Assembly: GCA_934276735.1 (NCBI GenBank) | Contig: CAKQTG010000001.1 | Location: forward strand, 418,203 to 482,202 | Length of the DNA stretch: 64,000 bases | From: an uncultured Alphaproteobacteria bacterium | GTDB taxonomy: Bacteria > Pseudomonadota > Alphaproteobacteria > Rs-D84 | Direction: 5' to 3' | In this document: piece after piece, positions 1 through 64,000 of the stretch | How the letters are laid out: every line of letters begins with the position of its first letter | Numbering within the stretch: the first letter of the stretch is position 1 | Made by a program: the position numbers and the translations under genes | Notes under the pieces: model-generated | What the model was told of the DNA's origin: nothing | Seen by the model: the letters and a program-made list of their open reading frames with translations, nothing else | Databases searched by the model: none

Positions 1-617
1 TCACGCGCAGAAACCAGTTCGCCCCGCACAGCACTCAGATGCGCGTCGCAACCGGTGGCGTCCACACTGCATGTGGCAAAGAATTTGTCAAAATCCGCGT
101 CGGCGGCGCATGCGCTGTAATCCGCGGTGCAATGATTGTCGGCAACCATACATGCAGAAATGTCGGTCTTGCATGATGCGGCCGATACCGTTTTGGCCGC
201 CGCCGTGCGCAGTGATGCCATTTCGGCGGTAATGCCCGCCGCGCGGCACGATTGTTCAATCAATTGGTCATATGCGTCCGATACATCATCGGCGGTGCAA
301 TCGGTAACGCGGGCGATACATTGCTGGGTGGCCCATGTGTAACGTGCCGATGGCGTCGATGGTGCAGACTTTAATTCACGTTCAGAAATAGTATACTTTG
401 CGGACGCACCGACGGAAACGCTGCGCATGCCAGTCGCACCAGGGGTGCCGGCGTTTTCGGTGCCGCAATACTGGCACCGCGCCGCCGGATTAGATGACGC
501 GTTTATCGCGCACACGGAATCCAGGCATCGCGTTAAATTTGCAACCGAACACGCTGCGAATGTGCCATATGGCACAATTGCGCCGCCAATAATAAAGAAT
601 AATATGCGTGCTTTCAT
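1..617 (-). CDS. Partial CDS (N-terminal 205 codons; continues past window start): secreted Cys-rich protein, divergent member of the large-protein family (paralogs A/B/C below). Begins MKARILFFIIGGAIVPYGTFAACSVANLTRCLDSVCAINASSNPAARCQYCG
   Basis: Manual translation of the minus strand from ATG (cat at 615-617) shows no in-frame stop down to position 1. It is not in the ORF track because it is unterminated. A signal-peptide-like N-terminus is followed by a C-x..C-LD-x-VC..C-x-YC motif matching the family motif. Confidence 0.55.
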   Translation of the reverse strand, partial: MKARILFFIIGGAIVPYGTFAACSVANLTRCLDSVCAINASSNPAARCQYCGTENAGTPGATGMRSVSVGASAKYTISERELKSAPSTPSARYTWATQQCIARVTDCTADDVSDAYDQLIEQSCRAAGITAEMASLRTAAAKTVSAASCKTDISACMVADNHCTADYSACAADADFDKFFATCSVDATGCDAHLSAVRGELVSAR

Positions 618-715
618 TTCTCTCTGTCTGGATGAATTATATCAAAAAAGTAGGGCGTGCGACAACATAAAAAAGACGTGCATAAATTATTTTTGATAAA
701 AAGTTATATTTGCTA

Positions 716-744
716 TTGACAAAAATAATATTTTGTCCTATATT
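716..744 (+). promoter_or_regulatory. Sigma70-like promoter: TTGACA (716-721), 17-bp spacer, TATATT (739-744), upstream of the 776 CDS
   Basis: Consensus -35 hexamer and 5/6 -10 hexamer at ideal spacing, about 30 bp before the ATG preceded by an aagga RBS. Confidence 0.4.
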
Positions 745-775
745 ATGGTGCGTAATGAGAATAAAAGGATTTGAA

Positions 776-1441
776 ATGCAAATATCGCAATTGAAAAACA
801 AATTGAATAAACGTGTCTTGGTGGCCACTGGTGCAGGTGTCGCGGCAAGTATTTTATTGGTGTTTGGAATCACCCAATGCAGCAGTAAAAACGACGCGTA
901 TGATGAACGTGATGCGGCCCGTGCTGAAACCGAGCAGGTTCTCTCGCGTGCAAACGAAGTTATTGACAGTCTGTGCACCGCGAATGCGGGTCTGAAACGT
1001 GCGCAGCAAGATTGCAATACGGTTGTGAGTGAACAAGAGGGTCAAATTGATGCGCTGAATGATTCTATAGCGGCATTGGCGGCATCAAAGGATTCTATTG
1101 CGGCGTTGAACGATTCGCTGCAAAATGCGGCGCGCCAGTTGCAAGAGACCAGAAAGCCACGCCAGCAGCGTCAACCCCAGCGTCAGCCACGCCGTGACAA
1201 TACACAACCACGTCGTGATGATGTGCAGCCACGTCAGGATGTCCAGAATAATCCTGGGGCTAATAATGCAGGTGTATCTGTGACTGTTGGTAACGACAAC
1301 AGTGGTGCAGTTATCGTCGGTGATAACAATACAGTTATTGTTGCCAAAGAATGTGCCTCGGTAAATGTCGCCGCCGATACGCTGAAACAGCACACTGTGA
1401 CCATCACACGCCAGTGGATTGGCACACGTCGCGTAAAGTAA
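776..1441 (+). CDS. Hypothetical membrane-anchored coiled-coil protein with a Q/R/P-rich repeat segment (QPQRQPRRDNTQPRRDDVQPRQD)
   Basis: ATG at 776 with an aaaagga RBS. The track ORF 710 starts further upstream without an RBS. There is an N-terminal TM helix, then a coiled coil, then a low-complexity tail. Confidence 0.6.
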   Translation: MQISQLKNKLNKRVLVATGAGVAASILLVFGITQCSSKNDAYDERDAARAETEQVLSRANEVIDSLCTANAGLKRAQQDCNTVVSEQEGQIDALNDSIAALAASKDSIAALNDSLQNAARQLQETRKPRQQRQPQRQPRRDNTQPRRDDVQPRQDVQNNPGANNAGVSVTVGNDNSGAVIVGDNNTVIVAKECASVNVAADTLKQHTVTITRQWIGTRRVK

Positions 1442-1462
1442 TTGACGTTACCAAAAAAACAT

Positions 1463-1493
1463 CAGTCCGCAGTGTCTGCGGACTGTTTTTTTT
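1463..1493 (+). terminator. Rho-independent terminator (cagtccgcag-tgtc-tgcggactg followed by T9)
   Basis: Perfect hairpin plus T-run immediately after the 776..1441 CDS. Confidence 0.7.
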
Positions 1494-1547
1494 ATAGACA
1501 GATAAATTCAATCTGTGTTATGATACTTAGCACAGAGAGAATTTTAC

Positions 1548-4500
1548 ATGAAATACATCAGAATTTTACTGCTTTCATTGTTTGTAATGCCGTTTGCGGC
1601 ACACGCGGCGTCGTCTGAATTTATGGTTGCGGCGCAATTGCTGGCCGCGGCAAAAAATGCCGATATTCAACAGGTCCAGGCGTTGATAAACAATGGCGCA
1701 AATGTGAATTTTGTGGATTCAACGGGTATGTCGATTGTGTGCACGGCACTGATGAACAATGACGTGCGTGCGGCTCAGATTTTACAGATGTATGGTGCTG
1801 ATGCGTCAAATTGCGACCGTCAAATTCGTGCATATAAAAATAAAAACCAGACCGGTGCGGGCTCTGGCGGGCTGTTTGGTGGGCTGTCGTCCGCCCAAAG
1901 TATTACACTGGCGGCGGCAGGTGCCGCCGTTGTTATTGGTGGGCTGTTTCTGTTGACCGATGTGTTTGATCCGGGAAACGATAATGGGTCATCTGGATCG
2001 ACCGGAAATCGCGTTGACGACAATACGGGCGGTAACACCGGCGGTGGTGCGTCGGCCGCGTTCACAACGCCGTATGGTCCGGCAATGCCAACCGCGGCGG
2101 ATGAAACCGCGAATCTGGCAACCAACCTGAATTATTACAGCCCCAGCACAGATGGTATATTAAAAGATAACTTTGCGTTGATGAACGCGTATAAACAAAA
2201 CTATCTGTTGATGATGGGGGGATATACCGCGTTGGCGCGTGGATATATGGGGATGCGGACACTGCGTAATTCATCAACGCGCGCGCCGATTTCAATCAGT
2301 GGTAATAACCTGGGGTCGGAACCAGTGCTGGGGGGGCGGCCGGTGAACGTTGCGCTGGTTACGACAAATGGTATCAATGCAACCGATGATTCATCACTGG
2401 GGGACCGCATATTGCCGTGGACAACGACTAATAATAACGGCACAACCGCAAATCCGGCGGCGATTGATATGATTTCCAGCAAATATTACAACAATAAACT
2501 GGTCGCGGGCAGTGATGGCACATCGCTGGCGGGATATACCACAACCGAAGATGCGTCGTTGTTAGATTACCTGGATTTGTCGGGATTTGGCACCGCGACG
2601 AATAACACCACGGCAACCGGCAGTGATAATCTGTTGGCGAAAATTGTCGGGGGCAAGGATTCTGGATACACCACGGCGGATTTTATCGGATTTATGCCAA
2701 ATGGCCAGATGACAATATTCAGAACCGGTGGTGGCCAGAAAATGAAAACCGTTACAGGGGCCCAGGCCAGTGGCTCTTATGCAATGGCGGGCGATGCGCT
2801 GGCCACAGGGGATACGTTGACACTGTTTGATAAAACACTGACGGTGACGCGGACCGGCAATGTGATTGTCGCAACAGACGGCACGACGACATATAACGGG
2901 TATATCGGGGCGGACGGACTGCTGTATATCGACAGTGCGGCCGATGGCAAAATCAACCAGGCATATACAATCGCCGATAATAAATTGACATTGGGCAAGG
3001 AACTGGCGGCGGCGGATTATTATAATTACAAGGCGATGTTAAACGCGGCCGCGTTGTGGAGTGTTGGTGACGCCGCGTCTGGGGGGCGTTCAATGCCAAA
3101 TATAATTGCCAATGCGTCGGTGATTTCGCCGTTGCGGGTCCAGAACGTTGAATCAATTGATGATTTGCTGTCATTTTTATCATCGCAATATGTGGCAAAG
3201 TTTGCCGAATTTGTGAACAAATATTATGATGTTGACGCGACCGATGGCACAAGTGGGACAAACAGTTTGCCCGGTGTCGACGCGGTCAAATTCTTTAATG
3301 GATTGGGATCGACATATTCGCCGTTGACGCTGTTTTCAACCGGCGCATTTGAAACTGACAGCGCGTATTCTGGCAAGACATTGTCGGCGACGTTTGAAAA
3401 TGCGGCACCGCTGGTGTTTTCAAATCTGAATCATCTGTTTATGTCGGTCGTTGCCATTGGCCAGGTTGGCACCGGCACATCTGCGGCGGAAAGTGTTTCG
3501 GGGTACACGCCCGCGAATAAATATCAAATCAGTCAATGGCATGACACCACATCTGATAAATATTACAAGGCACGCGTATGCGGTATCGCGGGGCGGGGCG
3601 CAAATGGGGTTGACCCATGGTGCTTTGCCGCCACAGGTGTGACCGATGAACTGGCAACGGCGGCGGCGGCCGGTGCGGCGGGCGCGGTGCAATCGGCGTT
3701 CAGTTATATGGACAATAAACAATTGTTCGCGTTGTTGGCGTTGACGGCCGATGGGCCGTATCTGGGGTCGGTGAGTGCCGGTAAATCTGTGACCAAGGTG
3801 GAACTGATTTCATATCTGCAAAATCTGTATACGATGCCCAGTGAATATACATATCGCTGGGAAAATGGTGGCGAAAACTATCTGGATGTTTTCAAAGAGG
3901 TTTTCGGTTATGGTCTGATAAACGTTGCGCGTGCGACCACCCCAAATACCAAGGTATATTATTATGATGGCACCAATATCGTATCCAGCAAGGGTAACGC
4001 ATACTGGCGTGCGGCAACAAATACCACGTTCCGGGCGTCGTCGGCGTTCAGCCCGCGTATGGCAACCATCAGCGCGCCGTTCTTTGATAAACTGGAAAGT
4101 ATCGATGGTGATTTGACGTTGCCGCGTATTTGGAAAAATGAATTCGCGGTTGGTACGCAATCGCGTCGTGGGTTGTATATGGGTGATGTCTTGGGCGAAT
4201 TCCGGACAGGCACCGCTGCCGCGCCACGCACCCAGATTGGCAATATCGGATTTTCAATGACCGCATCGCCACGCGCATATGACGACAATATGGCCGGAAT
4301 TGATACGATGCAATTTGATTATGCACGTGGGGCATGGAACTTTGCCGCCGGATACCAGCGTTACCTGACCGATGGGGCGTCGCGCTTTGACGGGTTGTCA
4401 AATCCGATTTTGTCCCTGGCGTCAAATGCGGTTGTGTCTGGGGCGGATTATAATGCGGGCCGTTGGTCATTTGGTGCACGCGCGTTTTCGGGTGCAATTA

Positions 4501-5180
4501 CCAGCGAAGAATTACTGGAAAACGATCCAACGATTTCATCGCAGTATGCGCCTGCGCGACTGGGCCTGATTCAGGGCGGCAATGCGCACGTTGCATTGCG
4601 TGGTGATAAATTTGGCATTTCGACCGCGTTTGGTAATGCGCGTGAATCTGATACGTTCCTGGGGGCCCAGACGGGCGGATTGCTGGACCTGGGGGCGGGC
4701 GATACAATGTATGTTGATACTGAATTGTCATATCGGCCAACCGATGGCGTCGCGTTCAAATTGCGCGGGACGGTCGCGCGCACAACGTCGGATATGACGG
4801 GTGGGGATTTCATCTTGGGAATGTCTGATGTTTATTCTGATGCGTTTGGGGTTGGAATTGATGCCGGTAATTTCAGTTTTGCCGTATCGCGCCCGCTGGG
4901 GGTATCGCATGGAACGATGCGGTATGCACATGCCGACTATGACATTATTGATGTGGGCGATGGCAAATATGATATTGGCATATCAAACGCCGGTGTGCGT
5001 GATGTCAACCTGGCCCCGGAATCCCGCGAATTGCGGTTCAGTGGCGCGTATCGTCGGGCATTGGGCGCGTTCACCGACGGGGCGGTTGGGTTTATATATC
5101 GCGTAAATCCAAATCATACAGACGCGTTTGGTAATGAATCCATATTCATGTTGAAATTAAATCACAGATTGGGGATATAG
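1548..5180 (+). CDS. Large (1210 aa) secreted surface protein. It has an N-terminal signal peptide and one ankyrin repeat, then a hydrophobic segment, then a long T/G/N-rich passenger-like region with a possible C-terminal beta-domain.
   Basis: Signal peptide MKYIRILLLSLFVMPFAAHA. Ankyrin-like segment LLAAAKNADIQQVQALINNGANVNFVDSTGMSIVCTALMNND. The alternating hydrophobic pattern in the last ~400 aa is suggestive of an OM beta-barrel. The C-terminus does not end in F/W, so the autotransporter call is uncertain. Confidence 0.7.
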   Translation: MKYIRILLLSLFVMPFAAHAASSEFMVAAQLLAAAKNADIQQVQALINNGANVNFVDSTGMSIVCTALMNNDVRAAQILQMYGADASNCDRQIRAYKNKNQTGAGSGGLFGGLSSAQSITLAAAGAAVVIGGLFLLTDVFDPGNDNGSSGSTGNRVDDNTGGNTGGGASAAFTTPYGPAMPTAADETANLATNLNYYSPSTDGILKDNFALMNAYKQNYLLMMGGYTALARGYMGMRTLRNSSTRAPISISGNNLGSEPVLGGRPVNVALVTTNGINATDDSSLGDRILPWTTTNNNGTTANPAAIDMISSKYYNNKLVAGSDGTSLAGYTTTEDASLLDYLDLSGFGTATNNTTATGSDNLLAKIVGGKDSGYTTADFIGFMPNGQMTIFRTGGGQKMKTVTGAQASGSYAMAGDALATGDTLTLFDKTLTVTRTGNVIVATDGTTTYNGYIGADGLLYIDSAADGKINQAYTIADNKLTLGKELAAADYYNYKAMLNAAALWSVGDAASGGRSMPNIIANASVISPLRVQNVESIDDLLSFLSSQYVAKFAEFVNKYYDVDATDGTSGTNSLPGVDAVKFFNGLGSTYSPLTLFSTGAFETDSAYSGKTLSATFENAAPLVFSNLNHLFMSVVAIGQVGTGTSAAESVSGYTPANKYQISQWHDTTSDKYYKARVCGIAGRGANGVDPWCFAATGVTDELATAAAAGAAGAVQSAFSYMDNKQLFALLALTADGPYLGSVSAGKSVTKVELISYLQNLYTMPSEYTYRWENGGENYLDVFKEVFGYGLINVARATTPNTKVYYYDGTNIVSSKGNAYWRAATNTTFRASSAFSPRMATISAPFFDKLESIDGDLTLPRIWKNEFAVGTQSRRGLYMGDVLGEFRTGTAAAPRTQIGNIGFSMTASPRAYDDNMAGIDTMQFDYARGAWNFAAGYQRYLTDGASRFDGLSNPILSLASNAVVSGADYNAGRWSFGARAFSGAITSEELLENDPTISSQYAPARLGLIQGGNAHVALRGDKFGISTAFGNARESDTFLGAQTGGLLDLGAGDTMYVDTELSYRPTDGVAFKLRGTVARTTSDMTGGDFILGMSDVYSDAFGVGIDAGNFSFAVSRPLGVSHGTMRYAHADYDIIDVGDGKYDIGISNAGVRDVNLAPESRELRFSGAYRRALGAFTDGAVGFIYRVNPNHTDAFGNESIFMLKLNHRLGI

Positions 5181-5197
5181 TCCCAATCTGTTTTTTT
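5164..5197 (+). terminator. Rho-independent terminator (acagattggg...cccaatctg followed by T7)
   Basis: Hairpin overlapping the stop codon of the 1210-aa CDS, followed by a T-run. Confidence 0.6.
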
Positions 5198-5257
5198 GAT
5201 TGACAAAATAAAATATTTGTATTACTGTCTGGTGGGCTAGAACCAAAAGGCAATAAT

Positions 5258-5677
5258 ATGAACATTTATTCTGGGATTGAATATATCAAAGATTATTTTA
5301 ACGGCACGGCCAAGAAGCAGATTGGCGCGGACGCACAATCTGATGCAGAAATTTTGGGCTATTTGGTTTCCAATTTTCGCAAGATGCGTGGCCGCAATGG
5401 TGTTATGTATTACTATCTGTTTGTGTATGATAATGCAGATTTGCCGGTTCTGTGCAAGATATTGTCCCGCAATGGGATTTTGCCACGTGTCCATACCAGT
5501 GAATATTTCATTACACCGGCCAAGGTCGTTCGTTTCCCGGTGTCATCGGTAATCAAGGATAATGCCAAGGTTGATTTTCTGCGGAAAGTTCAGGGATATG
5601 TGTTTAATACCACGGGCGGTGATATCCAGGCAAAGCTGGATGCGGTGCGTCAACAGATAAAATCAAAAGTCAGATAA
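5258..5677 (+). CDS. Hypothetical protein (139 aa)
   Basis: ATG with an upstream aaaagg RBS. Clean ORF between terminators. No recognisable motif. Confidence 0.5.
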   Translation: MNIYSGIEYIKDYFNGTAKKQIGADAQSDAEILGYLVSNFRKMRGRNGVMYYYLFVYDNADLPVLCKILSRNGILPRVHTSEYFITPAKVVRFPVSSVIKDNAKVDFLRKVQGYVFNTTGGDIQAKLDAVRQQIKSKVR

Positions 5678-5707
5678 AAAAATGACCCGTTTGGGTCATT
5701 TTTTTAT
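5676..5707. terminator. Bidirectional terminator (aaaaaaatgacccgtttgggtcattttttt) between convergent genes
   Basis: Hairpin flanked by A-run and T-run, sitting between the 5258..5677 (+) CDS and grpE (-). Confidence 0.65.
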
Positions 5708-6258
5708 TTAGATACAACAACCATTGCCGTGCGCAGAACAGTGTCGCCGAACATGTATCCGGTCTGCATTTCCTGGATAATGGTGTTGGGTGCCGTGCCG
5801 TCTGGGGCGGGGATAACCTGAATCGCGTTGTGGAATTGCGGATTCAGCGTCTGGCCAACGGATTCAATTTTTGTAATTCCAATTTGCGCAAATGCCGATT
5901 CAATTGCGCGCGCCATTGATTTAATTCCCGCGTCGTCCGGGGCGTGTTGCATGGCGGCCTGGACCGCGTCCATCACGGGCAGTATTTGTTTCGCAACGTT
6001 CATTGCGCTGGTGCGGCTGCGTGATTCAATGTCCAATGCCGCACGCCGACGCGTGTTTTCCAATTCGGCAACTGCACGCAAGTATTTGTCGTTTAATTCA
6101 CTGAATTCTGATTTCAGCGCGGCCAGTTCCGCCGCAACCGGGGCGCATTCGTCGGGGGCCACATCGCTTGGTGCGTCCGCCGGCGCGTCGTCTGATACCG
6201 ATATGGTGTCAATTGCAACTTCTTTTACATCATTTTCTGTTTTTTTGTTTTCGTCCAT
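5704..6258 (-). CDS. grpE: Nucleotide exchange factor GrpE
   Basis: GrpE-like sequence (…LNDKYLRAVAELENTRRRAALDIE…). Start moved to ATG at 6258 (MDENKK), which has an RBS. The track ORF begins further upstream. Confidence 0.8.
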   Translation of the reverse strand: MDENKKTENDVKEVAIDTISVSDDAPADAPSDVAPDECAPVAAELAALKSEFSELNDKYLRAVAELENTRRRAALDIESRSRTSAMNVAKQILPVMDAVQAAMQHAPDDAGIKSMARAIESAFAQIGITKIESVGQTLNPQFHNAIQVIPAPDGTAPNTIIQEMQTGYMFGDTVLRTAMVVVSK

Positions 6259-6342
6259 GTTTTTGCCTGCCTGTATAATAAATGTCTGATTAAAAACATG
6301 TGCGGGGGCGGCGGATTTGCCCCCACGCCGCACACTATATAT

Positions 6343-7044
6343 TTATTCTATACTGGTTATTATAGGTATGAAATCGTCTGGTTTCAAGGACGCGCCTCCA
6401 ACCAGCACCCCATCAACATTTGCAATAGACATAATTTCGGCGGCATTTGACCCCTTGACACTGGCACCGTATAAAACAGGCGTCCCGTCCAGGCCCATGT
6501 CGGTCAATGTGTTCGCAATCAGTGTGTGTGCCGCGCTGATTTCATCGGCGGTGGGGGTTATGCCTGCGCCAATGGCCCATCGTGGTTCGTATGCAACGAT
6601 AACGTCGCGTGCGTCGGTCGGCACGGATTCCCGAACCCCAGATTCAATAATCGCCATTGTTTTGCCAGCCTGTTTTTCGTCCATTGTTTCACCAACGCAT
6701 ATAATCGGGGTCAGACCAGCGGCAATGGCGGTCGCGGCCTTGGCCCGGACAATGTCGTTTGTGTCGCCATGATATGCCCGACATTCACTGTGGCCGACAA
6801 TGACGTATTTTGCCCCGGTTGCCGCAATCATATTGGCCGAAACCTCGCCCGTGAATGCGCCGTGGTCGTGACGGCTGACGTCTTGGGCACCGATAAATGC
6901 AGTGCCAGATTCGGCACCCAATAATGGGTATGGAACGCACAGAATAACCCGATTTTTTGTTTTTACGCCACGCAATGCCTCTATCATATTTTTCAGCATT
7001 TCACGTGTTCCGTTCATCTTCCAATTACCTGCGATAATTTTCAT
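6343..7044 (-). CDS. tpiA: Triosephosphate isomerase
   Basis: MKIIAGNWKMNGT…; conserved TIM motifs (IVGHSECR, AYEPRWAIGAG). RBS aagggaaa. Confidence 0.9.
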   Translation of the reverse strand: MKIIAGNWKMNGTREMLKNMIEALRGVKTKNRVILCVPYPLLGAESGTAFIGAQDVSRHDHGAFTGEVSANMIAATGAKYVIVGHSECRAYHGDTNDIVRAKAATAIAAGLTPIICVGETMDEKQAGKTMAIIESGVRESVPTDARDVIVAYEPRWAIGAGITPTADEISAAHTLIANTLTDMGLDGTPVLYGASVKGSNAAEIMSIANVDGVLVGGASLKPDDFIPIITSIE

Positions 7045-7111
7045 AGAATTTCCCTTTTTTTCGTTGATTTTCGTGCTATCGTTTTGCTATGGTATCGCAA
7101 AAGGGGATTAA

Positions 7112-8524
7112 ATGCTAGAATATTTACGTAATGCAGCAGATAAACCAGTGGCAAAAGTTTTAATTGCCATATTGGCGTTTTCTTTTGTTGGTTGGGGTGT
7201 CGCCGAATGGGTTTTCGGGGGCAGTCGTGGTGATAACACATTGGTTCGCGTTGGTGATTCTGAGGTCACAATGCAACAGTATAATGCCGAACGCTCGCGC
7301 CAGTTGGCCCAGATGACGCGTGAACAACAGCGTGCGGTCTATACCGACGCGCAAACGGGTGCGGCATTTACGGCACGCGTGTTGGGTGACCTGTCAACCC
7401 AGCGTATGGCAGAAAACCGCGCAAATGATTTGGGCTTTGTCGTGACTGATGCACGTATCGCGCGTGAAATTCGTGAATTCCCAGAATTTCAACAAAATGG
7501 AAAGTTTTCAGCATATCTGTTTGATGTCGTGTTGGCAAATTCCGGCTATACCGAGGCCCAGTTTGCCGATGTCCTGCGTAATCAAATTTTGCGTGGGTAT
7601 GCGATTGGCGCGATTGGGATAAAAATGCCAGTGCCTGGGTTCGCGGCGACGGCGACATATAATGCGCGCTATGGCCAGAAACAGATTGATTTCGCAACGG
7701 TAAAATTTTCTGATTTCAAGGTTGGACAACCAACAGACGCGCAATTACAGGAATATTACACCGCGCATCCGCAAATCGTCCCAGAAAGTCGCACTGTTTC
7801 GTATGTCTTGATTCCAGCAGAAATGAGCAAACCTGACGCCTATGACGCAGGTTTGGCCATCGCGCAAAAGGTTGAAGATGACATCATCGCAGGCGAAACG
7901 ATGGCAACGGCGGCCAAACGTCACGGTGCGAAATACGTATCGCTGGGCGCGTTCACGGCGGATAAACGTCCAGCAGACGCAATTATGAACGACAAAATGG
8001 TTGCCAAGATTTTTGATATGGAGGTCGGCCTGGAAAGCGAACTGACTGAAACCAAACAGGGTTTTGTAATTGTTCGCGTGGACAAGGTTGCGCCCCAGCA
8101 TAACGCAGAATTTGCATCTGTGAAAAAGAATCTGGTTGCCGATTGGCAGCGTGACGCCCAACGCAAACAGGCATACGTTCGTGCAAACGAAATCTTGGTT
8201 GATTTGAACAAGACGGGCAAATTGGCGAATAAAAAATCTGTGACTGTGTCGCGCACATCGGGCGCACCGACAGATGTTCTGGTTGCGGCATTCCGTGCGC
8301 CGGCCGGTGATAATTCCATTGTTGATGGTGCGGACGCGTTCTATGTTCTGCATACTGGGGAATTTGTTGCGCCAAAAATGGACGCGAAAAAAATGGCCGA
8401 TGTTCGCAAAGAATTACAGAACACACAATCGCGCGAAATTACAGACGATTATAATGCGTTCTTGATTCGCACGTATCCGGTCAAAATAAATCACAAGGTT
8501 TATGATAAATTCTTTGCAAAATAA
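7112..8524 (+). CDS. ppiD: Periplasmic chaperone / peptidyl-prolyl isomerase PpiD-like (SurA-family), N-terminally membrane-anchored
   Basis: N-terminal TM segment (VAKVLIAILAFSFVGWGV), then a SurA/PpiD-like chaperone domain. 470 aa. Good RBS. Confidence 0.65.
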   Translation: MLEYLRNAADKPVAKVLIAILAFSFVGWGVAEWVFGGSRGDNTLVRVGDSEVTMQQYNAERSRQLAQMTREQQRAVYTDAQTGAAFTARVLGDLSTQRMAENRANDLGFVVTDARIAREIREFPEFQQNGKFSAYLFDVVLANSGYTEAQFADVLRNQILRGYAIGAIGIKMPVPGFAATATYNARYGQKQIDFATVKFSDFKVGQPTDAQLQEYYTAHPQIVPESRTVSYVLIPAEMSKPDAYDAGLAIAQKVEDDIIAGETMATAAKRHGAKYVSLGAFTADKRPADAIMNDKMVAKIFDMEVGLESELTETKQGFVIVRVDKVAPQHNAEFASVKKNLVADWQRDAQRKQAYVRANEILVDLNKTGKLANKKSVTVSRTSGAPTDVLVAAFRAPAGDNSIVDGADAFYVLHTGEFVAPKMDAKKMADVRKELQNTQSREITDDYNAFLIRTYPVKINHKVYDKFFAK

Positions 8525-8525
8525 T

Positions 8526-8549
8526 AAAACGCCCACTTGGGCGTTTTTT
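8526..8549 (+). terminator. Rho-independent terminator (aaaacgcccacttgggcgtttttt)
   Basis: Hairpin plus T-run directly after the ppiD stop. Confidence 0.7.
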
Positions 8550-8563
8550 AGTCGGGGGCGTAT

Positions 8564-9124
8564 ATGACAACAAAATGGGCGGATGGCAAAAATCGATGCG
8601 CGTGGGCAAATCCGAATAATCCAGAATACATAAAATATCACGACACTGAATGGGGGCGCACCGTGCATGATGATGCGCGGCTGTTTGAAATTCTGGTGCT
8701 GGAATCGTTTCAGGCGGGCCTGTCGTGGGAATGCATTTTGGCAAAGCGTGAAAACTTTCGCTGCGCATTTGATGGATTTGATGCACGCCGCATTGCCGAA
8801 TATACAGACAGCGATGTCAGCCGATTGATGGCGGATGCGGGGATTGTTCGCAATCGATTAAAGATTTGCGCGACAATAAAAAATGCGCGCGTATTTTTGG
8901 AAATCGTAAGCGAATTTGGTTCGTTTGACGCGTACATTTGGCGCGTGACGGGCGGGGCGGTAATCCGAGAGGTGGGCCGCACACATTCAGAAATTTCGGA
9001 CGCGATTTCCCGCGACCTGCGCCGGCGCGGTATGCGATTTGTTGGCACAACAATCATCTATGCATACTTGCAGGCCATCGGCGTTATCAACGGCCACAGC
9101 GCAGATTGCTGGTGCACAAAATAA
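8564..9124 (+). CDS. tag: DNA-3-methyladenine glycosylase I
   Basis: Tag-family sequence (KNRCAWANPNNPEYIKYHDTEWGRTVHDD…LEIVSEFGSFDAYIW…) with the Zn-binding C/H residues conserved. Confidence 0.85.
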   Translation: MTTKWADGKNRCAWANPNNPEYIKYHDTEWGRTVHDDARLFEILVLESFQAGLSWECILAKRENFRCAFDGFDARRIAEYTDSDVSRLMADAGIVRNRLKICATIKNARVFLEIVSEFGSFDAYIWRVTGGAVIREVGRTHSEISDAISRDLRRRGMRFVGTTIIYAYLQAIGVINGHSADCWCTK

Positions 9125-9193
9125 TCCCGCCCCGAATAGGGCTATATGTGCGATACGCGAGATTGAAGGGTTTAAAGCGAATCTTAATTTGCG

Positions 9194-10099
9194 TCAATTA
9201 CTCTGTTTTTTCTTTTGAATAACAATCATTATATGTGCACTTAATGATAACATATCTGGACACTCGCAAATTGAAAAATGCAAATCCAACCATTTTTTAT
9301 ATTGGGTTTTATTTTTTGCAATTTCATTAAATTCTTTATGTGCGTTTTGATTGGGCCATTCAAGAGCAACCTGATGTAATAATTTTGTGTTTTTTGCTGT
9401 TTTTAAAACTAAATCTTTCAATTCACTTGGCCAATAAAAATGTGCATACGAACAACCAACGAACCAATTATCATCACCGGTTTGTGCTAGTAAATTCGTT
9501 TCTTGCCAAAAATTTTTTTCGTTTTTATATCCATATGTTTTCAAATATCCTTTAAAATCTTTAACACATAAATTTAACACCGCCGGTCTTGCCATAACAG
9601 ATATAAATATCGGCGCCCCTGGTTTTGATACACGAACTAATTCTTTAATTGCTTTCTTTCTATCTTGTTCTGTTCGTAAATGTGATAACGGACCACCAAT
9701 ACATAATACCATATCAAAAGAATTATCTTTATATGGTAATTCTGTGATAGACCCTAAATCAACAGAATCAATAAATTTACCAACACGATATTGTTTGATT
9801 TTTCTTTTTGCTAATTCTAATTCTTTATCAGATATGTCCAGCAACGTCATATGATGACCTTGTTTTGCTAAATCTATTGTATACCGTCCAGGTCCGCCAC
9901 CTGCATCCAATATTTTCATACCCTTTTTCAAATACTTTTTATAAAAATATTCTGTTGTTTGAAATTCCAGCATATGTGCTGCATTTTTTGTTGTTCTGGT
10001 GAATTCTTTTTCTGCGGATTCATTATAAAAATCTTTTACGGAAACACCATTTTTGCGTTTCTTTGGTTTAACAAATAATGATTTAATGAACTGAAACAC
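9194..10099 (-). CDS. Class I SAM-dependent methyltransferase, encoded in a sharply AT-rich segment (probably acquired horizontally)
   Basis: SAM-binding motif ILDAGGGPGRYTIDLA. Start set to GTG at 10099, 8 nt after a strong aggaaggag RBS, with a tataat -10 box upstream. The track ORF start at 10180 is a TTG without an RBS. Local GC is far below the flanking genes. Confidence 0.65.
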   Translation of the reverse strand: MFQFIKSLFVKPKKRKNGVSVKDFYNESAEKEFTRTTKNAAHMLEFQTTEYFYKKYLKKGMKILDAGGGPGRYTIDLAKQGHHMTLLDISDKELELAKRKIKQYRVGKFIDSVDLGSITELPYKDNSFDMVLCIGGPLSHLRTEQDRKKAIKELVRVSKPGAPIFISVMARPAVLNLCVKDFKGYLKTYGYKNEKNFWQETNLLAQTGDDNWFVGCSYAHFYWPSELKDLVLKTAKNTKLLHQVALEWPNQNAHKEFNEIAKNKTQYKKWLDLHFSICECPDMLSLSAHIMIVIQKKKQSN

Positions 10100-10240
10100 G
10101 ATTTTTCTCCTTCCTCGTATTATACCACAGAAAGTTCGAAAATGATAATTTTCTGCAATTTTCCCAAACCGAACTTTCAAACTCGGTAAAAATATTACAA
10201 AACGAAAGAAATCTTGCCCCGATTGGCAAGTTTTGTTTTA

Positions 10241-10577
10241 GCAGCTGATTCCCTCGGCACGGTTGTGCCTGTGGGGCATTCGTATGACGTTCACGGCACT
10301 ACGTTTGTGAACATCAACTCATAGTCGAACCAACTGGTTCTGCCACCAGAAAACCCAACCAAAAATTAAACCGGCGCAAGGCCGGTTAAATTTTATATTT
10401 TATCGGTAGGCAGCTGATTCCCTCGGCACGGTTGTGCCTGTGGGGCATTCGTATGACGTTCACAGCACTGTTGTTTGTGAACGTCAACTCATTGTCGAAC
10501 CAAATGACTGGCGTCATGTGGTCGAACTGCGTTGACCACGACCAAAAATTAAACCGGCACAAGGCCGGTTAAATTTT
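10241..10577. repeat. Two tandem ~169-bp direct repeats (10241-10409 and 10410-10577) abutting the 3' end of tRNA-Gln. Each copy begins with a degenerate copy of the tRNA 3' region and ends with the same terminator-like hairpin (aaaccggcgcaaggccggttaaatttt).
   Basis: The copies are about 85-90% identical on direct reading. Both start gcagctgattccctcgg (compare the tRNA 3' region ggcagctggattcgaacc) and end ...ccaaaaattaaaccggc(g/a)caaggccggttaaatttt. Confidence 0.8.
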
Positions 10578-10651
10578 TGGTTGGGGCAGCTGGATTCGAA
10601 CCAACACTGACGGAGTCAGAGTCCGGAGTTCTACCGTTAAACTATGCCCCA
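10578..10651 (-). tRNA. tRNA-Gln (anticodon CTG)
   Basis: The reverse complement folds as a cloverleaf. It has U1-A72 like the E. coli tRNA-Gln alignment, anticodon loop CUCUGAC, T-arm GGTTCGAATCC, and an encoded CCA. Confidence 0.85.
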
Positions 10652-10737
10652 ATGCGTCGCGTATTATATAACGCCTTTTTCTGCTTTGCAATCAAAATTT
10701 GCGCTTTTGGTGGCAAGATAGGCATTTTTATGATATT

Positions 10738-11271
10738 ATGCCACCTATGAATATTCCGTTGGACAATATAATCAATTTTCACTTGGTGCGGACGCAATGT
10801 CACATAGATTGCTTGAATTATTTCGCGGGTTTGCTGGGCGCGGCGTTTCCGGCCCACGATTGTGATAAATTTACAGAACCGTATCAAACCGGATACGCAT
10901 ATCGCAACTATATGGCATATCACCCAGATATGAAAATGTTGCCCCAGCATTTGGAACTGTACAGGCGCGTTCACGACGAACATCATCAGCTGCAAGCGCA
11001 CCATATTGGTTCGTGGGACGATGTGCGCCAAATCCCAAAAATCGTTTTAACAGAAATGGTCTGTGATTGGCACAGCGCGAATTTTGAACAACTGGAAATC
11101 CAGAAATCATCAGAATACGAAAATGTTCGGGCGTTCTTTGGCCGTGTGATGGCGCCGTTGTCGTGGACCGATGCACAGCGTGAATTTATCTTGAATCTGG
11201 TTGATGAATTGGCTAAACGCACAGATTCTGGGGCATTGCGTGCAATTTGGGCACCTGCGCTGGAATTATGA
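10738..11271 (+). CDS. Hypothetical protein (His-rich HDEHHQLQAHH segment); start uncertain
   Basis: The track ORF begins at a TTG at 10699. The first in-frame ATG is at 10738. No clear RBS and no recognised domain. Confidence 0.45.
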   Translation: MPPMNIPLDNIINFHLVRTQCHIDCLNYFAGLLGAAFPAHDCDKFTEPYQTGYAYRNYMAYHPDMKMLPQHLELYRRVHDEHHQLQAHHIGSWDDVRQIPKIVLTEMVCDWHSANFEQLEIQKSSEYENVRAFFGRVMAPLSWTDAQREFILNLVDELAKRTDSGALRAIWAPALEL

Positions 11272-11318
11272 AATCAAACCCATAGATTTTACATACCGCT
11301 GCGCCGCATAATGCGGAT

Positions 11319-12458
11319 ATGGAGACGAGAAAAATATTTTATGCGCTGGCGGTGGCAATGCCATTGGTGGCTGCAAACAATGCGTATGCCTGTACGGGTA
11401 TCACATTGAAATCCGACGACGGCGGTGTCGTTGTCGCCCGAACAATAGACTGGTCGCGCGAAGAAATGGATAATATCTATGTTGTTGTCCCACGCGGTCA
11501 AACCCAGACGGCGATTTTGCCAGACAATGCGCCCGGCGGTATGCAATATACTGCAAAATACGGATACGTCGGGCTGGGTATGGAACAGGCAGAATTTATC
11601 GTAGATGGCACGAATGAGGCGGGTTTGTCTGCGGCGTTGTTCTATTTCCCGAAATATGGAAAATACAAGCCCTATGATGAGGCCCTGGCCGGGCAATCCA
11701 TTGGCGATTTGCAGTTGGTGTCGTGGGTGCTGGCAAATTGCGCCACAATCGATGATGTGCGAAATGCACTGCAAAATGTGCGCGTGATAAATATTGATTC
11801 GCGTGCCGATACGGTTCACTGGCGTTTTACCGAGAAAAATGGTCGCCAAATGATTCTGGAAATCGTTGATGGAAACATGAATTTCTATGACAGTCCGATG
11901 GGCGTTTTAACCAACGCGCCGGGATTTTCGTGGCAGACGACGAATCTGAATAACTATGTGAATTTAATCCCTGGGACCGCCGGGCCGATAAATCTGAACG
12001 GCGTAAAGTTATCTGCGTTCGGTTCAGGCAGTGGTTTCCACGGTCTGCCGGGGGATTTTACACCGCCGTCGCGATTCGTTCGCGCGTCGTTTTTGTCGTC
12101 GTATTCACTGAAACAGAAAACCGCATTTGATTCCGCAATGCAGGCGTTTCATATTCTGAATAATTTTGATGTGCCAACCGGTGTCCAGTTCGCTGTTGGT
12201 GCGGCACCAAACAATATGCCGTCGGCGACCCAGTGGACAATCGCAACAGATATGAAAAATATGGTGATTTATTACCATACTATGTATGACCGCACGGTTC
12301 GTTCAATTGATATGTCGGCAATTGACTTTGGCACGGTTGCGTTCCAGACGCACCCGCTGGACACGAACAAGCGTCCGACAATTATGCCGGTGCAAATTGA
12401 TTACAGTGCCCCGGTTGTGGTGGAAACAGACGTGACCGTGACCGAGTTTATGGAATAA
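11319..12458 (+). CDS. Choloylglycine hydrolase / penicillin V acylase family protein (Ntn hydrolase, linear amide C-N hydrolase), secreted
   Basis: Signal peptide followed immediately by the nucleophile Cys (…NNAYAC TGITLKSDDGGVVVARTIDW…), as expected for the CBAH/PVA family. Confidence 0.7.
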   Translation: METRKIFYALAVAMPLVAANNAYACTGITLKSDDGGVVVARTIDWSREEMDNIYVVVPRGQTQTAILPDNAPGGMQYTAKYGYVGLGMEQAEFIVDGTNEAGLSAALFYFPKYGKYKPYDEALAGQSIGDLQLVSWVLANCATIDDVRNALQNVRVINIDSRADTVHWRFTEKNGRQMILEIVDGNMNFYDSPMGVLTNAPGFSWQTTNLNNYVNLIPGTAGPINLNGVKLSAFGSGSGFHGLPGDFTPPSRFVRASFLSSYSLKQKTAFDSAMQAFHILNNFDVPTGVQFAVGAAPNNMPSATQWTIATDMKNMVIYYHTMYDRTVRSIDMSAIDFGTVAFQTHPLDTNKRPTIMPVQIDYSAPVVVETDVTVTEFME

Positions 12459-12540
12459 AAAATATTTGTCTTTGATTTATTATAAAAACGGCTATAATCC
12501 TTGGGTCATTTGATGAAAAACAACCCAAGGAGAAAGCATA

Positions 12541-13779
12541 ATGAAAATCAAACCATTTGCCGGCGTTCGTCCCCCAAAAGATTTAGCGGCCCAGGTCGCA
12601 TCGCGTCCATATGACGTTCTGAATTCTGTGGAGGCCAAGCAAGAGGCCGGTGAAAAATCACTGTTGCATATTATCAAACCAGAAATTGATTTTGACCCGA
12701 TTGCCGATGAACATTCACAGGCTGTCTATGACAAAGCGGTTGAAAATTTCAAACTGTGGCAGGAACGTGGCTGGCTGGTCCAGGACCCAAAAGAAATGTA
12801 TTACATCTATGCCCAGACAATGGACGGTCGCACCCAGTATGGTTTGGTCGCGGCGGCAAATGTTGATGACTATATGTCGGGCAAAATTAAAAAGCACGAA
12901 TTGACGCGCAAAGACAAAGAAGATGACCGTATGATTCACGTTCGTATCCAAAACGCGAATATTGAACCGGTGTTTTTTGCGTATCCTGATGTTGATGAAA
13001 TGAACAAAATTGTTTCGGACTGGGTTGCGTCGCACGCCCCAGAATATGACTTTGTCGCAGACGATGGTTTTGGCCACACGTTCTGGGCAATTACAGATGA
13101 CGCGGTCAATGCACGCATAACCGAAATATTCAAAAATATCCCGGCGATGTATGTTGCCGATGGTCACCACAGGACCGCCGCCGCCGCCCGTGTTGGCGCA
13201 GAAAAACGCGCACAAAATCCGAATCACACAGGAAACGAAGAATACAACTATTTCTTGGCGGTGATATTCCCAGAATCACAACTGCACGTTATTGACTATA
13301 ACCGCGTGGTGCGTGATTTGAACGGGCTGACGCCGGACGAATTCTTGGCACGCCTGGGCGAATCGTTTGATGTTGTTGATATGGGCACAGAAATTTACAA
13401 GCCGGCAAAACTGCATAACTTTGGTATGTATCTGAACGGCCATTGGTACAGTCTGACGGCGAAAGCGGGCACGTATAACGACAACGACCCGATTGGTGTT
13501 CTGGACGTGACAGTGCTGTCAAATTTGGTGTTTGATAAAATCTTGAACCTGGGCGATTTGCGCACCAGCAAGCGTATTGATTTCGTTGGTGGAATTCGCG
13601 GATTGGCCGAATTGCAAAAGCGCGTTGATTCGGGCGAAATGGTTGCGGCGTTTGCGCTGTATCCTGTCACCATGCGCCAGATTATTGACATCGCCGATAC
13701 TGGCAACATTATGCCACCCAAGACAACGTGGTTTGAACCAAAGTTGCGCAGTGGTTTGGTAATACATAAACTGTCATAA
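12541..13779 (+). CDS. DUF1015 family protein
   Basis: N-terminus MKIKPFAGVRPPKDLAAQVASRPYDVL is characteristic of DUF1015. Strong RBS aaggagaaagcataATG. Confidence 0.7.
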   Translation: MKIKPFAGVRPPKDLAAQVASRPYDVLNSVEAKQEAGEKSLLHIIKPEIDFDPIADEHSQAVYDKAVENFKLWQERGWLVQDPKEMYYIYAQTMDGRTQYGLVAAANVDDYMSGKIKKHELTRKDKEDDRMIHVRIQNANIEPVFFAYPDVDEMNKIVSDWVASHAPEYDFVADDGFGHTFWAITDDAVNARITEIFKNIPAMYVADGHHRTAAAARVGAEKRAQNPNHTGNEEYNYFLAVIFPESQLHVIDYNRVVRDLNGLTPDEFLARLGESFDVVDMGTEIYKPAKLHNFGMYLNGHWYSLTAKAGTYNDNDPIGVLDVTVLSNLVFDKILNLGDLRTSKRIDFVGGIRGLAELQKRVDSGEMVAAFALYPVTMRQIIDIADTGNIMPPKTTWFEPKLRSGLVIHKLS

Positions 13780-13806
13780 AAAACGGGGCATCGCCCCGTT
13801 TTTTAT
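13780..13806 (+). terminator. Rho-independent terminator (aaaaacggggcatcgccccgtttttt)
   Basis: Hairpin plus T-run after the DUF1015 stop. Confidence 0.7.
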
Positions 13807-13880
13807 TAGTGATAAAGCGAGTAAGTGATAGAGTGATAAAGTTTTCAGCATAAAAAATTAAAAACTTGTCGTTACTGCCG
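13806..13880. repeat. Copy of the intergenic repeat module 'gtgataaag…agtgataaag…taaaaacttgtc' (other copies at 40170-40200 reverse, 54680-54730, 63570-63640)
   Basis: Shared string (a/g)agtaagtga(c/t)agagtgataaagt…aaaaacttgtc recurs at four loci in the window. Confidence 0.6.
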
Positions 13881-14317
13881 TTGCCAACTCACAAAATTCC
13901 CGTAGGTATTTTTTATGGTTGAAATTTAATTTTTTGGCGATTATAGTGAATATGAATCCAAAGGGATTTGGGTTCGGGGCCTTCAACAAGCCCGTAAATC
14001 TGTGGTATGCGCGATGCGTATATCAAATCCGCACAGTAAAGCGGCGCACATGCGCCATTTATTGTATGTACCCCACCATTATGGTCGGGGATCCACCGGT
14101 AATACAACAGGGGAAACCCAAAGATCGGTGGGGTCATTCTGATTTATGATTTGTTGAAATCCCCGACCGTCAAATAATTTTTGGCGGTTTTTTGTAATTT
14201 GTTTTGACGTATGTCCTGGGGCGATAATTTTGCACTTGCAAGCGTCAAAACAGATGGTATAAATAAAACTAACAGACGATGAAAATCGTCATCATTTGGA
14301 ATGAAAAGGAGAGCCTT

Positions 14318-17300
14318 ATGAAAATGTCCCGTACAGCAATCAAAGAATTAACCGCGGCATATCGTGCCGTATTGAAACATGCATTTATTGCCGCAATGGG
14401 CGCAATGGTCGTTATCGGTGGCGCATCAGCCGAAAATACGAACAATCGTGAATACTTTACAGCAGATACAGAATGGTCTGGTAAAAATATTTCAAACAAT
14501 GATTTTAAGTATGCCGAAGGTCGGACTGATAAAAACAAAGCGTTTGGAGGATTGGCTTTTGTTGATGGGGCAAAATTGACGGTTGCAGATTCTGTGTTTG
14601 ACAATAACACATTTGATTATGTTGGTGGTGTTTTTGCAACTGGCGTCGGTGGGGGCGTATTAGATGTATCTGGTTCAACATTTTCTAATAATCATAGCAC
14701 ATTTGATGGTGGTGCCATTGGTGGCTATGGCGTGTTAAAGGTCACAAATTCTACATTTGTTGGAAACACAACAGATTTGACCAAGGATGCCGAAGGTAAT
14801 TATACTGTTGCAGTTGAGGATAATTTGCCAGTAGGCGGTGGTGCAATTTCGTTTGGTGCGGTTTCATCATCAGATATTGCATCAATCAATGACACAAAAT
14901 TTATTAATAATGTGTCTGGAATAAATGGTGGTGCTATTGGAACGCGTTTGGGCAAGGATGCAAATAACAGTGCAGCAAAATTAAACGTATCGGCAACGTT
15001 TGAAGGCAATCGCGCATATCAAAATGGTGGTGCGATTTATAATACGTTTTATGCGAATAATGGTTTGGAATTGGGCGATGGTGTGACCGTGGCTGGTAAT
15101 TTTACCAAAAATTCCGCAGGCAAAAACGGTGGCGCAATCTTTAACGATGGTGCCAAGGACAATATTGGTAATGCCGGTGGCGTTATGACCATTCGCGATT
15201 CGTTGTTCAGTGAAAACAGTGCAACAAAATGGGGCGGGGCAATCTTTAACAGTGGCACATTGACACTGGGCGATGGCGTTTCGTTCACAGGCAACAGCGC
15301 AACAGATGGTGGTGCGGTTTGGAATGACGGTAAAATGGAAATCGCCGCAGGAACTAAGTTTGTTGGCAATAATAGTAAAAATGCCGCTGGTGCGTTGTAT
15401 AACAATGGTACTGGAACATTGGACAATCTGATTGGTGTTGTTTTTGAAAATAATACCGCGGCGAAGGGTGGTGCTATTAACAATTCAAAAACATCAGCCA
15501 GCGTCAAGGGTGGAATAATAAATCTGATTTCAAAATCACATTTCATTGGTAATTCTGGTGGAATATCTCAAGGGGGGGCAATCCGTAATCAGGGAACTAT
15601 ATCTAAAATTGAAAAGAGTGTATTTGACTCCAACGTCGCAGGAAATGGTGGCGCAATCAATAATGGAACCTGGGGCAGCGTGGTAGAAGGTATTTATCAG
15701 ACAAAGTTTATCAATAATACGGCGGTTGTGGGACCAGCCCAGCAAGGTGGTGCGATTGTCAATGCAGGACACATCGGCATTATTGATGAAACGGTGTTTG
15801 AATCAAACCATGCTGGCAAGATTGGTGGTGCAATAGCAAATGTGACCCCACAAAATAGTGGTGGCGACCCTGCAGAGGTTAATATTGCAAATTCTACATT
15901 TACAGGTAATGTTGCCGGTGAAAGCGGTGGTGCAATATACAATGCCACAGGTGGGGCGGTAAGTCTGTCTGGGGAAAATACGTTTACTGGTAATATGGCG
16001 GGTGGCGTCGGAAACGATATTCACAATTTGGGTAAATTGACGGTGTCGGGCGGCACAACGACCATTGATGGCGGTATCACAGGCGATGGCGCATTGACCA
16101 TTGCTGATGGCGCAACACTGAATATCGGTACCACAACGGTTCAACAAAAAGAATTGACACTGGACGGCACGGTTGGAGTATCACTGATAGACGCTGAAAA
16201 TTACGGTAAATTGTGGGTGGAAACATATACAGGCAACGGTAAGATTGCGCTGAATGTTGCAACGCCTGGGACATACGATGTTTTTGGAGAGTATGTCGTG
16301 TATGATAATGTTGATGCCGGTGCGGTATATAACATGGTCAGAGATGGCGGTAAGTTCACTTTCAAAACCAAAGCAGTGAATGAAATTGCAGCTGACACTG
16401 GGTTGACGAATGTTGCCGCAAATACGGTTGCTGCGTTGGCAAATGCAGATAACAATTTGGCAAATATTGCATCGCTGAACGCGCAACAGGCATTGCGTAA
16501 TGGCGATACAGATTATGTTGAAATCGAATCTGCCAAGGCAAACCCAATTGATCAACCTGTCGTTCAATCGGTTGCGCAATCTGTTCAGGGCGCAGTCATG
16601 ACACTGGCGGCGAATCGTATGGCGGGCACACCATCGGCGGGCACAATGGGCCGCAGCGGTGGTGATTTGTCTGATGCTGATTACGGCGTGTGGGCACAGG
16701 GTATGTTTAACAAATCCAAATTCAATGGCCAGTTCAACGGATACACCCGTGGTGTGTCGGCTGGGTTTGATGCGCTGATTGACAAACAGTACACGATTGG
16801 TTTGGGTTATGCGTTCGGACATTCTGATGTTCATGCCAATGGCGGTCGCGATACCGAAATTGACAGCAATAGCATATTTGCATATGCCCAGTACAAGCCA
16901 AGCGAATGGTTCGTCAATGCGGCATTGAATTACACAATGTCAAAATATACCGAAACCGTTGACGCATTTGGTGTTCGTCTGAAATCAGACCACGATACTG
17001 ATGCGTTCGGTGGCCAGGTTATGACCGGTTATGATTTTGCATCAGGCCTGACGCCGGAAATTGGTCTGCGCTATTTGCACGTGACCCAGGACGGATACAA
17101 TAACGGTCTGGCACACGTCAGCAGCGATGATACAGATTTCTTGACTGGAATTGCCGGTATGAAATATCGTTTCGCAATTGAAAACGATTCGGTTATCAAC
17201 TGGTTCCCAGAACTGCGTGCGGCGGCGACGTATGATTTTGTGTCTGACCGTGCGATGTCCACCGTTACAATGCCAGGCGCGGCGTCCTATGTGGTTGATG

Positions 17301-17449
17301 GCGACCGTCTGTCCCGATTCGGTGGGGAATTCGGAATTGGTCTGACCGCAGAATACAAAGGACTGGAAATCTCGCTGGTTTATGATTTGGATCTGCACAA
17401 AGATTACACATCACAAACCGGTATGGCAAAATTCAGATATGAATTCTGA
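14318..17449 (+). CDS. Polymorphic-outer-membrane-protein (Pmp)-like autotransporter. The passenger is full of GGAI and FxxN repeats; a C-terminal beta-barrel ends in ...KFRYEF.
   Basis: At least 12 GGA[IV] motifs (GGAISFG, GGAIGTR, GGAIYNT, GGAIFND…) alternate with F(V/T/E/I)GN motifs. The C-terminal ~300 aa is beta-strand-like and ends in an aromatic residue. Start moved to ATG 14318, six nt after an aaggag RBS. Confidence 0.8.
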   Translation: MKMSRTAIKELTAAYRAVLKHAFIAAMGAMVVIGGASAENTNNREYFTADTEWSGKNISNNDFKYAEGRTDKNKAFGGLAFVDGAKLTVADSVFDNNTFDYVGGVFATGVGGGVLDVSGSTFSNNHSTFDGGAIGGYGVLKVTNSTFVGNTTDLTKDAEGNYTVAVEDNLPVGGGAISFGAVSSSDIASINDTKFINNVSGINGGAIGTRLGKDANNSAAKLNVSATFEGNRAYQNGGAIYNTFYANNGLELGDGVTVAGNFTKNSAGKNGGAIFNDGAKDNIGNAGGVMTIRDSLFSENSATKWGGAIFNSGTLTLGDGVSFTGNSATDGGAVWNDGKMEIAAGTKFVGNNSKNAAGALYNNGTGTLDNLIGVVFENNTAAKGGAINNSKTSASVKGGIINLISKSHFIGNSGGISQGGAIRNQGTISKIEKSVFDSNVAGNGGAINNGTWGSVVEGIYQTKFINNTAVVGPAQQGGAIVNAGHIGIIDETVFESNHAGKIGGAIANVTPQNSGGDPAEVNIANSTFTGNVAGESGGAIYNATGGAVSLSGENTFTGNMAGGVGNDIHNLGKLTVSGGTTTIDGGITGDGALTIADGATLNIGTTTVQQKELTLDGTVGVSLIDAENYGKLWVETYTGNGKIALNVATPGTYDVFGEYVVYDNVDAGAVYNMVRDGGKFTFKTKAVNEIAADTGLTNVAANTVAALANADNNLANIASLNAQQALRNGDTDYVEIESAKANPIDQPVVQSVAQSVQGAVMTLAANRMAGTPSAGTMGRSGGDLSDADYGVWAQGMFNKSKFNGQFNGYTRGVSAGFDALIDKQYTIGLGYAFGHSDVHANGGRDTEIDSNSIFAYAQYKPSEWFVNAALNYTMSKYTETVDAFGVRLKSDHDTDAFGGQVMTGYDFASGLTPEIGLRYLHVTQDGYNNGLAHVSSDDTDFLTGIAGMKYRFAIENDSVINWFPELRAAATYDFVSDRAMSTVTMPGAASYVVDGDRLSRFGGEFGIGLTAEYKGLEISLVYDLDLHKDYTSQTGMAKFRYEF

Positions 17450-17451
17450 TA

Positions 17452-17490
17452 GAACAGAAACGGGGCAATGCCCCGTTTCTTTTTTCAGTA
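17452..17490. terminator. Bidirectional terminator (agaaacggggcaatgccccgtttct followed by T-run) between convergent genes
   Basis: Perfect hairpin flanked by A-run and T-run. Confidence 0.7.
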
Positions 17491-17525
17491 ATAAAGTTTA
17501 AATTGTCGGCCCACAGAGCAGGGGG

Positions 17526-18230
17526 TTATTTAAAATATTTGCTGTGTTGTTCTTGGGATATTTTATACATTTTGTCAAACAGTGCGTCGGCATCGGCGCG
17601 TGTTGCGGGGCCCGATGTTGTGCCACCAATATCGGCACCGTTTAATATAACCAGACGACTGGGGGCCAGGTCATTGCCACATTCGATAAAGTATTCGGCA
17701 CTGTCGTAATATTTACCAAAACAGCGACCGTTTGCAATCCCGGCATATCCGGCATCGGCCAGTGCATTGCACGATGGTTGCGCACCGCGTGTGATTTCGC
17801 CATTACCCAATGTTTCATACACATCGTATCCCGCCGCGCCCAGGACACCATTGCACCATACGTTCACGTATTGCCCGTCCAGTGAAACGGTTGTGCCATT
17901 TGAACTGGTCTTGCGTGAACCAAAGCAATCGCCATTTAATATATTTATGTCATAGTCACGGGTATTGATTCCCGCGCCACGTGAAATTTCTGCGCGTCCG
18001 ATTGGGGTTGCGTCGTCTGATTGCGGACTGAGTGCCGCACCGCAAATCATTTTGATTCCGCGACAATTACTGGTCGCGTCCCATAATTCGGTGTCATAAC
18101 CCGCGCCCATTGAAACATAGCATTTTGTTGGATCCAGGCGGCAAACCGTCGGCTGTTGCCACCAGGGGGTGGCGGCTGTTGCCGCGCCACATAATACCGA
18201 AATCACAGAAAACGCAAATATTTTTTTCAT
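17526..18230 (-). CDS. Secreted hypothetical protein (234 aa, 10 Cys), last gene of the infA / paralog-A transcription unit
   Basis: Start moved to ATG 18230 (MKKIFAFSVISVLCGAATAATPWW, signal peptide). It lies 60 bp downstream of paralog A on the same strand. Confidence 0.6.
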   Translation of the reverse strand: MKKIFAFSVISVLCGAATAATPWWQQPTVCRLDPTKCYVSMGAGYDTELWDATSNCRGIKMICGAALSPQSDDATPIGRAEISRGAGINTRDYDINILNGDCFGSRKTSSNGTTVSLDGQYVNVWCNGVLGAAGYDVYETLGNGEITRGAQPSCNALADAGYAGIANGRCFGKYYDSAEYFIECGNDLAPSRLVILNGADIGGTTSGPATRADADALFDKMYKISQEQHSKYFK

Positions 18231-18289
18231 TTCAATCTCTTGGTATGTGTGTATTCTACCAGAATTTGCCCCGATATGCAAGGTCGCCA

Positions 18290-20845
18290 CTATTGCCCAG
18301 TGCCTGTGCCACCGCCCGATGTGTTGTCGCTTGTCGTTGCGCCATTGGTGGTTGAGTTGTTATTACTGGTTGTTTCGTCATCTGAGGCACGGCAATAACC
18401 CCATTTTGTATTTGCACCTGTTTCGGAATAGAATTTCTGGTGCAATTTATGTCCCGTAATGTCATGCTTGCCGTTACCACCTTTCGTGTTGTTTGTGGCC
18501 TGTTGGTCGGTTGTGGTTTCGGTGGAATCGTTTTCTTCTTGGTCAATCCATTGCGTATCAACCCACAGTCCGTTCAGACGTTTGCATTCCGCCGCTAGCA
18601 CTGTTGCCATTTCAACACGTATTGAATCCATGACGACATTTACATCTTCCATAACAGTGGTCGGCAATACGTAATTGGATTTGGTCGCCTCGGACGGACG
18701 GACACAGGTCTGCATTGCGTAGCGCACCATTTTTTGATACAGACTGCCGATATAGTCGGTGCCACATTTGCTGGTGTCAACCTCTGGTTCGTCCGGCGTT
18801 TCTGTGCCGCCGCATACACCATCCGTGCATGGCTGGCAACTGTTGCCGGTGGTGAGGGTGTTGTCTGCAACCCATATACCGTTTTTACGGACCGCCAGGA
18901 AGTAACCTTGTTTGCAACGCGTGTATTGTTTGCTGGTTGGGCAAATGTATCCGGATGCGGTTGATGTGTCGCCATCGTCACCGCCCGGTGTATTGCCGCC
19001 GGTATCATCATCGCCACCACTGTCGCCATTATTGCGATTCCACAATTCCTGGTTACACTGGTAATTTGTGGCGTATTGCTGTTCGCCCGGCGCATACACG
19101 CGGCAACCATACGGATATGCGTGCAGACTGTCGTTAGATGGGACGGCGCACATGTCGCGTGCAAATTCTTGCAAAGTGACACGGCATTCCTTGCCAATCT
19201 TTTGATCGGTGATGTTGCGCATGGCCTGGACCAGTAAATCCAGGGCGTTGCCGGAACCGTCGCTATATAACATGCTGCACGCCTGTAATTTTTCCTTGCA
19301 CATTTCTTCGGATAATTCCAGGCGCGACCCCCGTAATAATTGCTCTTTGACATTACTAAAATCTTTTAACGATTTGCTCTGTTCATCGTAACAGGCATTT
19401 ACGACGTCCAGACATTCGTTTTTGACGGTGCGGATTCGTTCATGCTGGCCCTGGTATATTTCGGCGATTGCCTGGCGCATGAATTCATCCCACACATCGT
19501 CGGCCAGATCGCGACACGTGTCCAGTCCGCGCGCGGCGTATGCACGCTTGCTGTTTAATTCGGCGACAATCAGGCGGTTTGAAGGATTGGTCAACACGTC
19601 GCCCGATAATGAAATCTGGGTTTCCAATTGGTAAAAATCCGCCGTGTAAATAGGTTCGCCCTTGTCCCGGGTCAGATACCGGCCAGATATATCCAGACAA
19701 TGAACATAATCTGTGCCACACGCCGTGTCGGCGGTGATATCCTTGCGCACCTGGGCGATACAGTCGTTGATTGATGTTGAATTATGGGCGTTATAATTTT
19801 CCAGACGCGCGTCGTTCATTTCGCGCTCGGTGCTGCGTATCGTGCCCTGGGCGGTCGCCAGTTTTTTATTCAGTGCCGTCAGCAATGTTGTGCAATCGTT
19901 TTCAATATACATGCCATACGCTGCGACAACCATGTTCAGGGTTGATCGTGACGGACAGCGTTCAGAAACCAAATCGGCACACTGGCTGTGCACCGCGTTG
20001 TATAATGATTCCCCGGTCAGGTTCGCAATGTTTGCGCCCGATGCCAAATCTGTGGTTGCCCAGATTGCGTTTATGTCGCCGGCGATGTCCAGTGTCCCCA
20101 GTGTTGATAACGAATTTGATTTGGTCTTGGTTAAAACCGCACTGATACCGGCCAGTTTTTGCGCCGATGATGAATTGTCGCGTGCGGTTGATGCCGCAGT
20201 TTCGCCGGTGGTCGCGTTGACCATTGCCTTGACCTCGGCCGCGGTTTTGGGAATAACCTCTATATTCAAGTTCTTGAAATCTTGCAGTTGGTCAGATGCC
20301 TGGCCCAGGGCGCGTTCACGTGATTTTATTTCGGTCAGCTTGGACGAGCATACGCACCGACGGTATGTGTCATCTTGTTTTGCACAGAATTGATCCATGC
20401 ATGAAAAGTATGCGTCACGGCACGTGTTGTATCCGGTGCCAAATGTGTTTGTGCCGGCCGCCGATGTGGTGGTGGCGCGGGCGACCGCCCCGCTGCGCGC
20501 GACGGTTTTTGTTGCACTGCGTGCAGATGATTGTGTCGTGGTCGCACTGCGCGCGGTGGTTGTTGCACTGCGTGCGGTGGTGTTGGTGCGGGCCGCACTG
20601 CGCGCCGTGGCGGTGCGGTTGACCGTATTGCGTGCGGTGGTGCGCGCCGTTGCATTACGTGCGGTGGTCGCGGTTGCCCCCGTGCGCGTTGATGTTTGTT
20701 GTGATTGTGCGGTGTCTGATTTTGCGCGCGTGGTGACACTGTCTCTGGGCGTGGTGCGGGTGACGCTGGACGCGCTGCGCACCGCGGCATCGGCAAAACC
20801 GATGCCGGCACAGAGTGTTGCGGCAAAAAGCAAAATCTTTTTCAT
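18290..20845 (-). CDS. Paralog A of the large secreted Cys-rich protein family (851 aa). Signal peptide, then a T/A/R-rich tandem-repeat linker, then the family motif CRDAYFSCMDQFCAKQDDTYRRCVCSS, then a Cys-rich helical body.
   Basis: Start moved to ATG 20845 (MKKILLFAATLCAGIGFADA). Motif and downstream blocks (ACGTDYVHCLD, CRDLADDVWDEF) align with paralogs B and C. Confidence 0.75.
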   Translation of the reverse strand: MKKILLFAATLCAGIGFADAAVRSASSVTRTTPRDSVTTRAKSDTAQSQQTSTRTGATATTARNATARTTARNTVNRTATARSAARTNTTARSATTTARSATTTQSSARSATKTVARSGAVARATTTSAAGTNTFGTGYNTCRDAYFSCMDQFCAKQDDTYRRCVCSSKLTEIKSRERALGQASDQLQDFKNLNIEVIPKTAAEVKAMVNATTGETAASTARDNSSSAQKLAGISAVLTKTKSNSLSTLGTLDIAGDINAIWATTDLASGANIANLTGESLYNAVHSQCADLVSERCPSRSTLNMVVAAYGMYIENDCTTLLTALNKKLATAQGTIRSTEREMNDARLENYNAHNSTSINDCIAQVRKDITADTACGTDYVHCLDISGRYLTRDKGEPIYTADFYQLETQISLSGDVLTNPSNRLIVAELNSKRAYAARGLDTCRDLADDVWDEFMRQAIAEIYQGQHERIRTVKNECLDVVNACYDEQSKSLKDFSNVKEQLLRGSRLELSEEMCKEKLQACSMLYSDGSGNALDLLVQAMRNITDQKIGKECRVTLQEFARDMCAVPSNDSLHAYPYGCRVYAPGEQQYATNYQCNQELWNRNNGDSGGDDDTGGNTPGGDDGDTSTASGYICPTSKQYTRCKQGYFLAVRKNGIWVADNTLTTGNSCQPCTDGVCGGTETPDEPEVDTSKCGTDYIGSLYQKMVRYAMQTCVRPSEATKSNYVLPTTVMEDVNVVMDSIRVEMATVLAAECKRLNGLWVDTQWIDQEENDSTETTTDQQATNNTKGGNGKHDITGHKLHQKFYSETGANTKWGYCRASDDETTSNNNSTTNGATTSDNTSGGGTGTGQ
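20480..20720. repeat. Intragenic tandem repeat (~24-30 bp units encoding TTARNATARTTARNTVNRTATARSAARTNTTARSATTTARSATTT) inside paralog A
   Basis: Reiterated gcactgcg(t/c)gc(g/a)gtggt… units are visible in the DNA. Confidence 0.6.
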
Positions 20846-20956
20846 CCTTGGCTTTGTGATAATGATAGCAAAAATGCCCTTTTCGGGGCAAGGGTTATTT
20901 CGCACAATCGCGCAATTTTTTTGCAAAAATAATCCCGCAGATTACGGGACTTTTTA

Positions 20957-21205
20957 TTAATTATTTGTATCTGTGTTGGACGGACGGTTACGTTCAACAA
21001 ATGTGATACGTCCCTTGTCCAAATCGTATGGGGTCATTTCAACACGGACGCGTTCGCCAATGTTGACCCAGATGCGCGCCTTGCGCATTTTGCCACACAC
21101 GGTGGCCAAAATTTCGTGACCGTTTTCCAATTTAACACGAAACATCGTGTTCGGTAATTTATCTTCGACCGTGCCACTGAATACAATTACATCATCTTTT
21201 GCCAT
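20957..21205 (-). CDS. infA: Translation initiation factor IF-1
   Basis: [69 protein letters not shown]… is the canonical IF-1 S1 domain, followed by a short extension ([12 protein letters not shown]) not found in E. coli IF-1 (established knowledge of infA). Confidence 0.9.
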
Positions 21206-21345
21206 AGTTTATCCTTAGCATTTTTCTGAATTTTTACTGGTCTAATATTATATTTTTGCATAAAAAATTGCAAGTTGTTTTTATCTGCTTGCACGGCGGG
21301 GCCGGATTTGATAAAATTAGACATAATAATGTAGGGTGGAGTCAT

Positions 21346-23514
21346 ATGAGATTAGGCTTGTTTTTCACATTGTTGTGTGTTGTGCCGGGACTGGCATATG
21401 GGGCGGCGCGTGATGATACGAACGTTCGTGTCGGGGTGACGCGTATGTCAATGGCGGGTGCGCGTGCGCCAAATATGACGGGAAATCTGGGCGGAAATAA
21501 AACCACCACGCCGACGATACCAACCACCAGCAGCAGTGGTGGCACAACAAATCCGACGCCAAATCCAACACCCACTCCCACACCAGAACCGACACCGGCC
21601 CCCGCGCCAAATCCGGGCACGTCCGACGCTGGCACTGACACATCGTGTCGCACGGCGTATCGCGCGTGTATGGATGAATTCTGCCTGTTGGACGAGAGCG
21701 AGGGTAATCGTTGCGCCTGTTCGGATAACATAAACAAATCAAAATCATTGATTCAAGAAATTCAAAAAATTCAATCAGACGCTGATAATTTATACACCGA
21801 GGGGGTAGAGCGCGAACAACTGGGGGCCAAGGCAAAACTGGTATTTGGCCAGAGTGCGGCCGCACAGAAAAGTTCGCGTGCATCGGGACTGAGTTTTACC
21901 GAGTGGTTAAACAGCGACAATAATTCGGATTCGCTGGGTGCGGACGAAGATATTGGCGATGGTCTGTATTCGATGGCGGCAACATATTGTGCCGACGCAT
22001 TGGCGAAATGTGGCAGTTCTGCCGATATGGAAGAGGCGTTATATTCTCGTCAAATTGTTGCCGATTGCAAGGCGTTTGATTCATATCTGGCCGACCAGAA
22101 ATCAAATGCCCAGGCCAACAAACGCACGGCCGAGGCCGCTGTGCGCAAGGCGCGTCTGGAAATGTTGGATACAACAAATAAATATAACCGCGGCGAATGC
22201 CTGTTGGCGTATAAATCGTGTATCGCGGACAAGGGCGGCTGTGGCGCGAACTTTGAAAACTGTTTGGATCGCGACCTGTTGGGGCGTCGTGCAAATGCGT
22301 GCGAAAATGTTCTGGACCAGTGTATGGCGGTGCGGGACAGTGTATTACAGGATTGGGATGCAGAATCCGAAAGTATTTTAGTTGATGCGGCGAAATACGC
22401 GGATAAAAATGCCCGCGCAACATGTCTGGCACGGATTCAGGTCTGTTTGGAAGATGGATGCAGCACGGCAACAAATTCGGCGTGCCTGACCGATGTCAAG
22501 GTTGCGGCCGGTGTTTGCCCGGTTATTACCGAATGCGAAGAAATGATTCCGGGTATCCAAAGTGCGGTCAATGATAAACTGGGGTATCTGCGGACGCATT
22601 TCTGCCAGAACGATATTGATAAATGCCTGCAAAGCAAGTGCGGTGAAAACTTTACTGCGCCGGAATGCGTTGGTAAAAGTGCAACGGAAATTGCCGCGCT
22701 GTGCCCCCAGGATATGTATCCGTCATGCAAAAACGAAACCCAATTTGACATAATTGTGCAATCGGTTTTGTTACAGATGGATTACCAGATGTTGCAAGGG
22801 TGCCTGAATTACTTTGGCGAACAGTTGGGCAAGGTTTGCGGCACGGATATGTCGTGCCTGCCGACGGATACGACGATTGCGTCACTGACGTCGGTGCCGG
22901 ACGATTCTGCGGCATTGGCGCAGTTGCGCGAAACCGTGCGCAGCAATGTTGCCACGTCGGTGGATGAATTCTTTACCCAGTTTGAACAGGATAAAACGGT
23001 TGCTGCCTGTGCAGACAGCCAGAAACCCGCCGGTAAAAAATCATTGGGCGACACGGTGTTCAACAGTGCGAAAATGATCGCACAAATCGGGGCGGAAAAT
23101 CGTGCGATGCGCGCATTGGAAACCAAGATTTCAGAACTGTCGCGCCAGCAAGATTTGAATGCGGCCGAAAAGAACTGTCTGAATACATACAAGGTGGAAT
23201 CGCCGGACAAATCGTCCAAGAATTACAGTTATATCCGCAGTGTATCGTTTGAACCATCGTTGCGTAATTGCCATGTGTGCCGTATGCAACAGGTCTGCGA
23301 AACGGGTGGCGAATCCAAGGGAACCGCGGGCCTGAAAGGATTGGCGGGCGGCCTGTCGGCGGGTGCGGCGGCTGGCACGATGGTGACCCCGGGGTGGGGC
23401 ACGGCAATCGGCGGTGTCGTTGGCGCGGTTGGTGGTCTGTTCGCAGGGCGCAGTGCGGGTGGCAAACAAGAATTCTGCCAGGAAATTGAATCCTGTGAAG
23501 ATATAAATATGTAA
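21346..23514 (+). CDS. Paralog B of the large secreted Cys-rich protein family (722 aa). Signal peptide, P/T-rich linker, motif CRTAYRACMDEFCLLDESEGNRCACSD, Cys-rich body, C-terminal RNCHVC box, glycine-zipper hydrophobic tail.
   Basis: Start moved to ATG 21346 (ggtggagtcatATG; MRLGLFFTLLCVVPGLAYG). Blocks YSRQIVADC, NKYNRGEC, CGANFENC and CENVLDQCMAVRDSV are shared with paralog C. Confidence 0.8.
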   Translation: MRLGLFFTLLCVVPGLAYGAARDDTNVRVGVTRMSMAGARAPNMTGNLGGNKTTTPTIPTTSSSGGTTNPTPNPTPTPTPEPTPAPAPNPGTSDAGTDTSCRTAYRACMDEFCLLDESEGNRCACSDNINKSKSLIQEIQKIQSDADNLYTEGVEREQLGAKAKLVFGQSAAAQKSSRASGLSFTEWLNSDNNSDSLGADEDIGDGLYSMAATYCADALAKCGSSADMEEALYSRQIVADCKAFDSYLADQKSNAQANKRTAEAAVRKARLEMLDTTNKYNRGECLLAYKSCIADKGGCGANFENCLDRDLLGRRANACENVLDQCMAVRDSVLQDWDAESESILVDAAKYADKNARATCLARIQVCLEDGCSTATNSACLTDVKVAAGVCPVITECEEMIPGIQSAVNDKLGYLRTHFCQNDIDKCLQSKCGENFTAPECVGKSATEIAALCPQDMYPSCKNETQFDIIVQSVLLQMDYQMLQGCLNYFGEQLGKVCGTDMSCLPTDTTIASLTSVPDDSAALAQLRETVRSNVATSVDEFFTQFEQDKTVAACADSQKPAGKKSLGDTVFNSAKMIAQIGAENRAMRALETKISELSRQQDLNAAEKNCLNTYKVESPDKSSKNYSYIRSVSFEPSLRNCHVCRMQQVCETGGESKGTAGLKGLAGGLSAGAAAGTMVTPGWGTAIGGVVGAVGGLFAGRSAGGKQEFCQEIESCEDINM

Positions 23515-23530
23515 TATTCGGGCATAAAAT

Positions 23531-25972
23531 ATGAATATAAAAAATATATTGACGTTTGTGATTTGTGGTGTTGTGGCCGTGGGCGCGGGTGACGCGTTGG
23601 CGGCGGCCAAGACATCGAAACAGGCGGCAATACAAACCGGGACAAATGTTCGGGCGCGGCTGACGGCAACAGGTCTGTATGACCAGGAATGTTATGACGC
23701 GTATTATTCGTGCATGGATCAATTCTGTATCGCGGATAATTCCAGTGGGGGCAGTTGCGCATGCAGTGACGAAAACGCAAAATATGAACAACAACTGGCC
23801 GAAATCCAAGATATGGTGGACGAGGCCGCACGTATCCGCACCGAAGAGGTTGAAAAGGTTCGCGCGGGTGCGGATGCCGATATTATATTTACGGGCGAAC
23901 GCAAATACGATGAAAACGGCAATATTATCAAGACGGGCGAATTGACCGCGGCAGAAAAAAAAGCCCAAGACCGCCAGAGTTTGATGGCGTTGTTTAACGC
24001 GACCAGCGACGATGACGAAGATGTTGTAACAGGTATCGCGGACAAGGCCGGCAACGCGCTGTATAACGCGGCCCAGGAACTGTGCACGGCCCAGATTCCG
24101 GACAAATGTTCGTCTGATTTGAATTTCTTGACCCAATTATATTCACGCCAGATTGTATCAGACTGTCGCGGTTTTGAAAACAGCATCAACGCCAAAATGG
24201 CCACCGCAAAGCAAGACTTGGTTACTGCCCAGGGCGAAGTGCGCACCGCACTGCAAGAAAGTTTTGAATCGGCCAATAAATATGATTTGGGCACATGCAT
24301 GGTGGAATTTAAAAAGTGCATGCAGACCGATGATGCCTGTGGCGCGGGTTGGGAAAATTGTGTTTCGACAATTGCATCTGAAAATATGCAAAACAATACC
24401 GCGGTCAGCACCGCCGGCACCACGGTTGCAACGGTTGATAAATATGACATAACCACGTCAACCATGGAAATCTTGAATTCCAAGCGCACCATTTGTGAAA
24501 AGGTTTTGGACCAATGCGTCGCCGTCCGCGACCAGGTTTGGCCGGCGTTCCTGCGCGAAGCGGCCCCAACGATAAAGGTTGCCGAATCCCAGGTTGAATC
24601 AAAGTTTCGTCAATCGTGCCTGGGCACAATTTCCGACTGTATCCAGACGGCGTGTCGCGACGATATCGCGGGCAAGGGCGTTGCAACAATGGACGCATGC
24701 TTGGCACGTCCCGATATGGCACGCAGTTTCTGCAAGGTTGAAATTGACCCGTGTGAACGCATGGAACCGCAAATTTGGGACTATGTAACCGATAAACTGG
24801 CGGCGATGCGTGTTGATGCCTGCACGAACGAGGTCAAAGAGTGTTTTACCGCGGATACACGTTGCGGCGCGAATTTCCAGAACTGTATCGGTATGGATTA
24901 CGATTATATTCACGATATTTGCCCGATTGACACGTTGGTTGTCTGCAAACAGAATAACAAAGACTTTTCAATGGATGATTTGGATTCTATGTTGATGGGG
25001 CTGTATCTGAATATTGATAACAGTGCGCTGACCCAGTGTGAAAACCTGGTCGACACCAAAATGGCCGAAATTTGTGGCAGCACCACCGACTGTAACAAAT
25101 TCGCCAGTGATGATACAATTGGCACCGGATCATTGCGTTCCCAGAAAGATGGCACGACGTATCGTGTGACCGGTATGATTTCGTTCGGCAGTATCAAGAT
25201 GGGCGACGCGTCTGGCAAAACGATTGACAATGGCGATGGCAAGACTGTGCGTCTGGGCCCCGGTGAAATCGGTGTTGCAGAATACCTGAACCAGATTCGC
25301 ACGCGCAATTCGTCGGTCAAAAATGCCGATGGCATCATTTCGTCAATTGAAGAAGAACTGAACAACATTGCTGGCACAATCAATCGCACAATTGAAATGA
25401 TTGAACAGGACCCGCAAATCCAATACTGTGTGAACGGGCGCGATTTGTCCCAGATTACGGGCAAGGCGAACCAGAAAACCACGGCACGTTTTCCGAACCT
25501 GTTAAACAGTGTGAAAATGCAAATCGCGGTCGCTGCACTGCGCCAGGCCCAGGATAACTATAACGCCAAACTGAATAAACAAATCGCAGACGCAACCAAA
25601 GACGCGTCCACAGATTTGGCGCAATATATGTGCCAGAAAATGGCCGAAACCGGCGGGGCGGGCACAACCGGAATTTCATCATCAACGCCGCTGGCGGCAC
25701 CATATGCAATCAGTTATGATGTGGGCTCGGGCCTCAGTAATGATGACCTGACACGTGGCGGGACGGGTGAAACATCAATTACGACCACCGCGGGCAGTGG
25801 CGTCACCAAAACCGTGACCAGTCTGTTTAACCGTGAAACACGTAATTGCCACGTCTGCACCACAACCACCACACAGAGTTGCACTATAAAGGGCGGCAAT
25901 TGGTTCCGCAAGGCGAACAAGAATTGCGACGTTAAAACCGATGGCCCGAATTGTGAAGATATCGCAATGTAA
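23531..25972 (+). CDS. Paralog C of the large secreted Cys-rich protein family (813 aa). Signal peptide, motif CYDAYYSCMDQFCIADNSSGGSCACSD, Cys-rich body, C-terminal RNCHVC box.
   Basis: 16 bp downstream of paralog B, so probably in an operon with it. Blocks YSRQIVSDC, NKYDLGTC, CGAGWENC and CEKVLDQCVAVRDQV are conserved. Confidence 0.8.
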   Translation: MNIKNILTFVICGVVAVGAGDALAAAKTSKQAAIQTGTNVRARLTATGLYDQECYDAYYSCMDQFCIADNSSGGSCACSDENAKYEQQLAEIQDMVDEAARIRTEEVEKVRAGADADIIFTGERKYDENGNIIKTGELTAAEKKAQDRQSLMALFNATSDDDEDVVTGIADKAGNALYNAAQELCTAQIPDKCSSDLNFLTQLYSRQIVSDCRGFENSINAKMATAKQDLVTAQGEVRTALQESFESANKYDLGTCMVEFKKCMQTDDACGAGWENCVSTIASENMQNNTAVSTAGTTVATVDKYDITTSTMEILNSKRTICEKVLDQCVAVRDQVWPAFLREAAPTIKVAESQVESKFRQSCLGTISDCIQTACRDDIAGKGVATMDACLARPDMARSFCKVEIDPCERMEPQIWDYVTDKLAAMRVDACTNEVKECFTADTRCGANFQNCIGMDYDYIHDICPIDTLVVCKQNNKDFSMDDLDSMLMGLYLNIDNSALTQCENLVDTKMAEICGSTTDCNKFASDDTIGTGSLRSQKDGTTYRVTGMISFGSIKMGDASGKTIDNGDGKTVRLGPGEIGVAEYLNQIRTRNSSVKNADGIISSIEEELNNIAGTINRTIEMIEQDPQIQYCVNGRDLSQITGKANQKTTARFPNLLNSVKMQIAVAALRQAQDNYNAKLNKQIADATKDASTDLAQYMCQKMAETGGAGTTGISSSTPLAAPYAISYDVGSGLSNDDLTRGGTGETSITTTAGSGVTKTVTSLFNRETRNCHVCTTTTTQSCTIKGGNWFRKANKNCDVKTDGPNCEDIAM

Positions 25973-25994
25973 TATATCTGGGGGATAATTCATT

Positions 25995-26837
25995 ATGGAA
26001 AATACACACGCATTGGCAAACGGGATAAACCTGGAATCCGTTATTACATCACTGGGCCAGACGGCGATACATTTTTCTGTTCGTTTGACGGCGTCTATAT
26101 TCATACTGGTGGCGGGGCTGTGGCTGGCGTCACGCGTTTCTAAATCTGTGCGTCGCGGAATGGAACGGCGCAAACTGGACCCGTCGTTACAGTCGTTCAT
26201 CGGCTCGTTTGTCAGCATTGCACTGCGTATAATCGCAATAATCGTATCGTTGACCACGGTCGGTGTTCAAATGACGTCAATCGTCGCGGTCTTGGGGGCC
26301 GGCACGTTGGCGGTCGGCATGGCATTGTCTGGCACAATGCAGAATTTCGCCGGCGGTGTGATTATCTTGTTCTTGAAACCGTTCAAGGTTGGTGACACAA
26401 TCGCGACCGCATCGGGCAAGACCGGCGTCGTTAAAAAGATTATGATTTTTACAACCGAATTGCACACGTTTGATAACCAGGTTGTATTTTTGCCAAATGG
26501 CGCGCTGTCTAATGGTGAAATAACGAATTTGTCGGGTGGGGCATTGCGCCGCACGGAATTGACGGTTGGCATTGAATACGGGGCCAGTGTCGCAACCGCC
26601 CGTCGGGTGATTTTGGATATCTTGGCACGTGACCCGCGTATTGCGGACAAACCGGCACCATTGGTTATGGTCAAAGACCTGGGCGACAATGCTGTTGTGT
26701 TGAAAATTTTGTTCTGGGCAAAATATGCAGATATGTTCATGACGGGCCCAGACATTTTGGAAAAGATTTATAACGAATTACCGAAAAAGAAAGTCGGATT
26801 CCCATTCCCCCAGGTGGATGTGCATATCAAAAAATAA
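25995..26837 (+). CDS. Small-conductance mechanosensitive channel (MscS family)
   Basis: Three N-terminal TM helices, then the MscS beta-domain signature (…GDTIATASGKTGVVKKIMIFTTELHTFDNQVVFLPNGALSNGEITNLS…). Confidence 0.8.
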   Translation: MENTHALANGINLESVITSLGQTAIHFSVRLTASIFILVAGLWLASRVSKSVRRGMERRKLDPSLQSFIGSFVSIALRIIAIIVSLTTVGVQMTSIVAVLGAGTLAVGMALSGTMQNFAGGVIILFLKPFKVGDTIATASGKTGVVKKIMIFTTELHTFDNQVVFLPNGALSNGEITNLSGGALRRTELTVGIEYGASVATARRVILDILARDPRIADKPAPLVMVKDLGDNAVVLKILFWAKYADMFMTGPDILEKIYNELPKKKVGFPFPQVDVHIKK

Positions 26838-26858
26838 TAAAAATAAAGGAGTTGACAT

Positions 26859-27194
26859 ATGAAAAAAATGTTTGTTGGTGCAATGGCGGTCGTGATGTCT
26901 GTGGCGGCGGCCAGTGCCGGTTTTGTTGATAATAATGAAACCATCGTCACCGTGGCCCAGGTCAAAGAAATGCGCGACGATGTTCCTGTAATTGTCACGG
27001 GGAATATTATCAAGAGTATGGGCGACGAAAAATATTTGTTCCGCGATGCCACCGATTCAATTGTTATTGAAATCGATGACGATGATTGGAACGGCCTGAC
27101 GGTGACACCGGACGATAACGTTAAACTGTATGGCGAGGTTGAATCCAAACTGTTCAAAACAGAAATCGAAGTAGACCGAATTGAAAAGTTATAA
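26859..27194 (+). CDS. BOF (YgiW/YdeI) family periplasmic OB-fold stress protein
   Basis: Signal peptide, then TIVTVAQVKEMRDDVPVIVTGNIIKSMGDEKYLFRDATDSIVIEIDDDDW…, typical of DUF388/BOF. RBS taaaggag. Confidence 0.7.
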   Translation: MKKMFVGAMAVVMSVAAASAGFVDNNETIVTVAQVKEMRDDVPVIVTGNIIKSMGDEKYLFRDATDSIVIEIDDDDWNGLTVTPDDNVKLYGEVESKLFKTEIEVDRIEKL

Positions 27195-27221
27195 AAAACG
27201 CGCCATCGGCGCGTTTTTTAC
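27195..27221 (+). terminator. Rho-independent terminator (aaaaacgcgccatcggcgcgtttttt)
   Basis: CGCGCC-NNNG-GCGCG hairpin plus T-run. The same hairpin type recurs at several gene ends. Confidence 0.7.
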
Positions 27222-27560
27222 AAGAGAGCAATGCGCAGAGAGCAGAGAGCAATGAAGCGCGCCAGTGGCGCGCTTGTTTTTATCGTCGCGGTCTAAGTTC
27301 CCCTTCGCTGGCGAAGGGGTGTCCACATAGTGGACGGGGTAGTGGTGGTCCCTGCGGGGCAATGGATACCGGCCTGCGCCGGTATGACAGTTGTGTGTGG
27401 TTGAGGACCATATTTTACGAACATAGTTTATGTCTTAGTTGCGGACCAAGTTCTCCTCCGGTAACCACCCGCGAAATTGATAAATTTCGTGGGTGGTTAC
27501 CAGGCCGGGGCCCATTGCCCCGCAGGGACATCGTTGCCCCAAAAAAACACAAAAAATCAT
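27222..27560. repeat. Mosaic intergenic repeat array (modules M1-M5). An inverted near-copy of the same ~250-bp composite is at 54920-55200.
   Basis: Contains agagagcagagagcaatgaagcgcgcc…gcttgtttttatcgtcgcgg, gttcccct…gcgaagggg, ggataccggcctgcgccggtatgac, ccacccgcgaaattgataaatttcgtgggtgg, all of which recur elsewhere in the window. Confidence 0.8.
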
Positions 27561-27619
27561 GCTGAATAAAAGGGGGTGAATCACGCGGAAATCAGGGCAA
27601 AAATACCCATAAAACCGTG

Positions 27620-27744
27620 CCGAAAATAAACCACCGTTTGGTTTTGACGTAAATTCGCGCTTGGTGATTGGTAAAAAATGTGCTAAAATTAAACCATTGT
27701 ATATAAGTGAGAAATGCCGAACCCAAACGGTGGTTTATTTTCGG
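27620..27744. promoter_or_regulatory. Perfect 22-bp inverted repeat (27620-27641 / 27723-27744) bracketing an 81-bp segment with promoter-like elements (TTGGTG …17 bp… TGcTAAAAT) upstream of the 27760 CDS
   Basis: ccgaaaataaaccaccgtttgg is an exact reverse complement of ccaaacggtggtttattttcgg. An extended -10 TGnTAAAAT lies between the arms. Confidence 0.5.
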
Positions 27745-27759
27745 CGCGGGGGATATATT

Positions 27760-29823
27760 ATGAAAAAAATCTGGTTTCTATCAATGTGTTGTGCGTGTAT
27801 GTTGGTCGGAATTTCTAATTCATATGGTGATTGTGGCGGAGATCAGTGCCAGTATAAGTTGTCTGATGGAACAACAGATTGCGCTAACATCGGCGAGGTC
27901 AGGCCCTTTAAGTGTAGACTCGGTAGCGGCGGCGTATATAGTCTAGATCATGTAAAAGTTGGAGACGGCGAGAATCATTGCGATGCAAAATGCAAGTCTG
28001 GAGTGTTTTCTAATTGGTGGTATTATACATTGCAGTCTGACGCATGCGAAGATGGGTGGAAGGTTGACTTCGATAAAAAAATCTGTGTCGCTGCTGATAA
28101 CCAAAAATGTAAATACACCGATGGGACGTTTGCTCAAACAGGTGTTGTTCGGAATAAGGGCAACTGTATTTTTGCTAGTCTAGAACATATAAAAAATGGT
28201 GGCAAGGGCCAGTGCAAGAACACGTGTAAGTCTGACGGTTGGTATTCGGAATTACACAATGACGCATGTGAAGATGGGTGGCTGGTTTCTGCTGATAAAA
28301 AAAGCTGTTGGCCGAAATGTAAAGAAAACCAGTGTGTACAGTCGGTTGATGGTAAAAAATCCTGTGTTGACAGCGGCAAGAGTGTTTACGAGAACTGCAA
28401 AACAGGGGATGGGGGCATAGATAGCCTGGAGCATGTAAAAGGTGGCAGTGGCTGGTGCACGGTCATGTGTGTATCAGGAAAGTGGGGACAACGAGAGTTG
28501 CGCCCCAATGCATGCGAATCTGGTTATGTGGTTGCCGCCAATAAAAAAAGCTGTGTTGCGGCCGAGAAAAAAAGCGATGTTGACGTGCCAGCGTCTGACC
28601 AGGGTGCGTCGAAACAGAAACCTGGTGCCTGTAAAGAAAACCAGTGTATATCTTCCCTTGATGGTAGCTGTATTGACAGCGGCACGAGTTTTAACGATAA
28701 CTGCAACACTGGGGAAGGAGGCATAGATAGCCTGGAACATGTAAAAGATGGTGGCTCGATTCAGTGCACGGTCACATGTGTATCAGGAAAGTGGGGACAA
28801 CGAGAGTTGCGCCCCGATGCATGCGAATCTGGTTATGTGGTTGCCGCCGATAAAAAAAGCTGTGTTGCCGACGATAAAAAGGGTGATGCTGGTGCTGATG
28901 CCTCGTGCGAGCTGGGGAAAGCATGTAAGCCATCCAGCCATGGCGCAAAGGGTGATGGAATATGTATCAAATATCAGGGTGACACGGTTAGTTGTGCGGC
29001 AACGGCGTGCGATACAGACAATGGATATCACCTGGTAAAGCAAAATGGTCAATCCATGGGATGGTGCCAAAAGTGCAAAAAGGACGAGCAGGTAAATGCC
29101 ACCGGCGATGGTTGCGTGTCGAAAAGTGCGAATGGCAATTGCCCCTATGAAGACGGGACGTCTGCCCAAACAGGTGACGTTGTGAACGATACGAACTGTG
29201 TTTCAGTTAATCTGGATCATGTAACAATGGGGGGTAAAGACCGGTGCAAGTCCACGTGTAAGTCTAATGGTTGGGATTATGAATTACACGTTTACGCATG
29301 TGAATCTGGTTATGTGGTTGCCGACGATAAAAAGAGCTGTGTAGAGAAAACCACCGTCGCAGCCGAGAAAGATATCAATCCGACAGAAACTTTGACGGAC
29401 AGCAAACAGGTCACCTGTGGTAAAATTATTGGTGCCCAGTGGATTGATGGCGAGTGCAGATGCACAACTGCCGGGTGGGTTATGAATGCGACTGGAACCC
29501 AGTGCGTCAAGGGCGAGGCACTGATAAAGGCCGAGCGGTTGTCGGCGTCCCGGACGAATATAAGCCGCCTGTATAAAAAACTGGACAGCATGTCAAATGA
29601 CTTTAAGGTGTCGGTATGGCGTGACAAACAGGGGAATTTTAACACATCGCGTCTGGCGTCTGATTCAATTGCGGCGGTGGTGTTGGGGACGACGGGGGCG
29701 TTGGTAACCAGCAGCGTTGTAAAAAAGAATCAGGTATCCAGTGGGTTTGAAGGTATTAGTTGCCAGATAGGCGGCCAGACCGTTGCCGGCTGGGGTGACG
29801 AGTTCAGTGTTGGAATGCAATAA
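27760..29823 (+). CDS. Secreted Cys-rich tandem-repeat protein (687 aa; about 60 Cys). It is built from ~100-aa repeats carrying C-x-S-G-[KW]… and C-E-[SD]-G-[WY]-[VL]-V-[AS]-A-[DN]-KK-S-C units, with a C-terminal hydrophobic anchor.
   Basis: Start moved to ATG 27760 (MKKIWFLSMCCACMLVGISNSYG). Repeats such as CVSGKWGQRELRPNACESGYVVAANKKSCVAA and CVSGKWGQRELRPDACESGYVVAADKKSCVAD differ by two residues. Confidence 0.8.
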   Translation: MKKIWFLSMCCACMLVGISNSYGDCGGDQCQYKLSDGTTDCANIGEVRPFKCRLGSGGVYSLDHVKVGDGENHCDAKCKSGVFSNWWYYTLQSDACEDGWKVDFDKKICVAADNQKCKYTDGTFAQTGVVRNKGNCIFASLEHIKNGGKGQCKNTCKSDGWYSELHNDACEDGWLVSADKKSCWPKCKENQCVQSVDGKKSCVDSGKSVYENCKTGDGGIDSLEHVKGGSGWCTVMCVSGKWGQRELRPNACESGYVVAANKKSCVAAEKKSDVDVPASDQGASKQKPGACKENQCISSLDGSCIDSGTSFNDNCNTGEGGIDSLEHVKDGGSIQCTVTCVSGKWGQRELRPDACESGYVVAADKKSCVADDKKGDAGADASCELGKACKPSSHGAKGDGICIKYQGDTVSCAATACDTDNGYHLVKQNGQSMGWCQKCKKDEQVNATGDGCVSKSANGNCPYEDGTSAQTGDVVNDTNCVSVNLDHVTMGGKDRCKSTCKSNGWDYELHVYACESGYVVADDKKSCVEKTTVAAEKDINPTETLTDSKQVTCGKIIGAQWIDGECRCTTAGWVMNATGTQCVKGEALIKAERLSASRTNISRLYKKLDSMSNDFKVSVWRDKQGNFNTSRLASDSIAAVVLGTTGALVTSSVVKKNQVSSGFEGISCQIGGQTVAGWGDEFSVGMQ
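28318..28929. repeat. Intragenic tandem DNA repeat, unit ~306 bp. Two near-identical copies (about 28318-28623 and 28624-28929) are flanked by more degenerate copies.
   Basis: For example 28461-28560 and 28767-28866 are ~97% identical; 28318-28475 matches 28625-28780. Confidence 0.8.
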
Positions 29824-29850
29824 AAAACGCGCCGATGGCGCGTTTTTTTA
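29824..29850. terminator. Bidirectional terminator (aaaaacgcgccgatggcgcgttttttt)
   Basis: CGCGCC-GATG-GCGCG hairpin with A/T runs on both sides, between convergent CDSs. Confidence 0.7.
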
Positions 29851-30042
29851 TCTGGTGCGGGTGGCGTGTAATGATTTTTGAATGTATTTCGCATATGCAC
29901 GCAGCGCGGAATTATACACGTTCTGGATATTATACCGCGCCTGGACATCGTGCCCGATGGAATAAGAGCAAACGACAATCCATTGTTTGTCGGCGGTCTG
30001 GTATGGACGGTGCACCTTTACCAATTTATCGTGTGTGTTCAT
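29848..30042 (-). CDS. Small hypothetical protein (64 aa)
   Basis: ATG preceded by an aaaggatcaaaaaaa RBS. It terminates inside the bidirectional terminator. No known motif. Confidence 0.35.
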   Translation of the reverse strand: MNTHDKLVKVHRPYQTADKQWIVVCSYSIGHDVQARYNIQNVYNSALRAYAKYIQKSLHATRTR

Positions 30043-30219
30043 TTTTTTTGATCCTTTGATACAGATTTTTATTTCCGGTCAATTTTTTACAACATATTTG
30101 CCCCAGGTCAAGGCATTTTTTGCGCTAATTGTGAATTTTTGCCCGTTGTGGGGACTTGAATATTCGCGCCGTTTGCATTACAATGTGTGTATCACATAAA
30201 TACCAAAAGGGGGGATTTT

Positions 30220-30861
30220 ATGCCAAAGAAGGAATCAACTGCTAAGAAAGTCAAGCCGGTTCGCGCAACCCGCACGCGCCGCGCGCTGTCTGATCCAATT
30301 GCCGCCGGGGTGCAACGCCTGTATGATCACAGTGCGCCATTGCTGTTATGCGAGGGGCTGTTGTTCGGTGTCGCCGCAATACTGATGGCGTTCAAGCCGA
30401 TGGTCGTACTGACCGCGTTTATGTTTATCATCGGTATCGGATTGGTGCTGTTTGGAATGTATCGCACAATCGTCGGGTTTATCGCATCGCGTAATGTCGG
30501 TGGCGGGTGGTTTGATGTGCTGTTCGGACTGATAAACGTGGTGTTGGGTGTGCTGTTCTGTGTATATCCGACGGGGTCAATCCGTGTGATGACCGTGATA
30601 TTTGTCGCGCTGTTCTTGTTCAAGGCCTTGCGTGCGTTGATATTTGCAATCAATATGGCGCGTGCGCGGTTTGGACATTGGGTATTTGACCTGGTTATGG
30701 CGGTTGTGTTGGTCGCGCTGGCGGTGGCGTTGCTGTTCTGGCCGATGGCGGCACCAATCGCAGTGGTGTATTACCTGGCCATAACATTGTTGCTGTATGC
30801 GGCATCAGATATATACATGTATATAGAATTGCTGAAATTAAAACGCAATGTAATCGGATAA
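30220..30861 (+). CDS. HdeD/DUF308 family membrane protein
   Basis: Start moved to ATG 30220 (RBS aaaagggggga). Six predicted TM helices with the repeated short hydrophobic hairpins typical of DUF308. Confidence 0.55.
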   Translation: MPKKESTAKKVKPVRATRTRRALSDPIAAGVQRLYDHSAPLLLCEGLLFGVAAILMAFKPMVVLTAFMFIIGIGLVLFGMYRTIVGFIASRNVGGGWFDVLFGLINVVLGVLFCVYPTGSIRVMTVIFVALFLFKALRALIFAINMARARFGHWVFDLVMAVVLVALAVALLFWPMAAPIAVVYYLAITLLLYAASDIYMYIELLKLKRNVIG

Positions 30862-30886
30862 CAAATCCACGGATGAAACACCGCCC

Positions 30887-30915
30887 ATTTGGGCGGTGTT
30901 TTTGTGTGTTTATGC
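30887..30915 (+). terminator. Rho-independent terminator (aacaccgcccatttgggcggtgttttt)
   Basis: Hairpin plus T-run after the HdeD-like CDS. Confidence 0.7.
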
Positions 30916-30958
30916 AAAACTTGAAATTTTGGGAAATATAGTATAGAATAGGGGCTGT

Positions 30959-31035
30959 GCGCCCTTAGCCCAGCTGGATAGAGCATCGGATTTCTAATCC
31001 GCAGGTCGCAGGTTCGAATCCTGCAGGGCGCGCCA
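30959..31035 (+). tRNA. tRNA-Arg (anticodon TCT)
   Basis: GCGCCCTTAGCCCAGCTGGATAGAGCATCGGATTTCTAATCCGCAGGTCGCAGGTTCGAATCCTGCAGGGCGCGCCA, nearly colinear with E. coli argU. Anticodon loop TTTCTAA. Confidence 0.9.
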
Positions 31036-31081
31036 AGATAAATGCGCAGCCACGGGAATTGCACGTTGCGGGGGGAATTTT

Positions 31082-31207
31082 GATTCGAACCTGCGACAGG
31101 GAGCGGTTTGACCCGACGCAAAAAGGCGGAAACGCGCCGGTCCACCGTAGTTTTAACGGAGGTGGATTTTGCAAGGGCGGCGTCAGCCAGTCCTGCAGGG
31201 CGCGCCA
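31082..31207. repeat. tRNA-Arg fragment copies. An inverted 16-nt copy of the T-arm (gattcgaacctgcgac, 31082-31097) and a direct 17-nt copy of the tRNA 3' end (tcctgcagggcgcgcca, 31191-31207) look like att-site-like scars.
   Basis: Exact matches to tRNA-Arg positions 31004-31019 (reverse complement) and 31019-31035 (direct). Confidence 0.75.
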
Positions 31208-31239
31208 GTTTTTTTTATTTTGGGCAAGTGGGGACAAAA

Positions 31240-32166
31240 ATGACACTGGAAGAAATCACCGCGTTTTTAGAGAAAAATTACCCGGGACAAAAAATCAAAT
31301 ATCTGGGGCATGGCAGTGATTCTGCGGCGTTTCGTGTGGGAACACGTGTGTTTCGGTTCACCACCAAGGGCATTTCAATCTACACGCGCGAGGCAGATGT
31401 TTGCAATTTCTTGCGCAAATACATAACGGTCCAGATTCCTGATATTAAAATCGTCCAGCGTGACGGATTTCAATATGCGATGCATGAAATGTTGACTGGG
31501 GAAAAGTGGTCATGGCATCGGTTCCAGTTTTCACCACGACGCCAGCGCAACCTGGCGCGGTCGGTGGCGGGATTCTTGGCAGAATTGCATTCGGTGGATG
31601 TGGATGCGATGGTGCGCGCGGTGCCAGAGGTGCACAATACTATGCCGTATATTGACTTTGATTTGGTCCAAGACCACCTGCGGCCATATATGTCGGCGCG
31701 GTCGCTGGCACGATTCCGCAAATTTTACGAAAATGTTATAAATGCGCCGGTTGCAAAATCTGATATGGTGCCAGTGCACATGGGGGTCAAGGGTGCGAAT
31801 TCTGTGGTGTATCCAGATGGTCGGTTAAAGGGTGTGTTTGATTTTGGCAATTGCGGTATTTATGAACGGGGGCGTGATTTGGTGTTGTTTTCATTGTCAC
31901 GTAATCCGCGTCTGTATCGCCAGGTCTTGCGCGAATACCAGGCAAAAACAGGTGTGCGTATTGACCGGCGGCGCATTCGTGAATTGGCGTTGGTGGAATT
32001 TTTGTGGGCAAAGCGGTGGTATGTTGATGGCACGTTTGTGCCACTGAAAGCGCATTTCTTGCGCCGTAATGTCGGGCTGGTCCTGATGTATTTCTGGCAT
32101 ATGCCCGAATTTATGAAGCCGTTTGTGCGCTTGATGATAAATATTCGCAGTCGTCGCGTGCAATAG
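31240..32166 (+). CDS. Phosphotransferase-family protein (aminoglycoside/choline-kinase-like, APH fold)
   Basis: Start moved to ATG 31240 (MTLEEITAFLEKNYPG). N-terminal nucleotide-binding region (YLGHGSDSAAFRV…RFT) and catalytic-loop-like segment HMGVKGANSVV…DFGNCG. Confidence 0.55.
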   Translation: MTLEEITAFLEKNYPGQKIKYLGHGSDSAAFRVGTRVFRFTTKGISIYTREADVCNFLRKYITVQIPDIKIVQRDGFQYAMHEMLTGEKWSWHRFQFSPRRQRNLARSVAGFLAELHSVDVDAMVRAVPEVHNTMPYIDFDLVQDHLRPYMSARSLARFRKFYENVINAPVAKSDMVPVHMGVKGANSVVYPDGRLKGVFDFGNCGIYERGRDLVLFSLSRNPRLYRQVLREYQAKTGVRIDRRRIRELALVEFLWAKRWYVDGTFVPLKAHFLRRNVGLVLMYFWHMPEFMKPFVRLMINIRSRRVQ

Positions 32167-32282
32167 GAAAAACCAGGCCGCCAAATGGCGGTCTGGTTTT
32201 TTTGTGAAATCGTTCCTGTGGTTGTGGGGCGGGGCATTGACGTATAATCATATGGCACAGAGTCCAATAAAGGAGAGTCCAT

Positions 32283-32756
32283 ATGAAAGCCTTTTTTCAA
32301 TTCATTTTGGCCATGGTGTTGGCATTTATACCCGGCGCAATCGGGATTATGTTCACGCCGCGTGGCGCATCAGATTTATGGTATAACGCACTGGAAAAGT
32401 CAATGCTGACGCCAGATGGTTGGGTGTTTGGTGTCGCGTGGACGATATTGTATTTCTTGTTGGGTTTGGCGTTATTCCTGGTTATTCGTAATACAAAGGC
32501 GCGCCAGTCCAAGGTGCCGGCGTATTTATTATTCCTGGGCCAGATGGCGTTAAACGCGCTGTGGTCATATGTGTTCTTTGGTTTGCATATGGCGGGCGCG
32601 GCGTTGATTGTGTTGGTTGGTCTGATTATCGTTTCGGCGTTTATGATGCGGGCATTCCGACCATTTAATCGTTGGGCCGAATACCTGGTGTGGCCGTATA
32701 TCATATGGATGATTTTTGCAACGTATTTAAATGTGATGATTATATGGTTGAATTGA
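32283..32756 (+). CDS. tspO: TspO/MBR family tryptophan-rich sensory protein
   Basis: Five TM helices with conserved W/Y/P positions (…WYNALEKSMLTPDGWVFGVAWTILYFLLGLALFLV…LNALWSYVFFG…). RBS aaggagag. Confidence 0.8.
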   Translation: MKAFFQFILAMVLAFIPGAIGIMFTPRGASDLWYNALEKSMLTPDGWVFGVAWTILYFLLGLALFLVIRNTKARQSKVPAYLLFLGQMALNALWSYVFFGLHMAGAALIVLVGLIIVSAFMMRAFRPFNRWAEYLVWPYIIWMIFATYLNVMIIWLN

Positions 32757-32757
32757 T

Positions 32758-32786
32758 AAAAATCCCCGTAAAACGGGGATTTTTAT
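32758..32786. terminator. Bidirectional terminator (aaaaatccccgtaaaacggggattttt)
   Basis: Perfect hairpin between tspO (+) and the ftsB-like gene (-). Confidence 0.7.
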
Positions 32787-33118
32787 ATCTTTAAAATCTT
32801 GAATTTTGCGTCGCCGATATTCAGGTATTTTAACCCCAGTTCTTCGACATAATCTGGACTGTAAGATTGCAACAGATCGATATGACGGTTCAGTGCGTCC
32901 AGTTTTGCCTGTTCCGTGGCCAGTTGTGATTGTTCGTTGTTCAATCGCCAGATGTTTATAACGAAATTTTGGACGTTGACCGCCCCCCAGAAAATGCGCA
33001 CAAACATAAACAATGCGAACGCAGTCGCCAAAATACCAGCCTTGCCACGCCAACTGGCACCCCAGGCGCGGCCGATGAAACCAAATAAATTTTTGATTTT
33101 TTCCTTCATAGATGTCAT
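32783..33118 (-). CDS. ftsB: Septum formation initiator family protein (FtsB/DivIC-like)
   Basis: Single TM helix followed by a short coiled coil (NVQNFVINIWRLNNEQSQLATEQAKLDALNRHIDLLQ), typical of FtsB. Divergent to dus, as in many alphaproteobacteria. Confidence 0.55.
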   Translation of the reverse strand: MTSMKEKIKNLFGFIGRAWGASWRGKAGILATAFALFMFVRIFWGAVNVQNFVINIWRLNNEQSQLATEQAKLDALNRHIDLLQSYSPDYVEELGLKYLNIGDAKFKILKI

Positions 33119-33128
33119 TATATCATAA

Positions 33129-34061
33129 ATGTTTAGCGATAATCAAATTTTTGCTGCGCCACTGGCGGGAATTACAGATAAACCATTTCGGCGCGTCTTG
33201 CGTATATTCGCGCCAGATTCGCCATTGGTAACAGAAATGATTTCATGTCATTCGTTGGTGGGGGCGCATAAAAACTGTTTGCGTAATTTTGATTCTTATA
33301 CAGACGAAGGGTGCGTCGGTGCCCAGATTTTTGGCGCAAATGTGTCGCTGATGGCAGATGCGGCACGTATATTACAGGATAATGGCGCACGGTGGATTGA
33401 TATAAATATGGGCTGTCCTGTGCCAAAGGTTGCAACGCGTGCCGGTGCCGGTGCGTTTTTGATGCGGGATCATGTGCTGGCCGGGAAAATAATGTCGGCG
33501 GTGGTGCGTGCGGTGGATATTCCGGTGTCAATTAAAACACGCCTGGGGTGGGACGACGCACATCGCGACTGGTGTGAACTGGTGCGAATTGCCGCGGATT
33601 CTGGCGTGCGTTTTGCAACCCTGCACGGACGAACACGCGCCCAGTTATATGTTGGACCGGCGGTGCATCCAGATGTGTCAGACGCGCCAATCCCGATTAT
33701 TGCAAATGGCGATATTGCCACCGCCCAAGATGCCCAGAATATGGAAAATCTGGGCTATGCGGGGGTAATGGTTGGTCGTGCAATATTGGGGCGTCCGTGG
33801 GTTTTGGGGCAAATTGCAGGGCGCAATTGCGTGCCAAAAAATGTGGGCGAGATAGTGCTGAAACATTTGCAATATGCGATTGAATATTATGGCGCGTCGG
33901 TTGCGGTGCCAATGTTTCGCAAGCACGCGGCGTGGTATTCATCGGGGTTGCCAAATTCGTCTGAATTTCGCATTCGCGTCAATCAAATCACAGATGCAGA
34001 TGCATTGCATGATGCGATTAGTGAATTTTGGGGTTGCGGGTCGCAAAATATAGGTTTATGA
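33129..34061 (+). CDS. dus: tRNA-dihydrouridine synthase (Dus family)
   Basis: FMN-binding TIM-barrel motifs including INMGCPVPKV and the catalytic Cys. Confidence 0.8.
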   Translation: MFSDNQIFAAPLAGITDKPFRRVLRIFAPDSPLVTEMISCHSLVGAHKNCLRNFDSYTDEGCVGAQIFGANVSLMADAARILQDNGARWIDINMGCPVPKVATRAGAGAFLMRDHVLAGKIMSAVVRAVDIPVSIKTRLGWDDAHRDWCELVRIAADSGVRFATLHGRTRAQLYVGPAVHPDVSDAPIPIIANGDIATAQDAQNMENLGYAGVMVGRAILGRPWVLGQIAGRNCVPKNVGEIVLKHLQYAIEYYGASVAVPMFRKHAAWYSSGLPNSSEFRIRVNQITDADALHDAISEFWGCGSQNIGL

Positions 34062-34090
34062 TAGCAAGGTGCAACAAGGGATAAAGAAAT

Positions 34091-34948
34091 ATGATCGAAA
34101 ATAATACAGAACCACAAGTTGAAGTTACGGTTGGCGAAATACTGCGTAATGCACGAACAACCGGTCGTCGCAAGCGTGAAATTCAAACAATTTCTAAATT
34201 GTTGTGTATTCGCGAAGAATTCTTGCAGGCACTGGAAAATGGCAATTACGACGCGTTGCCAGAACCGGTATATATTCTGGGGTTTGCGCGTAATTACGCG
34301 ATGGAATTGGGGCTGAATCCTGATGAAATTGTGGCGAAATTAAAACGTGAAATGGGGCTGGGCGATGAATGCCAGGCACATTCGGACAAGGACGATGCCG
34401 TTGATGATTCTGCGACATGCAATGTTGCACATGCCTGTCCGACGTTTGGTGGCGCGTTGCGTCGCGCAATGCAGTTCGTGCGTGCCCATTGGGTATGGTT
34501 CGCGGGCGCGGTTGCGACGATAATCTTGGTGATTGTAGTGGTCGCGGCTGTGATGGGTGGAAAATCAAATGATGATGCGACCACGATGGCGGATACTCCT
34601 GTGGTTGCGGCGGTGATTGAGCCAAGTTATGCGGTCGCCGTGCGTGAACGCTTTGGCGTTGATAATCGTGACAAGGCTGCCGTTATTTTACAGGCGATTG
34701 ATGAATCCTGGGTCAAGGTCGAAGATGGCCGCGGAAACACCGTGTTCAGCCGTGTCTTGGTTCCGGGCGATGTATATTATGTTCCATCTGGGACCAGCAC
34801 CAAGGCAACATTTGGCAATGCCGGTGGCGTAGATATTTGGGTAAATGGTAAATTGGCACCCAAGGCCGGTGCAGATCATACCAGTAAATCTGGGATTGAT
34901 TTAAGTCCTGAAAAACTGATGCCGGCAACCACCGCCAGTGCCGAGTAA
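34091..34948 (+). CDS. rodZ: RodZ-like cytoskeleton protein (N-terminal HTH, TM helix, C-terminal DUF4115)
   Basis: N-terminal XRE-type HTH (VGEILRNARTTGRRKREIQTISKLLCIREEFLQALENGNYDALPEPVYILGFARNYAMELGL), TM (WVWFAGAVATIILVIVVVAAV), C-terminal DUF4115-like beta region. Confidence 0.65.
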   Translation: MIENNTEPQVEVTVGEILRNARTTGRRKREIQTISKLLCIREEFLQALENGNYDALPEPVYILGFARNYAMELGLNPDEIVAKLKREMGLGDECQAHSDKDDAVDDSATCNVAHACPTFGGALRRAMQFVRAHWVWFAGAVATIILVIVVVAAVMGGKSNDDATTMADTPVVAAVIEPSYAVAVRERFGVDNRDKAAVILQAIDESWVKVEDGRGNTVFSRVLVPGDVYYVPSGTSTKATFGNAGGVDIWVNGKLAPKAGADHTSKSGIDLSPEKLMPATTASAE

Positions 34949-35035
34949 TTATGCGGAATACATACATATGTTCGGGGCGAAAGAAATTTCGCCCCGTCTA
35001 TTGCAATTTTTAATATTTTTTCTATATTTAAAACT

Positions 35036-37894
35036 ATGAGTGGAATAATAAAAATTCGCGGTGCGCGCGAAAATAATCTTAAAAATATTGACCTGGACAT
35101 ACCAAAGAATAAATTGGTGGTCTTGACCGGCGTGTCGGGGTCAGGTAAATCGTCGCTGGCATTTAATACCATTTATGCCGAGGGGCAACGTCGTTATGTT
35201 GAATCGCTGTCATCGTATGCGCGCCAGTTCTTGGATATGCAGAAAAAGCCAGATGTTGATTTAATAGAAGGTCTGGCCCCGGCGATTTCCATTGAACAAA
35301 AGACCACGTCAAAAAATCCACGTTCAACTGTTGGAACAGTGACCGAAATTTACGATTATCTGCGTTTGTTGTGGGCGCGTGTCGGTGTGCCGCATTCGCC
35401 GGTAACAGGTCTGCCAATTAAATCCCAGACGATTGCTGAAATGGTTGATTGGACAATGAAAATCCCGGCTGCAACGCGTATTTATATCCTGGCCCCGCTG
35501 GTGCGGTCGCGCAAGGGTGAATATAAAAAAGAAATCGCATTTTTAATAAAGCAGGGTTACCAGCGTGCGATAGTTGACGGTGAGTTATATGATTTATCAT
35601 CTGTGCCGCCATTGGACAAGAATAAAAAGCACGACATATTTGTGATTGTAGACCGTCTGGCCATGCCGGCGGCGGACGCCGACAGCAATGCGATTGATGA
35701 ATTCCGCAGTCGTATGTATGCATCGTTCGAGGGCTCTTTGCGTCTGGTGCCGGGGTCGGTGCTGGTGCGTCGTCTGGACACGAACGAAGACACGTTGTAT
35801 TCCCAAAACTATGCGTGCCCGGTCAGTGGTTTTACCGTGCCGAAAATTGAACCGCGCCTGTTTTCATTTAATGCGCCATTGGGGGCATGTCCGGCGTGTG
35901 ATGGATTAGGTATGCAATTGAATATGTCGCCGGATTTGGTGATACCGGACCCGTCAAAGTCAATTCTGGACGGTGCAATTGCACCGTGGTCGCGTGGCGG
36001 AATGCTAAGCCAGTTTGAACATCTGTTGGACGCGTTACATAAAAAATACAAGATTCCGTTGTCAAAGCCGTGGCATACATTAACCGCCGAACAAAAGAAT
36101 TTAATCCTGTATGGCAGTGGCGATGACCCGATTAAAATCAACTGGAACGGGTTTGTTTATGAAAAACCGTATGAGGGCGTAATTCCAAATATTGAACGTC
36201 GTTGGCGCGAATCGGAATCCGATGCGATGAAGGCCGAACTGGCGAAATACCTGTCTGAAAAGCCGTGCCCGATGTGCCACGGCAAACGTCTGAATATCCA
36301 GGCGTTGTGTGTAAAAATCAATGGGTTTGATATTATGGACGCATGCGATTTGTCGGTGGACGATTCGCTGGCTTGGTTTACGGATTTGCCAAATCATTTG
36401 ACACAAAAAGAAAACGATATTGCGCGTATAATTTTGCGTGAAATTACGTCGCGTCTGCAATTTTTGCAGAACGTTGGTCTGGGGTATTTGACGTTGTCGC
36501 GTATGGCTGGGACCCTGTCCGGGGGCGAGGCGCAACGTATTCGTCTGGCGTCCCAGATTGGCAGTGGCCTGTCCGGTGTGCTGTATGTATTGGATGAACC
36601 GTCAATCGGCCTGCACCAGAGTGATAACGACAAATTGTTGGATACGTTGAAAATGCTGCGCGACAAGGATAATACAGTCATCGTTGTTGAACATGACGAA
36701 GACGCTATGCGGGCGGCAGATTACCTGGTTGATATTGGCCGTGGTGCAGGGGTAAATGGCGGTAATGTCGTTGTTGCCGGAACACCACAACAGGTGATGA
36801 AGTGTAAAGATTCACTGACTGCGCAGTATCTGACCGGCAAGCGCAAGATAGAGGTTCCAAAAAAACGTCGTGCCGGCAATGGCAAATCAATCACGATTAC
36901 CGGGGCGCACGAAAACAACCTGAAAAATATAGACGTTGAATTTCCGCTGGGTAAATTTATTGCACTGACGGGTGTATCAGGGTCGGGTAAATCGACACTG
37001 TTGTTAGATACGCTGTATCCGGCATTGATGCGTGCGCTGTATAATTCAAAAATTGCAATGGGGGCGCACGATATTATCCGTGGTATGGAAAACGTGGACA
37101 AGGTCGTTGATATTGACCAGTCGCCCATCGGGCGCAGCCCGCGCAGTAATCCTGCAACATATACTGGTGTATTTTCAAATATCCGTGATTTCTTTGCTGG
37201 TCTGCCCGAGGCCAAGGCTCGTGGATACACGTCTGGACGTTTTTCATTTAATGTCAAGGGCGGTCGGTGCGAGGCGTGTCAAGGCGACGGCCAGATAAAG
37301 ATTGAAATGAATTTTTTGGCAGATGTGTATGTCGAGTGTGATAAATGCCATGGTGCGCGTTATAACGAAGAAACGTTGGCAGTCAAATACAAGGGCAAAT
37401 CAATCGCAGATGTCTTGAACATGACTGTTGACGAGGCATATCATCTGTTCATCAATGTGCCCCAGATTTCACGCAAACTGGAATTATTGAAACGCGTCGG
37501 TTTGGATTATATAAAATTGGGTCAAAGTTCGCTGGATCTGTCCGGGGGCGAAGCGCAACGTATCAAACTGTCCAAAGAATTGGCCGCGCGCAGCACGGGC
37601 CAGACGATGTATATCTTGGACGAGCCAACAACTGGTCTGCATTTCGAAGATATAAAATTGTTGCTGTCGGTGCTGCACGAATTGGTTGATTCAGGAAACA
37701 CGGTTATTGTGATTGAACATAATCTGGACGTGATTAAAACTGCAGACTGGGTAATTGATCTGGGGCCGACCGGTGGGGCAGGTGGTGGCCGCGTGATTGC
37801 CGCTGGCACGCCAGAGCAGGTTGCCGCGGTTCCAGAATCGTTGACTGGAAAATATTTGCGTCGGTATCTGGACAAAACGCAAATTGGCAAATAA
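35036..37894 (+). CDS. uvrA: Excinuclease ABC subunit A
   Basis: 952 aa with two ABC ATPase modules (Walker [13 protein letters not shown] and [11 protein letters not shown]; signature LSGGEAQR twice) and Zn-finger Cys clusters. Confidence 0.95.
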
Positions 37895-37922
37895 TATATA
37901 AATAAAACATAAGGAGTGAAAA

Positions 37923-38423
37923 ATGTTCGGCTTTGGCAAAAAGAAACAAGAAACAGTTAAAACAGACAACGCCACACTTAGCGAGAAAGAATTAAAACAG
38001 ATGGAAGAAAAAATGCCATCTGGGATGAAGGAAACTGCCCAACGTATGATGTCAGGTCAGTTTGACATGAACGACATGTTGGCCCAGTTAAAACAGATTA
38101 AAAAGATGAGCAATTTCAGTGGGCTGTTAAAAATGGTGCCGGGTATGTCGGGTGCGGTTGCCGCGATGAAGGAAAAAATTAAAGATGGCAGTGTTGAAGC
38201 CCAGATAAAGATACTGGAGGCGATGACCCCCGCCGAACGTGCGGAACCAGATAAAGTGTTTGCCAATGCCAAGGCTCGCATTGCCGAAACCGCGGGCTGC
38301 ACGGTGCGTGATGTTGAACATATTATCAAACAATATAACAAAATGCGCCAACAGATGGCGATGGTGCAACGCATGGGCGGAATGGAAGCCATTATGGAAC
38401 GCATGAAAAAACAAGGTAACTAA
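37923..38423 (+). CDS. Stand-alone SRP54/Ffh M-domain protein (166 aa). There is no NG GTPase domain.
   Basis: FDMNDMLAQLKQIKKMSNFSGLLKMVPGMSG … AMTPAERAEPDKVFANAKARIAETAGCTVRDVEHIIKQYNKMRQQMAMVQRMGG aligns with the E. coli Ffh M-domain (FDLNDFLEQLRQMKNMGGMASLMGKLPGMG … [48 protein letters not shown]). Strong RBS aaggagtgaaaaATG. It is 28 bp after the uvrA stop, so no upstream NG domain is possible. Confidence 0.7.
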   Translation: MFGFGKKKQETVKTDNATLSEKELKQMEEKMPSGMKETAQRMMSGQFDMNDMLAQLKQIKKMSNFSGLLKMVPGMSGAVAAMKEKIKDGSVEAQIKILEAMTPAERAEPDKVFANAKARIAETAGCTVRDVEHIIKQYNKMRQQMAMVQRMGGMEAIMERMKKQGN

Positions 38424-38427
38424 GGCA

Positions 38428-38685
38428 ATGAAAGTAAAACTGACAAAACTGTTTAATTGGGATATTAAAAACGTATATCCTGTCCGTGTCACGATGAAAG
38501 ATGGCGCGATTGATGCGTATACGGTCACTGTTGAATATGTATATCATGGACGGCGTGATATCGTGATACGACCGTCAGATGCGGGGTCTTATCGTCTGTA
38601 TCCTGATGCGCGGGCGGCCGCAGCGGCTGTGTATTCTGATTACTGGGAATTGATGCGTCGCCAGCGTACGTCCCGCCAACAGTAA
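38428..38685 (+). CDS. Small hypothetical protein (85 aa)
   Basis: ATG 5 bp after the Ffh-M stop with a weak aagg RBS. No known motif. Confidence 0.4.
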   Translation: MKVKLTKLFNWDIKNVYPVRVTMKDGAIDAYTVTVEYVYHGRRDIVIRPSDAGSYRLYPDARAAAAAVYSDYWELMRRQRTSRQQ

Positions 38686-38774
38686 CTAAATGAAAATACT
38701 GGATAAAAAATTCTGCACTCGCCATATGACTGTTGCTGGCGCAACACGCACAGGCTCTGCGGAATGACAATAAA

Positions 38775-39434
38775 ATGAAAATACTGAATAAAAAAATTGC
38801 AGCACATAAATCATCGGTCGCGTGGTTGCAACGCCAGGCAGCGGATCCATATGTTGCGCGTGCCCATCGTGATGGCTATCGTGCGCGGGCAGCGTATAAA
38901 TTGATTGAAATGGACGAAAAATTTCATTTCTTGAAAAATGGTCAGATTGTTGTTGACTTGGGGGCGGCACCGGGCTCGTGGACACAATACGTGGTGCGTC
39001 AGTATCCGCGTTCGCGTGTGTTTGCAATGGATTTACTGGAAATAGCACCGATTCCAGGTGTTGAATTTTATCAGGGCGATTTTACAACCGATGCTGCGCT
39101 GGGGTGGCTGGTGGACAAGTTGAATTTGCCAGATGATGCAGTGGGTCACGGCACGGTTGACGTTGTATTATCTGATATGGCACCGAACACTGTGGGGCAT
39201 AAAAAGACCGACCATTTGCGCCAGATGGTGTTGCTGGAATACGCATTTGATTTTGCGTTGCGTGCATTAAAACCGGGTGGGACATTTGTCGCCAAATCGT
39301 TCACTGGTGGCACAACCGGCGAATTGATAAAACAGATAAAGGCTAAATTTGATACGGTGCATCATATAAAACCGCCTGCCTCGCGCAAGGACAGCGTTGA
39401 AATGTTTGTCGTTGCGATGGGATATCGTGGATAA
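38775..39434 (+). CDS. rlmE: 23S rRNA (uridine2552-2'-O)-methyltransferase RlmE/FtsJ
   Basis: …DPYVARAHRDGYRARAAYKLIEMDEKFHFLKNGQIVVDLGAAPGSWTQYVV… shows the SAM-binding motif and catalytic K-D-K-E context. Start moved to ATG 38775 (MKILNKK). Confidence 0.85.
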   Translation: MKILNKKIAAHKSSVAWLQRQAADPYVARAHRDGYRARAAYKLIEMDEKFHFLKNGQIVVDLGAAPGSWTQYVVRQYPRSRVFAMDLLEIAPIPGVEFYQGDFTTDAALGWLVDKLNLPDDAVGHGTVDVVLSDMAPNTVGHKKTDHLRQMVLLEYAFDFALRALKPGGTFVAKSFTGGTTGELIKQIKAKFDTVHHIKPPASRKDSVEMFVVAMGYRG

Positions 39435-39436
39435 AA

Positions 39437-39462
39437 ATGCCCCGCCGGGGCATTTTTTATTA
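39437..39462 (+). terminator. Rho-independent terminator (aaaatgccccgccggggcatttttt)
   Basis: Hairpin plus T-run after rlmE. Confidence 0.7.
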
Positions 39463-40200
39463 GAGAGCATCCGTCTCCGCTGCGCTCCGTCGCGATAAAG
39501 AGAGCAGAGAGCAATGAAGCGCGCCGATGGCGGACACTCCTTATTTGTCATTCCCGCGTAGGCGGGAATAGGGACTATACAGTGCGAGCGAACGCGAGCC
39601 ATGTCCGAGCAATTGCGGATTTTATTATTGGTGACTAATCACTCAATTGTGACGTGCCAAGGGAACACAATGGATACCGGCCAGGCACCACCCACGAAAT
39701 TTATCAATTTCGCGGGGCCCGGACGGCCGGTATGACGGTGGTGTGTGGTTTGGGTGCTAATTTTTACGTATATTGTGCAACAATGAGCAAAAGTAATTTC
39801 TTAGTCCCTATTCCTGCCTTTGCCCACCCACAAAATCTTGCGATTTTGCGGGACCCGGAGCAGGAATGACAATAAGCACGCACTGTGTGTGACATTATTA
39901 CCTGGATCCTGGGGTCAAGCCCCAGGATGACAAGAGTAAAAATGTGCTAAGTTCCCCTCCGGTGGAGGGGTGGCACGCAGTGCCGGGGTGGTCTTGAGAG
40001 CCCGTAATGTTGAACAAGTGTAAAATACAAAAGACCACCTCCCCGCTGCGCGGGACTCCTCCATGGAACCACCCACAAAATTTGACAATTTCGCGGGGCC
40101 CGGAGGAGGAGAACTTAGTCCGCGACGGAAACGAAACAAAGTTCCCCTCTGGCCAGAGGGGAACTTTAATTTTATCACTCTATCACTTACTCACTAAAAA
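39463..40200. repeat. Mosaic intergenic repeat array (~740 bp) between rlmE and the dsbA-like gene, using modules M1-M6
   Basis: agagagcatccgtctccgctgcgctccgtcgcgataaagagagcagagagcaatgaagcgcgcc is identical to 45209-45275. Other module copies: cattcctgcgcaggcaggaatagggactatacagtgcgagcg, ggataccggccaggcacc, ccacccacgaaatttatcaatttcgcggggcccgg, ttgtgcaacaatgagcaaaagtaatttcttagtccctattcctgcc, cctggatcctggggtcaagccccaggatgacaagagtaaaaa, gttcccctccggtggagggg, gttcccctctggccagaggggaac. Confidence 0.85.
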
Positions 40201-40228
40201 AAACGGGGCGGGGCCCCGTTTTTTTATT
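40198..40228 (-). terminator. Terminator for the dsbA-like gene (aaaaaacggggcggggccccgttttttt)
   Basis: Hairpin flanked by A/T runs, immediately 3' of the minus-strand CDS. Confidence 0.65.
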
Positions 40229-41048
40229 TTTCCAATGCCCGGATAATCTGGTCATATGGAATTGCACCTGGGAATGCCTGTTCCTGGACAATCAAGAACG
40301 GTGTGCCGCTGATTTCAAACTGTTGTGCCAAATCACGAACGTTTGCCATTTCACGGGCAACAACCTCGCCATTCATGTCTTTCTTTAATTGAGTGGTGTC
40401 CAGACCTGCTTCTTCGGCCATTTTCAGCACGTTCTTTTCAACCTTTTCGGCGATTTTAGACTGGTCTTTCAAATCGTCCTGGGTATAGAATTCACGTGTC
40501 ATCATCATGTCAACCAATTTTGCGGCCTTTTCTGGGCTCTGCAATTTTGCAGCAATCGCGGCCTTGGCTGGGGCATCAGATAATGCGCCATGGATAGAGA
40601 AGTTTTTAACAACAACGCGGACGTCATTGCGGGCCTTTAATACACGGTCCAGTTCACCGTGAACACGGCGGCAGTATGGGCAGCTGAAGTCTGTCCAGAT
40701 GTAGATTGTCTTTTTCGCATCCTGGGCACCCAAAATCGGGGCATCAGCAATCATTGTGTCGGCGTGATCGCGAACAAATGTGCGAACGGCCTTGTTCTTT
40801 TCAGCGTTCAGCTGTTCCTGGGCACCGTTGGCCATCTGTTGGATAATCAGCGGATTGACCGATGTCAGGTAATATGGAACATACAAGCGGCAAACGCTGC
40901 CTGCGACCAAGATGATGGCAAAAACCTTTGTTGCTTTCTTTGCCAATTTCAAACCAGCACTGGATTCGTTACCGATATGGGCCAGCAACATGCCGCCAAA
41001 CATATACAGCGCAATACCCAGAACCAGAACCAAGATTGTCCAAGTCAT
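40224..41048 (-). CDS. DsbA-family thiol:disulfide interchange protein with N-terminal membrane anchor
   Basis: Thioredoxin-fold CxxC active site (FSCPYCRR). N-terminal TM helix. RBS aaggag. Confidence 0.75.
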   Translation of the reverse strand: MTWTILVLVLGIALYMFGGMLLAHIGNESSAGLKLAKKATKVFAIILVAGSVCRLYVPYYLTSVNPLIIQQMANGAQEQLNAEKNKAVRTFVRDHADTMIADAPILGAQDAKKTIYIWTDFSCPYCRRVHGELDRVLKARNDVRVVVKNFSIHGALSDAPAKAAIAAKLQSPEKAAKLVDMMMTREFYTQDDLKDQSKIAEKVEKNVLKMAEEAGLDTTQLKKDMNGEVVAREMANVRDLAQQFEISGTPFLIVQEQAFPGAIPYDQIIRALEK

Positions 41049-41126
41049 GTTTTTTCTCCTTTTGTATTGAACACAGATACCATAGAAAAAATTTATTAAA
41101 TTCGCAAGGAATAAATATGTATTTTT

Positions 41127-41789
41127 TTACGCGTCGGTGCGCCCGCCCAGGCGTCGCCGCGATGGCGGTAATGTTGCGCCTTGGTCAGCACAAATCACGT
41201 CTAAAAATCGCGCCGTCACGCCCAACGTCAGCGGTAATTCATACAGTCGCCCGATATACGGCGCAGCACAATTGTCGCACACGGCGCGGCCTGTGCGTGG
41301 CGACAGGTAATTCAGATTTGTTCGCGCCCCGCATCCGGAACAGTGTGATAAATCCAACGCGTATCCTAAATCACGTAACAGGGCGATTTCCCAATTCAAA
41401 TATGCCATCGCTGCATCAGGGCCGGCCAGTCCGTCCAACAAATCTATGGTTGCGTCATACAGGGTGGGATACGCCTCGCGTTCGGGCAACAATGTTGCGA
41501 CCAGGTCAAACGCACTGTTCAATAGTGCCAATCGCGCCCCAGACATCATAATCGGCGCGGCCATATTGCGTGACGATTCCCAATGAAATGTCCCCAATTG
41601 CGATTCCAGTCGCGCGTTCCACGCCATTGCCCCAATTTGCCCAACCAGTGGGCGATTTGTGCGCGCAACCGTCGCCCCGCGCAAGACGCCACACATCACG
41701 CCAAAATCACGCGTAAATATGCGCGCAACCGAATCGCGTTCGCCCATCGGCCGCATGCCAATTAAAATCCCGACTGATTCCAATTTCAT
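41127..41789 (-). CDS. recO: DNA repair protein RecO
   Basis: N-terminal OB fold (MKLESVGILIGMRPMGERDSVARIFTRDFGVMCGVLRGA) and the C-terminal CxxC…CxxC zinc motif (CSGCGA…CDNC). Confidence 0.8.
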   Translation of the reverse strand: MKLESVGILIGMRPMGERDSVARIFTRDFGVMCGVLRGATVARTNRPLVGQIGAMAWNARLESQLGTFHWESSRNMAAPIMMSGARLALLNSAFDLVATLLPEREAYPTLYDATIDLLDGLAGPDAAMAYLNWEIALLRDLGYALDLSHCSGCGARTNLNYLSPRTGRAVCDNCAAPYIGRLYELPLTLGVTARFLDVICADQGATLPPSRRRLGGRTDA

Positions 41790-41825
41790 GATTTGGATTA
41801 TAATCCCGTGAAATATTTTTCAAAA

Positions 41826-41852
41826 TAAAAAAACGCCCCGTGGGGCGTTTTT
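41826..41852 (-). terminator. Terminator (aaaaaacgccccgtggggcgttttt) after the MotB-like gene
   Basis: Hairpin plus T-run. Confidence 0.65.
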
Positions 41853-41854
41853 AT

Positions 41855-42967
41855 TTAACGGTTGGTCAACTGTAACTCAATACGACGATTCTTTTGCAGG
41901 CTGGCCGCGTCGTTGCCCAGTTCAACCGGATGCATATCGCCGAATCCGCTGGGGACCAAGCGGCGTTTTGACACGCCGTCGTTCGCCAATTCGTTTGCCA
42001 CCGCCGTCGCACGCAACAGTGATAATTCTGTATTGTTTTTGTATCCGCGTGTGCCGGGAACAACAGGCTTTTTATCCGTGTGGCCATCAACGCGAATAAT
42101 CCAATTTACATCAGACGGAATTTTGTTTTCCAAATCCTTTATCACGTTCGCAATCAGGCGCAGTTGATTTTTCCCTTCAGGCGACAGGGTGTATGAACCG
42201 CTGCTGAATAAAATGTCGCTGGACACGATAAAGCGGTCGCCGTCCGGTTGCACTGTTGTGCGGTCGCCCAGGGCGTCCTTTATCGCGCGGTAAAATGCCG
42301 ATTGATATTGTGAAACTTTGTTCAATTCGGCGACTTTGTCCGCCAAGGCCTTGTTCAAGCGTGCCGACATTTCAACATACTGGATTTCCTGGGCGTGCGA
42401 CTTTTCTTCGGCTGCATCCAGTGCCGATTGCAGTTTTGCCAACTGGTCCGACAATTCTGCACGTTGGGCGTCCATCTGGGTTTGTAATTCGCGCCGCTGT
42501 TGTTCTAATTCGGCGGTTTTTGCCTTGTCCAATTTGGCCTGGCTTAATTGCTGGGACAATTCGGCAACGCGCGCCGATAAATCGGTGCCCTGGGATTGCA
42601 ATTGGGCGACCTTGGCCTCGTAATCGGCAATCAGTTCGTTCATACTGGTATCAACCGCTGCCAATTCAGATGTCAATTTCGTGTTGTTTGATTCCAGGTT
42701 TTCCAATTGCGCACGCGCCAATACCAACAGACGCTTGGCCTCTTGCTCGTCCGCGGTCATTTGTTGGATTTGTTGCGCCTGATCGGCGTTCGCCTGTTTC
42801 AAGTCGGCAACTGTTTTGGCACCGGTCTTGGTGTTAAATACACTGGTTGTGGTCCACAGGAATACAAACACAATCAGCAAAAATATCAATATGATAACCA
42901 GGTTCGAAAACAGATCAACGAACCCCGGCCATGTATTTGTTCTGTCGCGAAAACGAATATTTAGCAT
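41855..42967 (-). CDS. MotB-like stator B subunit. N-terminal TM helix with conserved Asp, a ~190-aa Q/A/E/L-rich coiled coil, and a C-terminal OmpA-type peptidoglycan-binding domain.
   Basis: Start moved to ATG 42967 (MLNIRFRDRTNTWPGFVDLFSNLVIILIFLL; RBS gagaggaaaag). The C-terminus carries the OmpA/MotB motif (…NWIIRVDGHTDKKPV…NTELSLLRATAVANEL…). The long coiled coil is atypical for MotB. Confidence 0.7.
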   Translation of the reverse strand: MLNIRFRDRTNTWPGFVDLFSNLVIILIFLLIVFVFLWTTTSVFNTKTGAKTVADLKQANADQAQQIQQMTADEQEAKRLLVLARAQLENLESNNTKLTSELAAVDTSMNELIADYEAKVAQLQSQGTDLSARVAELSQQLSQAKLDKAKTAELEQQRRELQTQMDAQRAELSDQLAKLQSALDAAEEKSHAQEIQYVEMSARLNKALADKVAELNKVSQYQSAFYRAIKDALGDRTTVQPDGDRFIVSSDILFSSGSYTLSPEGKNQLRLIANVIKDLENKIPSDVNWIIRVDGHTDKKPVVPGTRGYKNNTELSLLRATAVANELANDGVSKRRLVPSGFGDMHPVELGNDAASLQKNRRIELQLTNR

Positions 42968-43001
42968 GATTTCTTTTCCTCTCTCTCGGTATGTCCTGGG
43001 C

Positions 43002-43706
43002 TTATTTATTGTCCAATTCACAATCCGGGGCGTTTGCCACATGGGTGTGTGCCGCCAGATAATCTTCCAGTTCACGGAATATCGCATTCTGGGCCAATTG
43101 CACTTGGAGTCCCAAGAACCCGACAATCAAACTGCCCCCCAGGCCCATCATCGAACTGGTAAAGGCGGTTGCCATACCAGCCAACGGTTTTGCCAGACCC
43201 GTCTGCATTGCGGTCAAAACCGCATCGTCGGCAAAATTCAGTCCGCCAATCAAATTGGCAAAACCACCAACGGTCATAATCAGACCCCAAAATGTTCCCA
43301 ACAATCCTAAAAATACCAATGTATTACCAATATATCGGATAGATTCACGGGCATCTTCGAAACGCAACTGTATTAAATCCAGCATGTCGTGCAGTGACGA
43401 TGCCGAAATCCGCGTCGGTCGCGACCGCAACAACAATGCCACCGGTCGCAATAACATCGGGGGCAGGGCACCTGTGCGCCGACCCATTAAATACCCGCGC
43501 AACCAGCGATATTCGGGCAGCAATCTGAACATATGGACAAATGTCAGTCCAATTCCAAACAGCGCGGTGCCAATAATTACACCGTTCAGATATATATTTG
43601 CGACCGCAATCTGCATAAACCGGTCATAGAACAAAATCAGTCCCACTGCCAATAACGCGGTCATCAATGCCATACGATTCAATGTTCTGTGAAACTGGTT
43701 TGTCAT
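43002..43706 (-). CDS. MotA/TolQ/ExbB-family proton-channel A subunit (234 aa, TolQ/ExbB-sized)
   Basis: Three or four TM helices with the conserved C-terminal TM segment (…GLAKPLAGMATAFTSSMMGLGGSLIVGFLGLQ…). It lies 35 bp upstream of the MotB-like gene on the same strand. Confidence 0.7.
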   Translation of the reverse strand: MTNQFHRTLNRMALMTALLAVGLILFYDRFMQIAVANIYLNGVIIGTALFGIGLTFVHMFRLLPEYRWLRGYLMGRRTGALPPMLLRPVALLLRSRPTRISASSLHDMLDLIQLRFEDARESIRYIGNTLVFLGLLGTFWGLIMTVGGFANLIGGLNFADDAVLTAMQTGLAKPLAGMATAFTSSMMGLGGSLIVGFLGLQVQLAQNAIFRELEDYLAAHTHVANAPDCELDNK

Positions 43707-43884
43707 ATAATCTCTCTTGCTATTCAGACCAATGATAGTAAATTTTATAAAATCGTGTCAATAGGGATTATTCATATAAAAACGAGTGGAAAAATTACTT
43801 GATTTTATTAAAAAAATCGGCATAATTGGCGATGTCCTGCTGGCACATGGGGTGTCGGCTGATTAAACCATAGGAAAAATATAA

Positions 43885-44223
43885 ATGGCTTACTATGAAA
43901 GCGTCTTGGTTTTCCGCCAGGACTTGACCGAACCGCAGGTCAAAGAAAAAGCGGCAAAATACACCGAAATTATCAAGGAACTGGGCGGTGATGTTAAATC
44001 CACAGAATTCTGGGGTTTAAAGAATCTGGCCTATGTTATCCGCAAAAATCGCAAAGCACATTATGTTATGCTGAACGTTGAATTGCCTGGGGCCCAGGTT
44101 GCAGAACTGGAACGTCGTGCGCGTATTGACGAAGACGTGATTCGTTTCTTGAACGTTCGCGTTGACGAATTGGCAAAACAACCATCGGTCATGATGAAAA
44201 AAAATAACGAAGAGGCAGAATAA
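43885..44223 (+). CDS. rpsF: 30S ribosomal protein S6
   Basis: [21 protein letters not shown]…; canonical S6, in the rpsF-rpsR-rplI order. Confidence 0.9.
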
Positions 44224-44450
44224 TGGCAGTCCGTGCAGCAATTTATCGCAAAAAATCTAACCCTTTAAAGGGCAAGGTTATTGATTACAAAGATATTAAA
44301 ACACTGTCGCACTATATCACAGAACGCGGCAAAATTGTCCCATCACGTATCAGTGGTGTTTCCCAGAAAGACCAGCGCGAATTGGCAACCGCCATCAAAC
44401 GTGCACGTCATTTGGGGTTGATGCCATTTGTTCGCAACAACTTGGGCTAA
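44223..44450 (+). CDS. rpsR: 30S ribosomal protein S18
   Basis: …[52 protein letters not shown]…; overlaps the rpsF stop (TAATGG). Confidence 0.9.
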
Positions 44451-44605
44451 AATTGATTATAATCGCACATCTGCTTGTTATTGGCGCGCTCATGTAACAT
44501 TTGTACACTACGCTTGCCAACAACGGCGCATCTGCACAATTCTAATCAATTTACATAAAAAACATCTGGAATTAAAAATTCCTAACTTGAAAAAGGACAG
44601 ATAAA

Positions 44606-45181
44606 ATGAAAATTATTTTGACAGAAAAAATCGCACACTTGGGCAATATCGGTGATACAGTCGAAGTGAAAACAGGTTTCGCACGCAACTATTTGTTGCC
44701 AAATGGCAAGGCTATGCGCTGCACACGTGAAAACGTCGCGTTGTTCGAGGCGAAAAAGGCCGAACTGACTGCACGTCAAGAAGCCGCCAAGGCCGCAGCC
44801 CAGGCAAATGTTGACGCTGTCAAGAACGCAAAACTGCACATGATTCGCCAGGCGGGGGATACCGGTCAGTTGTATGGTTCGGTTTCGACACGTGATATCG
44901 CGCGTATGTTGAAAGAAATTGCGAACGTCAACGTTGAATCCGCCCAGGTCTTGTTGGGCAGCCCGATTAAATCCATCGGTGCGTTCGACACCAAGATTGC
45001 ATTGCACCCAGACGTTATTGTTCCGGTCAAGGTATACGTTGCCCAGACCCAGGACGAAATTGAGGCATTGATTGCGGGCAAGGTTCTGACATTTGGAACA
45101 AAAAAGGTTGAAGAAGAAGTTGCCGAAGAAAAACCGGCAGCGGAACCAAAAGCCGAAGAAAAAGCAGCAGACGCTGAATAA
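44606..45181 (+). CDS. rplI: 50S ribosomal protein L9 with an acidic/Lys-rich C-terminal tail
   Basis: MKIILTEKIAHLGNIGDTVEVKTGFARNYLLPNGKA…; canonical L9 N- and C-domains. Confidence 0.9.
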   Translation: MKIILTEKIAHLGNIGDTVEVKTGFARNYLLPNGKAMRCTRENVALFEAKKAELTARQEAAKAAAQANVDAVKNAKLHMIRQAGDTGQLYGSVSTRDIARMLKEIANVNVESAQVLLGSPIKSIGAFDTKIALHPDVIVPVKVYVAQTQDEIEALIAGKVLTFGTKKVEEEVAEEKPAAEPKAEEKAADAE

Positions 45182-45208
45182 AAAAATGCCCCACCGGGGC
45201 ATTTTTTT
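45182..45208 (+). terminator. Rho-independent terminator (aaaaaatgccccaccggggcattttttt)
   Basis: Hairpin plus T-run after rplI. Confidence 0.7.
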
Positions 45209-45345
45209 TAGAGAGCATCCGTCTCCGCTGCGCTCCGTCGCGATAAAGAGAGCAGAGAGCAATGAAGCGCGCCATCGGCGCGCTTGTTTTTATCGTCGCG
45301 GACTAAGTTCCCCTCTGGCCAGAGGGGTGGCGCAACGCGCCAATG
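45209..45345. repeat. Mosaic repeat array (M1 + palindrome gttcccctctggccagaggggtgg + terminator-like cgcgccaatggcgcg) between rplI and pgk
   Basis: The first 67 bp are identical to 39463-39529. The M1 module plus the CCCCTCTGGCCAGAGGGG palindrome are seen at four or more loci. Confidence 0.85.
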
Positions 45346-45354
45346 GCGCGTTTT

Positions 45355-46524
45355 TTATTGTTGTTCCAGTATTTGAATCCCGGGCAGGGGGCGACCCTCG
45401 ATATATTCCAGAAATGCGCCGCCACCGGTGGAAACGTATGTCATGTCGTCCTTGACACCGCATGCGGTCAATGCCGCCACCGTGTCGCCACCACCAATGA
45501 CGCTGGTCATACCACCTGTCCGTGTCTGTTCTGCGATGGCGCGTGCCAGTGTGAATGTGCCAAATGACCATGTCGGCTGCCATTCGGCCATGCCGACACT
45601 GCCGTTCCAAATGACTGTTCCAGACTTTTCAATCACAGATATGTCGGATGCGATTGTCTGTGGGCCTTCGTCCATTATAACGTCGTTGTCTGCGATTTCG
45701 GCAAATGTTTTGTCGGTGCGTGGCGCGGCTGGGGCAAATTCTGGGGCCGTGCCCTTGTCAATTGGTAAAACGACATTGCAGTTGTTTTCGCGTGCAAATG
45801 CTAAAATTTCCAATGCGGTGTCGCGTTGGTCTGGTTCATACAGTGAATTGCCAACATTTGCGCCAGTTGCAAATTTAAATGTTGTCCCCAGTGCCCCACC
45901 GATAATCAGGTTGTCTGCCAACGTGGCCAGCGCCTTTAACACGCCGATTTTCGTGGAAACCTTGCTGCCGGCGACAATCGCGGTCAGGGGACGTGCGGGA
46001 CGCGTCATTACCGCGTCCAGATTTGCAATTTCGGACGCCAACAGTAATCCTGCGTATGACGGTAATATCTCGGCAACGCCAACCGTGCTGGCGTGGGCGC
46101 GGTGCGACACGGCAAATGCGTCGTTGACAAACAAATCAAATCCGCTGGCCAAATCGGCACTGAACGCCGGGTCATTTTTTTCTTCGCCGGCATAAAAACG
46201 CACATTTTCCAGCAATACTACGTCGCCATCGTGCATATCCGCCATAAAATTTTTGTCCAGGCAGTCCCTAATCAGCGGCACCCCCATATATTCGGCAATC
46301 GGACGCAGTGAAAATTCCATGTTGCGCGTCCCCTTGGGCCGGCCCAGGTGGGCGCAAATCGCGATTTTTGCACCACCTGTGCGCAGGGCGTTTATGGTGG
46401 CCATACTCTGTTCAATGCGAAATGCGTCGGTAATTTTGCCATCAACAATTTGAACGTTAAAATCGTCCCGCAACAATACAAACTTGCCCCGAACGTCCAG
46501 GTTTTCAATTGTGCGTAATTTCAT
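45355..46524 (-). CDS. pgk: Phosphoglycerate kinase
   Basis: Pgk motifs (…FVLLRDDFNV…GGAKIAICAHLGRPKG…). Start set to ATG 46524 (MKLRT), 7 nt after an aaggaaagga RBS. The track start at 46530 is a TTG. Confidence 0.9.
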   Translation of the reverse strand: MKLRTIENLDVRGKFVLLRDDFNVQIVDGKITDAFRIEQSMATINALRTGGAKIAICAHLGRPKGTRNMEFSLRPIAEYMGVPLIRDCLDKNFMADMHDGDVVLLENVRFYAGEEKNDPAFSADLASGFDLFVNDAFAVSHRAHASTVGVAEILPSYAGLLLASEIANLDAVMTRPARPLTAIVAGSKVSTKIGVLKALATLADNLIIGGALGTTFKFATGANVGNSLYEPDQRDTALEILAFARENNCNVVLPIDKGTAPEFAPAAPRTDKTFAEIADNDVIMDEGPQTIASDISVIEKSGTVIWNGSVGMAEWQPTWSFGTFTLARAIAEQTRTGGMTSVIGGGDTVAALTACGVKDDMTYVSTGGGAFLEYIEGRPLPGIQILEQQ

Positions 46525-47128
46525 GTTCAATCCTTTCCTTTACTGGTTTGAAACTTTTACGATAATGTTCGTTTATACCATATTTTTCAATTGCACGCAA
46601 ATGTTCCGGCGTTGGGTATCCGGCATTTTTATCCCATGCGTATTCGGGGTATTGCGCCGCCAGGTCATGCATAATTTTATCACGTGTTTCCTTGGCAATA
46701 ATAGATGCGGCGGCGATAGATAGTGATTTTGCATCGCCCTTGACGATGGGGCAACCATGTAAATCACGCGGCAACCTGTTCCCGTCAATCAGGCAAAAGT
46801 CCGGGCAAACCGCCAGTTTTTCTACCGCGCGTGTCATCGCCAGCATTGATGCCCATAAAATGTTCAGTTCGTCAATTTCGGTGGGACTGCATACGCCAAT
46901 CGCCCAAATAGTATTGTGCGTAATCCAATCGTATGCGGTGGCACGTGCGTGCGTGGTCATCTGTTTTGAATCACGAATAACGACCGGAATTTCAATATCA
47001 TGGTCGGGAAAAATCACCGCGGCTGCAACAACCGGCCCGCACAGGGGGCCACGGCCGGCCTCGTCCACGCCAGCAACCATGCGGTAACCGCATTCGCATT
47101 CAAATGAAAAGTCAGGTGTCGCACGCAT
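46505..47128 (-). CDS. rnhB: Ribonuclease HII
   Basis: GVDEAGRGPLCGPVVAAAVIF catalytic motif; overlaps the pgk start by 20 bp. Confidence 0.85.
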   Translation of the reverse strand: MRATPDFSFECECGYRMVAGVDEAGRGPLCGPVVAAAVIFPDHDIEIPVVIRDSKQMTTHARATAYDWITHNTIWAIGVCSPTEIDELNILWASMLAMTRAVEKLAVCPDFCLIDGNRLPRDLHGCPIVKGDAKSLSIAAASIIAKETRDKIMHDLAAQYPEYAWDKNAGYPTPEHLRAIEKYGINEHYRKSFKPVKERIEHEITHN

Positions 47129-48852
47129 TATATTGACATACGATTCGCAATTTGCTGTTGGACGTATTCATCTTGGCTGTTATACAGGGGCCATGTGCCA
47201 TTTGCTAATTCTTCCATCGCGGTCAGTGGTTGGCCTAATCGCGCACGATACAGCCACATGTTCGACATCACGCGTTTAATATAACCGCGCGTTTCGTATG
47301 CCGGAAAACTTTCTATATACAGTAACGGATCATATGTTGAAAAATTCTTTTCAAATTTGACAACTGTGCCCATGCCAGCATTATACGCAGCCAGCATTTT
47401 TATAATATTATTATTGATGTTCGGGTGCGCCAACAAGTCAACGATATATTGCTGGCCCAGGAACATGTTATGTTCAGGATTGCTCATATCAATATCAGAC
47501 ATGGCGACGTTGTTGTGGCGTGCAACGCGACGAGCGGTGCTGGGCATAATCTGCATCAGGCCAGACGCACCCGCAGTTGATTTTGCGTTTGGACGAAAAC
47601 CGCTTTCTTGTTTTGTGATGGCCAGCAGCAACGCACGATCAATTGACCAACCACCCATTGGTTCCCAGTCTGGCAGAGGGTATTGTGCCGAATAAATAAT
47701 GTCATCATCAATTTCTAAAATTCCGCGATCACGGATAACGCTGGACGCCTGAATTGATACACGGGGCAGGCCATACGCCGTTGCAACCGAATTTACCGCG
47801 TGCAATGTTCGGTCTGACGCACGCGCCGTAATCAAGTATTTTAAGTATTGTTCGGCACGACCCTTTTGGTCAACCTGTAATAACGCCAGGGCAGTTTTGC
47901 CATATTTCGTCTCGCACAGAGCGTCAATGTCGTCGTCGGTAAGATCTTGTTCAAAGAATTCGTATTGCGGTGTTTCACCCAACATCACGGATGATAATGC
48001 ACCATAAAACGCCATCGGGTGTGCAGCAGCGATTTTCCAATATTTTTTCGCACTGTCGCGGTTGCCGTTGGCGTCCGCTGCGCGACCGGCCCAAAATGCG
48101 GCCTCGGTCTTTCTGGCGTTATTGATTTGTTCCAGTTTTAAAATTTGGCTGAAATACTTTTCGCTTTCTGCAAATTTTTCTTCTTTGAAATACAACAGCC
48201 CCATCGCCCACAGGCCGTATTCTGATTTTGCGTCAGATGCGACAAAACCCCACTTTTTTGCCAATTCAAATTCGCCATTTGTGTAATATATATATGAGAG
48301 GCGACCCGCCAGACGACCATAATCTGATTCGGTCAGACGGCGTTTGAACGATGCGTCTTCCAGAATATTGCGGGCGGTTTTTGTGCTGCCACTGCGGATG
48401 GCACGCTTAAATTTAGTGATTTTTGTATCGGTTGCCCCAGAATATTTTTTCGCTGTCCAGGTTTCAGATTGTGCCGTTTCAATTGACGCGCCACCACTGA
48501 TGGTTTTTGGAATAACAGATTTGCGAACGGTTGCCTGTTTGATTTTTGCCAATTTTTCCATGCGCGGCGCACCAGGTGTATCGTAATACTTGGTCATCCA
48601 TGATGCAATTTCACGTCCGCGTGTGCGATATGTTTTTGATGTATAGCGTTGGTATAAAACTTCGCCCAGCAGGGTGTCGTCGGTCAATTGTGATTCTAAC
48701 TTGGTTGCTGCATCAATTTTTTCGCGTGATTGTAATGCAAATATTTGTTCATATAAACTGGCATCTGCGTCGGTCAAAATCATTGGGGTATCAACAGCAT
48801 AGGCCGTGGCCGACAGGAATATTGCTGTTAAAAATGTGAAAACTTTTTTCAT
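47128..48852 (-). CDS. slt: Soluble lytic murein transglycosylase (Slt family), secreted
   Basis: Signal peptide MKKVFTFLTAIFLSATAYA. A superhelical N-domain, then the SLT catalytic motif ESGFRPNAKSTAGASGLMQIMPSTA. Confidence 0.8.
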   Translation of the reverse strand: MKKVFTFLTAIFLSATAYAVDTPMILTDADASLYEQIFALQSREKIDAATKLESQLTDDTLLGEVLYQRYTSKTYRTRGREIASWMTKYYDTPGAPRMEKLAKIKQATVRKSVIPKTISGGASIETAQSETWTAKKYSGATDTKITKFKRAIRSGSTKTARNILEDASFKRRLTESDYGRLAGRLSYIYYTNGEFELAKKWGFVASDAKSEYGLWAMGLLYFKEEKFAESEKYFSQILKLEQINNARKTEAAFWAGRAADANGNRDSAKKYWKIAAAHPMAFYGALSSVMLGETPQYEFFEQDLTDDDIDALCETKYGKTALALLQVDQKGRAEQYLKYLITARASDRTLHAVNSVATAYGLPRVSIQASSVIRDRGILEIDDDIIYSAQYPLPDWEPMGGWSIDRALLLAITKQESGFRPNAKSTAGASGLMQIMPSTARRVARHNNVAMSDIDMSNPEHNMFLGQQYIVDLLAHPNINNNIIKMLAAYNAGMGTVVKFEKNFSTYDPLLYIESFPAYETRGYIKRVMSNMWLYRARLGQPLTAMEELANGTWPLYNSQDEYVQQQIANRMSI

Positions 48853-48857
48853 GTAAA

Positions 48858-49358
48858 TCAGAACAATGATGTCTTGGGCAGGTGGCAGACCGCCGCACCT
48901 TCGTCAGCCTCGGGTATTTGGTCGATTATCTTTTTAAAATCTGATATGCGTGAAAATTTACGATACACGGATACAAAACGTATAAACGCAATCGGATCCA
49001 AGTTTAACAACGAATCCGCCACCATTTGACCGACCATCACGCTGGTCACCGTGTCGTCGGCCGTTTCTGTTTCCAGACGGCGGTGGATTGATGTTACCAA
49101 TTTTTCAATTTGTTCATCGCCCACATCGCGATTGCGGCACGCCAATTTAATACTGCGACGCAGTTTTTCACGGTCAAATGGTTCCATTTTGCCACTGTTC
49201 TTGCGCACCATCAGGTCACGCATTTGAACGCGTTCAACGGTCGTGAATTTTGCGCCGCATTGATTGCAAACACGGCGACGCCGAATAATTGCATCTTCGG
49301 TGTCGGGGCGCGAATCTGTCACGCGGCTATCAGTAGAGTTACAGTATGGGCATCTCAT
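48858..49358 (-). CDS. nrdR: Transcriptional repressor NrdR
   Basis: MRCPYCNSTDSRVTDSR…CNQCGAKFTT zinc ribbon plus ATP-cone. Confidence 0.9.
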   Translation of the reverse strand: MRCPYCNSTDSRVTDSRPDTEDAIIRRRRVCNQCGAKFTTVERVQMRDLMVRKNSGKMEPFDREKLRRSIKLACRNRDVGDEQIEKLVTSIHRRLETETADDTVTSVMVGQMVADSLLNLDPIAFIRFVSVYRKFSRISDFKKIIDQIPEADEGAAVCHLPKTSLF

Positions 49359-49526
49359 ATTGGTGTAAAGAATAGCAATCTATTTTGCACCCTGCAAGTA
49401 ATATTTGCATCGGCAAAAAATCGTGTTTTTGGAAAAATCAAGCCCTTTATTTAAAAAACATTGCTTGCGCCCGTCTTTTTCCGGGGGGCGATTTGTGATA
49501 AAATAGTATCCAGGGAAAACGGAGAG

Positions 49527-50627
49527 ATGGAAAAATATCTGAATCAGATTTTGTCTGGTGATTGTATCGAGGTTATGCGTGGCATACCAGATGCGTCGGT
49601 TGATGCTGTCTTTGCCGATTGTCCGTATAATTTGCAATTGGGGGCGAAAACACTATATCGACCCGAAGATCAAACCGCCGCACGCGCTGTGCGTGACGCA
49701 TGGGATACGTTTGACAGCCCAGCGGCATATGATGAATTTACGCGTGCCTGGATGCGTGAGTGTCAGCGTATATTAAAACCAGATGGTGCTATGTGGGTCA
49801 TCGGCAGTTATCATAATATCTTTCGCGTTGGCGCAATTTTACAGGATTTGGGTTTCTGGATTTTAAATGACATTGTATGGGTCAAGACAAATCCAATGCC
49901 GAATTTCCGTGGCACGCGTTTTACAAACGCGCACGAAACACTGATTTGGGCAACCCCGCGCAAGACCGGTAAATACACATTTAATTACGAAACGATGAAA
50001 AAACTGAACGGCGGAAAACAAATGCGTTCAGATTGGAATATCAATATTTGCCTGGGCGAAGAACGCGTCAAAGACACCAATGGCAAAAGTTTGCACAATA
50101 CGCAAAAACCGATGGATTTATTACGCCGTGTGATACTGGCGTCAACCAAACAGGGCGATGTCATACTTGATCCATTTTTGGGCAGTGGAACAACCGCCGC
50201 CGCGGCCAAAGAATTGGGACGTAATTTTATTGGGATAGAGCGCGAGCAAGCCTATGTGGACGCTGCACGGGAACGTGTTGCCGCGGTAAAACCGGTTGAT
50301 TTGTCGGATATAGAGGTTGCAATTCCGAAACGGGCCGAGGTACGTGTTGCATTTCGTGAATTGCTGGAAGCGGGATTATTGTATGTCGGGCAGACATTGG
50401 TCAGTCCGCGTGGCGAACGCGTTATGATTACACGCGATGCACAGTTGGCACATACCCTGCACGGCAAGGCGTCAATTCACGTTATGGCGGCGCGACTGCA
50501 ACACAGTGTTAGTTTCAATGGTTGGGATTATTGGTCGGCAGAAAAGCGTGATGGGACGCTGGTCCCGATTGACGAGTTGCGCAAATACGTGCGTGATATC
50601 AAACGTGATATTAAACAAGCCGCCTGA
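49527..50627 (+). CDS. ccrM: Cell-cycle-regulated DNA adenine (GANTC) methyltransferase CcrM-like
   Basis: N6-MTase motifs (DCPY catalytic-motif variant in AVFADCPYNLQ; SAM-binding DPFLGSGTT), plus the characteristic ~80-aa C-terminal extension. Start moved to ATG 49527 (RBS aacggagag). Confidence 0.8.
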   Translation: MEKYLNQILSGDCIEVMRGIPDASVDAVFADCPYNLQLGAKTLYRPEDQTAARAVRDAWDTFDSPAAYDEFTRAWMRECQRILKPDGAMWVIGSYHNIFRVGAILQDLGFWILNDIVWVKTNPMPNFRGTRFTNAHETLIWATPRKTGKYTFNYETMKKLNGGKQMRSDWNINICLGEERVKDTNGKSLHNTQKPMDLLRRVILASTKQGDVILDPFLGSGTTAAAAKELGRNFIGIEREQAYVDAARERVAAVKPVDLSDIEVAIPKRAEVRVAFRELLEAGLLYVGQTLVSPRGERVMITRDAQLAHTLHGKASIHVMAARLQHSVSFNGWDYWSAEKRDGTLVPIDELRKYVRDIKRDIKQAA

Positions 50628-50656
50628 TATTTTTAGCGGCGGCCGTGTTTTTTGCC

Positions 50657-50980
50657 CTAGCGGGATTTTTCATTTAATTGCATTGCGCGTTCGTGTGCAC
50701 GTGCAACGATTGCCTGACGACGATAACTGCATGCATAGTCTGCCATATTCAGGTCAGCAAACATACGTTTACGCAGTTGTTCCGCGGCATGGATTTCATC
50801 GTATTTTTTCGATATCAGGCGGTCGCGACGAAATGTCGTATGGCCGGTGGCCAGCAACTGGTTGCGCTGATATGTCATTTCTAATACCTGGCGGCGCAGC
50901 GCGGCCAGATGGGCGTTTATGCTGTCGATAGCTCGCTGGACACGGACGCGTTCGATACTGTATGCCCCTGGTGCTTTCAT
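50657..50980 (-). CDS. Hypothetical protein (107 aa, basic/helical)
   Basis: Start moved to ATG 50980 (MKAPGAYSIERVR; RBS aaggataataaaATG). No recognised domain. Confidence 0.45.
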   Translation of the reverse strand: MKAPGAYSIERVRVQRAIDSINAHLAALRRQVLEMTYQRNQLLATGHTTFRRDRLISKKYDEIHAAEQLRKRMFADLNMADYACSYRRQAIVARAHERAMQLNEKSR

Positions 50981-51145
50981 TTTATTATCCTTGTTATTAT
51001 TACGGTAATATATAATACATAAAATAGATTTTGTCAATCATGGGTGCCTACTTGTATTTTTACCATATTTTCCTATATATCAGACTATGAATTCGCGAAT
51101 CGGATTTTTTGTGGTATAATTGGCTGGAAATAAAAGGATTTTTTT

Positions 51146-51727
51146 ATGGCACTGATACCAATGGTTATCGAGGAATCGCCCCGGGGTGAACGCTCGTTTG
51201 ATATTTATTCACGCTTGTTGCGTGATCGTATCGTTATGATAAATGGCCAGATTGAGCCAACGATGGCAAACAGTATTGTTGCTCAGTTGTTGTTCTTGGA
51301 ATCTGAAAACCCAAATGCAGAAATTTCTGTTTATATCAACAGTCCGGGCGGTGATGTATCCGCAGGTTGGGCTATTATGGACACGATGCAGTATATCAAG
51401 TCACCGGTGTCAACGATTGGTATGGGATTGGTCGCATCAATGGGGTCGGTGTTGCTGGCGGCGGGCGCACGTGGAAAACGTTTCGTTCTGCCCAATACCC
51501 AGATTATGATTCACCAGCCACTGGCGGGGGCCGAGGGCCAGATTACTGATATGGAAATCCGTATGAACCAATATCAAAAGAATAAAAAGACATTGATTAA
51601 ACAGATGTCTGAATTCACTGGGCGCAGCGAGAAAGAACTGTTTGATGCGATGGAACGTGATAACTGGATGACCCCGACCGAGGCCAAGGATTTTGGCCTG
51701 ATTGACGGTGTTTTGGCGCGTAAATAA
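51146..51727 (+). CDS. clpP: ATP-dependent Clp protease proteolytic subunit
   Basis: …ERSFDIYSRLLRDRIVMINGQIEP…GMGLVASMGSVLLAAG…IMIHQP… with the Ser-His-Asp triad context. Confidence 0.95.
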   Translation: MALIPMVIEESPRGERSFDIYSRLLRDRIVMINGQIEPTMANSIVAQLLFLESENPNAEISVYINSPGGDVSAGWAIMDTMQYIKSPVSTIGMGLVASMGSVLLAAGARGKRFVLPNTQIMIHQPLAGAEGQITDMEIRMNQYQKNKKTLIKQMSEFTGRSEKELFDAMERDNWMTPTEAKDFGLIDGVLARK

Positions 51728-51751
51728 TTTGCTTTGAACGGGATATAAGAT

Positions 51752-53032
51752 ATGAGCGACGATAAAAACAACAATACACCAACAACGACCGACGAAACTC
51801 AGACTGCACAACAGTTTTGTAGTTTTTGCGGTAAATCTGTGTACGAGGTAAAAAAACTGGTTCGTGGGCGCAATGTATGCATTTGCGACGAATGCATAAA
51901 TCTGTGTAACGATATTATGGCGGACGATATTCGCGACGAAGTGAACAAAGACGCCGCAAAATTACCGACCCCGTCCCAGATTTACAAATTCTTGAACGAA
52001 TATATTATCGGCCAGGATATGGCAAAGCGCACACTGGCGGTGGCGGTGTATAACCACTATAAACGTCACAGTGCGGCGATGTCGTCCAATGTTGAAATTC
52101 AAAAGTCTAATGTTTTGCTGATTGGGCCAACGGGAACGGGCAAAACGCTGTTTGCGCAAACATTGGCGCGCATTTTGGATGTGCCGTTTGCAATCGCCGA
52201 TGCCACCACTTTGACCGAGGCGGGCTACGTCGGTGATGACGTGGAAAGTGTCCTGACGCGCCTGTTACAGAACGCGAATTTTGACGTGGAACGCGCGGGG
52301 CGGGGCATTATCTATATTGACGAAATTGATAAAATCGCACGCAAGTCTGAAAATCCATCACTGACCCGTGATGTTTCCGGCGAAGGCGTGCAACAGGCAT
52401 TGTTGAAATTGGTAGAAGGGACGGTCGCCAACGTTCCGGCCGGTGGCGCAGGACGCAAGCACCCGGGCGAAGCCACCGTTCAACTGGACACTTCCAAGAT
52501 TCTGTTTATTTGTGGTGGCGCGTTTGATGGTCTGAACAAAATTATTGGTGGGCGTAAATCTGAGCGTGCCGGCATTGGTTTTGGTGCAAATGTCCAATCT
52601 AAAAAGGAACGTGAATCCAAAAACTATCTGGACGATGTTCAGCCCGAAGATTTGGTTAAATTCGGTATTATCCCAGAATTGGTTGGTCGTTTGCCGGTGA
52701 TTACCACATTACAAGATTTGGACGAAAGCGCATTGGTAAAAATCCTGACTGAACCGAAAAATGCGATTGTGAAACAATATGCTGCGATGTTGGAAATGGA
52801 CGATGTGAAATTAAACATTACCGATGACGGCCTGCGTGAAATTGCGAAATTGGCCGTTGCCCGGAAAACAGGTGCACGCGGCCTGCGCAGTATTTTGGAA
52901 CGCATATTGCTGGCACCAATGTTTGATGCGCCCGATAACCCCGAATTGGCAGAAATCGTGATTGATAAAAACGTTGTGCTGGGGAAAAAGCAACCTGTGC
53001 AAATCCTGCGCGACGCCAAGAAGGCCGCATAA
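51752..53032 (+). CDS. clpX: ATP-dependent Clp protease ATP-binding subunit ClpX
   Basis: N-terminal Zn-binding CSFCGK…CICDECI, then the AAA+ Walker A GPTGTGKT. Confidence 0.95.
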
Positions 53033-53039
53033 ACATACC

Positions 53040-53800
53040 GCCAATCCCTCATCACTGAGGCAAAGGCTGGGAATAAACTAAAATCCCCTTCGCTGGAAAC
53101 CGCCCACGGAATTTATCAATTCCGCGGGGCCCGGACAAGCCCCAGAACGATGAGAGTAAAAAACGGACTGAAGTTCCCCTCCGGTGGAGGGGGACTTAGT
53201 CCGCAAATAAGACATAAACAATGTTCATAACATGGGACACCACCCACAAAACACTCGTCATACCGGCGAAGGCCGGTATCTATTGCCCCGCAGGGCCTGA
53301 TATTATCACTACCCCGTCCACTGCGTGGACACTCCGACCCGAGCCCCGCGGAATTGTTAAATTCCGTGGGTGGTTCCCGGAGGGGAACTTAGTCCGCGCC
53401 CCAGACATAAACGACGTTAGTAAAATAAAAACAAATACACCACGTGTCGCCTGCGGACTGCGTCCTTGCCGCATCCTGCGCTTCGCTTGGATTCATTCCT
53501 GCGCAGGCAGGAATAGGGTCTATGCAGTGCGAGCGTATGCGAGCCATATCAAAATAATCGCGGATTTTATCATTGGTGACTAATTGCCAAGTTGTGATAT
53601 ACCAATGGAACCCAATGTTGACCCTCCTGCACCGGTATGACGGTGTTGTGTGGTTAAGTTCTTATTTTTGCGTATATTGTGCAACAATGAGCATAAGTAA
53701 TTTCTTAGACCCCATTCCTGCCTTTGCCCACCCACAAAATCTTGCGATTTTGCGGGGCCCGAAGCAGGAATGACAAGTTTGAATGTATCGCTGGTGCGTG
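53040..53800. repeat. Mosaic intergenic repeat array (~760 bp) after clpX, using the same module set (M2-M5 and the cattcctgcgcaggcaggaatagg inverted-repeat module)
   Basis: Carries gttcccctccggtggagggggac, ccgcggaattgttaaattccgtgggtggttcccggaggggaacttagtccgcg, ttcattcctgcgcaggcaggaatagggtctatgcagtgcgagcg, ttgtgcaacaatgagcataagtaatttcttagaccccattcctgcctttgcccacccacaaaatcttgcgattttgcgggg, all matching other arrays. Confidence 0.85.
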
Positions 53801-53906
53801 GTAATCCATTAGGAATTTTCTATTTGCATTATGTGCTAGAATGTGTAATTCTTGTGGTGAAGCGTGTGTGGGCTGGTATTGTTTTTTATGTAAGGGGGAA
53901 CGAAAA

Positions 53907-54284
53907 ATGAAACAAATATCAACTCTGGGCTTGGTAGTGCTCGTGATATCGTGCCTGGGGGTGACGCCCGCAATGGCAGCAAACCTGGAGGGGTGCGAGC
54001 CATCCACAGAAAAACCGTGTTGTTGTCCAGATGAACCGGTAACGTACACTTGCCGTGGTTGTCCGCCCGGTTGGTACAAGGCAAGCGTGGTTGGAGTTGG
54101 GAAAGTGTGCGTGCCTGATTCTGGGACCACCAATAATATTCCAAGTGATAAAAAAGGTTATCTCTATGCCGAGGTCTGCACCGGCCAGCAATGCTTTACG
54201 GCCACTAGCAGTGAGGATGCTGCTGCCCGCGCTGATAAAGGGGAAGCATGTTTTTGCCCTGCTGCTTTAGGAGAAAAAAAATGA
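53907..54284 (+). CDS. Small secreted Cys-rich protein (125 aa; 12 Cys in the mature part; CRGCPPGWYKAS motif)
   Basis: Start moved to ATG 53907 (RBS aagggggaacgaaaaATG; MKQISTLGLVVLVISCLGVTPAMA signal peptide). Confidence 0.6.
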   Translation: MKQISTLGLVVLVISCLGVTPAMAANLEGCEPSTEKPCCCPDEPVTYTCRGCPPGWYKASVVGVGKVCVPDSGTTNNIPSDKKGYLYAEVCTGQQCFTATSSEDAAARADKGEACFCPAALGEKK

Positions 54285-54583
54285 AAAAATATTTTTTTGT
54301 ATGTGCTGTAATGGCACTGGTATCCGGGGCAGACGCCGCCGCCCCAACGTGTACAGTTACAGCGTCCGGATCTTATATGTCATGCAAGCCGGGATATTAT
54401 TATGATAGTTTTTTAATTGGAGACACAGGGAAAACGTGCAATCCGTGCCCGCAGTTTGATGATGCCATCAGCGCGGATAAAAATATTGACGGGGTAACGT
54501 CCTGCTATTTGCCCGCCGGAACAACAGGGTCCGATAGCACCGGCACATTTAAATATACATCTGATTGTCCTTATACCAATTAA
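54281..54583 (+). CDS. Small secreted Cys-rich protein (100 aa; 6 Cys; CKPGYYYDS motif), translationally coupled to the preceding gene (ATGA overlap)
   Basis: ATG 54281 overlaps the upstream TGA stop. RBS taggagaaaaaaaATG. Signal peptide MKKYFFVCAVMALVSGADA. Confidence 0.6.
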   Translation: MKKYFFVCAVMALVSGADAAAPTCTVTASGSYMSCKPGYYYDSFLIGDTGKTCNPCPQFDDAISADKNIDGVTSCYLPAGTTGSDSTGTFKYTSDCPYTN

Positions 54584-54589
54584 AACAGT

Positions 54590-55200
54590 TCGCCACTTTA
54601 TTGGCACCTATTTTCCCCCCGCCCCGAGAGAACGGGGGGAACAAATATAAGAGAGCAGGGGGCAATGAAAAGTGAGCAAGTGACAGAGTGATAAAGTGAT
54701 ATAGTTTTAGAATAGAGAACAATTCATGTGTCGCCTGCAGACCAAGGTCTTCGCCGCCAGGCCCCCGCAAAATCGCAAGATTTTGTGGGTGGACAAAGGC
54801 AGAAATAGGAACTAAGAAATTACTTTTGCTCATTGTTGCACGATGTTCGTAAAATATGGCCCCCAACCACACACCATCGTCACCCCGACCCGGGCCCCGC
54901 AAAATCGCAAGATTTTGTGGGTGGTTCCCGGAGGGGAACTTGGTCCGCAACTAAGACATAAACTATGTTCGTAAAATATGGCCCTCAACCACACACAACC
55001 GTCATACCGGCGCAGGCCGGTATCCATTGCCCCGCAGGGACCACCACTACCCCGTCCACTACGTGGACACCCCTTCGCCAGCGAAGGGGAACTTAGACCG
55101 CGACGATAAAAACAAGCGCGCCGATGGCGCGCTTCATTGCTCTCTGCTCTCTGCTCTCTGCGCATTGCTCTCTTGCATGACGAACCGCGGTTCTCGTCCG
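54590..55200. repeat. Mosaic intergenic repeat array (~610 bp). 54920-55200 is an inverted copy of the 27222-27470 composite.
   Basis: By reverse-complement comparison, ccgcaactaagacataaactatgttcgtaaaatatggccctcaaccacacacaaccgtcataccggcgcaggccggtatccattgccccgcagggaccaccactaccccgtccactacgtggacaccccttcgccagcgaaggggaacttagaccgcgacgataaaaacaagcgcgccgatggcgcgcttcattgctctctgctctctgcgcattgctctcttg is about 95% identical to 27222-27470. Confidence 0.85.
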
Positions 55201-55243
55201 ACAGGGCAAAAATAAAAACCACCAAAATGGTGGTTTATATTTT

Positions 55244-55328
55244 TGGTGGCCCTGGTCGGACTCGAACCGACACTCCTTGCAGAACTTGATTTTGAGTCAA
55301 GCGCGTCTACCAATTCCGCCACGGGGCC
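55244..55328 (-). tRNA. tRNA-Leu (anticodon CAA), type II with long variable arm
   Basis: Reverse complement GGCCCCGTGGCGGAATTGGTAGACGCGCTTGACTCAAAATCAAGTTCTGCAAGGAGTGTCGGTTCGAGTCCGACCAGGGCCACCA. Anticodon loop CTCAAAA. Confidence 0.9.
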
Positions 55329-55343
55329 AAAACCAACATGCGA

Positions 55344-55718
55344 TTACTTCGCAGCGGCTTTCTTGGCTTCTACTTTTTTAACCAAGCGGGCACTGCGTGC
55401 GGGTTTGTGAACCGGCTTTTTCGCAGGTGCTGCGGCCGTGCCTTGTTTCTTTTCAATCGCTTTCTTAATCGCGGCCATATCATCGGTCAAACGTGACACC
55501 GGCTTTGACATTACGTATGCGTCCAGACCGCCATGCTTGGTCAATGTGCGCAGGCCGGCTGTAGAAATACGCAACGAGAAATCGCGATTCAAAATATCGC
55601 TGTGGAACTTTAATTTTTGCAGATTTGGCAAGAACGTGCGTTTTGTATGACGCATAGAGTGGGAAACATTCATTCCAACTTCTGTTTTCTTACCTGTAAC
55701 TTTACATACACGTGGCAT
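55344..55718 (-). CDS. rpmB: 50S ribosomal protein L28 with a long Lys/Ala-rich C-terminal extension (124 aa)
   Basis: MPRVCKVTGKKTEVGMNVSHSMRHTKRTFLPNLQ is the canonical L28 N-terminus. About 45 extra C-terminal residues are rich in K/A/P. Confidence 0.85.
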   Translation of the reverse strand: MPRVCKVTGKKTEVGMNVSHSMRHTKRTFLPNLQKLKFHSDILNRDFSLRISTAGLRTLTKHGGLDAYVMSKPVSRLTDDMAAIKKAIEKKQGTAAAPAKKPVHKPARSARLVKKVEAKKAAAK

Positions 55719-55795
55719 ATCAATAATCCTTTAATAACTGGGGCATAATTTATACTAAATTTCCCGAAATGTCAAGTAATGTTTTATGTTATTGT

Positions 55796-57238
55796 TTATT
55801 TTGCGCCGTGCGATGACGACAACAGGTCAGTTACAACCTTGACCGGGGTAAACGTAGACGCTGGAACCGCAACGAAAACCGTGTTCCAGTGTGCCATTGC
55901 GCCATTCCACAGACCCGGGCGTTCCATCGCACGCAAAGCGTGGCCGCCATATGATTTTTCTGAAATAAAGCCCGCTTTGTGGTCAACAAAAGCTGTCAAA
56001 TCAAACGGTTTGCCGTGCGCATCACGTGTGCCACAGACTAAATCTACTGGGTTAAAGTGTGATGATGCGTTCATTATATCGCGTGCGTCGGGGGCAATCT
56101 GGCTGGATTCTACGATTTGCAGGGATTCTGTGCCATGTTCGTCACGCACCCAGAACGGGCCGCCACCCGGTGCACCGATGTTTTTTACCACGCCGCACAC
56201 GCGAATTGGACGATTTAAAATCTGACGCAACATTTCAGCCGGTGCGTCATCAGACGTGCGGACACATAAATCGTTTTTGATAAATGTGCGGATTTCGTTC
56301 AAATCGTACGCCACAAAATTATTCAAGTATTCAAATGCGCGTGCTTGCAATGACAACAACAAGCCCGCCAGCACGTGTTTATATTTAATGGTGTCGCCAC
56401 GTAATTCATCAGTTGTGACGTTATCAATGTTTTTAATAAACACGATATCGGCGTCAATATTGTTCAGGTTTTCAATCAGTGCCCCATGTCCCGCCGGCCT
56501 GAATAACAGGCGTCCATCATCAGTGCGAAATGGCGTATTGTCCGGATTTACGGCGATTGTGTCGGTGCTGGCGCGCTGGTTCGACATTGTTATATCGTAT
56601 TTTACACCATATTTCGCGCCATATTCCGGAACCGCCCGCGCCAGGATTGCGTGGAATCCCGCCATATGTTCGGGCGACACGGTAAAGTGGATATGCACGG
56701 TGCCAGATGTTGTGGCATACTGGGCACCTTCGACCAAGTGTTCTTCGACGGCGGTGCGACTGTATGTGTCATATTTATGAAACGCAATCAGTCCTTTGGG
56801 CAAATTACCATAATCCAGACCGGCATTGGTCAACATACAGGCGATTTTGTCGCGATCGGTTGGTGTGTCTGGCAAAAATTGCCGTAAGTCGTCCCAGAAC
56901 GCGAATTTATCTAAATTGTCCAGCACGCGTCGCGTCACATCATTCATTGTGCCGGTGTTCAAGAATTCAAACAAATCGCGGAACATACGTGTTGCGGCAC
57001 CGGACGCAGGAACGAATTTTACAATTTTTTTTGTTGCCTGGGCGGCGTTATATATTTCGGTATATTGCGCGATGTCTGCGTCAGATAATTCAGCAATGCC
57101 GTCGCCAACGGTTGCAGGCCGTGTGATATTTGCGTATGGAAATCCACACACAAAATCTGCCAGTTGCTGGGCAACAATATCAGGCGTCAGCCCGTGTGAT
57201 TTTATCTGTTCTGTATCTGGGGTGGAAAATTCTGTCAT
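55796..57238 (-). CDS. DUF4301-like protein, a putative nucleotidyltransferase (UDP-sugar-pyrophosphorylase-like fold is an inference)
   Basis: 480 aa. It has a G-rich loop KFVPASGAATRMFRDL and a PAGHGALIENL segment resembling UGPase/UAP motifs. The assignment is tentative. Confidence 0.5.
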   Translation of the reverse strand: MTEFSTPDTEQIKSHGLTPDIVAQQLADFVCGFPYANITRPATVGDGIAELSDADIAQYTEIYNAAQATKKIVKFVPASGAATRMFRDLFEFLNTGTMNDVTRRVLDNLDKFAFWDDLRQFLPDTPTDRDKIACMLTNAGLDYGNLPKGLIAFHKYDTYSRTAVEEHLVEGAQYATTSGTVHIHFTVSPEHMAGFHAILARAVPEYGAKYGVKYDITMSNQRASTDTIAVNPDNTPFRTDDGRLLFRPAGHGALIENLNNIDADIVFIKNIDNVTTDELRGDTIKYKHVLAGLLLSLQARAFEYLNNFVAYDLNEIRTFIKNDLCVRTSDDAPAEMLRQILNRPIRVCGVVKNIGAPGGGPFWVRDEHGTESLQIVESSQIAPDARDIMNASSHFNPVDLVCGTRDAHGKPFDLTAFVDHKAGFISEKSYGGHALRAMERPGLWNGAMAHWNTVFVAVPASTFTPVKVVTDLLSSSHGAK

Positions 57239-57377
57239 AATTATGAATCCCTTGGGTTATTGTCAGAATAATACAAAAAAAATTTGTGCGCAATATATTC
57301 CTGATGTCTTGAAAACAGGACGTATGATATTATATATCTGATAACAGAAATAAAAAATAAACAGGAGGATTTAAAAT

Positions 57378-59435
57378 ATGAATCCAGAAGAAATGCAAGA
57401 AACGCCACAACAGGCGATTGAAAAATATACGACAGACTTTACCAAACTGGCGTCTGATGGAAAATTGGACCCGGTGATTGGTCGTGACGAAGAAATTCGC
57501 CGCACTATCCAGGTATTGTCGCGCCGCACAAAAAATAACCCGGTGCTGATTGGTAATCCAGGGGTTGGTAAAACAGCAATAGTAGAAGGTTTGGCCGAAC
57601 GAATCGTTTCGGGTGACGTTCCAGAAAATCTGTTAAAGAAAAAACTGTTGTCGTTGGACATGGGGGCACTGATGGCGGGCGCGATGTTCCGTGGCCAGTT
57701 CGAGGCGCGTTTCAAGGCGATATTAAAAGCGGTCAAAGAAGCCGATGGCGGGATTATTCTGTTCATTGACGAATTGCACACGTTGGTCGGTGCCGGCAAG
57801 GGCGAGGGCAGCATGGATGCCGGTAATCTGTTAAAGCCTATGTTGGCGCGTGGCGAATTGCACTGTTTGGGCGCAACCACACTGGACGAATATCGTCAAT
57901 ATATTGAAAAAGATCCAGCGCTGGCGCGTCGGTTTCAGCCCGTCTATGTGGACGAGCCGACCGTTGATGACACAATTTCAATTTTGCGTGGGTTAAAAGA
58001 AAAATACGAAGGTCATCATGGTGTGCGGATTTCAGATTCTGCGCTGGTTTCGGCAGTTAAATTATCGAATCGGTATATTACAGACCGCTTTTTGCCAGAT
58101 AAAGCGATTGATTTAATTGACGAGGCTGCCGCTCGTGTTCGCATTGAAATTGCATCTAAACCGGAGAAGTTGGACGAGGTTGATCGTCACCTGATGCAGC
58201 TGAAAATCGAACAACAGGCATTAAAAAAGGAAAAAGATGCGGATTCTAAAAAGCGTTTGAGCGAACTGGACAAATTGATTGCAGAATTGCAAAACGAATC
58301 GAATAAAATGACTGCTGATTGGCGTGCCGAGCAGAGTAAAATGCGTGCACTGTCCGATGCGATGGCGTCGTTGGATTCTGCCAAGGCCGAGGTTGCAACC
58401 GCCATGCGTAATGGCGATTATGAAAAGGCGTCTGCATTGCAATATGGCAAGGTTCCAGAACTGGAAGAACAAATTCGCAAGCTGAACGCGGACGCACGCG
58501 AGTACAAGACGGTTCTGCCGGAACATATTGCCGCGGTTGTCAGTAAATGGACCGGTGTCCCAGCCGACAAGTTGACGATGGAAGAGCAATCAAAATTGCT
58601 GAACATAGAAGATGAATTGCGTAAACGTGTCGTTGGCCAGGATCACGCATTGACGGTTGTCGCGCGTGCGATTCGGCGCAGTCGTGCCGGATTGTCTGAC
58701 CCGCATCGGCCCGCAGGCAGTTTTATGTTTTTGGGGCCAACCGGCGTCGGCAAGACCGAGGTCGCCAAGGCCCTGGCCGAGTATCTGTTTAACGACGATA
58801 CGGCGATGACCAGAATTGATATGAGTGAATATATGGAACCACATTCGGTGTCACGCCTGATCGGCAGTCCCCCCGGATATGTCGGATATGAACAAGGTGG
58901 CGTCTTGACCGAATCGGTGCGTCGCCGTCCATATCAGGTATTGCTGTTTGATGAAATTGAAAAGGCAAACCCAGACGTGTTTAATGTGTTCCTGCAAATC
59001 TTGGACGATGGTCGTTTGACCGATGGCCAGGGTCATGTTGTGAACTTTACAAACACGATTATCATTATGACCAGCAATTTGCCGTCAATGGATGCGGTGA
59101 AACATCATTTCCGCCCAGAATTCATCAATCGTATTGATGAAATAGTGTTCTTTAATCCGTTGGGCAAAGACGTTATGGCGGGCATTGTCAAGATTCAGTT
59201 GCGCAACCTGTCGCGTCGTTTGGCCGAACGTCGTATAACGCTGGACGTGTCGGATGCCGCGATTAAATGGTTGGGCGACAACGGATATGACGAAGCGTTT
59301 GGTGCGCGCCCGTTAAAACGTCTGATTACGTCGGCGGTTGAAGATAAAATCGCAGACCTGATTTTGTCTGGCACCGTGGGCGAGGGCAGCACCGTCTATG
59401 TTGATGTTCATGGCAAAGAACTGACCGTCAAATAA
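57378..59435 (+). CDS. clpB: Chaperone ClpB lacking the N-terminal domain (685 aa; begins immediately before NBD1)
   Basis: It begins …[48 protein letters not shown]…, which corresponds to about residue 150 of E. coli ClpB. Two AAA+ modules and the middle coiled coil are present. Only 139 bp of non-coding DNA lies upstream. Strong RBS aggagg. Confidence 0.9.
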
Positions 59436-59448
59436 GATATGTTTGTTC

Positions 59449-59487
59449 GTATGAAGAAAGCCCCATATTTGTGGGGCTTTCTTGTTT
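59449..59487. terminator. Bidirectional terminator (gaagaaagccccatatttgtggggctttcttg followed by T-run)
   Basis: Hairpin between clpB (+) and the 59503..60219 (-) CDS. Confidence 0.7.
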
Positions 59488-59502
59488 TTATATGTGTGCC
59501 GT

Positions 59503-60219
59503 TTATTTTTGGTTCGCCATTGCCAATTTGCGCGTCAGTAATGCGCGGATAAATTCTGCGCGGCGCGCGGCATCCATGGCGTTTGGCGCGCGATTTTGTA
59601 ACGCAGCGGCACGCATAGGGATACCAACATTTGTGGTGGTCTGGGCGCGCAATGAATATGGCACGGTTACGCGGGCCGATATCGCCGGGCGTGCGGCGCG
59701 CACCGGTAATGGGCGCATTGTGTTTTTACGGATATTTTTGGCACGTGCACGCACGCGACGGCGTGCCTTCTTTTTTGTGCGACGTTTTGCAACCGCGATT
59801 GGTGTGCCGACGGTCATCGCATTTGTAAATTGCAGTTTCGGCGTAATACCATTTTGACGCAGTAATAACTGGGCCAAATCGGCGTGATTGGTGTCAAACA
59901 CGCTGGAATAATAAAAACGGTTCGTCGCGGCGTCAAACGCAATTTCTGCGGTGCCGTTCTGAATCAATGGTGGCATTTCGCCCGTTTTGGTATTGACCAG
60001 ATACAGTTTGTTTTCCGCCCCGCTTGGTGTCATCACGGTGCGACGAATTGCAACGTATGGCATATTTGGAAACGTTGCGACAACCTGGAACGGTTGCGAT
60101 GCAAATCCAATGCCATTGACGCGACGCAACCGACCATACATGTCGGTCATATACAGGGCATAACGCCCACCTGCGGTTTTAATACATTTAAAATTGTTAT
60201 TTTGTGTTACGTTATCCAT
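59503..60219 (-). CDS. Hypothetical protein (238 aa) with a strongly basic C-terminal segment (KRRTKKKARRRVRARAKNIRKN)
   Basis: Clean ORF with ATG. No recognised domain. Confidence 0.5.
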   Translation of the reverse strand: MDNVTQNNNFKCIKTAGGRYALYMTDMYGRLRRVNGIGFASQPFQVVATFPNMPYVAIRRTVMTPSGAENKLYLVNTKTGEMPPLIQNGTAEIAFDAATNRFYYSSVFDTNHADLAQLLLRQNGITPKLQFTNAMTVGTPIAVAKRRTKKKARRRVRARAKNIRKNTMRPLPVRAARPAISARVTVPYSLRAQTTTNVGIPMRAAALQNRAPNAMDAARRAEFIRALLTRKLAMANQK

Positions 60220-60234
60220 TTAAAACATGCCTCT

Positions 60235-62058
60235 TTACTTTGACTTTGTTTTTGTCTTTTTCGCTGCCTTGAACTGAATATCGCGCAGTTTTTTGTATTC
60301 CCCGCCCAGCGCACACAGTTCGGAATCTGTTCCTTGTTCGACGATATGACCGTCCTTGATCACACATATTATATCAGCATCCAAGATTGTTGACAAGCGG
60401 TGTGCGATAACAAATGTTGTGCGCCCCACCATCAGGCTTTTTAATGCCGATTGAATCAATTTCTCACTCTGGGTGTCCAGGGCGGACGTCGCCTCGTCCA
60501 GTAACAGAATAGGCGCGTCTTTTAAAATTGCGCGTGCGATAGCAATACGCTGTTTCTGGCCGCCAGATAATAACGCGCCCCCTTCGCCAACGGTGGATTT
60601 GTATTTCTTGGGGAATTTCATGATGAAATCATGCGCATTTGCCGCCCGAGCCGCCGCGATAACCTGGTCAGGGGTGGCGTCAGGACTGCCGTATTTGATG
60701 TTATCTTCAATTGTGCCATTGAACAAAAACACATCTTGGGATACTTCCGCAATATTCTGACGCAGTGATTTCAGTGTGTATTTCTTGATGTCGGTGCGGT
60801 TGATTTCAACCTTGCCCGATTGCGGGTCATAGAAACGTTCCAGCAAATTAAACATCGTGGTTTTCCCGCCGCCCGATGGCCCGACCAGCGCGCAAACACG
60901 ACCCGCCGGCACGTGCAAGTGTATATCGCGCAATACCGGTTCGTCCGGATTATACGCAAATGTGACATGATGGAAATCAACTGACATCTTTTTATCAGAT
61001 TTCAATTCGCGCGCGTTTGGGGCGTCTTGAATTTCTGGCTTGCTGTCCAGGAAATCGAACAAAACCTCGGCCGCCAGCAGGCCATGCTGAACCGTGTTTC
61101 CAGTGCCGGTAATGCTTTTTGCAGGTTTGTATGCGGCCGTCAATGCCAACAAGAACGCCGTAAAGTCACCGGTTGAAATCGCGCCCGTCACAATAAAGTG
61201 CCCACCGATAATTAACGCCAGGCACAGCCCGATTGAAATCATCAATTCCAGCAATGGTGATTGCAAGGCGTGGGCCTGGGTGCTTTTATATGAATTGCAC
61301 ATTGATGTGTCCAGCACGTGGCGAAAACGTTTGGTTTCAGATTCTTCGGTTGCAAACGCTTGAATTGTTTTGATTCCATGCAGAGTTTGATTCAAATGCT
61401 GTGATACGTTGTTCGCGATACCAAACGACTCGCGCGATAGACGCCGACGCTTGCGCATAATTAGCACCATTGGCACCATAATCGCTGGCACCAAGAATAT
61501 CAATACCGCGCACATCTGAGGCGCGTAATACACCATCAAACCCAATGTCATCATCAGGGTTGCAACCTGTTGAATCGTGCTGACGATTGTGCCAGTGACC
61601 AAGGTCAACACCGCGCCGGCCTGGACACTGAAATAGTTCAAATTCTTGCCGATACCGTCGCCATAGAATTTTGAAATATTCATTTTGACCATGTGATTAT
61701 AAATGCGCTGTTGTAAATTCGCACTGGCCAACAGTCCAGCCTTGGCCATCAGCAGGGCCTTGGAATAATTAAAAGCGCCCTTGAATCCGAACGCAGCAAT
61801 GATTTGCAAGCCGAATATATATATAGATTGCATACTGCGTTCAATAAATGCCTTGTCCACGATGCGTTGAACCAGGGTAATAGTATATGCCTCGGCTGCG
61901 GATGCGCCGATTGTCGCGATGATGCCCGCCAACAGCCATTTCCATTGTGGTTTGCCGATTTCGCGCCAAACGCGCCCATATAGTGACCATTTAATACGGA
62001 CATTGGACGCATCGCCCTTGACCAAAGTTTTTACTTTTTCAGATATTTTATTTAACAT
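60235..62058 (-). CDS. ABC transporter ATP-binding/permease protein (MsbA-like exporter)
   Basis: Six-TM permease domain, then an ABC NBD (Walker A GPSGGGKTT, signature LSGGQKQR, Walker B ILLLDEATSALD). Start moved to ATG 62058 (MLNKISEK). The track start at 62181 would overlap tRNA-Ala. Confidence 0.85.
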   Translation of the reverse strand: MLNKISEKVKTLVKGDASNVRIKWSLYGRVWREIGKPQWKWLLAGIIATIGASAAEAYTITLVQRIVDKAFIERSMQSIYIFGLQIIAAFGFKGAFNYSKALLMAKAGLLASANLQQRIYNHMVKMNISKFYGDGIGKNLNYFSVQAGAVLTLVTGTIVSTIQQVATLMMTLGLMVYYAPQMCAVLIFLVPAIMVPMVLIMRKRRRLSRESFGIANNVSQHLNQTLHGIKTIQAFATEESETKRFRHVLDTSMCNSYKSTQAHALQSPLLELMISIGLCLALIIGGHFIVTGAISTGDFTAFLLALTAAYKPAKSITGTGNTVQHGLLAAEVLFDFLDSKPEIQDAPNARELKSDKKMSVDFHHVTFAYNPDEPVLRDIHLHVPAGRVCALVGPSGGGKTTMFNLLERFYDPQSGKVEINRTDIKKYTLKSLRQNIAEVSQDVFLFNGTIEDNIKYGSPDATPDQVIAAARAANAHDFIMKFPKKYKSTVGEGGALLSGGQKQRIAIARAILKDAPILLLDEATSALDTQSEKLIQSALKSLMVGRTTFVIAHRLSTILDADIICVIKDGHIVEQGTDSELCALGGEYKKLRDIQFKAAKKTKTKSK

Positions 62059-62173
62059 AGCGGCACTATTATAAAGTGATATATAAAAACTGTCCAGTGA
62101 AAGATTTACATTGACAACGCATACAAAAGCGTATAAAATGCGTGAGCTTTCAGAGATGAAAGGGCAAAGTTTT

Positions 62174-62249
62174 GGGGTCATAGCTCAGTTGGTAGAGCAC
62201 CTGCTTTGCAAGCAGGGGGTCGTCAGTTCGAGTCTGATTGGCTCCACCA
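62174..62249 (+). tRNA. tRNA-Ala (anticodon TGC)
   Basis: GGGGTCATAGCTCAGTTGGTAGAGCACCTGCTTTGCAAGCAGGGGGTCGTCAGTTCGAGTCTGATTGGCTCCACCA. G3-U70 identity pair. Anticodon loop TTTGCAA. Confidence 0.9.
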
Positions 62250-62291
62250 AAAAATTGATACAAATGTCACGCTAAAGGGGGTGAATGCATT

Positions 62292-62498
62292 ATGGTGAAG
62301 GTTCTGGTTCGCGACAATAACGTTGAACAGGCGTTGCGCGTTGCAAAACGTAAATCTCAGAAAGAAGGTCTGTATCGCGAAATGAAAGAACGTCAGCGTT
62401 ATGAAAAACCAACAACAAAGCGCAAACGTTTGAAAGAAGAGGCTGTGCGTAACGAGAAAAAACGTCAGTCGAAACAAAGAATGGTCTTTGGATTCTAA
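62292..62498 (+). CDS. rpsU: 30S ribosomal protein S21
   Basis: [46 protein letters not shown]…; canonical S21. RBS aagggggtg. Confidence 0.9.
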
Positions 62499-62530
62499 AA
62501 AAACGCCCCACCCGGGGCGGTTTTTTATTA
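62499..62530 (+). terminator. Rho-independent terminator (aaaaaacgccccacccggggcggtttttt)
   Basis: Hairpin plus T-run after rpsU. Confidence 0.7.
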
Positions 62531-62990
62531 GAGCGCAATGCGCAGAGAGCGATTAAAGTTCCCCTCTGGCCAGAGGGGTGGCACGTAGTGCCGGGGTGTC
62601 GGTTTCTCAGGGAGCAGAGTGTAGAGAGCAGAGTGCAATGAAAATGTCCGCCGATGGCGGACGACTCCAATGACCTGGATCCTGGGGTCAAGCCCCAGGA
62701 TGACGAGAGTAAAAAACGCGCTAAGTTCCCCTCCGGTGGAGGGGTGTCCGCTAGGACGGGGTGGTCTTGAGAGTGCGTAATGTTGGTATATGTATAAAAA
62801 GACCACCTCCCCGCTACGCGGTACTCCTCCATGGAACCACCCACAAAATCTGACGATTTTGCGGGGCCCGGAGGAGGAGAACTTGCCCCGCGCCGGGAAC
62901 GAAATAAGGTTCCCCTCTGGCCAGAGGGGTGGCGCAACGCGCCGGGGTGTCGGCATTGCTCTCTGCTCTCTGCGCGTTGCACTCTAATAA
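62531..62990. repeat. Mosaic intergenic repeat array (~460 bp) between rpsU and the DUF805 gene (modules M1, M2 three times, M3, M5)
   Basis: gttcccctctggccagaggggtggc (twice), cctggatcctggggtcaagccccaggatgacgagagtaaaaaacgcgctaagttcccctccggtggaggggtg, ccacccacaaaatctgacgattttgcggggcccggaggaggagaacttg. All have copies at 39900-40160. Confidence 0.85.
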
Positions 62991-63018
62991 AAAAGTGCGC
63001 CATTGGCGCACTTTTTAT
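62991..63018. terminator. Bidirectional terminator (aaaaagtgcgccattggcgcactttttatt)
   Basis: GCGCC-ATTG-GCGC hairpin 3' of the minus-strand DUF805 gene. Confidence 0.65.
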
Positions 63019-63479
63019 TTATTAAACTTGTGATACGGGTTGTCGTCAACCTTGGTCGGCAACAGCGAGAATACAAACATCACCACACTGGCGAAAATCG
63101 ACAAGAACGGTATCACGCACAGCGCATATATAAACCACCACCACGCCGACAGGCCCGCATCATGCAAACGCCGTGTGCGCATTGAAATCAGTGGGATTGC
63201 AATCGCGAGACTGTAAATCACGCCCACCAATATCATCAGGCCGAACATAACACTGACATCGCCTGAAAGTGCAAAGTCAATGGTCATACCCATTACCACC
63301 AATATGCCCCAAACCAGGTAAATCAGCACATTGACCAACGTTGTCCACCAGAATTCAGACCGTGACGATGTGCCCGCCCATTCGGTGAAACCACGCCGCC
63401 AGAACGCCGCATACGCCAAGAACATATTTGTGTATGTCGTGCTGGATTGAACTTTCTTTGACTTTTTAACGTTTGGCAT
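63015..63479 (-). CDS. DUF805 family inner-membrane protein
   Basis: Start moved to ATG 63479 (MPNVKKSKK; RBS aaggaaattct). DUF805 hallmarks (…RRGFTEWAGTSSRSEFWWTTLVN… RRLHDAGLSAWWW). Confidence 0.65.
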   Translation of the reverse strand: MPNVKKSKKVQSSTTYTNMFLAYAAFWRRGFTEWAGTSSRSEFWWTTLVNVLIYLVWGILVVMGMTIDFALSGDVSVMFGLMILVGVIYSLAIAIPLISMRTRRLHDAGLSAWWWFIYALCVIPFLSIFASVVMFVFSLLPTKVDDNPYHKFNK

Positions 63480-63534
63480 AGAATTTCCTTTTTTTGCTTT
63501 GCTTGGGTATTCTAGCACAATTTTTCCCACCTGC

Positions 63535-64000
63535 CCAGAATTTATTTCTCAGAGAGCAGAGCGCAATGACAAGTGAGTAAGTGACAGAGTGATAAAGTGA
63601 TTTAGTTTTAGAATAGAAAACTTAAAAACTTGTCATTCCTGCGCAGGCAGGAATAGGGACTATACAGTGCGAGCGGACGCGAGCCATACACACGCAATCG
63701 CGGATTTATTATTGGGGACCATGTTTTACGAACATTGTGCAACAATGGGCGGGAGTAATTTCTTAGACCCTATTCCTGCCTGCGCAGGAATGACAAGGGC
63801 GGTGTATTTGTGTTTATTTTATGACCATAGTTTATGTCTTGGCCGCGAGCTAAATTCCCCTCTGGGGAGCCGGGGTGGTGCGCAGCACCGGGGTGTCGGA
63901 TTCTCAGAGAGCAGAGCGCAATGAAAATGTCCGCCGATGGCGCGCTTGTTTTTTACCGTTGCGGTGTGAAAATCCCCTTCGCTGGCGAAGGGGTGTCCAC
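63535..64000. repeat. Mosaic intergenic repeat array running to the window end (M6, inverted-repeat module cattcctgcgcaggcaggaatagg…, ttgtgcaacaatgggcgggagtaatttcttagaccctattcctgcc, M1, M2-variant ccccttcgctggcgaagggg)
   Basis: Near-identical copies of these modules are at 39545-39830, 53490-53760, 54680-54730 and 27222-27330. Confidence 0.85.

Follow-up and report, generated by a model that had tools for sequence, protein, structure and literature searches.

The gene at positions 27760-29823 of the window (the whole 64-kb stretch of DNA that was analysed) probably encodes an envelope protein that is phase-variable and evolves fast, in a gut alphaproteobacterium with a reduced genome (order Rs-D84, Ca. 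Enterousia and relatives). Its 687-aa product belongs to a large lineage-specific family that is defined by its C-terminal ~70 aa rather than by the repeat; the repeated module is one of the lesser building blocks in this anchor-defined family. Module number and sequence in the ectodomain vary among close relatives, but the anchor does not. Directly upstream, a pair of inverted repeats encloses a 75-bp core that is found in both orientations among related strains. The features of the locus are:

27615-27644, no strand: left inverted-repeat arm, 30 nt, with a perfect 22-nt core CCGAAAATAAACCACCGTTTGG at 27620-27641
27645-27719, no strand: invertible core, 75 bp
27720-27749, no strand: right inverted-repeat arm, 30 nt
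27748-27753, + strand: Shine-Dalgarno-like GGGGGA, 6 nt 5′ of the ATG, read from the sequence
27760-29823, + strand, stop codon included: CDS of the Cys-rich modular protein, 687 aa, ORF intact
27760-27828, + strand: signal peptide, aa 1-23 (MKKIWFLSMCCACMLVGISNSYG), with KK, a 15-aa hydrophobic run and S-Y-G
27832-28095, + strand: module 1, aa 25-112, 8 Cys, by module profile
28099-28314, + strand: module 2, aa 114-185, 6 Cys, by module profile
28318-28563, + strand: module 3, aa 187-268, 8 Cys, by module profile (AlphaFold pLDDT 91)
28630-28875, + strand: module 4, aa 291-372, 8 Cys, 86% identical to module 3 in DNA and 80% in protein
28906-29115, + strand: module X, which differs from the repeated module, aa 383-452, 8 Cys
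29131-29349, + strand: module 5, aa 458-530, 6 Cys, by module profile
29410-29511, + strand: membrane-proximal 4-Cys knob, aa 551-584
29512-29616, + strand: predicted helical stalk, about aa 585-619, from AlphaFold of the C-terminal 105 aa
29617-29820, + strand: conserved C-terminal anchor domain, aa 620-687
29828-29849, + strand: intrinsic-terminator-like hairpin CGCGCC-GAT-GGCGCG followed by T7, read from the sequence and not listed by the scan

The original prediction of a 687-aa secreted protein was borne out: the ORF on the + strand, its ATG with GGGGGA just 5′, and the signal-peptide-like sequence, which is kept in orthologues, were all found, and the peptides quoted from it, including the hydrophobic stretch near the C-terminus (AAVVLGTTGALVTSSVV), are present in the translation. 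A lipoprotein reading was rejected because the protein has no lipobox; a few of its relatives may have one. The cysteines, put earlier at about 60, number 52 in the whole protein, 49 after the signal peptide and 48 in the ectodomain. Across the family, the ectodomain Cys number is even in 95/106 members (family median 27), and exactly one Cys lies between RLASD and the C-terminus in 105/106. A DsbA-like gene lies in the window at 40224-41048. Sequence features and the Cys pattern support the picture of a secreted, disulfide-stabilised, modular protein with a C-terminal hydrophobic anchor. The Rfam scan returned only tRNAs at the gathering threshold.

The protein had been described as a series of ~100-aa Cys-rich modules. 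The repeated module itself stands, in five copies (~1e-30 each against the module profile, with no other match in the window), and its length is corrected to 72-88 aa plus linkers. The near-identical 306-bp tandem array does not: Tandem Repeats Finder, run on the window, returned neither a 306-bp array nor any long-period array. The two units said to be ~97% identical (28318-28623 and 28624-28929) have a mean column identity of 88% with three indels; between the cores of modules 3 and 4 the best 128-nt block is 91% identical, and the remaining module pairs show 55-69% identity in DNA and 41-56% in protein. With 86% identity at best and 39 bp as their longest exact common stretch, between modules 3 and 4, the repeats are neither near-identical nor recent and make a poor case for a RecA hotspot; a difference in module number between close relatives, five vs three, is nevertheless seen. 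About 15 other family members carry the module in single copy, which is independent support, from sequence comparison, that the module is real. The orthologue keeps module X, which few family members have (4/152), and the 4-Cys knob is the family's commonest building block (413 copies in 101/152 members). The earlier account had overlooked the upstream invertible element, the anchor as the definer of the family, and the module's place as a minor building block.

Each repeated module consists of a β-sheet half followed by an EGF-like hairpin, as seen in the AlphaFold model of module 3 (pLDDT 91). The repeat had been reported as unrecognised, and no named family covers the protein; its only domain match, limited to the C-terminal half of the module, is to PF12662 (cEGF; 28.8 bits against a gathering cut-off of 26.6, E = 1.1e-6, two stretches, the best at aa 354-369). 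This half resembles EGF-like and cEGF domains in its motif C-E-x-G-[YW]-x-V-x-x-[DN]-K-K-S-C and its disulfide-closed β-hairpin. It aligns with EGF2 of coagulation factor Xa, and the local Foldseek matches of the module are to EGF2 of factors IXa, Xa and VIIa (E > 2), the superposition on IXa/Xa being ~2 Å over ~27 residues. It departs from EGF in that the canonical C4-x-C5 is replaced by A-C (pattern ...C-x3-C-...-A-C-E-x-G-[YW]-...-C), and the N-terminal β-sheet half has no EGF counterpart. With the whole module, Foldseek gave no significant match in the PDB (best E = 0.22, TM 0.25) or in the viral library BFVD (best E = 0.27). Nonsignificant matches of the module to Blo t 12 (E = 0.22) and to several viral chitin-binding type-2 proteins (E 0.4-2) are a lead only; the chitin-binding type 2/peritrophin-A domain (CBM14) had no Pfam match.

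The family came to light by exhaustive profile search; a word-indexed search with the whole protein gave three clusters only, and one with the C-terminal profile gave only short fragments, all annotated as hypothetical protein and with no Pfam domain. With the anchor profile the family comprises at least 941 clusters (941 at E ≤ 1e-3, 393 at E ≤ 1e-30), the domain being always C-terminal. The features shared with the family by the 687-aa protein are its signal peptide, its Cys-rich ectodomain and the anchor motif at its extreme C-terminus. No family member has a Pfam, NCBIfam or PDB match to the anchor, or a name. All located copies lie in metagenome-assembled genomes of gut Alphaproteobacteria of the order Rs-D84 (Ca. 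Enterousia; 276 confirmed loci), at 1-5 copies per genome, and in most genomes one copy lies between dnaA and gyrB, a position that is conserved. Rs-D84 are putative obligate symbionts or parasites with genomes reduced to about 0.75-1 Mb and without standard transporters; they are common in human and animal guts and are thought to depend on other cells (PMC12306168). Near some family copies, secretin and TcpQ genes adjoin dprA in a conserved block; they were considered as an export route and set aside, given that the dprA neighbour makes competence genes more likely.

Variation within the family is concentrated in the ectodomain. The orthologous locus L079, whose flanks are 90-96% identical to those in the window, encodes three modules against five here. 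The dN/dS ratio is 0.52 in the ectodomain and 0.155 in the last 105 aa, and it ranges from 0.04 to 0.18 in five neighbouring genes. Between paired paralogues, the C-terminal 70 aa are 99-100% identical and the ectodomains 28-55%.

The arms of the upstream element are 93% complementary, stand 75 nt apart and end 10 bp before the start codon, and their 22-mer has only two sites in 64 kb (0 expected by chance). In L079 and L090 the 75-bp core matches that of the window at 72/75 positions as its reverse complement and at 39/75 directly, and in L088 and L089 it matches directly, in the same orientation as in the window; polymorphisms in the inner arms move together with the core. L079 equals L090 and L088 equals L089, and the opposite orientations lie between strains ~94% identical rather than inside one population, so the inversion may have become fixed between strains instead of reflecting active switching. 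Inside the core, and facing the gene in the window's orientation, is a promoter-like TTGGTG (27661-27666) followed, after a 17-nt spacer, by TGcTAAAAT (27681-27689); it was read by eye as a consensus match, and a stricter consensus scan did not call it. L053 and L028 have the same TGnTAAAAT inside their switch cores, and L012 has it in its arms.

Similar inverted repeats, spaced by 66-99 nt, lie upstream of 13/76 family genes vs 3/474 random windows. Five divergent paralogue pairs were examined, and four of them (L009, L012, L028 and L053) have such repeats between the genes. The inverted repeats of the family's switches are of two types, CCAAACGGTGG-like and ATTTTATCATAAAT-like. An explanation at the RNA level only is contradicted by the inverted core in L079, and around the switch Rfam gave chance hairpin matches only. 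In the Pfam scan, which covered 48 of the 54 window ORFs that reach 90 aa (all but six of 111-133 aa), no recombinase domain was found. A scan of metagenomes with the repeat arm returned eight single-arm matches, probably due to chance.

We propose that the protein would be exported by Sec and that a DsbA-type oxidase would form all 24 disulfides of the ectodomain. The weakly hydrophobic C-terminal segment, rich in small residues, would hold the protein in the membrane with KK and the tail in the cytoplasm, and the stalk would probably mediate oligomerization. The promoter would lie within the invertible segment, so that the window's orientation would be ON and the flipped one OFF, and it would be flipped by a site-specific recombinase whose gene lies in another part of the genome; where a genome has two divergent paralogues, one shared switch would allow either variant to be expressed. 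The protein would likely serve to contact host or partner cells, or to escape phage or immune recognition. As judged from the sequence, the surface adhesin suggested by the original prediction is plausible.

The anchor consists of W-x4-G-x-FNT-x-RLASDS, a hydrophobic segment (aa 637-654) rich in small residues, an invariant KK and a tail of 31 aa with one invariant Cys; 25 columns are invariant in an alignment of 23 diverse members, and the domain has no Pfam, NCBIfam or PDB sequence match. The hydrophobic segment is marginal (Kyte-Doolittle maximum 1.75; about +1.8 kcal/mol on the Hessa scale, a hand estimate). AlphaFold modelled the C-terminal 105 aa with low confidence (pLDDT 58.6), and the model was left out of the fold search; within this fragment a helix spans residues 4-32 (pLDDT 72-86), the hydrophobic segment has pLDDT 41-56 with no helix modelled, and β-strands are placed at 69-77, 80-88 and 91-94. 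C-terminal sorting signals (LPXTG, PEP-CTERM, GlyGly-CTERM and others) were rejected, NCBIfam yielding only a 14.5-bit chance match; the 33 conserved residues that follow the hydrophobic segment, including the invariant KK, are unlike the short basic tail of such signals.

The anchor resembles a membrane segment at the C-terminus, for which the default location in a cell with two membranes is the inner membrane, and autotransporter, OmpA-family and SurA-like genes show that the organism has an outer membrane. An inner-membrane anchor at the C-terminus would make the ectodomain periplasmic, a location ill suited to a protein that varies and is switchable. The protein might instead be a disulfide-rich rod anchored in the inner membrane, with a role in spanning or organising the periplasm or in sensing or binding some periplasmic target, and with the inversion still regulating it. 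The signal peptide, the single C-terminal hydrophobic segment followed by the invariant KK, the single Cys of the tail and the genes for outer-membrane biogenesis are all consistent with such a rod; Pfam and NCBIfam searches recognised no outer-membrane anchor or secretion signal, and the conserved dnaA-gyrB slot in most genomes suits a core cellular role. However, hypervariable ectodomains, raised dN/dS, paralogue pairs that share a switch, and module shuffling are what is expected of exposed molecules under diversifying pressure rather than of housekeeping proteins in the periplasm, and we regard the periplasmic location as rather improbable.

Still less probable, and in our judgement quite unlikely, is an oligomeric outer-membrane β-anchor built from the C-terminal 70 aa, like that of trimeric autotransporters, with the Cys-rich passenger carried on a coiled-coil stalk. 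The protein shares with the trimeric autotransporter adhesins YadA and Hia, in the same order, a signal peptide, a modular extracellular part, a helical stalk and a conserved C-terminal domain of ~70 aa that, as in YadA/Hia, is common to otherwise unrelated proteins. The stalk stands directly before this domain, in which Gly, Ala, Ser and Thr are abundant; its segment is of low hydrophobicity, and its last strands are amphipathic and modelled as β by AlphaFold; we also presume that the RLASDS-IAGV motif may loosely resemble a YadA-type pore helix. Unlike YadA/Hia, however, neither the protein nor 23 diverse C-termini matched YadA_anchor or Autotransporter in Pfam even at E ≤ 10, and there was no PDB sequence match. 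The last residue in family members is Q, R, H or K, never aromatic, and the small residues of the helical-looking segment share one helical face (i, i+4, i+7, i+11) rather than alternate. Type V secretion would hardly suit an oxidised, Cys-rich passenger, and here the passenger would have 48 oxidised cysteines. Although the source is a metagenome-assembled genome and repeats are prone to misassembly, the locus can hardly be an assembly artefact or a decaying pseudogene: the repeats are too diverged for the collapse that had been raised as a concern, the identical protein is recorded in NCBI and ENA assemblies on three contigs, L001 and the window differ at a single nt over 22 kb, the ORF is intact with its Cys pattern preserved, and the same architecture is kept in orthologues and across the 941 family clusters.

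A switchable envelope protein would give Rs-D84 a concrete candidate for a cell-contact or coat protein, from a family retained in tiny genomes, often beside dnaA; the candidate coat role is suggested by hypervariable ectodomains, an invariant anchor and putative DNA-inversion switches before some copies. Two parts of the family, an uncharacterised C-terminal domain and a new Cys-rich module, are additions to the known bacterial envelope proteins, and the 75-bp switch is among the shortest invertible promoters proposed.

The element differs from known invertible promoter switches in several respects. E. coli fimS is flipped by FimB/FimE and the Bacteroides fragilis capsule promoters by Mpi, whereas no adjacent recombinase gene was found within the 64-kb window; the core is 75 bp vs about 314 bp in fimS, and the arms are unrelated in sequence to those of known switches. 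The host is an uncultured, reduced-genome alphaproteobacterium, and orientations were compared between strains rather than within a population. Like fimS, the B. fragilis capsule promoters and the invertons of gut bacteria, however, it is a short segment bounded by inverted repeats directly 5′ of an envelope-protein gene, both orientations are found, a promoter-like element lies inside, and related genomes have one element between two divergent variant genes.

More tentatively, the conserved 70-aa C-terminus may anchor or sort proteins in the envelope in a novel way, displaying folded, disulfide-rich ectodomains despite two membranes. The family would then be the bacterial equivalent of the variant surface proteins of protozoa, giving an obligate gut symbiont or parasite a few invertase-switched coats for attachment to a partner or host and for evasion of phage or immunity; we consider this possible rather than probable. 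The comparison with the variant-specific surface proteins (VSPs) of Giardia is an analogy only and involves no sequence kinship: there is no Pfam VSP match and no enrichment in CXXC motifs, the host is a bacterium, copies number 1-5 per genome vs about 200 in Giardia, and the switch would be DNA inversion vs post-transcriptional silencing. What the two have in common is a highly variable Cys-rich ectodomain followed, at the C-terminus, by a membrane segment and a short tail that hardly vary, and alternative variants whose expression is switched in Giardia and would be switched in the present family.

The open reading frame at 27760-29823 is real. Its ATG, at 27760, has a Shine-Dalgarno-like GGGGGA 6 nt to the 5′ side, its stop is at 29823, and its 687 aa include the peptides originally quoted from it. 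A longer TTG-started ORF (27661, 720 aa) merely runs through the upstream element. The near-identical 306-bp tandem repeats of the original prediction do not hold up: Tandem Repeats Finder returned no such array, alignment of the two named units needs three indels and reaches a mean column identity of 88%, and the closest module cores (M3 and M4) share 86% DNA and 80% protein identity (longest exact common run: 39 bp), all other module pairs being at 55-69% DNA identity. The real repeat is a five-fold module (M1 to M5) of 72-88 aa, with six invariant and two optional cysteines and the consensus ...QC...DG...G....NC....SLEHVK.GG...C...C.SG.W..EL..DACESGYVVAADKKSC. The protein has 52 cysteines: 3 within the signal peptide (MKKIWFLSMCCACMLVGISNSYG), 48 ahead of the C-terminal hydrophobic segment, and 1 beyond it.

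Layout of the 687-aa protein
aa 1-23, signal peptide
aa 25-372, modules M1-M4, with an acidic/basic linker separating M3 from M4
28318-28563, M3 core
28630-28875, M4 core
aa 383-452, module X, a different, 8-Cys module
aa 458-530, M5
aa 551-584, 4-Cys knob
between the knob and the C-terminal domain, predicted helix of ~30 aa
C-terminal domain of ~70 aa: W-x4-G-x-FNTSRLASDS, hydrophobic IAAVVLGTTGALVTSSVV, KK, and a 31-aa tail ending VGMQ

The protein is uncharacterised on grounds that differ from the original ones; what is noteworthy is a lineage-wide family set by a new C-terminal domain, a new, partly EGF-like module, a hypervariable ectodomain, and, immediately 5′ of the gene, an invertible element. 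A word-indexed search with the whole protein returned, apart from the query, only one orthologue cluster (72% identity, 70% query coverage) and one protein sharing no more than the C-terminus. When a profile of the C-terminal 138 aa was searched exhaustively, it returned 941 representative clusters at E ≤ 1e-3 (393 at E ≤ 1e-30), typically proteins of 400-600 aa; among the 150 best matches listed, nearly all reached the protein C-terminus. The last 70 aa, hereafter the anchor, have 25 invariant columns among 23 diverse members, with unalignable ectodomains (the part between signal peptide and anchor). The domain had no match in Pfam, NCBIfam, or PDB sequences, and members named in any source are always "hypothetical protein". 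The 4-Cys knob is the commonest ectodomain unit (413 copies, spread over 101 of 152 members); the window's five-fold module is present in only ~15 members, usually as a single copy, and has therefore been amplified in the window gene.

Scanning one genome per species gave 276 confirmed loci, and the 77 whose origin was listed are all from gut MAGs (hosts: humans, ruminants, rabbit, mouse, and others) that carry the label Alphaproteobacteria, Ca. Enterousia, or "uncultured Rickettsiales". Genomes of the order Rs-D84 (Ca. Enterousia) are ~0.75-1.0 Mb and lack respiration and standard transporters, and members of the order are proposed to live as obligate symbionts or parasites on metabolites drawn from other cells (PMC12306168). 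A conserved block with dnaA and gyrB houses the family gene or genes in 58 of the 77 fetched loci; its usual order is plsY, a gene of unknown function, dprA, dnaA, the family gene (or two of them), a small uncharacterised ORF, and gyrB. Loci that extend far enough also show, upstream of plsY, a secretin gene and a TcpQ-like one. The window copy is sited outside this block, flanked by a BOF/YgiW-like and a DUF308 gene, a site common to only its close relatives (L079, L089, and L090). The fixed slot, together with the other sites, shows a family that is near-universal in the lineage and has additional copies whose sites vary. Among other genes of the window, the choloylglycine hydrolase gene fits a gut habitat, the 1210-aa ORF possibly encodes a host-interaction protein, and three long ORFs immediately upstream of the MscS and BOF genes had zero Pfam matches.

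Other coding features of the window
1548-5180, + strand, 1210-aa ORF with a weak, sub-threshold N-terminal ankyrin-repeat match
11319-12458, + strand, choloylglycine (bile-salt) hydrolase family gene
18290-20926, - strand, 878-aa ORF
21256-23514, + strand, 752-aa ORF
23531-25972, + strand, 813-aa ORF
49461-50627, + strand, DNA methylase (N6_N4_Mtase) with RAMA domain

We consider it rather likely that the window gene product is a phase-variable, variable envelope protein. Upstream of the gene is a putative switch absent from the original finding.

Elements of the putative switch
27615-27644 and 27720-27749, inverted-repeat arms of 30 nt, 22 nt perfect
between the arms, 75-bp core; the right arm ends 10 bp 5′ of the ATG

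The perfect 22-mer has no further copy in the window (chance expectation: zero). The core at the orthologous locus L079 matches that of the window at 72 of 75 positions as reverse complement vs. 39 of 75 directly. The five related assemblies fall into three strains: the window with L001; L088 with L089 (100% mutual identity); and L079 with L090 (100% mutual identity, ~94% to L088/L089). Compared between strains, the core is oriented alike in the first two and oppositely in L079/L090, and the L088/L089 core is identical to the L079/L090 core after reversal. The inner mismatched arm ends (TTTAG, TTTGG) travel with the core, so the crossover falls within the outer arm portion, where the match is perfect, AAAATAAACCACCGTTT. 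In the window orientation, a promoter-like sequence read by eye (TTGGTG at 27661-27666, a 17-nt spacer, and TGcTAAAAT at 27681-27689) is aimed at the gene; no comparable match was seen by eye on the opposite strand of the core, and a stricter promoter scan by tool left the site unflagged. TGnTAAAAT is also present in analogous elements of other genomes, and inverted repeats with 66-99-nt spacers lie upstream of 13 of 76 family genes vs. 3 of 474 random windows. No recombinase domain was found in the 48 ORFs scanned, out of 54 of at least 90 aa in the 64-kb window. The flipped switch (L079:662-901, L090:659-856) contains no stop codon, so gene callers lengthened the orthologue ORF by ~80 codons through it (P0002, P0004, and P0005, starting MWRGN... 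or MLNKRD...); the called N-terminus therefore reports switch orientation.

Divergent pairs of family paralogues lie between dnaA and gyrB in L009, L012, L028, L053, and L067 (approximately positions 3000-6400 of each locus). The last 70 aa are 99-100% identical in all five pairs, and the ectodomains 28-55% identical. Four pairs carry a repeat-flanked element of 66-88 nt in the ~100-160-bp intergenic gap; no such repeat was detected in L067. Judged from sequence, this layout suggests switching between two alternative ectodomains that share one anchor, for which the element would be a two-way expression toggle.

A GC-rich element also occurs in the window, its copies being up to 96% identical over 193 nt. 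It resembles a dispersed repeat of the REP or MITE kind, had no Rfam match, and adjoins family genes in L002, L003, L009, L024, L041, L059, L064, and L079.

GC-rich element
27285-27540, intergenic, nested inverted repeats (arms 27348-27376 and 27501-27529, hairpin 27460-27501)
54912-55104, 53186-53335, 39668-39716, 40067-40126, and 63712-64000, further copies

Variation of the ectodomain is visible at L079, from another sample, where the downstream genes (DUF308, APH, TspO, Dus, RodZ, and UvrA) are as in the window and the flanks are 90-96% identical. The L079 gene has three modules vs. five in the window and an unrelated-looking distal half, with 87% protein identity starting at the DDKKGD linker. 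Between the two loci, dN/dS (Nei-Gojobori) was 0.52 in the shared ectodomain part, 0.155 in the last 105 aa, and 0.04-0.18 in five neighbouring genes. Module number and the distal sequence thus change rapidly in evolution, with the anchor under constraint; this part of the proposed expansion and contraction holds, although the repeats as such are old and diverged.

Among the 106 members whose signal peptide is recognisable, 95 have an even number of ectodomain cysteines, most exceptions having a cysteine exactly at the crudely predicted cleavage site, and the anchor region (RLASD motif to C-terminus) has exactly one cysteine in 105 of 106. A fully disulfide-bonded extracytoplasmic ectodomain, with a tail cysteine lacking a same-molecule partner, would give this pattern. 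A DsbA-like protein is a plausible oxidase for the family's many disulfides. The window further encodes a SurA-like chaperone, an OmpA-family protein, and an autotransporter, itself a second candidate surface protein; together these four genes show that this bacterium possesses both a periplasm and an outer membrane.

Envelope genes
14279-17449, + strand, 1056-aa autotransporter with Chlamydia PMP repeats and C-terminal Autotransporter beta-domain
40224-41048, - strand, 274-aa DsbA-like thioredoxin-fold protein

The anchor is a candidate membrane helix with its tail inside the cell, having a single hydrophobic stretch directly followed by the invariant KK, small residues at i, i+4, i+7, and i+11 on one glycine-zipper-like helical face, a helical stalk ahead, and a lone, partnerless tail cysteine. 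Against a simple helix, hydrophobicity is marginal (Kyte-Doolittle maximum 1.75; ~+1.8 kcal/mol on the Hessa scale, estimated by hand), and AlphaFold left the segment unstructured and the tail as short, low-confidence beta-strands. A beta-anchor resembling trimeric autotransporters is very improbable, given no anchor-domain match, a non-aromatic terminal residue, and 48 oxidised cysteines, hard for a type V pore to admit. With an inner-membrane anchor, the variable ectodomain would end up in the periplasm, barring an additional export step.

AlphaFold2, given one module and a 10-sequence module alignment, returned a model that is all-beta and of high confidence (pLDDT 91.4). Foldseek matched this model as a whole to nothing significant in the PDB (best E = 0.22, TM 0.25) or among viral models (best E = 0.27). 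Chitin-binding type-2 domains recurred in both libraries, always non-significantly, and are a lead, nothing more, for the module's N-terminal half. A word-indexed search with the module profile gave zero matches and missed even the source protein, so negatives of that tool for short Cys-rich profiles are untrustworthy. Known likeness is limited to the C-terminal hairpin, which matched Pfam cEGF barely over threshold; the module profile aligned with factor Xa EGF2 at E = 0.08, and ~27 module residues superpose on EGF2 of factors IXa and Xa at ~2 Å. Where EGF has the canonical C-x-C, the window module has A-C.

Follow-up and report, generated by a model that had tools for sequence, protein, structure and literature searches.

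Palindromic repeats tied to small GIY-YIG nucleases are best known from Neisseria, in which the NTS/dRS3 repeats are paired with the single-strand nuclease SsnA, and the motifs concerned are known more generally as SRMs (Chenal et al. 2025, PMC11893778). Proteins of the Ssn family consist of a single GIY-YIG domain of ~94-110 aa with catalytic Tyr, Tyr and Glu residues, and the C directly 3' of the palindrome is the base most critical for SsnA binding (PMC11893778). The Ssn nucleases are a recent discovery, having first been described, in Neisseria, in 2025. In the Neisseria NIMEs, dRS3-type hairpins bracket units of 50-150 bp of varying order and orientation, and these units are tied to strain-variable genes and recombination (PMC1797815, PMC3898611). 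The REP-BIME mosaics of imperfect palindromes, which also lie after genes, are associated with RAYT (PMC2817692, PMC3333891); they are probably processed as single-stranded hairpins, are associated with strain-specific regions, and are the landing sites of IS1397, ISKpn1, IS621 and ISPpu9 (PMC1525189). Correia and RPE elements are small, have inverted ends and are abundant in small host-associated genomes.

The DNA analysed here (the window) is a stretch of 64,000 nt from an uncultured alphaproteobacterium of the gut whose genome measures ~1 Mb. A first-pass annotation had reported eight repeat-rich intergenic tracts, assembled from six palindromic modules (M1 to M6) and a long inverted-repeat module. 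All eight were recovered in a census based on self and cross BLAST (13773-13878, 27189-27631, 39431-40232, 45177-45341, 53075-53780, 54650-55243, 62494-63020 and 63550-64000), and they total 4,018 bp, or 6.3% of the window. Each array begins directly past the 3' end of a gene, and the census placed no module inside a real coding gene of the window. The modules do form an intergenic, nested family of palindromes of MITE- or REP-like kind, as had been described, and the family is dispersed rather than a local duplication confined to the window: 62 stretches from other genomes carry them as well, drawn from ~15 related alphaproteobacterial MAGs of gut and rumen origin. Every module is multi-copy and found in both orientations; the parsing into six did not survive, as the units are not equivalent. 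A 250-nt composite of M1, an M2-like module and an SRM2 element (27228-27477, +) has the inverted second copy that had been reported, at 54912-55161 (95% complementary). A block described as 67 bp is identical at its two sites but is 66 bp long (39460-39525 and 45208-45273), its earlier coordinates being 2-4 nt off. The proposed likeness to RPE and Correia elements was replaced by a closer one, to the Neisseria NTS/dRS3 repeats and NIMEs, that is, to SRMs tied to small GIY-YIG nucleases (PMC11893778).

The mosaic array at 39431-40232 was mapped from the repeat census and a per-base copy profile. It lies between the convergent 3' ends of an rlmE-like gene (38733-39434, +) and a DsbA-like gene (40224-41048, -), and its modules start just past the terminator-like hairpin of the rlmE-like gene (39433-39458, +; repeat family D15). 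The block with the AGAGAGCA-type module M1 comes next (39460-39525, +; also D15), 66/66 identical to 45208-45273. An expanded MITE-like element (39545-39873) has as its left end the SRM1 hairpin TGTCATTCCCGCGTAGGCGGGAATAGGG (39546-39573, +), which is an exact dRS3 (ATTCCCN8GGGAAT) and matches the Neisseria NTS 28-mer at 24/28 positions (NTS consensus from PMC11893778). Its right end is an SRM1 hairpin on the minus strand (39810-39870) with a copy of M3 in the loop (39820-39858). An SRM2 hairpin (cGTCATACCGGCC...GGCCGGTATcc; 39674-39736, -) likewise carries M3 in its loop (39684-39722, +; family D2), and the two together fold as single-stranded DNA at -21.3 kcal/mol (z = -5.2). The array continues with the SRM3 hairpin tGTCATCCTGGGGcttgaCCCCAGGATcc (39906-39931, -; M5 of the first-pass annotation), which fits the published SRM pattern, and with an M2-bounded composite (39949-40168; family D7) that shares 91% identity with 62797-62929 over 133 nt. 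Within this composite, M3 (40065-40103) occupies the loop of a CCTCC/GGAGG hairpin; the composite is closed by a 28-bp M2 palindrome at 40137-40168, terminator-like on both strands. An M6 fragment (40167-40195, -) and the terminator-like hairpin common to the 3' end of the DsbA-like gene (40197-40225, +) end the array.

M4 and M5 belong with the long inverted-repeat module to a single hairpin class of the form GTCA-stem-tetraloop-stem. All copies of SRM1, SRM2 and SRM3 have 5'-(C/T)GTCA, a stem of 8-9 bp, a tetraloop and the second stem arm; the GTC flank gives the orientation. By sequence, the arrays of the window contain at least three types: SRM1 (ATTCCYGC, NTS/dRS3-like), SRM2 (ATACCGGC or ACCCCGAC, then CATTGCCCCGCAGGGAC) and SRM3 (ATCCTGGGG). 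Folding energies of the hairpins are -8.4 to -9.9 kcal/mol (z = -4 to -5.3). When the published degenerate SRM pattern, HGTCWYN(0-2)YYVSBRHN(0-5)WNVSBRGN(0-2)RNCYNB, was searched in the window, five matches were obtained (27362, 39902, 53256, 55000 and 62675) against 0.11 +/- 0.31 in 100 dinucleotide shuffles, an enrichment of ~45-fold, and all five correspond to the former M4 and M5. The dRS3 form occurs once exactly (39550) and three times as the variant ATTCCTN8AGGAAT, bracketing units of 100-240 bp. The base just past the palindrome is C in SRM2 (..GGTAT-C) and SRM3 (..GGAT-C) and A in SRM1 (..GGAAT-A). Five SRMs of the window lie on the plus strand and seven on the minus strand, and these 12 copies have no strand bias relative to GC skew.

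The nuclease link comes from relatives, as tblastn found neither an ssn gene nor a remnant of one in the window. Four genes for GIY-YIG proteins of 105-107 aa are present in the related-genome loci (numbered with the prefix L), with near-full-length matches to Pfam PF01541 (E = 9e-15 to 9e-14). They fall into two paralogous types, and a particular type of hairpin goes with each: Ssn1 lies between inverted SRM1 hairpins in L042, L020, L067 and L069-L078, and Ssn2 is flanked on both sides by SRM2-type hairpins in L066 and L027. Their placement in the Ssn clade (CDD cd10448) is putative and follows from domain, length, residue spacing and hairpin flanks; the predicted catalytic residues Y9/Y20/E67 are spaced as Y6/Y17/E64 of SsnA. 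A total of 483 homologues were obtained, and among the 120 matches listed all are ~100 aa and contain PF01541 only. Comparisons of Ssn1 with PDB and NCBIfam gave nothing specific or informative. The nuclease cassettes of sister genomes measure 0.5-0.65 kb and have SRM hairpins as inverted ends; the ssn1 cassette is ~470 bp between SRM1 ends and ~640 bp including the M6 arms, and M6 is the outer arm of the cassette end. Genes enclosed by inverted pairs of M1, M2 or M6 are only GIY-YIG genes and spurious ORFs. For a link between ssn1 and the window's own assembly, ClpX and small proteins were searched and matched only scaffold_5 and short contigs; S18 is too conserved to tie the ssn1 locus to that assembly.

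The window itself holds only gene-less cassette derivatives (MITE-like elements and solo ends) and accessory modules. A compact MITE-like element of 169 bp (63629-63797) has 34-nt inverted ends with an SRM1 hairpin in each (63632-63654, +; 63772-63794, -). In comparison with L042, L067 and L020 it can be aligned with the ssn1 cassette at either end, and it is a gene-less derivative of that cassette. A second, expanded copy (53490-53776; family D1 81%, D11 93%) has a left SRM1 variant at 53492-53514 and a right SRM1 with M3 at 53714-53774. A MITE-like derivative of an ssn2-type cassette (27348-27535) ends in SRM2 plus CATTGCCCCGCAGGGAC (27348-27388, -; 27513-27529, +) and contains a perfectly palindromic M3 variant at 27461-27502. 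An empty SRM2 hairpin, formerly M4, lies at 53256-53283 (+), with further copies at 27362-27389 (-) and 55000-55027 (+), and a second SRM3 hairpin is located at 62675-62705 (-); both fit the published SRM pattern. M1, M2 and M3 are not SRMs, and the pairing of nuclease and hairpin alone leaves them unexplained.

M3 is a separate hairpin of 38-39 nt that sits mid-loop in other hairpins, both at the tetraloop centres of SRM hairpins and in others, including a terminator. Outside the array at 39431-40232, copies in the window include those at 53096-53134, 53724-53762 and 62833-62871 on the plus strand and at 53339-53377, 54758-54796 and 54890-54928 on the minus strand. Across the window and the related loci, 84 unique copies were collected; 60 lie between the matched halves of a known hairpin (SRM1, 21; SRM3, 16; SRM2, 13; M2, 8; CCTCC, 2), these co-occurrence figures being biased to M3-rich regions because the related loci were gathered with the M3 pattern. 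The orientation of M3 relative to the GTCA strand is the same in 50/50 copies between matched SRM halves. The L067 and L042 cassettes are ~95% identical, and the only large feature that separates them is an M3 of 38 nt, placed at CT^GC in the tetraloop; target duplication at M3 was absent, including in this clean filled/empty pair. The M3 stem is 99.9% paired, with three covarying pairs (AU to GC in 30, 18 and 22 sequences), and a G.T wobble is retained in 62/65. Some 12 copies connect halves of two different hairpin classes, as is expected of recombination within M3. The four nucleotides preceding CCACCC vary with the class of the host hairpin (TTGC, GGTA/GGCA, GACA, GGAA) and may be part of M3 or arise at insertion. 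A phage origin was sought among IMG/VR contigs, which had no match. An inverted M3 pair in L038 was considered as an autonomous element and rejected, as it encloses only rplU-rpmA. A sigma-70-like site formed by SRM1 TTGTCA and M3 CAAAAT (39872-39843, 9/12 match) was too weak to be retained.

The tracts are probably Neisseria-NIME-like, Ssn-associated mosaic repeat arrays in a new lineage, shuffled through nicking and repair and carrying a previously undescribed loop-nesting element. As with NTS/SsnA, the hairpin has an orientation-giving GTC(A) 5' flank, relatives have an NTS-ssnA-NTS-type layout with a gene for a ~100-aa single-domain GIY-YIG protein between hairpins, and the repeats are intergenic and clustered beside genes of secreted or surface type in an animal-associated host. 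The host differs, being a reduced-genome gut alphaproteobacterium outside the text of that study (PMC11893778); at least three or four types of hairpin occur here side by side with two nuclease paralogues, SRM1 has A in place of the binding-critical C, M3 is nested in loops, and the window is free of the nuclease gene. The arrays work like NIMEs without belonging to the Neisseria family: the unit sequences and host are different, DNA uptake sequences are absent, and the nesting is deeper, with an element within a loop within an element. Despite the dRS3-like hairpin, a Neisseriaceae genome was rejected as the source, as a search with eight Neisseria dialects gave 0 DUS in the window; the Pasteurellaceae USS gave 2 + 1 matches in the window, which is at chance level.

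By analogy with SsnA of N. meningitidis, we infer nuclease activity, nicking in vivo and a recombination mechanism as follows. The putative Ssn nuclease would bind its own hairpin on the GTCA strand of single-stranded DNA and nick a few bases upstream. Combined with the abundance of short repeats, both inverted and direct, such nicks would lead to homologous or gene-conversion repair between paralogous arrays, by which modules would be shuffled, segments between inverted copies inverted, and gene cassettes allowed to enter or leave. M3 would most likely spread when a filled hairpin is copied into an empty paralogue during repair of the broken hairpin, with rare illegitimate events seeding it in each new hairpin class.

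When related genomes were compared, strains with flanks of 90-96% identity had orthologous tracts of different module content. In four of ten sampled places, the ssn1 cassette is flipped with respect to an unchanged set of neighbouring genes. Collinearity with close relatives is lost at 27218, 39469|40115, 45217, 45345 and 62550|62938, all of them array positions. The relative CAKQSE has a Gly-rich two-gene cassette in the orthologues of two window arrays, one of which is the short array of terminator, M1 and M2 between rplI and pgk (45177-45345). A 128-nt inverted repeat (left arm 53633-53760, +; right arm 54760-54887, 82% complementary) encloses two strain-specific genes for small Cys-rich secreted proteins (53907-54583), a hairpin-gene-hairpin layout. 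The rearrangements, inversions and gene gains or losses that distinguish related strains are marked by the arrays.

A bolder proposal about M3 is held only tentatively. Under it, M3 would be a new minimal mobile DNA that homes, in a single orientation and with no target duplication, to the exact centres of hairpin tetraloops (Ssn motifs, terminators and other palindromes) by an Ssn-dependent single-strand route or through an unrecognised enzyme; the hairpin-within-hairpin products would stay nuclease substrates, and the arrays and invertible cassettes would be active, self-propagating diversification in a gut symbiont of ~1 Mb instead of passive relics. If actively mobile, M3 would add a minimal form to the known kinds of mobile DNA and give a natural case of the loop-extension tolerance used in vitro by the Ssn authors (PMC11893778). 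REP-targeting insertion sequences resemble it in that a mobile sequence lands within a palindromic repeat, but they are 1-1.5 kb long and encode a transposase, whereas M3 is 38-39 nt, non-coding and free of target duplication.

Another reading, which we regard as unlikely, is that the modules are mainly cis-acting elements of RNA or transcription, such as terminators, 3'-UTR stabilisers or insulators, maintained for gene expression, and that they are repetitive through selection of hairpins downstream of genes and not through mobility. The start of every array at a gene's 3' end agrees with it, as do the covarying M3 stem, with a wobble that is G.U-compatible on one strand, and a shared leader of ~100 nt upstream of the variable genes adjoining the arrays. 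The earlier suggestion that some modules act as terminators also holds by pattern match: in M1 and M2 a G+C-rich stem precedes a run of T (for example M1 at 45265-45285 and M2 at 40137-40168, the latter on both strands), and with the array-bounding hairpins they contribute to 24 intrinsic-terminator-like sites against 9.5 expected in 39-46 kb. The companion suggestion of small-RNA genes found no such support, as Rfam returned only four tRNAs at the gathering threshold; the modules were without Rfam matches, and at E<=1 the main tract gave weak sub-threshold matches to terminator-like parts of unrelated families. Cis-acting function leaves unexplained the GIY-YIG cassettes, loop nesting, inversion polymorphism and fast turnover between strains; moreover, SRM and M3 orientation is mixed relative to neighbouring genes (7/12 window SRMs on the minus strand), and SsnA does not bind RNA (PMC11893778). 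A cis-acting role in expression and a nuclease-linked role are not mutually exclusive.

That the elements are classical MITEs, deletion derivatives of an IS moved in trans by a DDE transposase in the manner of Correia elements or Rickettsia RPEs, is improbable. Many elements of 150-280 bp do have 34-nt terminal inverted repeats, such as 63629-63797, and 11 SRM1-ended pairs have 102-236 bp between their ends. However, target-site duplications, TA or other, were sought around the modules and found at no clean empty/filled comparison, no transposase ORF lies within any inverted pair, and the modules avoid the coding genes of the window, unlike RPEs. The ends are Ssn-type hairpins, and the full-length partner encodes a GIY-YIG protein of 106 aa.

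Still harder to maintain is the view that the hairpins are REPs or BIMEs, repetitive extragenic palindromes made and spread by RAYT (Y1, HUH) as in E. coli and Pseudomonas, and we consider it very unlikely. The palindromes are asymmetric and imperfect, form mosaic clusters past gene 3' ends and lack target duplication, and the parallel with REPs is drawn in the Ssn paper itself (PMC11893778). Against this, the conserved 5' motif is GTCA and not GTAG, the genes bracketed by hairpins are GIY-YIG and not Y1, and tblastn with E. coli RayT over ~550 kb of window and related loci (partial genomes) gave a best E of 0.11.

A local duplication or an assembly artefact of collapsed repeats is refuted: although short-read contigs of other samples end inside arrays (L003 at 40038 and 45237; L004 at 40144), and L001, L079 and L089 belong to the window's own assembly and hence are not independent, the modules occur in the 62 stretches of ~15 other MAGs, the independent assembly L003 reads into the arrays at 100% identity, L090 from the same independent run has the array-flanked genes 53907-54583, and the orthologous arrays of other strains are similarly complex.

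The lineage, with genomes of ~0.9-1.2 Mb, turns up very often in gut metagenomes of humans and ruminants and provides a compact natural system of two nuclease paralogues, several matched hairpin types and gene-less derivatives. Effects are visible among strains 90-96% identical, as inverted cassettes, shuffled modules, and gene cassettes gained or lost, and with the existing metagenomes the effects of Ssn hairpins on a genome are thus directly testable. The arrays break short-read assemblies of the lineage's MAGs, and they adjoin strain-specific genes for secreted proteins, which are the most likely candidates for host interaction.

The remaining tract is a solo terminator with an M6 end-fragment (13773-13878, +), which stops at ...AAAAACTTGTC, the junction where SRM1 usually comes next. 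The ORFs running through the tracts, which had been judged spurious, overlap repeats and are without family matches. One of them, the minus-strand ORF 62290-63003, is antisense to a putative rpsU gene (ribosomal protein S21), read by eye at ~62293-62490.

The repeat census, in which the window was compared with itself and with related loci and long orthologous alignments were left out, assigned 4,018 bp (6.3% of the window) to repeat tracts at 13773-13878, 27189-27631, 39431-40232 (the main tract), 45177-45341, 53075-53780, 54650-55243, 62494-63020, and 63550-64000. The eight tracts built from common short modules in both orientations, as described in the first-pass annotation, were confirmed as real. 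The reported 250-nt composite was also recovered, the copy at 27228-27477 being inverted and 95% complementary to that at 54912-55161, and the block given as 67 bp was indeed identical between its two sites but measured 66 bp (39460-39525 and 45208-45273). No module was located inside a real gene within the window, and every array in the window started directly after the 3' hairpin of a gene. The gene-end terminator hairpins formed one family (AAAAAACGCGCC-NNNN-GGCGCGTTTTTT, 70-100% alike), with members at 13775, 27190, 29819, 40195, 41824, 45327, 55108, 62987, and 63921. The internal hairpin of module M1 shared this sequence type; this suggests either that M1 was derived from terminators or that it was the source of them.

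SsnA of Neisseria is a 94-aa single-domain GIY-YIG nuclease that targets the Neisseria Transformation Sequence (NTS); the hairpin is bound only as single-stranded DNA and cut a few bases upstream, and SsnA homologues found throughout bacteria have Ssn-related motifs (SRMs) at their flanks (Chenal et al. 2025, PMC11893778). The degenerate SRM pattern published in that study was scanned across the window and gave 5 matches against 0.11 expected, corresponding to the palindromic modules M4 (three) and M5 (two). The hairpin at 39546-39573 (TGTCATTCCCGCGTAGGCGGGAATAGGG) was an exact dRS3 and agreed with the 28-nt NTS, CGTCATTCCCGCGMAVGCGGGAATCYRG, at 24 of 28 positions. A second scan, for hairpins preceded by GTCA, showed a common architecture in M4 and M5 and in the "long inverted-repeat module", previously listed as separate: (C/T)GTCA leads into a hairpin whose two stem arms of 8-9 bp enclose a tetraloop. 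Three types were present in the window, namely SRM1 (core ATTCCYGC), SRM2 (ATACCGGC or ACCCCGAC, then CATTGCCCCGCAGGGAC), and SRM3 (ATCCTGGGG), and a fourth (GTCATTGCGAGC...GCAATC) was seen in related loci. Copies in the approximately 543 kb of window and loci numbered 57 for empty SRM1, 46 for SRM2, 12 for SRM3, 56 for M6, 54 for M1, and 33 for M2.

In relatives, hairpins of this class were paired with genes for small GIY-YIG proteins. Four such proteins were identified when every reading frame of the window and loci was searched by motif, and Pfam confirmed them (E about 1e-14); they are of two paralogous types (Ssn1 and Ssn2) with 42% identity between them. The ssn1 gene (loci L042 and L020, and L067 via a metagenome look-up) was located between inverted SRM1 hairpins, with inverted M6 arms outside this pair and two terminators bounding the whole unit, while ssn2 (L066 and L027) was flanked by SRM2-type hairpins. 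A nuclease role in these genomes is predicted by analogy: the GIY-YIG tyrosines Y9 and Y20 of Ssn1 and its catalytic glutamate E67 are spaced exactly as SsnA Y6, Y17, and E64, the residues mutated in the Neisseria study (PMC11893778). In a sheep-rumen MAG, the region preceding ssn2 on its upstream side (L027 3620-3760) contained tandem half-hairpins in which ggcggtatgacgaagaagaag occurs about 6 times; these are SRM2 right halves with their GAC flank, repeated. The window contained no ssn gene or remnant. It did contain a gene-less 169-bp element (63629-63797) whose halves aligned to both ends of the ssn1 cassette, gene-less expanded copies of it at 39545-39873 and 53490-53776, a gene-less ssn2-type derivative at 27348-27535, and solo cassette ends at 13806-13878 and 40167-40195. 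Eleven MITE-like SRM1 pairs were counted in the approximately 543 kb of window and loci. The ssn1 cassette (about 640 bp, inverted arms of 93-110 nt) was oriented one way relative to the same neighbour genes at 4 of 10 sampled places and the other way at 6, and its inversion was confirmed by nucleotide alignment.

Module M3, of the form (4 variable nt)-CCACCCAC-RRAAT...ATTYY-GCGGGGCCCGG, was nested in hairpin loops. Ten copies were counted in the window and 84 unique ones in total. Of the 84, 60 were enclosed by the two matching halves of one known hairpin (SRM1, 21; SRM3, 16; SRM2, 13; M2, 8; CCTCC hairpin, 2); one was in a terminator loop (L059), and about 12 were flanked by halves from two different hairpin classes. 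Between L067 and L042, the ssn1 cassette was about 95% identical, the sole large difference being a 38-nt M3 insert at CT^GC in the right SRM1 tetraloop, and a 39-nt M3 occupied the same CT^GC site in an SRM2 of L057; neither of these two clean comparisons had a target duplication. In the NTS, the loop sequence is dispensable and loop extensions are tolerated (PMC11893778). Orientation relative to the GTCA strand was constant in all 50 copies between matched SRM halves. On that strand, 99.9% of cells in the 11-bp M3 stem were paired, a G.T wobble was conserved (62 of 65 sequences), and three stem pairs alternated between A-T and G-C (in 30, 18, and 22 sequences). The composite SRM and M3 hairpin folded at -21.3 kcal/mol on the GTCA strand versus -17.4 on the other, and the empty hairpin at -8.6 kcal/mol. 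The same set of inner-stem variants was found in all host-hairpin classes while the 4 nt preceding CCACCC were class-specific, a distribution consistent with M3 having entered each class once or a few times, then having been copied along with its host hairpin and having recombined internally. Such a pattern would require no dedicated enzyme, though it is compatible with one. M3 was absent from viral contigs. In a distant rumen MAG (L032 3974-4041), two head-to-tail M3 copies were located alone between mreB and cysS; since this pair stands outside any Ssn-type hairpin, M3 can exist independently of SRMs.

Dispersal was assessed by searching a degenerate M3 pattern against a species-representative genome collection. 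All 62 matching stretches were from uncultured gut or rumen Alphaproteobacteria MAGs, including UMGS1304, UMGS860, UBA6376, UBA3760, several Hadza MAGs, rumen MAGs from sheep and goat, one "Candidatus Enterousia sp.", and a bin wrongly labelled as Bacteroides fragilis. The modules are not local to the window, in agreement with the dispersed family proposed earlier, and the tracts do not stem from assembly artefacts. In the CAVGNU01 contigs of the B. fragilis-titled bin (L035, L052, and L061), M3 was found within SRM1 hairpins typical of these gut alphaproteobacteria; the title of the bin is probably wrong, or the bin chimeric. Scaffold_5 of ENA assembly ERZ28614899 had the same sequence as the window, and genes were 90-96% identical to those of UMGS1304 and the Hadza MAG CAKQSE. 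The genomes of relatives were single contigs of about 0.9-1.2 Mb. The order containing Enterousia is described as genome-reduced throughout (PMC12306168). No descriptive paper was found in the literature on repeats of these gut alphaproteobacteria.

Orthologous arrays differed in module string between strains with 90-96% identical flanks, and the alignment breaks relative to close relatives (27218, 39469/40115, 45217, 45345, and 62550/62938) were all at arrays. In the more distant UBA6376, the 26.8-kb side was contiguous with 55.17 kb, and 62.53 kb with 41.85 kb. Variable genes were also associated with arrays. CAKQSE carried a paralogous two-gene cassette at three array sites (L046 2109-4136, L036 1778-3629, and L030 1-1891), encoding Gly-rich proteins of about 330 aa with GGGGG runs, 75-77% identity between copies, and no recorded Pfam match. 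Two of these sites have their orthologues in the window, in the arrays at 39.4-40.2 kb and 45.2 kb; neither of these arrays carries the cassette, which was absent from the whole window. Two small overlapping genes at 53907-54284 and 54281-54583, bracketed by a 128-nt inverted repeat of array modules, encoded Cys-rich proteins of secreted type with signal-peptide-like N-termini and no family matches, and were found in this strain only (the same assembly and one Logan contig). The gene at 27661-29823, located directly downstream of an array and containing internal 78-189 nt repeats (families D4, D5, and D8), encoded a 720-aa protein with a weak cEGF-like match, probably a repetitive Cys-rich secreted protein. 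A conserved leader or promoter-like sequence of about 100 nt (…aatcacgcggaaatc.ggg.aaaaatacccataaaacc.tgccgaaaa…) was located between an array and the beginning of strain-variable genes for secreted proteins, preceding the 720-aa gene in the window and the Gly-rich cassette genes in CAKQSE. Its copies (window 27535-27631; L046 1913-2010; L036 3750-3842; L005 6058-6161; L010 3570-3661; L051 1-65) look like a common expression signal of the variable genes.

In predicted function and in architecture, the arrays are closest to the Neisseria NTS/dRS3 repeats, the Neisserial intergenic mosaic element (NIME) arrays, and SsnA. They are not members of the Neisseria families: both host and repeat units are different, and the DNA uptake sequence is missing. 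The likeness to REP-BIME elements with RAYT is more distant, and the arrays did not qualify as RAYT-REP, in a search of about 550 kb of window and related loci, or as DDE-type MITEs. New here are the lineage, several coexisting pairs of hairpin and predicted nuclease, the invertible cassette, and the loop-nesting M3. By extension from the Neisseria work, each nuclease would nick single-stranded DNA immediately 5' of its own hairpin, and repair between the many paralogous copies would result in module shuffling, inversion of bracketed segments, and cassette exchange; the same repair could copy M3 into empty paralogous hairpins.

Additional features were noted elsewhere in the window. A 41-nt inverted pair (CCCAACCAAAAATTAAACCGGCGCAAGGCCGGTTAAATTTT) at 10354-10394 and 10545-10585, with 150 nt between its arms, abutted a tRNA gene (10581-10651, -) at its 3' end. 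The pair belongs to a hairpin family distinct from the array hairpins and may represent either a scar left at an integration site or a further small element. The G+C content dropped to 35% (window mean about 49%) at 9001-10000, over the ORF at 9194-10180 (-), and this stretch may be foreign DNA adjoining the tRNA gene. The 85-aa ORF region at 38420-38687 was replaced by 46 bp in CAKQSE (L046 636-682), a small indel away from the arrays.

What the first reader, a model, noticed from the sequence alone, without database searches (positions are those of the whole stretch)
41855..43706. Orphan stator-like pair: TolQ-sized MotA-family channel plus MotB-like subunit with a ~190-aa coiled coil
The A subunit (234 aa) has the size and topology of TolQ/ExbB. 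Its partner is not TolR/ExbD-like. Instead it is a MotB-type protein with an N-terminal TM helix carrying the conserved Asp (GFVDLFSNLV) and a C-terminal OmpA-type peptidoglycan-binding domain. Between them is an uninterrupted Q/A/E/L-rich coiled coil of roughly 190 residues (…LKQANADQAQQIQQMTADEQEAKRLLVLARAQLENLESNNTKLTSELAAVD…AELNKVSQYQSAF…). Canonical MotB has only a short plug/linker. No flagellar, Tol-Pal or TonB genes flank the pair (recO upstream, rpsF downstream). A proton-driven motor with a long rigid periplasmic spacer suggests a non-flagellar energy-transducing system, for example envelope tethering or remodelling. The only resemblance to Zorya-type defence stators is the MotAB-like pairing itself.
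Basis: partly seen in the sequence, partly recalled or inferred. Interest (0 to 1): 0.6.

Follow-up and report, generated by a model that had tools for sequence, protein, structure and literature searches.

The report
Non-flagellar proton motor with periplasmic coiled coil
This two-gene operon encodes a small membrane ion-channel protein and a cell-wall-binding partner with a roughly 27-nm coiled-coil stalk; it belongs to a large, conserved, unstudied family of stator-like motors in Alphaproteobacteria, kept even in a tiny gut-bacterium genome whose lineage has no flagella.

Summary
Window 41855-43706 (- strand) is a self-contained bicistronic operon. It has a near-consensus promoter, gene A (234 aa), gene B (370 aa) and a strong terminator.

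- **A subunit:** it has the TolQ/ExbB/ZorA fold and is not flagellar MotA. Its best profile hits are ZorA models.
- **B subunit:** it has a transmembrane helix with an invariant WPGFVD aspartate. This is followed by a 181-residue Pro-free heptad coiled coil and an OmpA/MotB-type peptidoglycan-binding domain.
- **Not an orphan:** A has at least 1,735 clusters at 50% identity and at least 599 GTDB species. A is followed directly by B in essentially every locus long enough to show it. B corresponds to NCBIfam PRK09039 ('peptidoglycan-binding protein').
- **The coil is a family hallmark:** it is 170-687 aa long and never short.
- **Tail-less A here:** most A subunits carry a helical cytoplasmic tail of about 150 aa, which this organism lacks.
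- **Context:** neighbours are housekeeping genes, and the pair is essentially absent from plasmids.
- **Host:** an Enterousia-like Rs-D84 alphaproteobacterium. That lineage has genomes of about 0.9 Mb and is reported to lack flagella and respiratory chains.

Best reading: a peptidoglycan-tethered, proton-driven 5:2-type motor that serves the cell envelope. Its function is inferred. I found no paper on a characterised member.

The parts
43732..43761 (-). Promoter-like site, TTGACA-18 nt-TATCAT (11 of 12 matches), ending 25 nt upstream of the A start codon
43002..43706 (-). Gene A: 234-aa MotA/ExbB/TolQ/ZorA-superfamily channel subunit. It has four hydrophobic segments (about aa 9-30, 33-60, 128-147, 186-202) and an Arg-rich 65-aa cytoplasmic loop. 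It is the tail-less variant of its family.
43281..43310 (-). Codons for the family-invariant motif L133-G-L-L-G-T138-F-W-G-L142 in the third hydrophobic segment. T138 is the candidate counterpart of the ion-path Thr of ZorA (Thr147) and TolQ.
   Evidence: Invariant columns. This was the pattern used to find at least 599 genomic loci. Equivalence to ZorA Thr147 is inferred from the PADLOC alignment range and PMC11946911.
42968..43001 (-). 34-nt A-B spacer with a Shine-Dalgarno-like GAGAGAGAGGAAAAG ahead of the B ATG
41855..42967 (-). Gene B: 370-aa MotB-like subunit of the PRK09039 'peptidoglycan-binding protein' family
42854..42931 (-). B transmembrane helix (aa 13-38), starting with W-P-G-F-V-D18. 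The Asp codon is at 42914-42916.
   Evidence: The motif fits W-[PAILVMTSG]-x-[FYW]-x-D in 69 of 73 B homologs from 80 loci, with Asp conserved.
42269..42811 (-). Periplasmic coiled coil, aa 53-233 (181 residues, about 27 nm if it is one continuous helix)
   Evidence: Helix prediction; 3.53-residue periodicity; 7-residue indels; 0 Pro and 1 Gly
41861..42235 (-). OmpA/MotB-type peptidoglycan-binding domain, aa 245-369. The motifs D-G-H-T-D (294-298) and N312-x-x-L-S-x-x-R319-A are conserved.
41829..41852 (-). Intrinsic-terminator-like hairpin (10-bp stem, 5 G-C pairs, T-run) starting 3 nt after the B stop codon. It separates the operon from recO.

Best explanation
The operon encodes a non-flagellar, peptidoglycan-tethered, ion-driven motor of the 5:2 class (A5B2). 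It belongs to a distinct, widespread and uncharacterised family centred on Alphaproteobacteria.

**Shown**
- A has the TolQ/ExbB/ZorA fold and the family-invariant polar and Gly-rich pore helices.
- B has a single transmembrane helix with an invariant Asp, a heptad coiled coil of at least 170 residues, and an OmpA/MotB-type domain with the peptidoglycan-binding motif.
- The two genes are always adjacent and co-oriented.
- They sit among housekeeping genes and persist in a genome of about 0.9 Mb from a lineage without flagella.

**Inferred**
- Two B helices insert into a pentamer of A.
- Protonation and deprotonation of Asp18 by the proton-motive force drives relative rotation of A5 and B2.
- The B dimer forms a parallel coiled coil whose distal OmpA domains hold the cell wall.

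In effect, B combines three parts in one polypeptide: a TolR/MotB-like proton-binding helix, a TolA-like long helical periplasmic spacer and a Pal-like wall anchor. I therefore propose a Tol-Pal-like housekeeping role. The system would couple membrane energy to the inner-membrane-to-wall connection, for envelope integrity or remodelling. The coil would act as a long compliant tether, not a fixed-length ruler.

In most family members a helical cytoplasmic tail of about 150 aa on A probably provides a second, cytoplasmic output or regulator. This organism has lost that tail, so the conserved core function should lie in the membrane or periplasm.
For: **Operon anatomy.** Promoter, Shine-Dalgarno sequence and terminator are.

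**A subunit.**
- The AlphaFold model has pLDDT 86.5.
- Its best PDB matches are TolQ, ExbB and ZorA (probability about 1.0, TM 0.44-0.55). Flagellar MotA/PomA appear only from rank 47.
- Profile hits are PADLOC ZorA1 at 1.3e-11 and Pfam MotA_ExbB at 19.9 bits.

**B subunit.**
- PRK09039.1-2 aligns full length at 249 bits.
- The OmpA domain is supported.
- The Asp motif is invariant in 69 of 73 homologs, and the linker is 170-687 aa.

**Family size and adjacency.** There are 1,735 representatives at 50% identity and at least 599 confirmed loci in GTDB species genomes. A is followed by B in all loci with enough sequence.

**Housekeeping context.**
- In the window: uvrA, rlmE, recO, rpsF-rpsR-rplI, pgk, rnhB.
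- In relatives: efp, suhB, thiE, rpmE, pgk, fba.
- Only 5 of 72,556 plasmid records match. All five are 3.5-4.6 Mb records, i.e. chromosome-sized.

**Host lineage.** It has a reduced genome, no flagellar machinery and no respiratory chain (PMC12306168). The exact protein occurs on contigs up to 908 kb.
Against: - No experiment and no multimer model exist. The 5:2 stoichiometry, rotation, ion specificity and wall binding are all inferred by homology.
- A scores below Pfam's gathering threshold (19.9 vs 22.9 bits). A family profile finds no significant PDB sequence match in its channel region.
- B's N-terminus does not hit the MotB_plug or ExbD models. It is 'MotB-type' by motif only.
- A 27-nm coil is about three times the ~9 nm inner-membrane-to-wall distance quoted for E. 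coli (PMC11946911). Coil length varies four-fold. The geometry of any tether is therefore unclear.
- The monomer model of B has low confidence (pLDDT 60) and shows a helix break at residues 145-147, which could indicate a hairpin.
- The lineage lacks a respiratory chain. A proton gradient would have to be made by ATP synthase reversal or an ion-pumping pyrophosphatase, which were found only in some Rs-D84 genomes.
- No conserved third gene points to a specific substrate.
Confidence: 0.55

Rival explanations
1. Atypical flagellar stator: the pair is the organism's MotAB and drives a flagellum encoded elsewhere.
For: B has the MotB logic of a transmembrane Asp plus an OmpA-type domain. It gives weak hits to MotB/MotD/MotS NCBIfam models. 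Its C-terminal domain superposes on H. pylori MotB. Public annotation often calls the A family 'flagellar motor protein MotA'.
Against: - Rs-D84/Enterousia genomes are reported to lack flagellar machinery (PMC12306168).
- A's fold matches TolQ/ExbB/ZorA ahead of MotA/PomA. A gets no NCBIfam MotA hit at E<=1.
- Its cytoplasmic loop is only about 65 aa, so there is no room for the MotA torque-generating domain (established knowledge; PMC12505986).
- MotB-type NCBIfam scores are 36-69 bits against cut-offs of 250-300.
- In S. meliloti the pair sits between suhB and rpmE, away from any flagellar gene.
- A compliant linker of 170-690 aa is the opposite of the short stiff MotB linker.
Confidence: 0.02
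2. Zorya-like anti-phage module: a minimal or degenerate ZorAB that senses envelope damage and signals to effectors encoded elsewhere.
For: The best profile hits for A are ZorA models and a top hit for B's C-terminus is ZorB3. ZorA (8vvn) is among the best structural matches. Most family members have a helical cytoplasmic tail on A.
Against: - Scores are far below the family cut-offs (22.6 bits vs 500 for ZorA_4).
- No ZorC/D/E/F/G-like gene lies next to the pair, either here or in the 80 loci examined. The recurrent neighbours there are housekeeping genes.
- The pair is syntenic and vertically inherited across an entire class, not patchy like a defence island. It is essentially absent from plasmids.
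- ZorB has no linker (PMC11946911), whereas this B always has at least 170 aa.
- The A tail that is essential for Zorya signalling is missing in this organism.
Confidence: 0.05
3. Passive structural tether: B is simply an inner-membrane-anchored, wall-binding coiled-coil protein (a periplasmic strut or scaffold). A is a membrane chaperone or gate for it, with no rotary energy transduction.
For: The coil and the OmpA domain are the invariant parts. This organism's A has no cytoplasmic output domain. The lineage lacks a respiratory chain. A's sequence similarity to proven motors is weak.
Against: - The membrane-embedded Asp in B is invariant over very large evolutionary distances.
- So are the Thr/Ser/Gly/Pro pore motifs in A (27 invariant columns among 17 sequences at 31-65% identity). 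This is hard to explain without ion coupling.
- Strict A-B adjacency also argues for an obligate complex of the MotAB/TolQR kind.
Confidence: 0.15
4. Periplasm-spanning force transducer acting at the outer membrane or division site. This is a TonB/TolA- or GldM-like drive shaft. B2 turns inside A5, and its coiled coil delivers torque or tension across the wall, with the OmpA domain engaging only transiently.
For: - A straight 27-nm coil would span roughly the whole periplasm, not just the ~9 nm to the wall.
- A's fold is closest to TolQ/ExbB.
- Precedents exist for B-type helices fused directly to long periplasmic transducers: TPH-vWA proteins (PMC12204202) and, from my own knowledge, GldM/PorM.
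Against: - Coil length ranges from 170 to 687 residues (25-100 nm), which is incompatible with a fixed span.
- The distal domain is a canonical wall-binding OmpA fold with the binding motif intact, not an outer-membrane-protein-binding domain.
- No conserved outer-membrane partner gene is adjacent.
Confidence: 0.15

Closest known systems
Zorya ZorA-ZorB (type I-III anti-phage 5:2 motor)
   Same: This is the closest by sequence profile for A (PADLOC ZorA1 E=1.3e-11; NCBIfam ZorA_4 and ZorA_2). ZorA is among the best structural matches (8vvn_D, TM 0.55). The B partner has a transmembrane Asp and an OmpA-type wall-binding domain. Most family members have a helical cytoplasmic tail on A.
   Different: - There are no ZorC/D/E/F/G partners, and the context is housekeeping and syntenic.
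- ZorB's wall-binding domain is fused to the membrane helix with no linker, and ZorA has 3 TM helices plus a tail of about 500 aa (70 nm) (PMC11946911).
- Here the long coiled coil is on the periplasmic B subunit. A has a predicted fourth, N-terminal TM helix. A's tail is about 150 aa in relatives and absent in this organism.
Tol-Pal system (TolQ-TolR-TolA plus Pal)
   Same: A is TolQ-sized, and TolQ/ExbB structures are its top fold matches. Functionally, B unites a TolR-like Asp helix, a TolA-domain-II-like long helical spacer and a Pal-like OmpA domain. Both are housekeeping systems.
   Different: - B has no ExbD/TolR periplasmic fold (no PF02472 hit).
- There is no separate TolA, TolB, Pal or CpoB gene nearby.
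- The wall anchor is on the inner-membrane subunit itself, not on an outer-membrane lipoprotein.
- A has an extra N-terminal hydrophobic helix.
Flagellar stator MotA-MotB / PomA-PomB
   Same: B follows the MotB order: short cytoplasmic N-terminus, a TM helix with Asp, a linker and an OmpA-like wall-binding domain. Its C-terminal domain superposes on H. pylori MotB at 2.4-2.6 A. A is predicted to have 4 TM helices with the N-terminus inside, like MotA.
   Different: - A lacks the large cytoplasmic torque-generating domain and ranks MotA/PomA only 47th or lower by fold.
- There is no MotB_plug hit.
- The linker is a coiled coil of 170-690 aa, not a short plug-plus-linker.
- The host lineage has no flagella.
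GldL-GldM / PorL-PorM (gliding and type 9 secretion motor) and TPH-vWA transducers
   Same: In these systems the B-type subunit carries a long periplasmic extension directly on the helix that sits inside the A pentamer (PMC12204202; GldLM from my own knowledge).
   Different: No sequence relationship was detected. Those extensions end in domains that act at the outer membrane. Here the tip is a wall-binding OmpA domain and the extension is a simple two-stranded-type heptad coil.
NCBIfam PRK09039 'peptidoglycan-binding protein' (NF006542-NF006546)
   Same: B aligns end to end with NF006543 (positions 14-350 of 350, 249 bits). It has the same TM helix, coil and OmpA architecture. The S. meliloti ortholog is annotated with this name next to a 'MotA/TolQ/ExbB proton channel family protein'.
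   Different: The score is below the equivalog cut-off (305 bits), so it is a divergent branch. The family name carries no functional knowledge. My paper searches found nothing on its function.

Membership tests
Flagellar stator MotAB/PomAB | A subunit with a large cytoplasmic torque-generating domain between TM2 and TM3, recognised by MotA/PomA family models | tested here: not met
   No NCBIfam MotA model hit at E<=1. The cytoplasmic loop is about 65 aa. MotA/PomA structures rank 47th or lower, behind TolQ/ExbB/ZorA.
Flagellar stator MotAB/PomAB | B subunit with a conserved TM aspartate and an OmpA-like peptidoglycan-binding domain | tested here: met
   D18 lies in the invariant WPGFVD motif. 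OmpA domain: Pfam 5e-16 and MotB structural superposition.
Flagellar stator MotAB/PomAB | Short plug plus linker after the TM helix (MotB_plug) | tested here: not met
   No MotB_plug Pfam hit. A 181-aa coiled coil sits there instead.
Flagellar stator MotAB/PomAB | Presence of a flagellar apparatus in the genome | tested here: not met
   No flagellar Pfam domain in the major ORFs of the 64-kb window. Flagellar machinery is reported missing in Rs-D84/Enterousia genomes (PMC12306168). The complete genome of this exact organism could not be scanned with these tools.
Tol-Pal TolQR / Ton ExbBD | A subunit with the TolQ/ExbB fold | tested here: met
   Foldseek top hits are TolQ (9kpz, 9ddm) and ExbB (5sv1), probability about 1.0, TM 0.44-0.57. 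Sequence-level support is weak (Pfam 19.9 bits, below the 22.9 cut-off).
Tol-Pal TolQR / Ton ExbBD | B subunit with the ExbD/TolR periplasmic domain, and a separate TolA/TonB transducer | tested here: not met
   No ExbD/TolR hit for B. No TolA/TonB/TolB/Pal domains in the window or among recurrent neighbours in 80 loci.
Zorya ZorAB | ZorA and ZorB reach the curated family scores | tested here: not met
   ZorA_4 22.6 bits vs cut-off 500; ZorA_2 19.3 vs 100. PADLOC matches are partial and cover only the last two TM helices.
Zorya ZorAB | Long cytoplasmic ZorA tail, and a ZorB wall-binding domain fused without a linker | tested here: not met
   A ends 34 residues after its last TM helix. B has a 181-aa linker. 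The Zorya features are taken from PMC11946911.
Zorya ZorAB | Adjacent effector genes (ZorC/ZorD, ZorE, or ZorF/ZorG) | tested here: not met
   The neighbours are recO and rpsF. In relatives they are efp, suhB, sel1, thiE, rpmE and an ABC exporter.
PRK09039 peptidoglycan-binding protein family (with its adjacent MotA/ExbB-like partner) | Full-length architecture: N-terminal TM helix with Asp, long coiled coil, C-terminal OmpA domain | tested here: met
   End-to-end alignment to NF006543 at E=8.7e-74. This is below the equivalog cut-off (249 vs 305 bits), so membership is at superfamily level. The same architecture is seen in 69 of 73 homologs.
PRK09039 peptidoglycan-binding protein family (with its adjacent MotA/ExbB-like partner) | Gene immediately downstream of, and co-oriented with, the LGLLGTFWG-motif A subunit | tested here: met
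   A is followed by B in every locus with enough downstream sequence among the 80 examined, in S. meliloti and in the window (34-nt spacer).
5:2 ion-driven rotary motors (general class) | A5B2 stoichiometry and ion-driven relative rotation | not testable with these tools
   Only monomer structure prediction was available. This needs AlphaFold-Multimer/AF3, cryo-EM or biochemistry.

The most novel reading that the evidence does not exclude
This family is a fourth or fifth functional class of 5:2 motor, alongside flagellar, Tol/Ton, gliding/T9SS and Zorya. It would be a near-universal alphaproteobacterial housekeeping machine whose working part is the periplasmic coiled coil itself. Proton-driven rotation of the A ring against the wall-anchored B dimer would twist the two-stranded coil. 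Over- or under-winding would change its length. The result would be a torsional 'winch' or tension sensor that sets or reports the spacing between inner membrane and wall. Retention of the pair in ~0.9-Mb genomes without flagella or respiration would then mark it as close to indispensable for diderm envelope maintenance in this class.
Probability: 0.12. Interest if true: 0.85.

Novelty: new variant of a known kind. Interest (0 to 1): 0.55.

Why it matters
Ion-driven 5:2 motors are currently understood through four worked examples: MotAB, ExbBD/TolQR, GldLM and ZorAB. This pair represents a very large family, with thousands of sequences in hundreds of species. I found no functional study of it, and public annotation labels it 'flagellar motor protein MotA' or 'peptidoglycan-binding protein'.

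Its architecture mirrors Zorya. The long coiled coil is on the periplasmic, wall-binding subunit, not on the cytoplasmic side. It also compresses the Tol-Pal logic (proton helix, long spacer, wall anchor) into one polypeptide.

The pair is syntenic with core genes across Alphaproteobacteria. It survives in reduced genomes of about 0.9 Mb that lack flagella and respiratory chains. It is therefore likely to matter for basic envelope biology.

Tractable organisms such as Sinorhizobium carry clear orthologs, so the question can be tested directly. The result also shows that these genes should not be annotated as flagellar.

Tried and rejected
- **Literature.** Six searches for a characterised member found nothing on function. 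They covered PRK09039; MotAB/ExbBD/TolQR/Zorya/GldLM phylogeny; MotA-TolQ-ExbB with OmpA and coiled coil; ZorA/ZorB homologs in Alphaproteobacteria; MotB-like with coiled coil; and the annotation phrases with Tn-seq. The only two PRK09039 mentions are incidental CDD hits. The library excludes most subscription-journal papers, so absence is not proof.
- **Profile search of the PDB.** The A family profile returned only spurious helical proteins matching the tail, such as apolipoprotein and stathmin. It gave nothing significant for the channel core.
- **Variant C-terminal domains.** Pfam scans of the variant A C-terminal domains in relatives (P0122 and others) gave no domain.
- **B monomer model.** It has low confidence (pLDDT 60). 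It cannot decide between a straight coil and a hairpin.
- **Frameshift or truncation of A.** Rejected: no continuing frame exists, and the identical 234-aa product is on 84 contigs.
- **The 423-aa TTG-started B ORF.** Rejected as an over-extension.
- **Mobile or defence-island origin.** Rejected on plasmid scarcity and synteny.
- **Rfam scan.** It found only four tRNAs in the window and nothing near the operon.
Full report
**Observation**

- A is 43002-43706 (234 aa).
- B is 41855-42967 (370 aa). It starts at an ATG preceded by GAGAGAGAGGAAAAG, 34 nt after the A stop codon.
- The longer TTG-started 423-aa ORF in the mechanical list is an over-extension. More than a hundred homologs at 75-99% identity begin at MLNIRF and are 369-370 aa.
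- Neither length is an assembly artefact. The exact A sequence occurs on 84 contigs and the exact B on several. All listed cluster members are 234 aa and 370 aa. No other frame continues A.

A near-consensus promoter-like site (TTGACA-18-TATCAT, 43761-43732) lies just upstream of A. A 10-bp GC-rich hairpin with a T-run (41852-41829) begins 3 nt after the B stop codon. The pair therefore looks like a self-contained bicistronic operon. It is divergent from rpsF and separate from recO.

**The A subunit**
- Pfam gives only a sub-threshold MotA_ExbB match (19.9 bits against a cut-off of 22.9).
- NCBIfam gives only weak ZorA matches. PADLOC's ZorA1 model matches the last two membrane helices at E=1.3e-11.
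- With a 50-sequence alignment, AlphaFold gives a confident all-helical model (pLDDT 86.5, pTM 0.82).
- Its best PDB matches are TolQ, ExbB and ZorA chains (probability about 1.0, TM 0.44-0.57). Flagellar MotA/PomA appear only from rank 47.
- Hydropathy shows four hydrophobic segments. The N-terminus and the 65-residue loop between segments 2 and 3 are positively charged (12 Lys/Arg in the loop). This predicts an N-in, 4-TM topology: a TolQ-like core with one extra N-terminal helix and a very small cytoplasmic domain.
- Across relatives at 31-65% identity the motif LGLLGTFWGL (with T138) is invariant. So are a P174...G177 M...F182 S185...G188 L...S192 L pattern in and before the last helix.
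- These are the positions where ZorA, TolQ and ExbB carry the Thr/Ser that contact the B-subunit aspartate (PMC11946911). The residue-level equivalence is my inference.

**The B subunit**
- It has one very hydrophobic segment (residues 12-46), opened by W13-P-G-F-V-D18.
- Residues 53-233 are predicted helical, with one short break at 145-147.
- This stretch has no proline and one glycine. Its hydrophobic periodicity is 3.53 residues. Among close homologs it tolerates insertions and deletions of exactly seven residues. These are the signatures of a real heptad coiled coil. As one continuous helix it would be about 27 nm long.
- Residues 245-369 are an OmpA-type domain (Pfam E=5e-16; many PDB OmpA/MotB/Pal hits; H. 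pylori MotB superposes at 2.4-2.6 A). The DGHTD and N-x-x-L-S-x-x-R-A wall-binding motifs are conserved.
- B has no ExbD/TolR hit and no MotB_plug hit.
- It aligns end to end with NCBIfam NF006543 (PRK09039.1-2, 'peptidoglycan-binding protein') at 249 bits, below that model's equivalog cut-off of 305.

**A family, not an orphan**
- An exhaustive HMMER scan with A finds 1,735 representatives at 50% identity, 185 of them below 1e-30.
- A profile search finds more than 7,000 proteins among the 8,000 candidates scored. When they are named at all, they are called 'flagellar motor protein MotA', 'hypothetical protein' or 'ExbB/TolQ', and they usually have no Pfam domain.
- The best 80 are mostly Alphaproteobacteria: Rhodospirillales, Hyphomicrobiales, Kordiimonas, Acetobacteraceae, SAR116, Rhodobacterales, Sphingomonadales and Caulobacterales. 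A few are Xanthomonadales-type Gammaproteobacteria and other MAGs.
- In every one of those loci with enough downstream sequence, a B homolog follows A on the same strand. The gap is usually only a few nucleotides.
- In 69 of 73 B homologs the sequence fits W-[PAILVMTSG]-x-[FYW]-x-D with the Asp conserved. The distance from the membrane helix to the OmpA domain ranges from 170 to 687 residues, with a median of 198. The long versions are coiled coil throughout.

The long periplasmic coil is therefore a defining, never-lost feature of the family, but its length is not fixed.

**The tail that is missing here**
- Most A homologs are 330-430 aa, not 234.
- The extra roughly 150 residues form a helical C-terminal, presumably cytoplasmic, tail with conserved segments (VPAYVQALLEQTA... 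and a terminal ELRxEIKLLARTIA).
- The Enterousia-like clade has lost it (A of 234-273 aa), and the window's version is the shortest.
- Two related MAGs carry an unrelated C-terminal domain of about 150 aa with no Pfam match.
- Whatever the tail does, the parts retained everywhere are the membrane core, the aspartate helix, the coil and the wall-binding domain.

**Genomic context**
- In the window the neighbours are uvrA, an Ffh-M-domain ORF, rlmE, a DsbA-like protein and recO on one side. On the other side are rpsF-rpsR-rplI, pgk, rnhB, a lytic transglycosylase and nrdR.
- No flagellar, Tol-Pal or TonB domain appears among the major ORFs scanned across the 64 kb.
- In other alphaproteobacteria the recurrent neighbours are a Sel1-repeat protein (46 of 80 loci), efp, suhB, thiE, rpmE, pgk, fba and an ABC exporter.
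- In S. meliloti the annotated order is thiE, sel1, suhB, 'MotA/TolQ/ExbB proton channel family protein', 'peptidoglycan-binding protein', ABC, rpmE.
- Only 5 of 72,556 plasmid records contain a homolog. All five are 3.5-4.6 Mb records, chromosome-sized and typed non-mobilizable.

This is the pattern of a vertically inherited housekeeping module, not a defence island.

**The host**
- The nearest named genomes are Candidatus Enterousia and allied gut and rumen MAGs (taxonomy).
- A 2025 study of this lineage (order Rs-D84) reports genomes of 0.75-1.0 Mb, no flagellar machinery, no TCA cycle and no respiratory chain. F0F1 ATPase and an ion-pumping pyrophosphatase were found only in some genomes (PMC12306168).
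- The exact A protein occurs on contigs up to 908 kb, which fits a genome of that size.
The pair is not the stator of a flagellum encoded elsewhere, and it is retained under strong genome reduction.
- I could not scan this organism's own complete genome.

**How it most likely works**

Shown:
- a TolQ/ExbB/ZorA-fold A subunit;
- a MotB-ordered B subunit with an invariant membrane Asp;
- a genuine long coiled coil;
- a canonical wall-binding domain;
- obligate gene pairing and a housekeeping distribution.

Inferred by homology with MotAB, TolQR, ExbBD and ZorAB:
- an A5B2 complex in which proton flow through the A/B interface drives relative rotation;
- B held on peptidoglycan through dimerised OmpA domains at the end of a parallel two-stranded coil.

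B combines a TolR/MotB-like proton helix, a TolA-like long helical spacer and a Pal-like anchor. The pair also behaves like a core gene set. I therefore favour a Tol-Pal-like envelope-maintenance role that couples membrane energy to the inner-membrane-to-wall connection.

The coil is about three times the ~9 nm membrane-to-wall distance quoted for E. coli, and its length varies four-fold. It is better seen as a compliant tether, or as a folded or tilted element, than as a rigid ruler. A more speculative version is that torque twists the coil and changes its length.

I put about 0.8 on 'non-flagellar 5:2-type, wall-anchored motor family' and about 0.4 on the envelope-maintenance function. The combined statement gets 0.55.

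**Rivals**
- **Flagellar stator (0.02).** Excluded for practical purposes by fold class, the missing torque domain, the lack of flagella in the lineage, and coexistence with separate flagellar loci in S. meliloti.
- **Zorya-like defence (0.05).** It has the best sequence resemblance but fails every defining feature tested: scores, tail, linker-less ZorB, effectors and island context.
- **Passive strut without ion coupling (0.15).** Hard to reconcile with the invariant Asp and pore motifs.
- **Periplasm-spanning drive shaft acting at the outer membrane (0.15).** It fits the 27-nm length. It does not fit the variable length or the wall-binding tip.

**Comparison with the literature**
- The 2025 survey of MotAB relatives separates flagellar 'FIT' from generic 'GIT' complexes. 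[quoted passage not shown] This family is a GIT-type A paired with an OmpA-type B that has an exceptionally long linker, so it falls outside that generalisation.
- The 2025 study of periplasmic force transducers describes B-type helices fused directly to long periplasmic proteins (TPH-vWA) (PMC12204202). That is the nearest published concept.
- I found no paper on this family's function.

**Verdict**

The finding is real and its core reading is right. The pair is not unique to this genome. It is a tail-less member of a large, catalogued but uncharacterised family. It is a new variant of a known kind of machine, of moderate to good interest, and it can be tested directly in model alphaproteobacteria.

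Noticed in passing
window 37923-38423 (+): A free-standing 166-aa ORF directly after uvrA matches only the M domain of Ffh/SRP54 (TIGR00959 positions 300-427, 86.6 bits vs cut-off 473). It could be a split or truncated ffh, or a stand-alone M-domain protein.
   Followed up: no
window 39433-39532 and 45181-45280: A 100-nt direct repeat (87% identical) lies after rlmE and after rplI. It begins with a terminator-like hairpin (AAAAATGCCCCGCCGGGGCATTTTTT), followed by about 70 conserved nt. A separate 40-nt repeat family is at 39684, 39820 and 40065. Neither has an Rfam match. The mechanical ORF list shows the same peptide (MARFIALCSLYRDGAQRRRML...) twice because of the 100-nt repeat.
   Followed up: partly
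window 1548-5180 (+), 18290-20926 (-), 21256-23514 (+), 23531-25972 (+), 27661-29823 (+): Five large ORFs (720-1210 aa) have no Pfam match at E<=1e-8. This fits the 'hypothetical membrane-bound proteins' noted for this reduced-genome lineage in PMC12306168.
   Followed up: no
window 14279-17449 (+), 11319-12458 (+), 49461-50627 (+): Three annotations of note: an autotransporter with Chlamydia PMP repeats, a choloylglycine (bile-salt) hydrolase family protein, and an N6/N4 DNA methylase. The first two fit a gut-associated lifestyle.
   Followed up: no
loci L001-L080 and L081 (S. meliloti CP090106.1 3084024-3089326): In 46 of 80 loci from other alphaproteobacteria a Sel1-repeat protein lies upstream of the A-B pair on the same strand. 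In 17 loci there is a further ORF with an OmpA-like C-terminus, judged by eye from its sequence. In S. meliloti the order is thiE-sel1-suhB-A-B. These may be functional partners that are absent from the window.
   Followed up: partly
L006:5986-7173 and L007:5998-7146 (protein P0122): Two relatives of the window's organism (MAGs from horse faeces and rumen) have an A subunit with a different C-terminal domain of about 150 aa. It looks non-coiled, possibly alpha/beta (by eye), has no Pfam hit, and sits where other family members have the helical tail.
   Followed up: partly
window 62174-62246 (+) vs ORF 60235-62181 (-): A tRNA gene overlaps by a few bases the start of the ABC-transporter ORF as mechanically called, so that ORF's true start is probably further downstream.
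   Followed up: no
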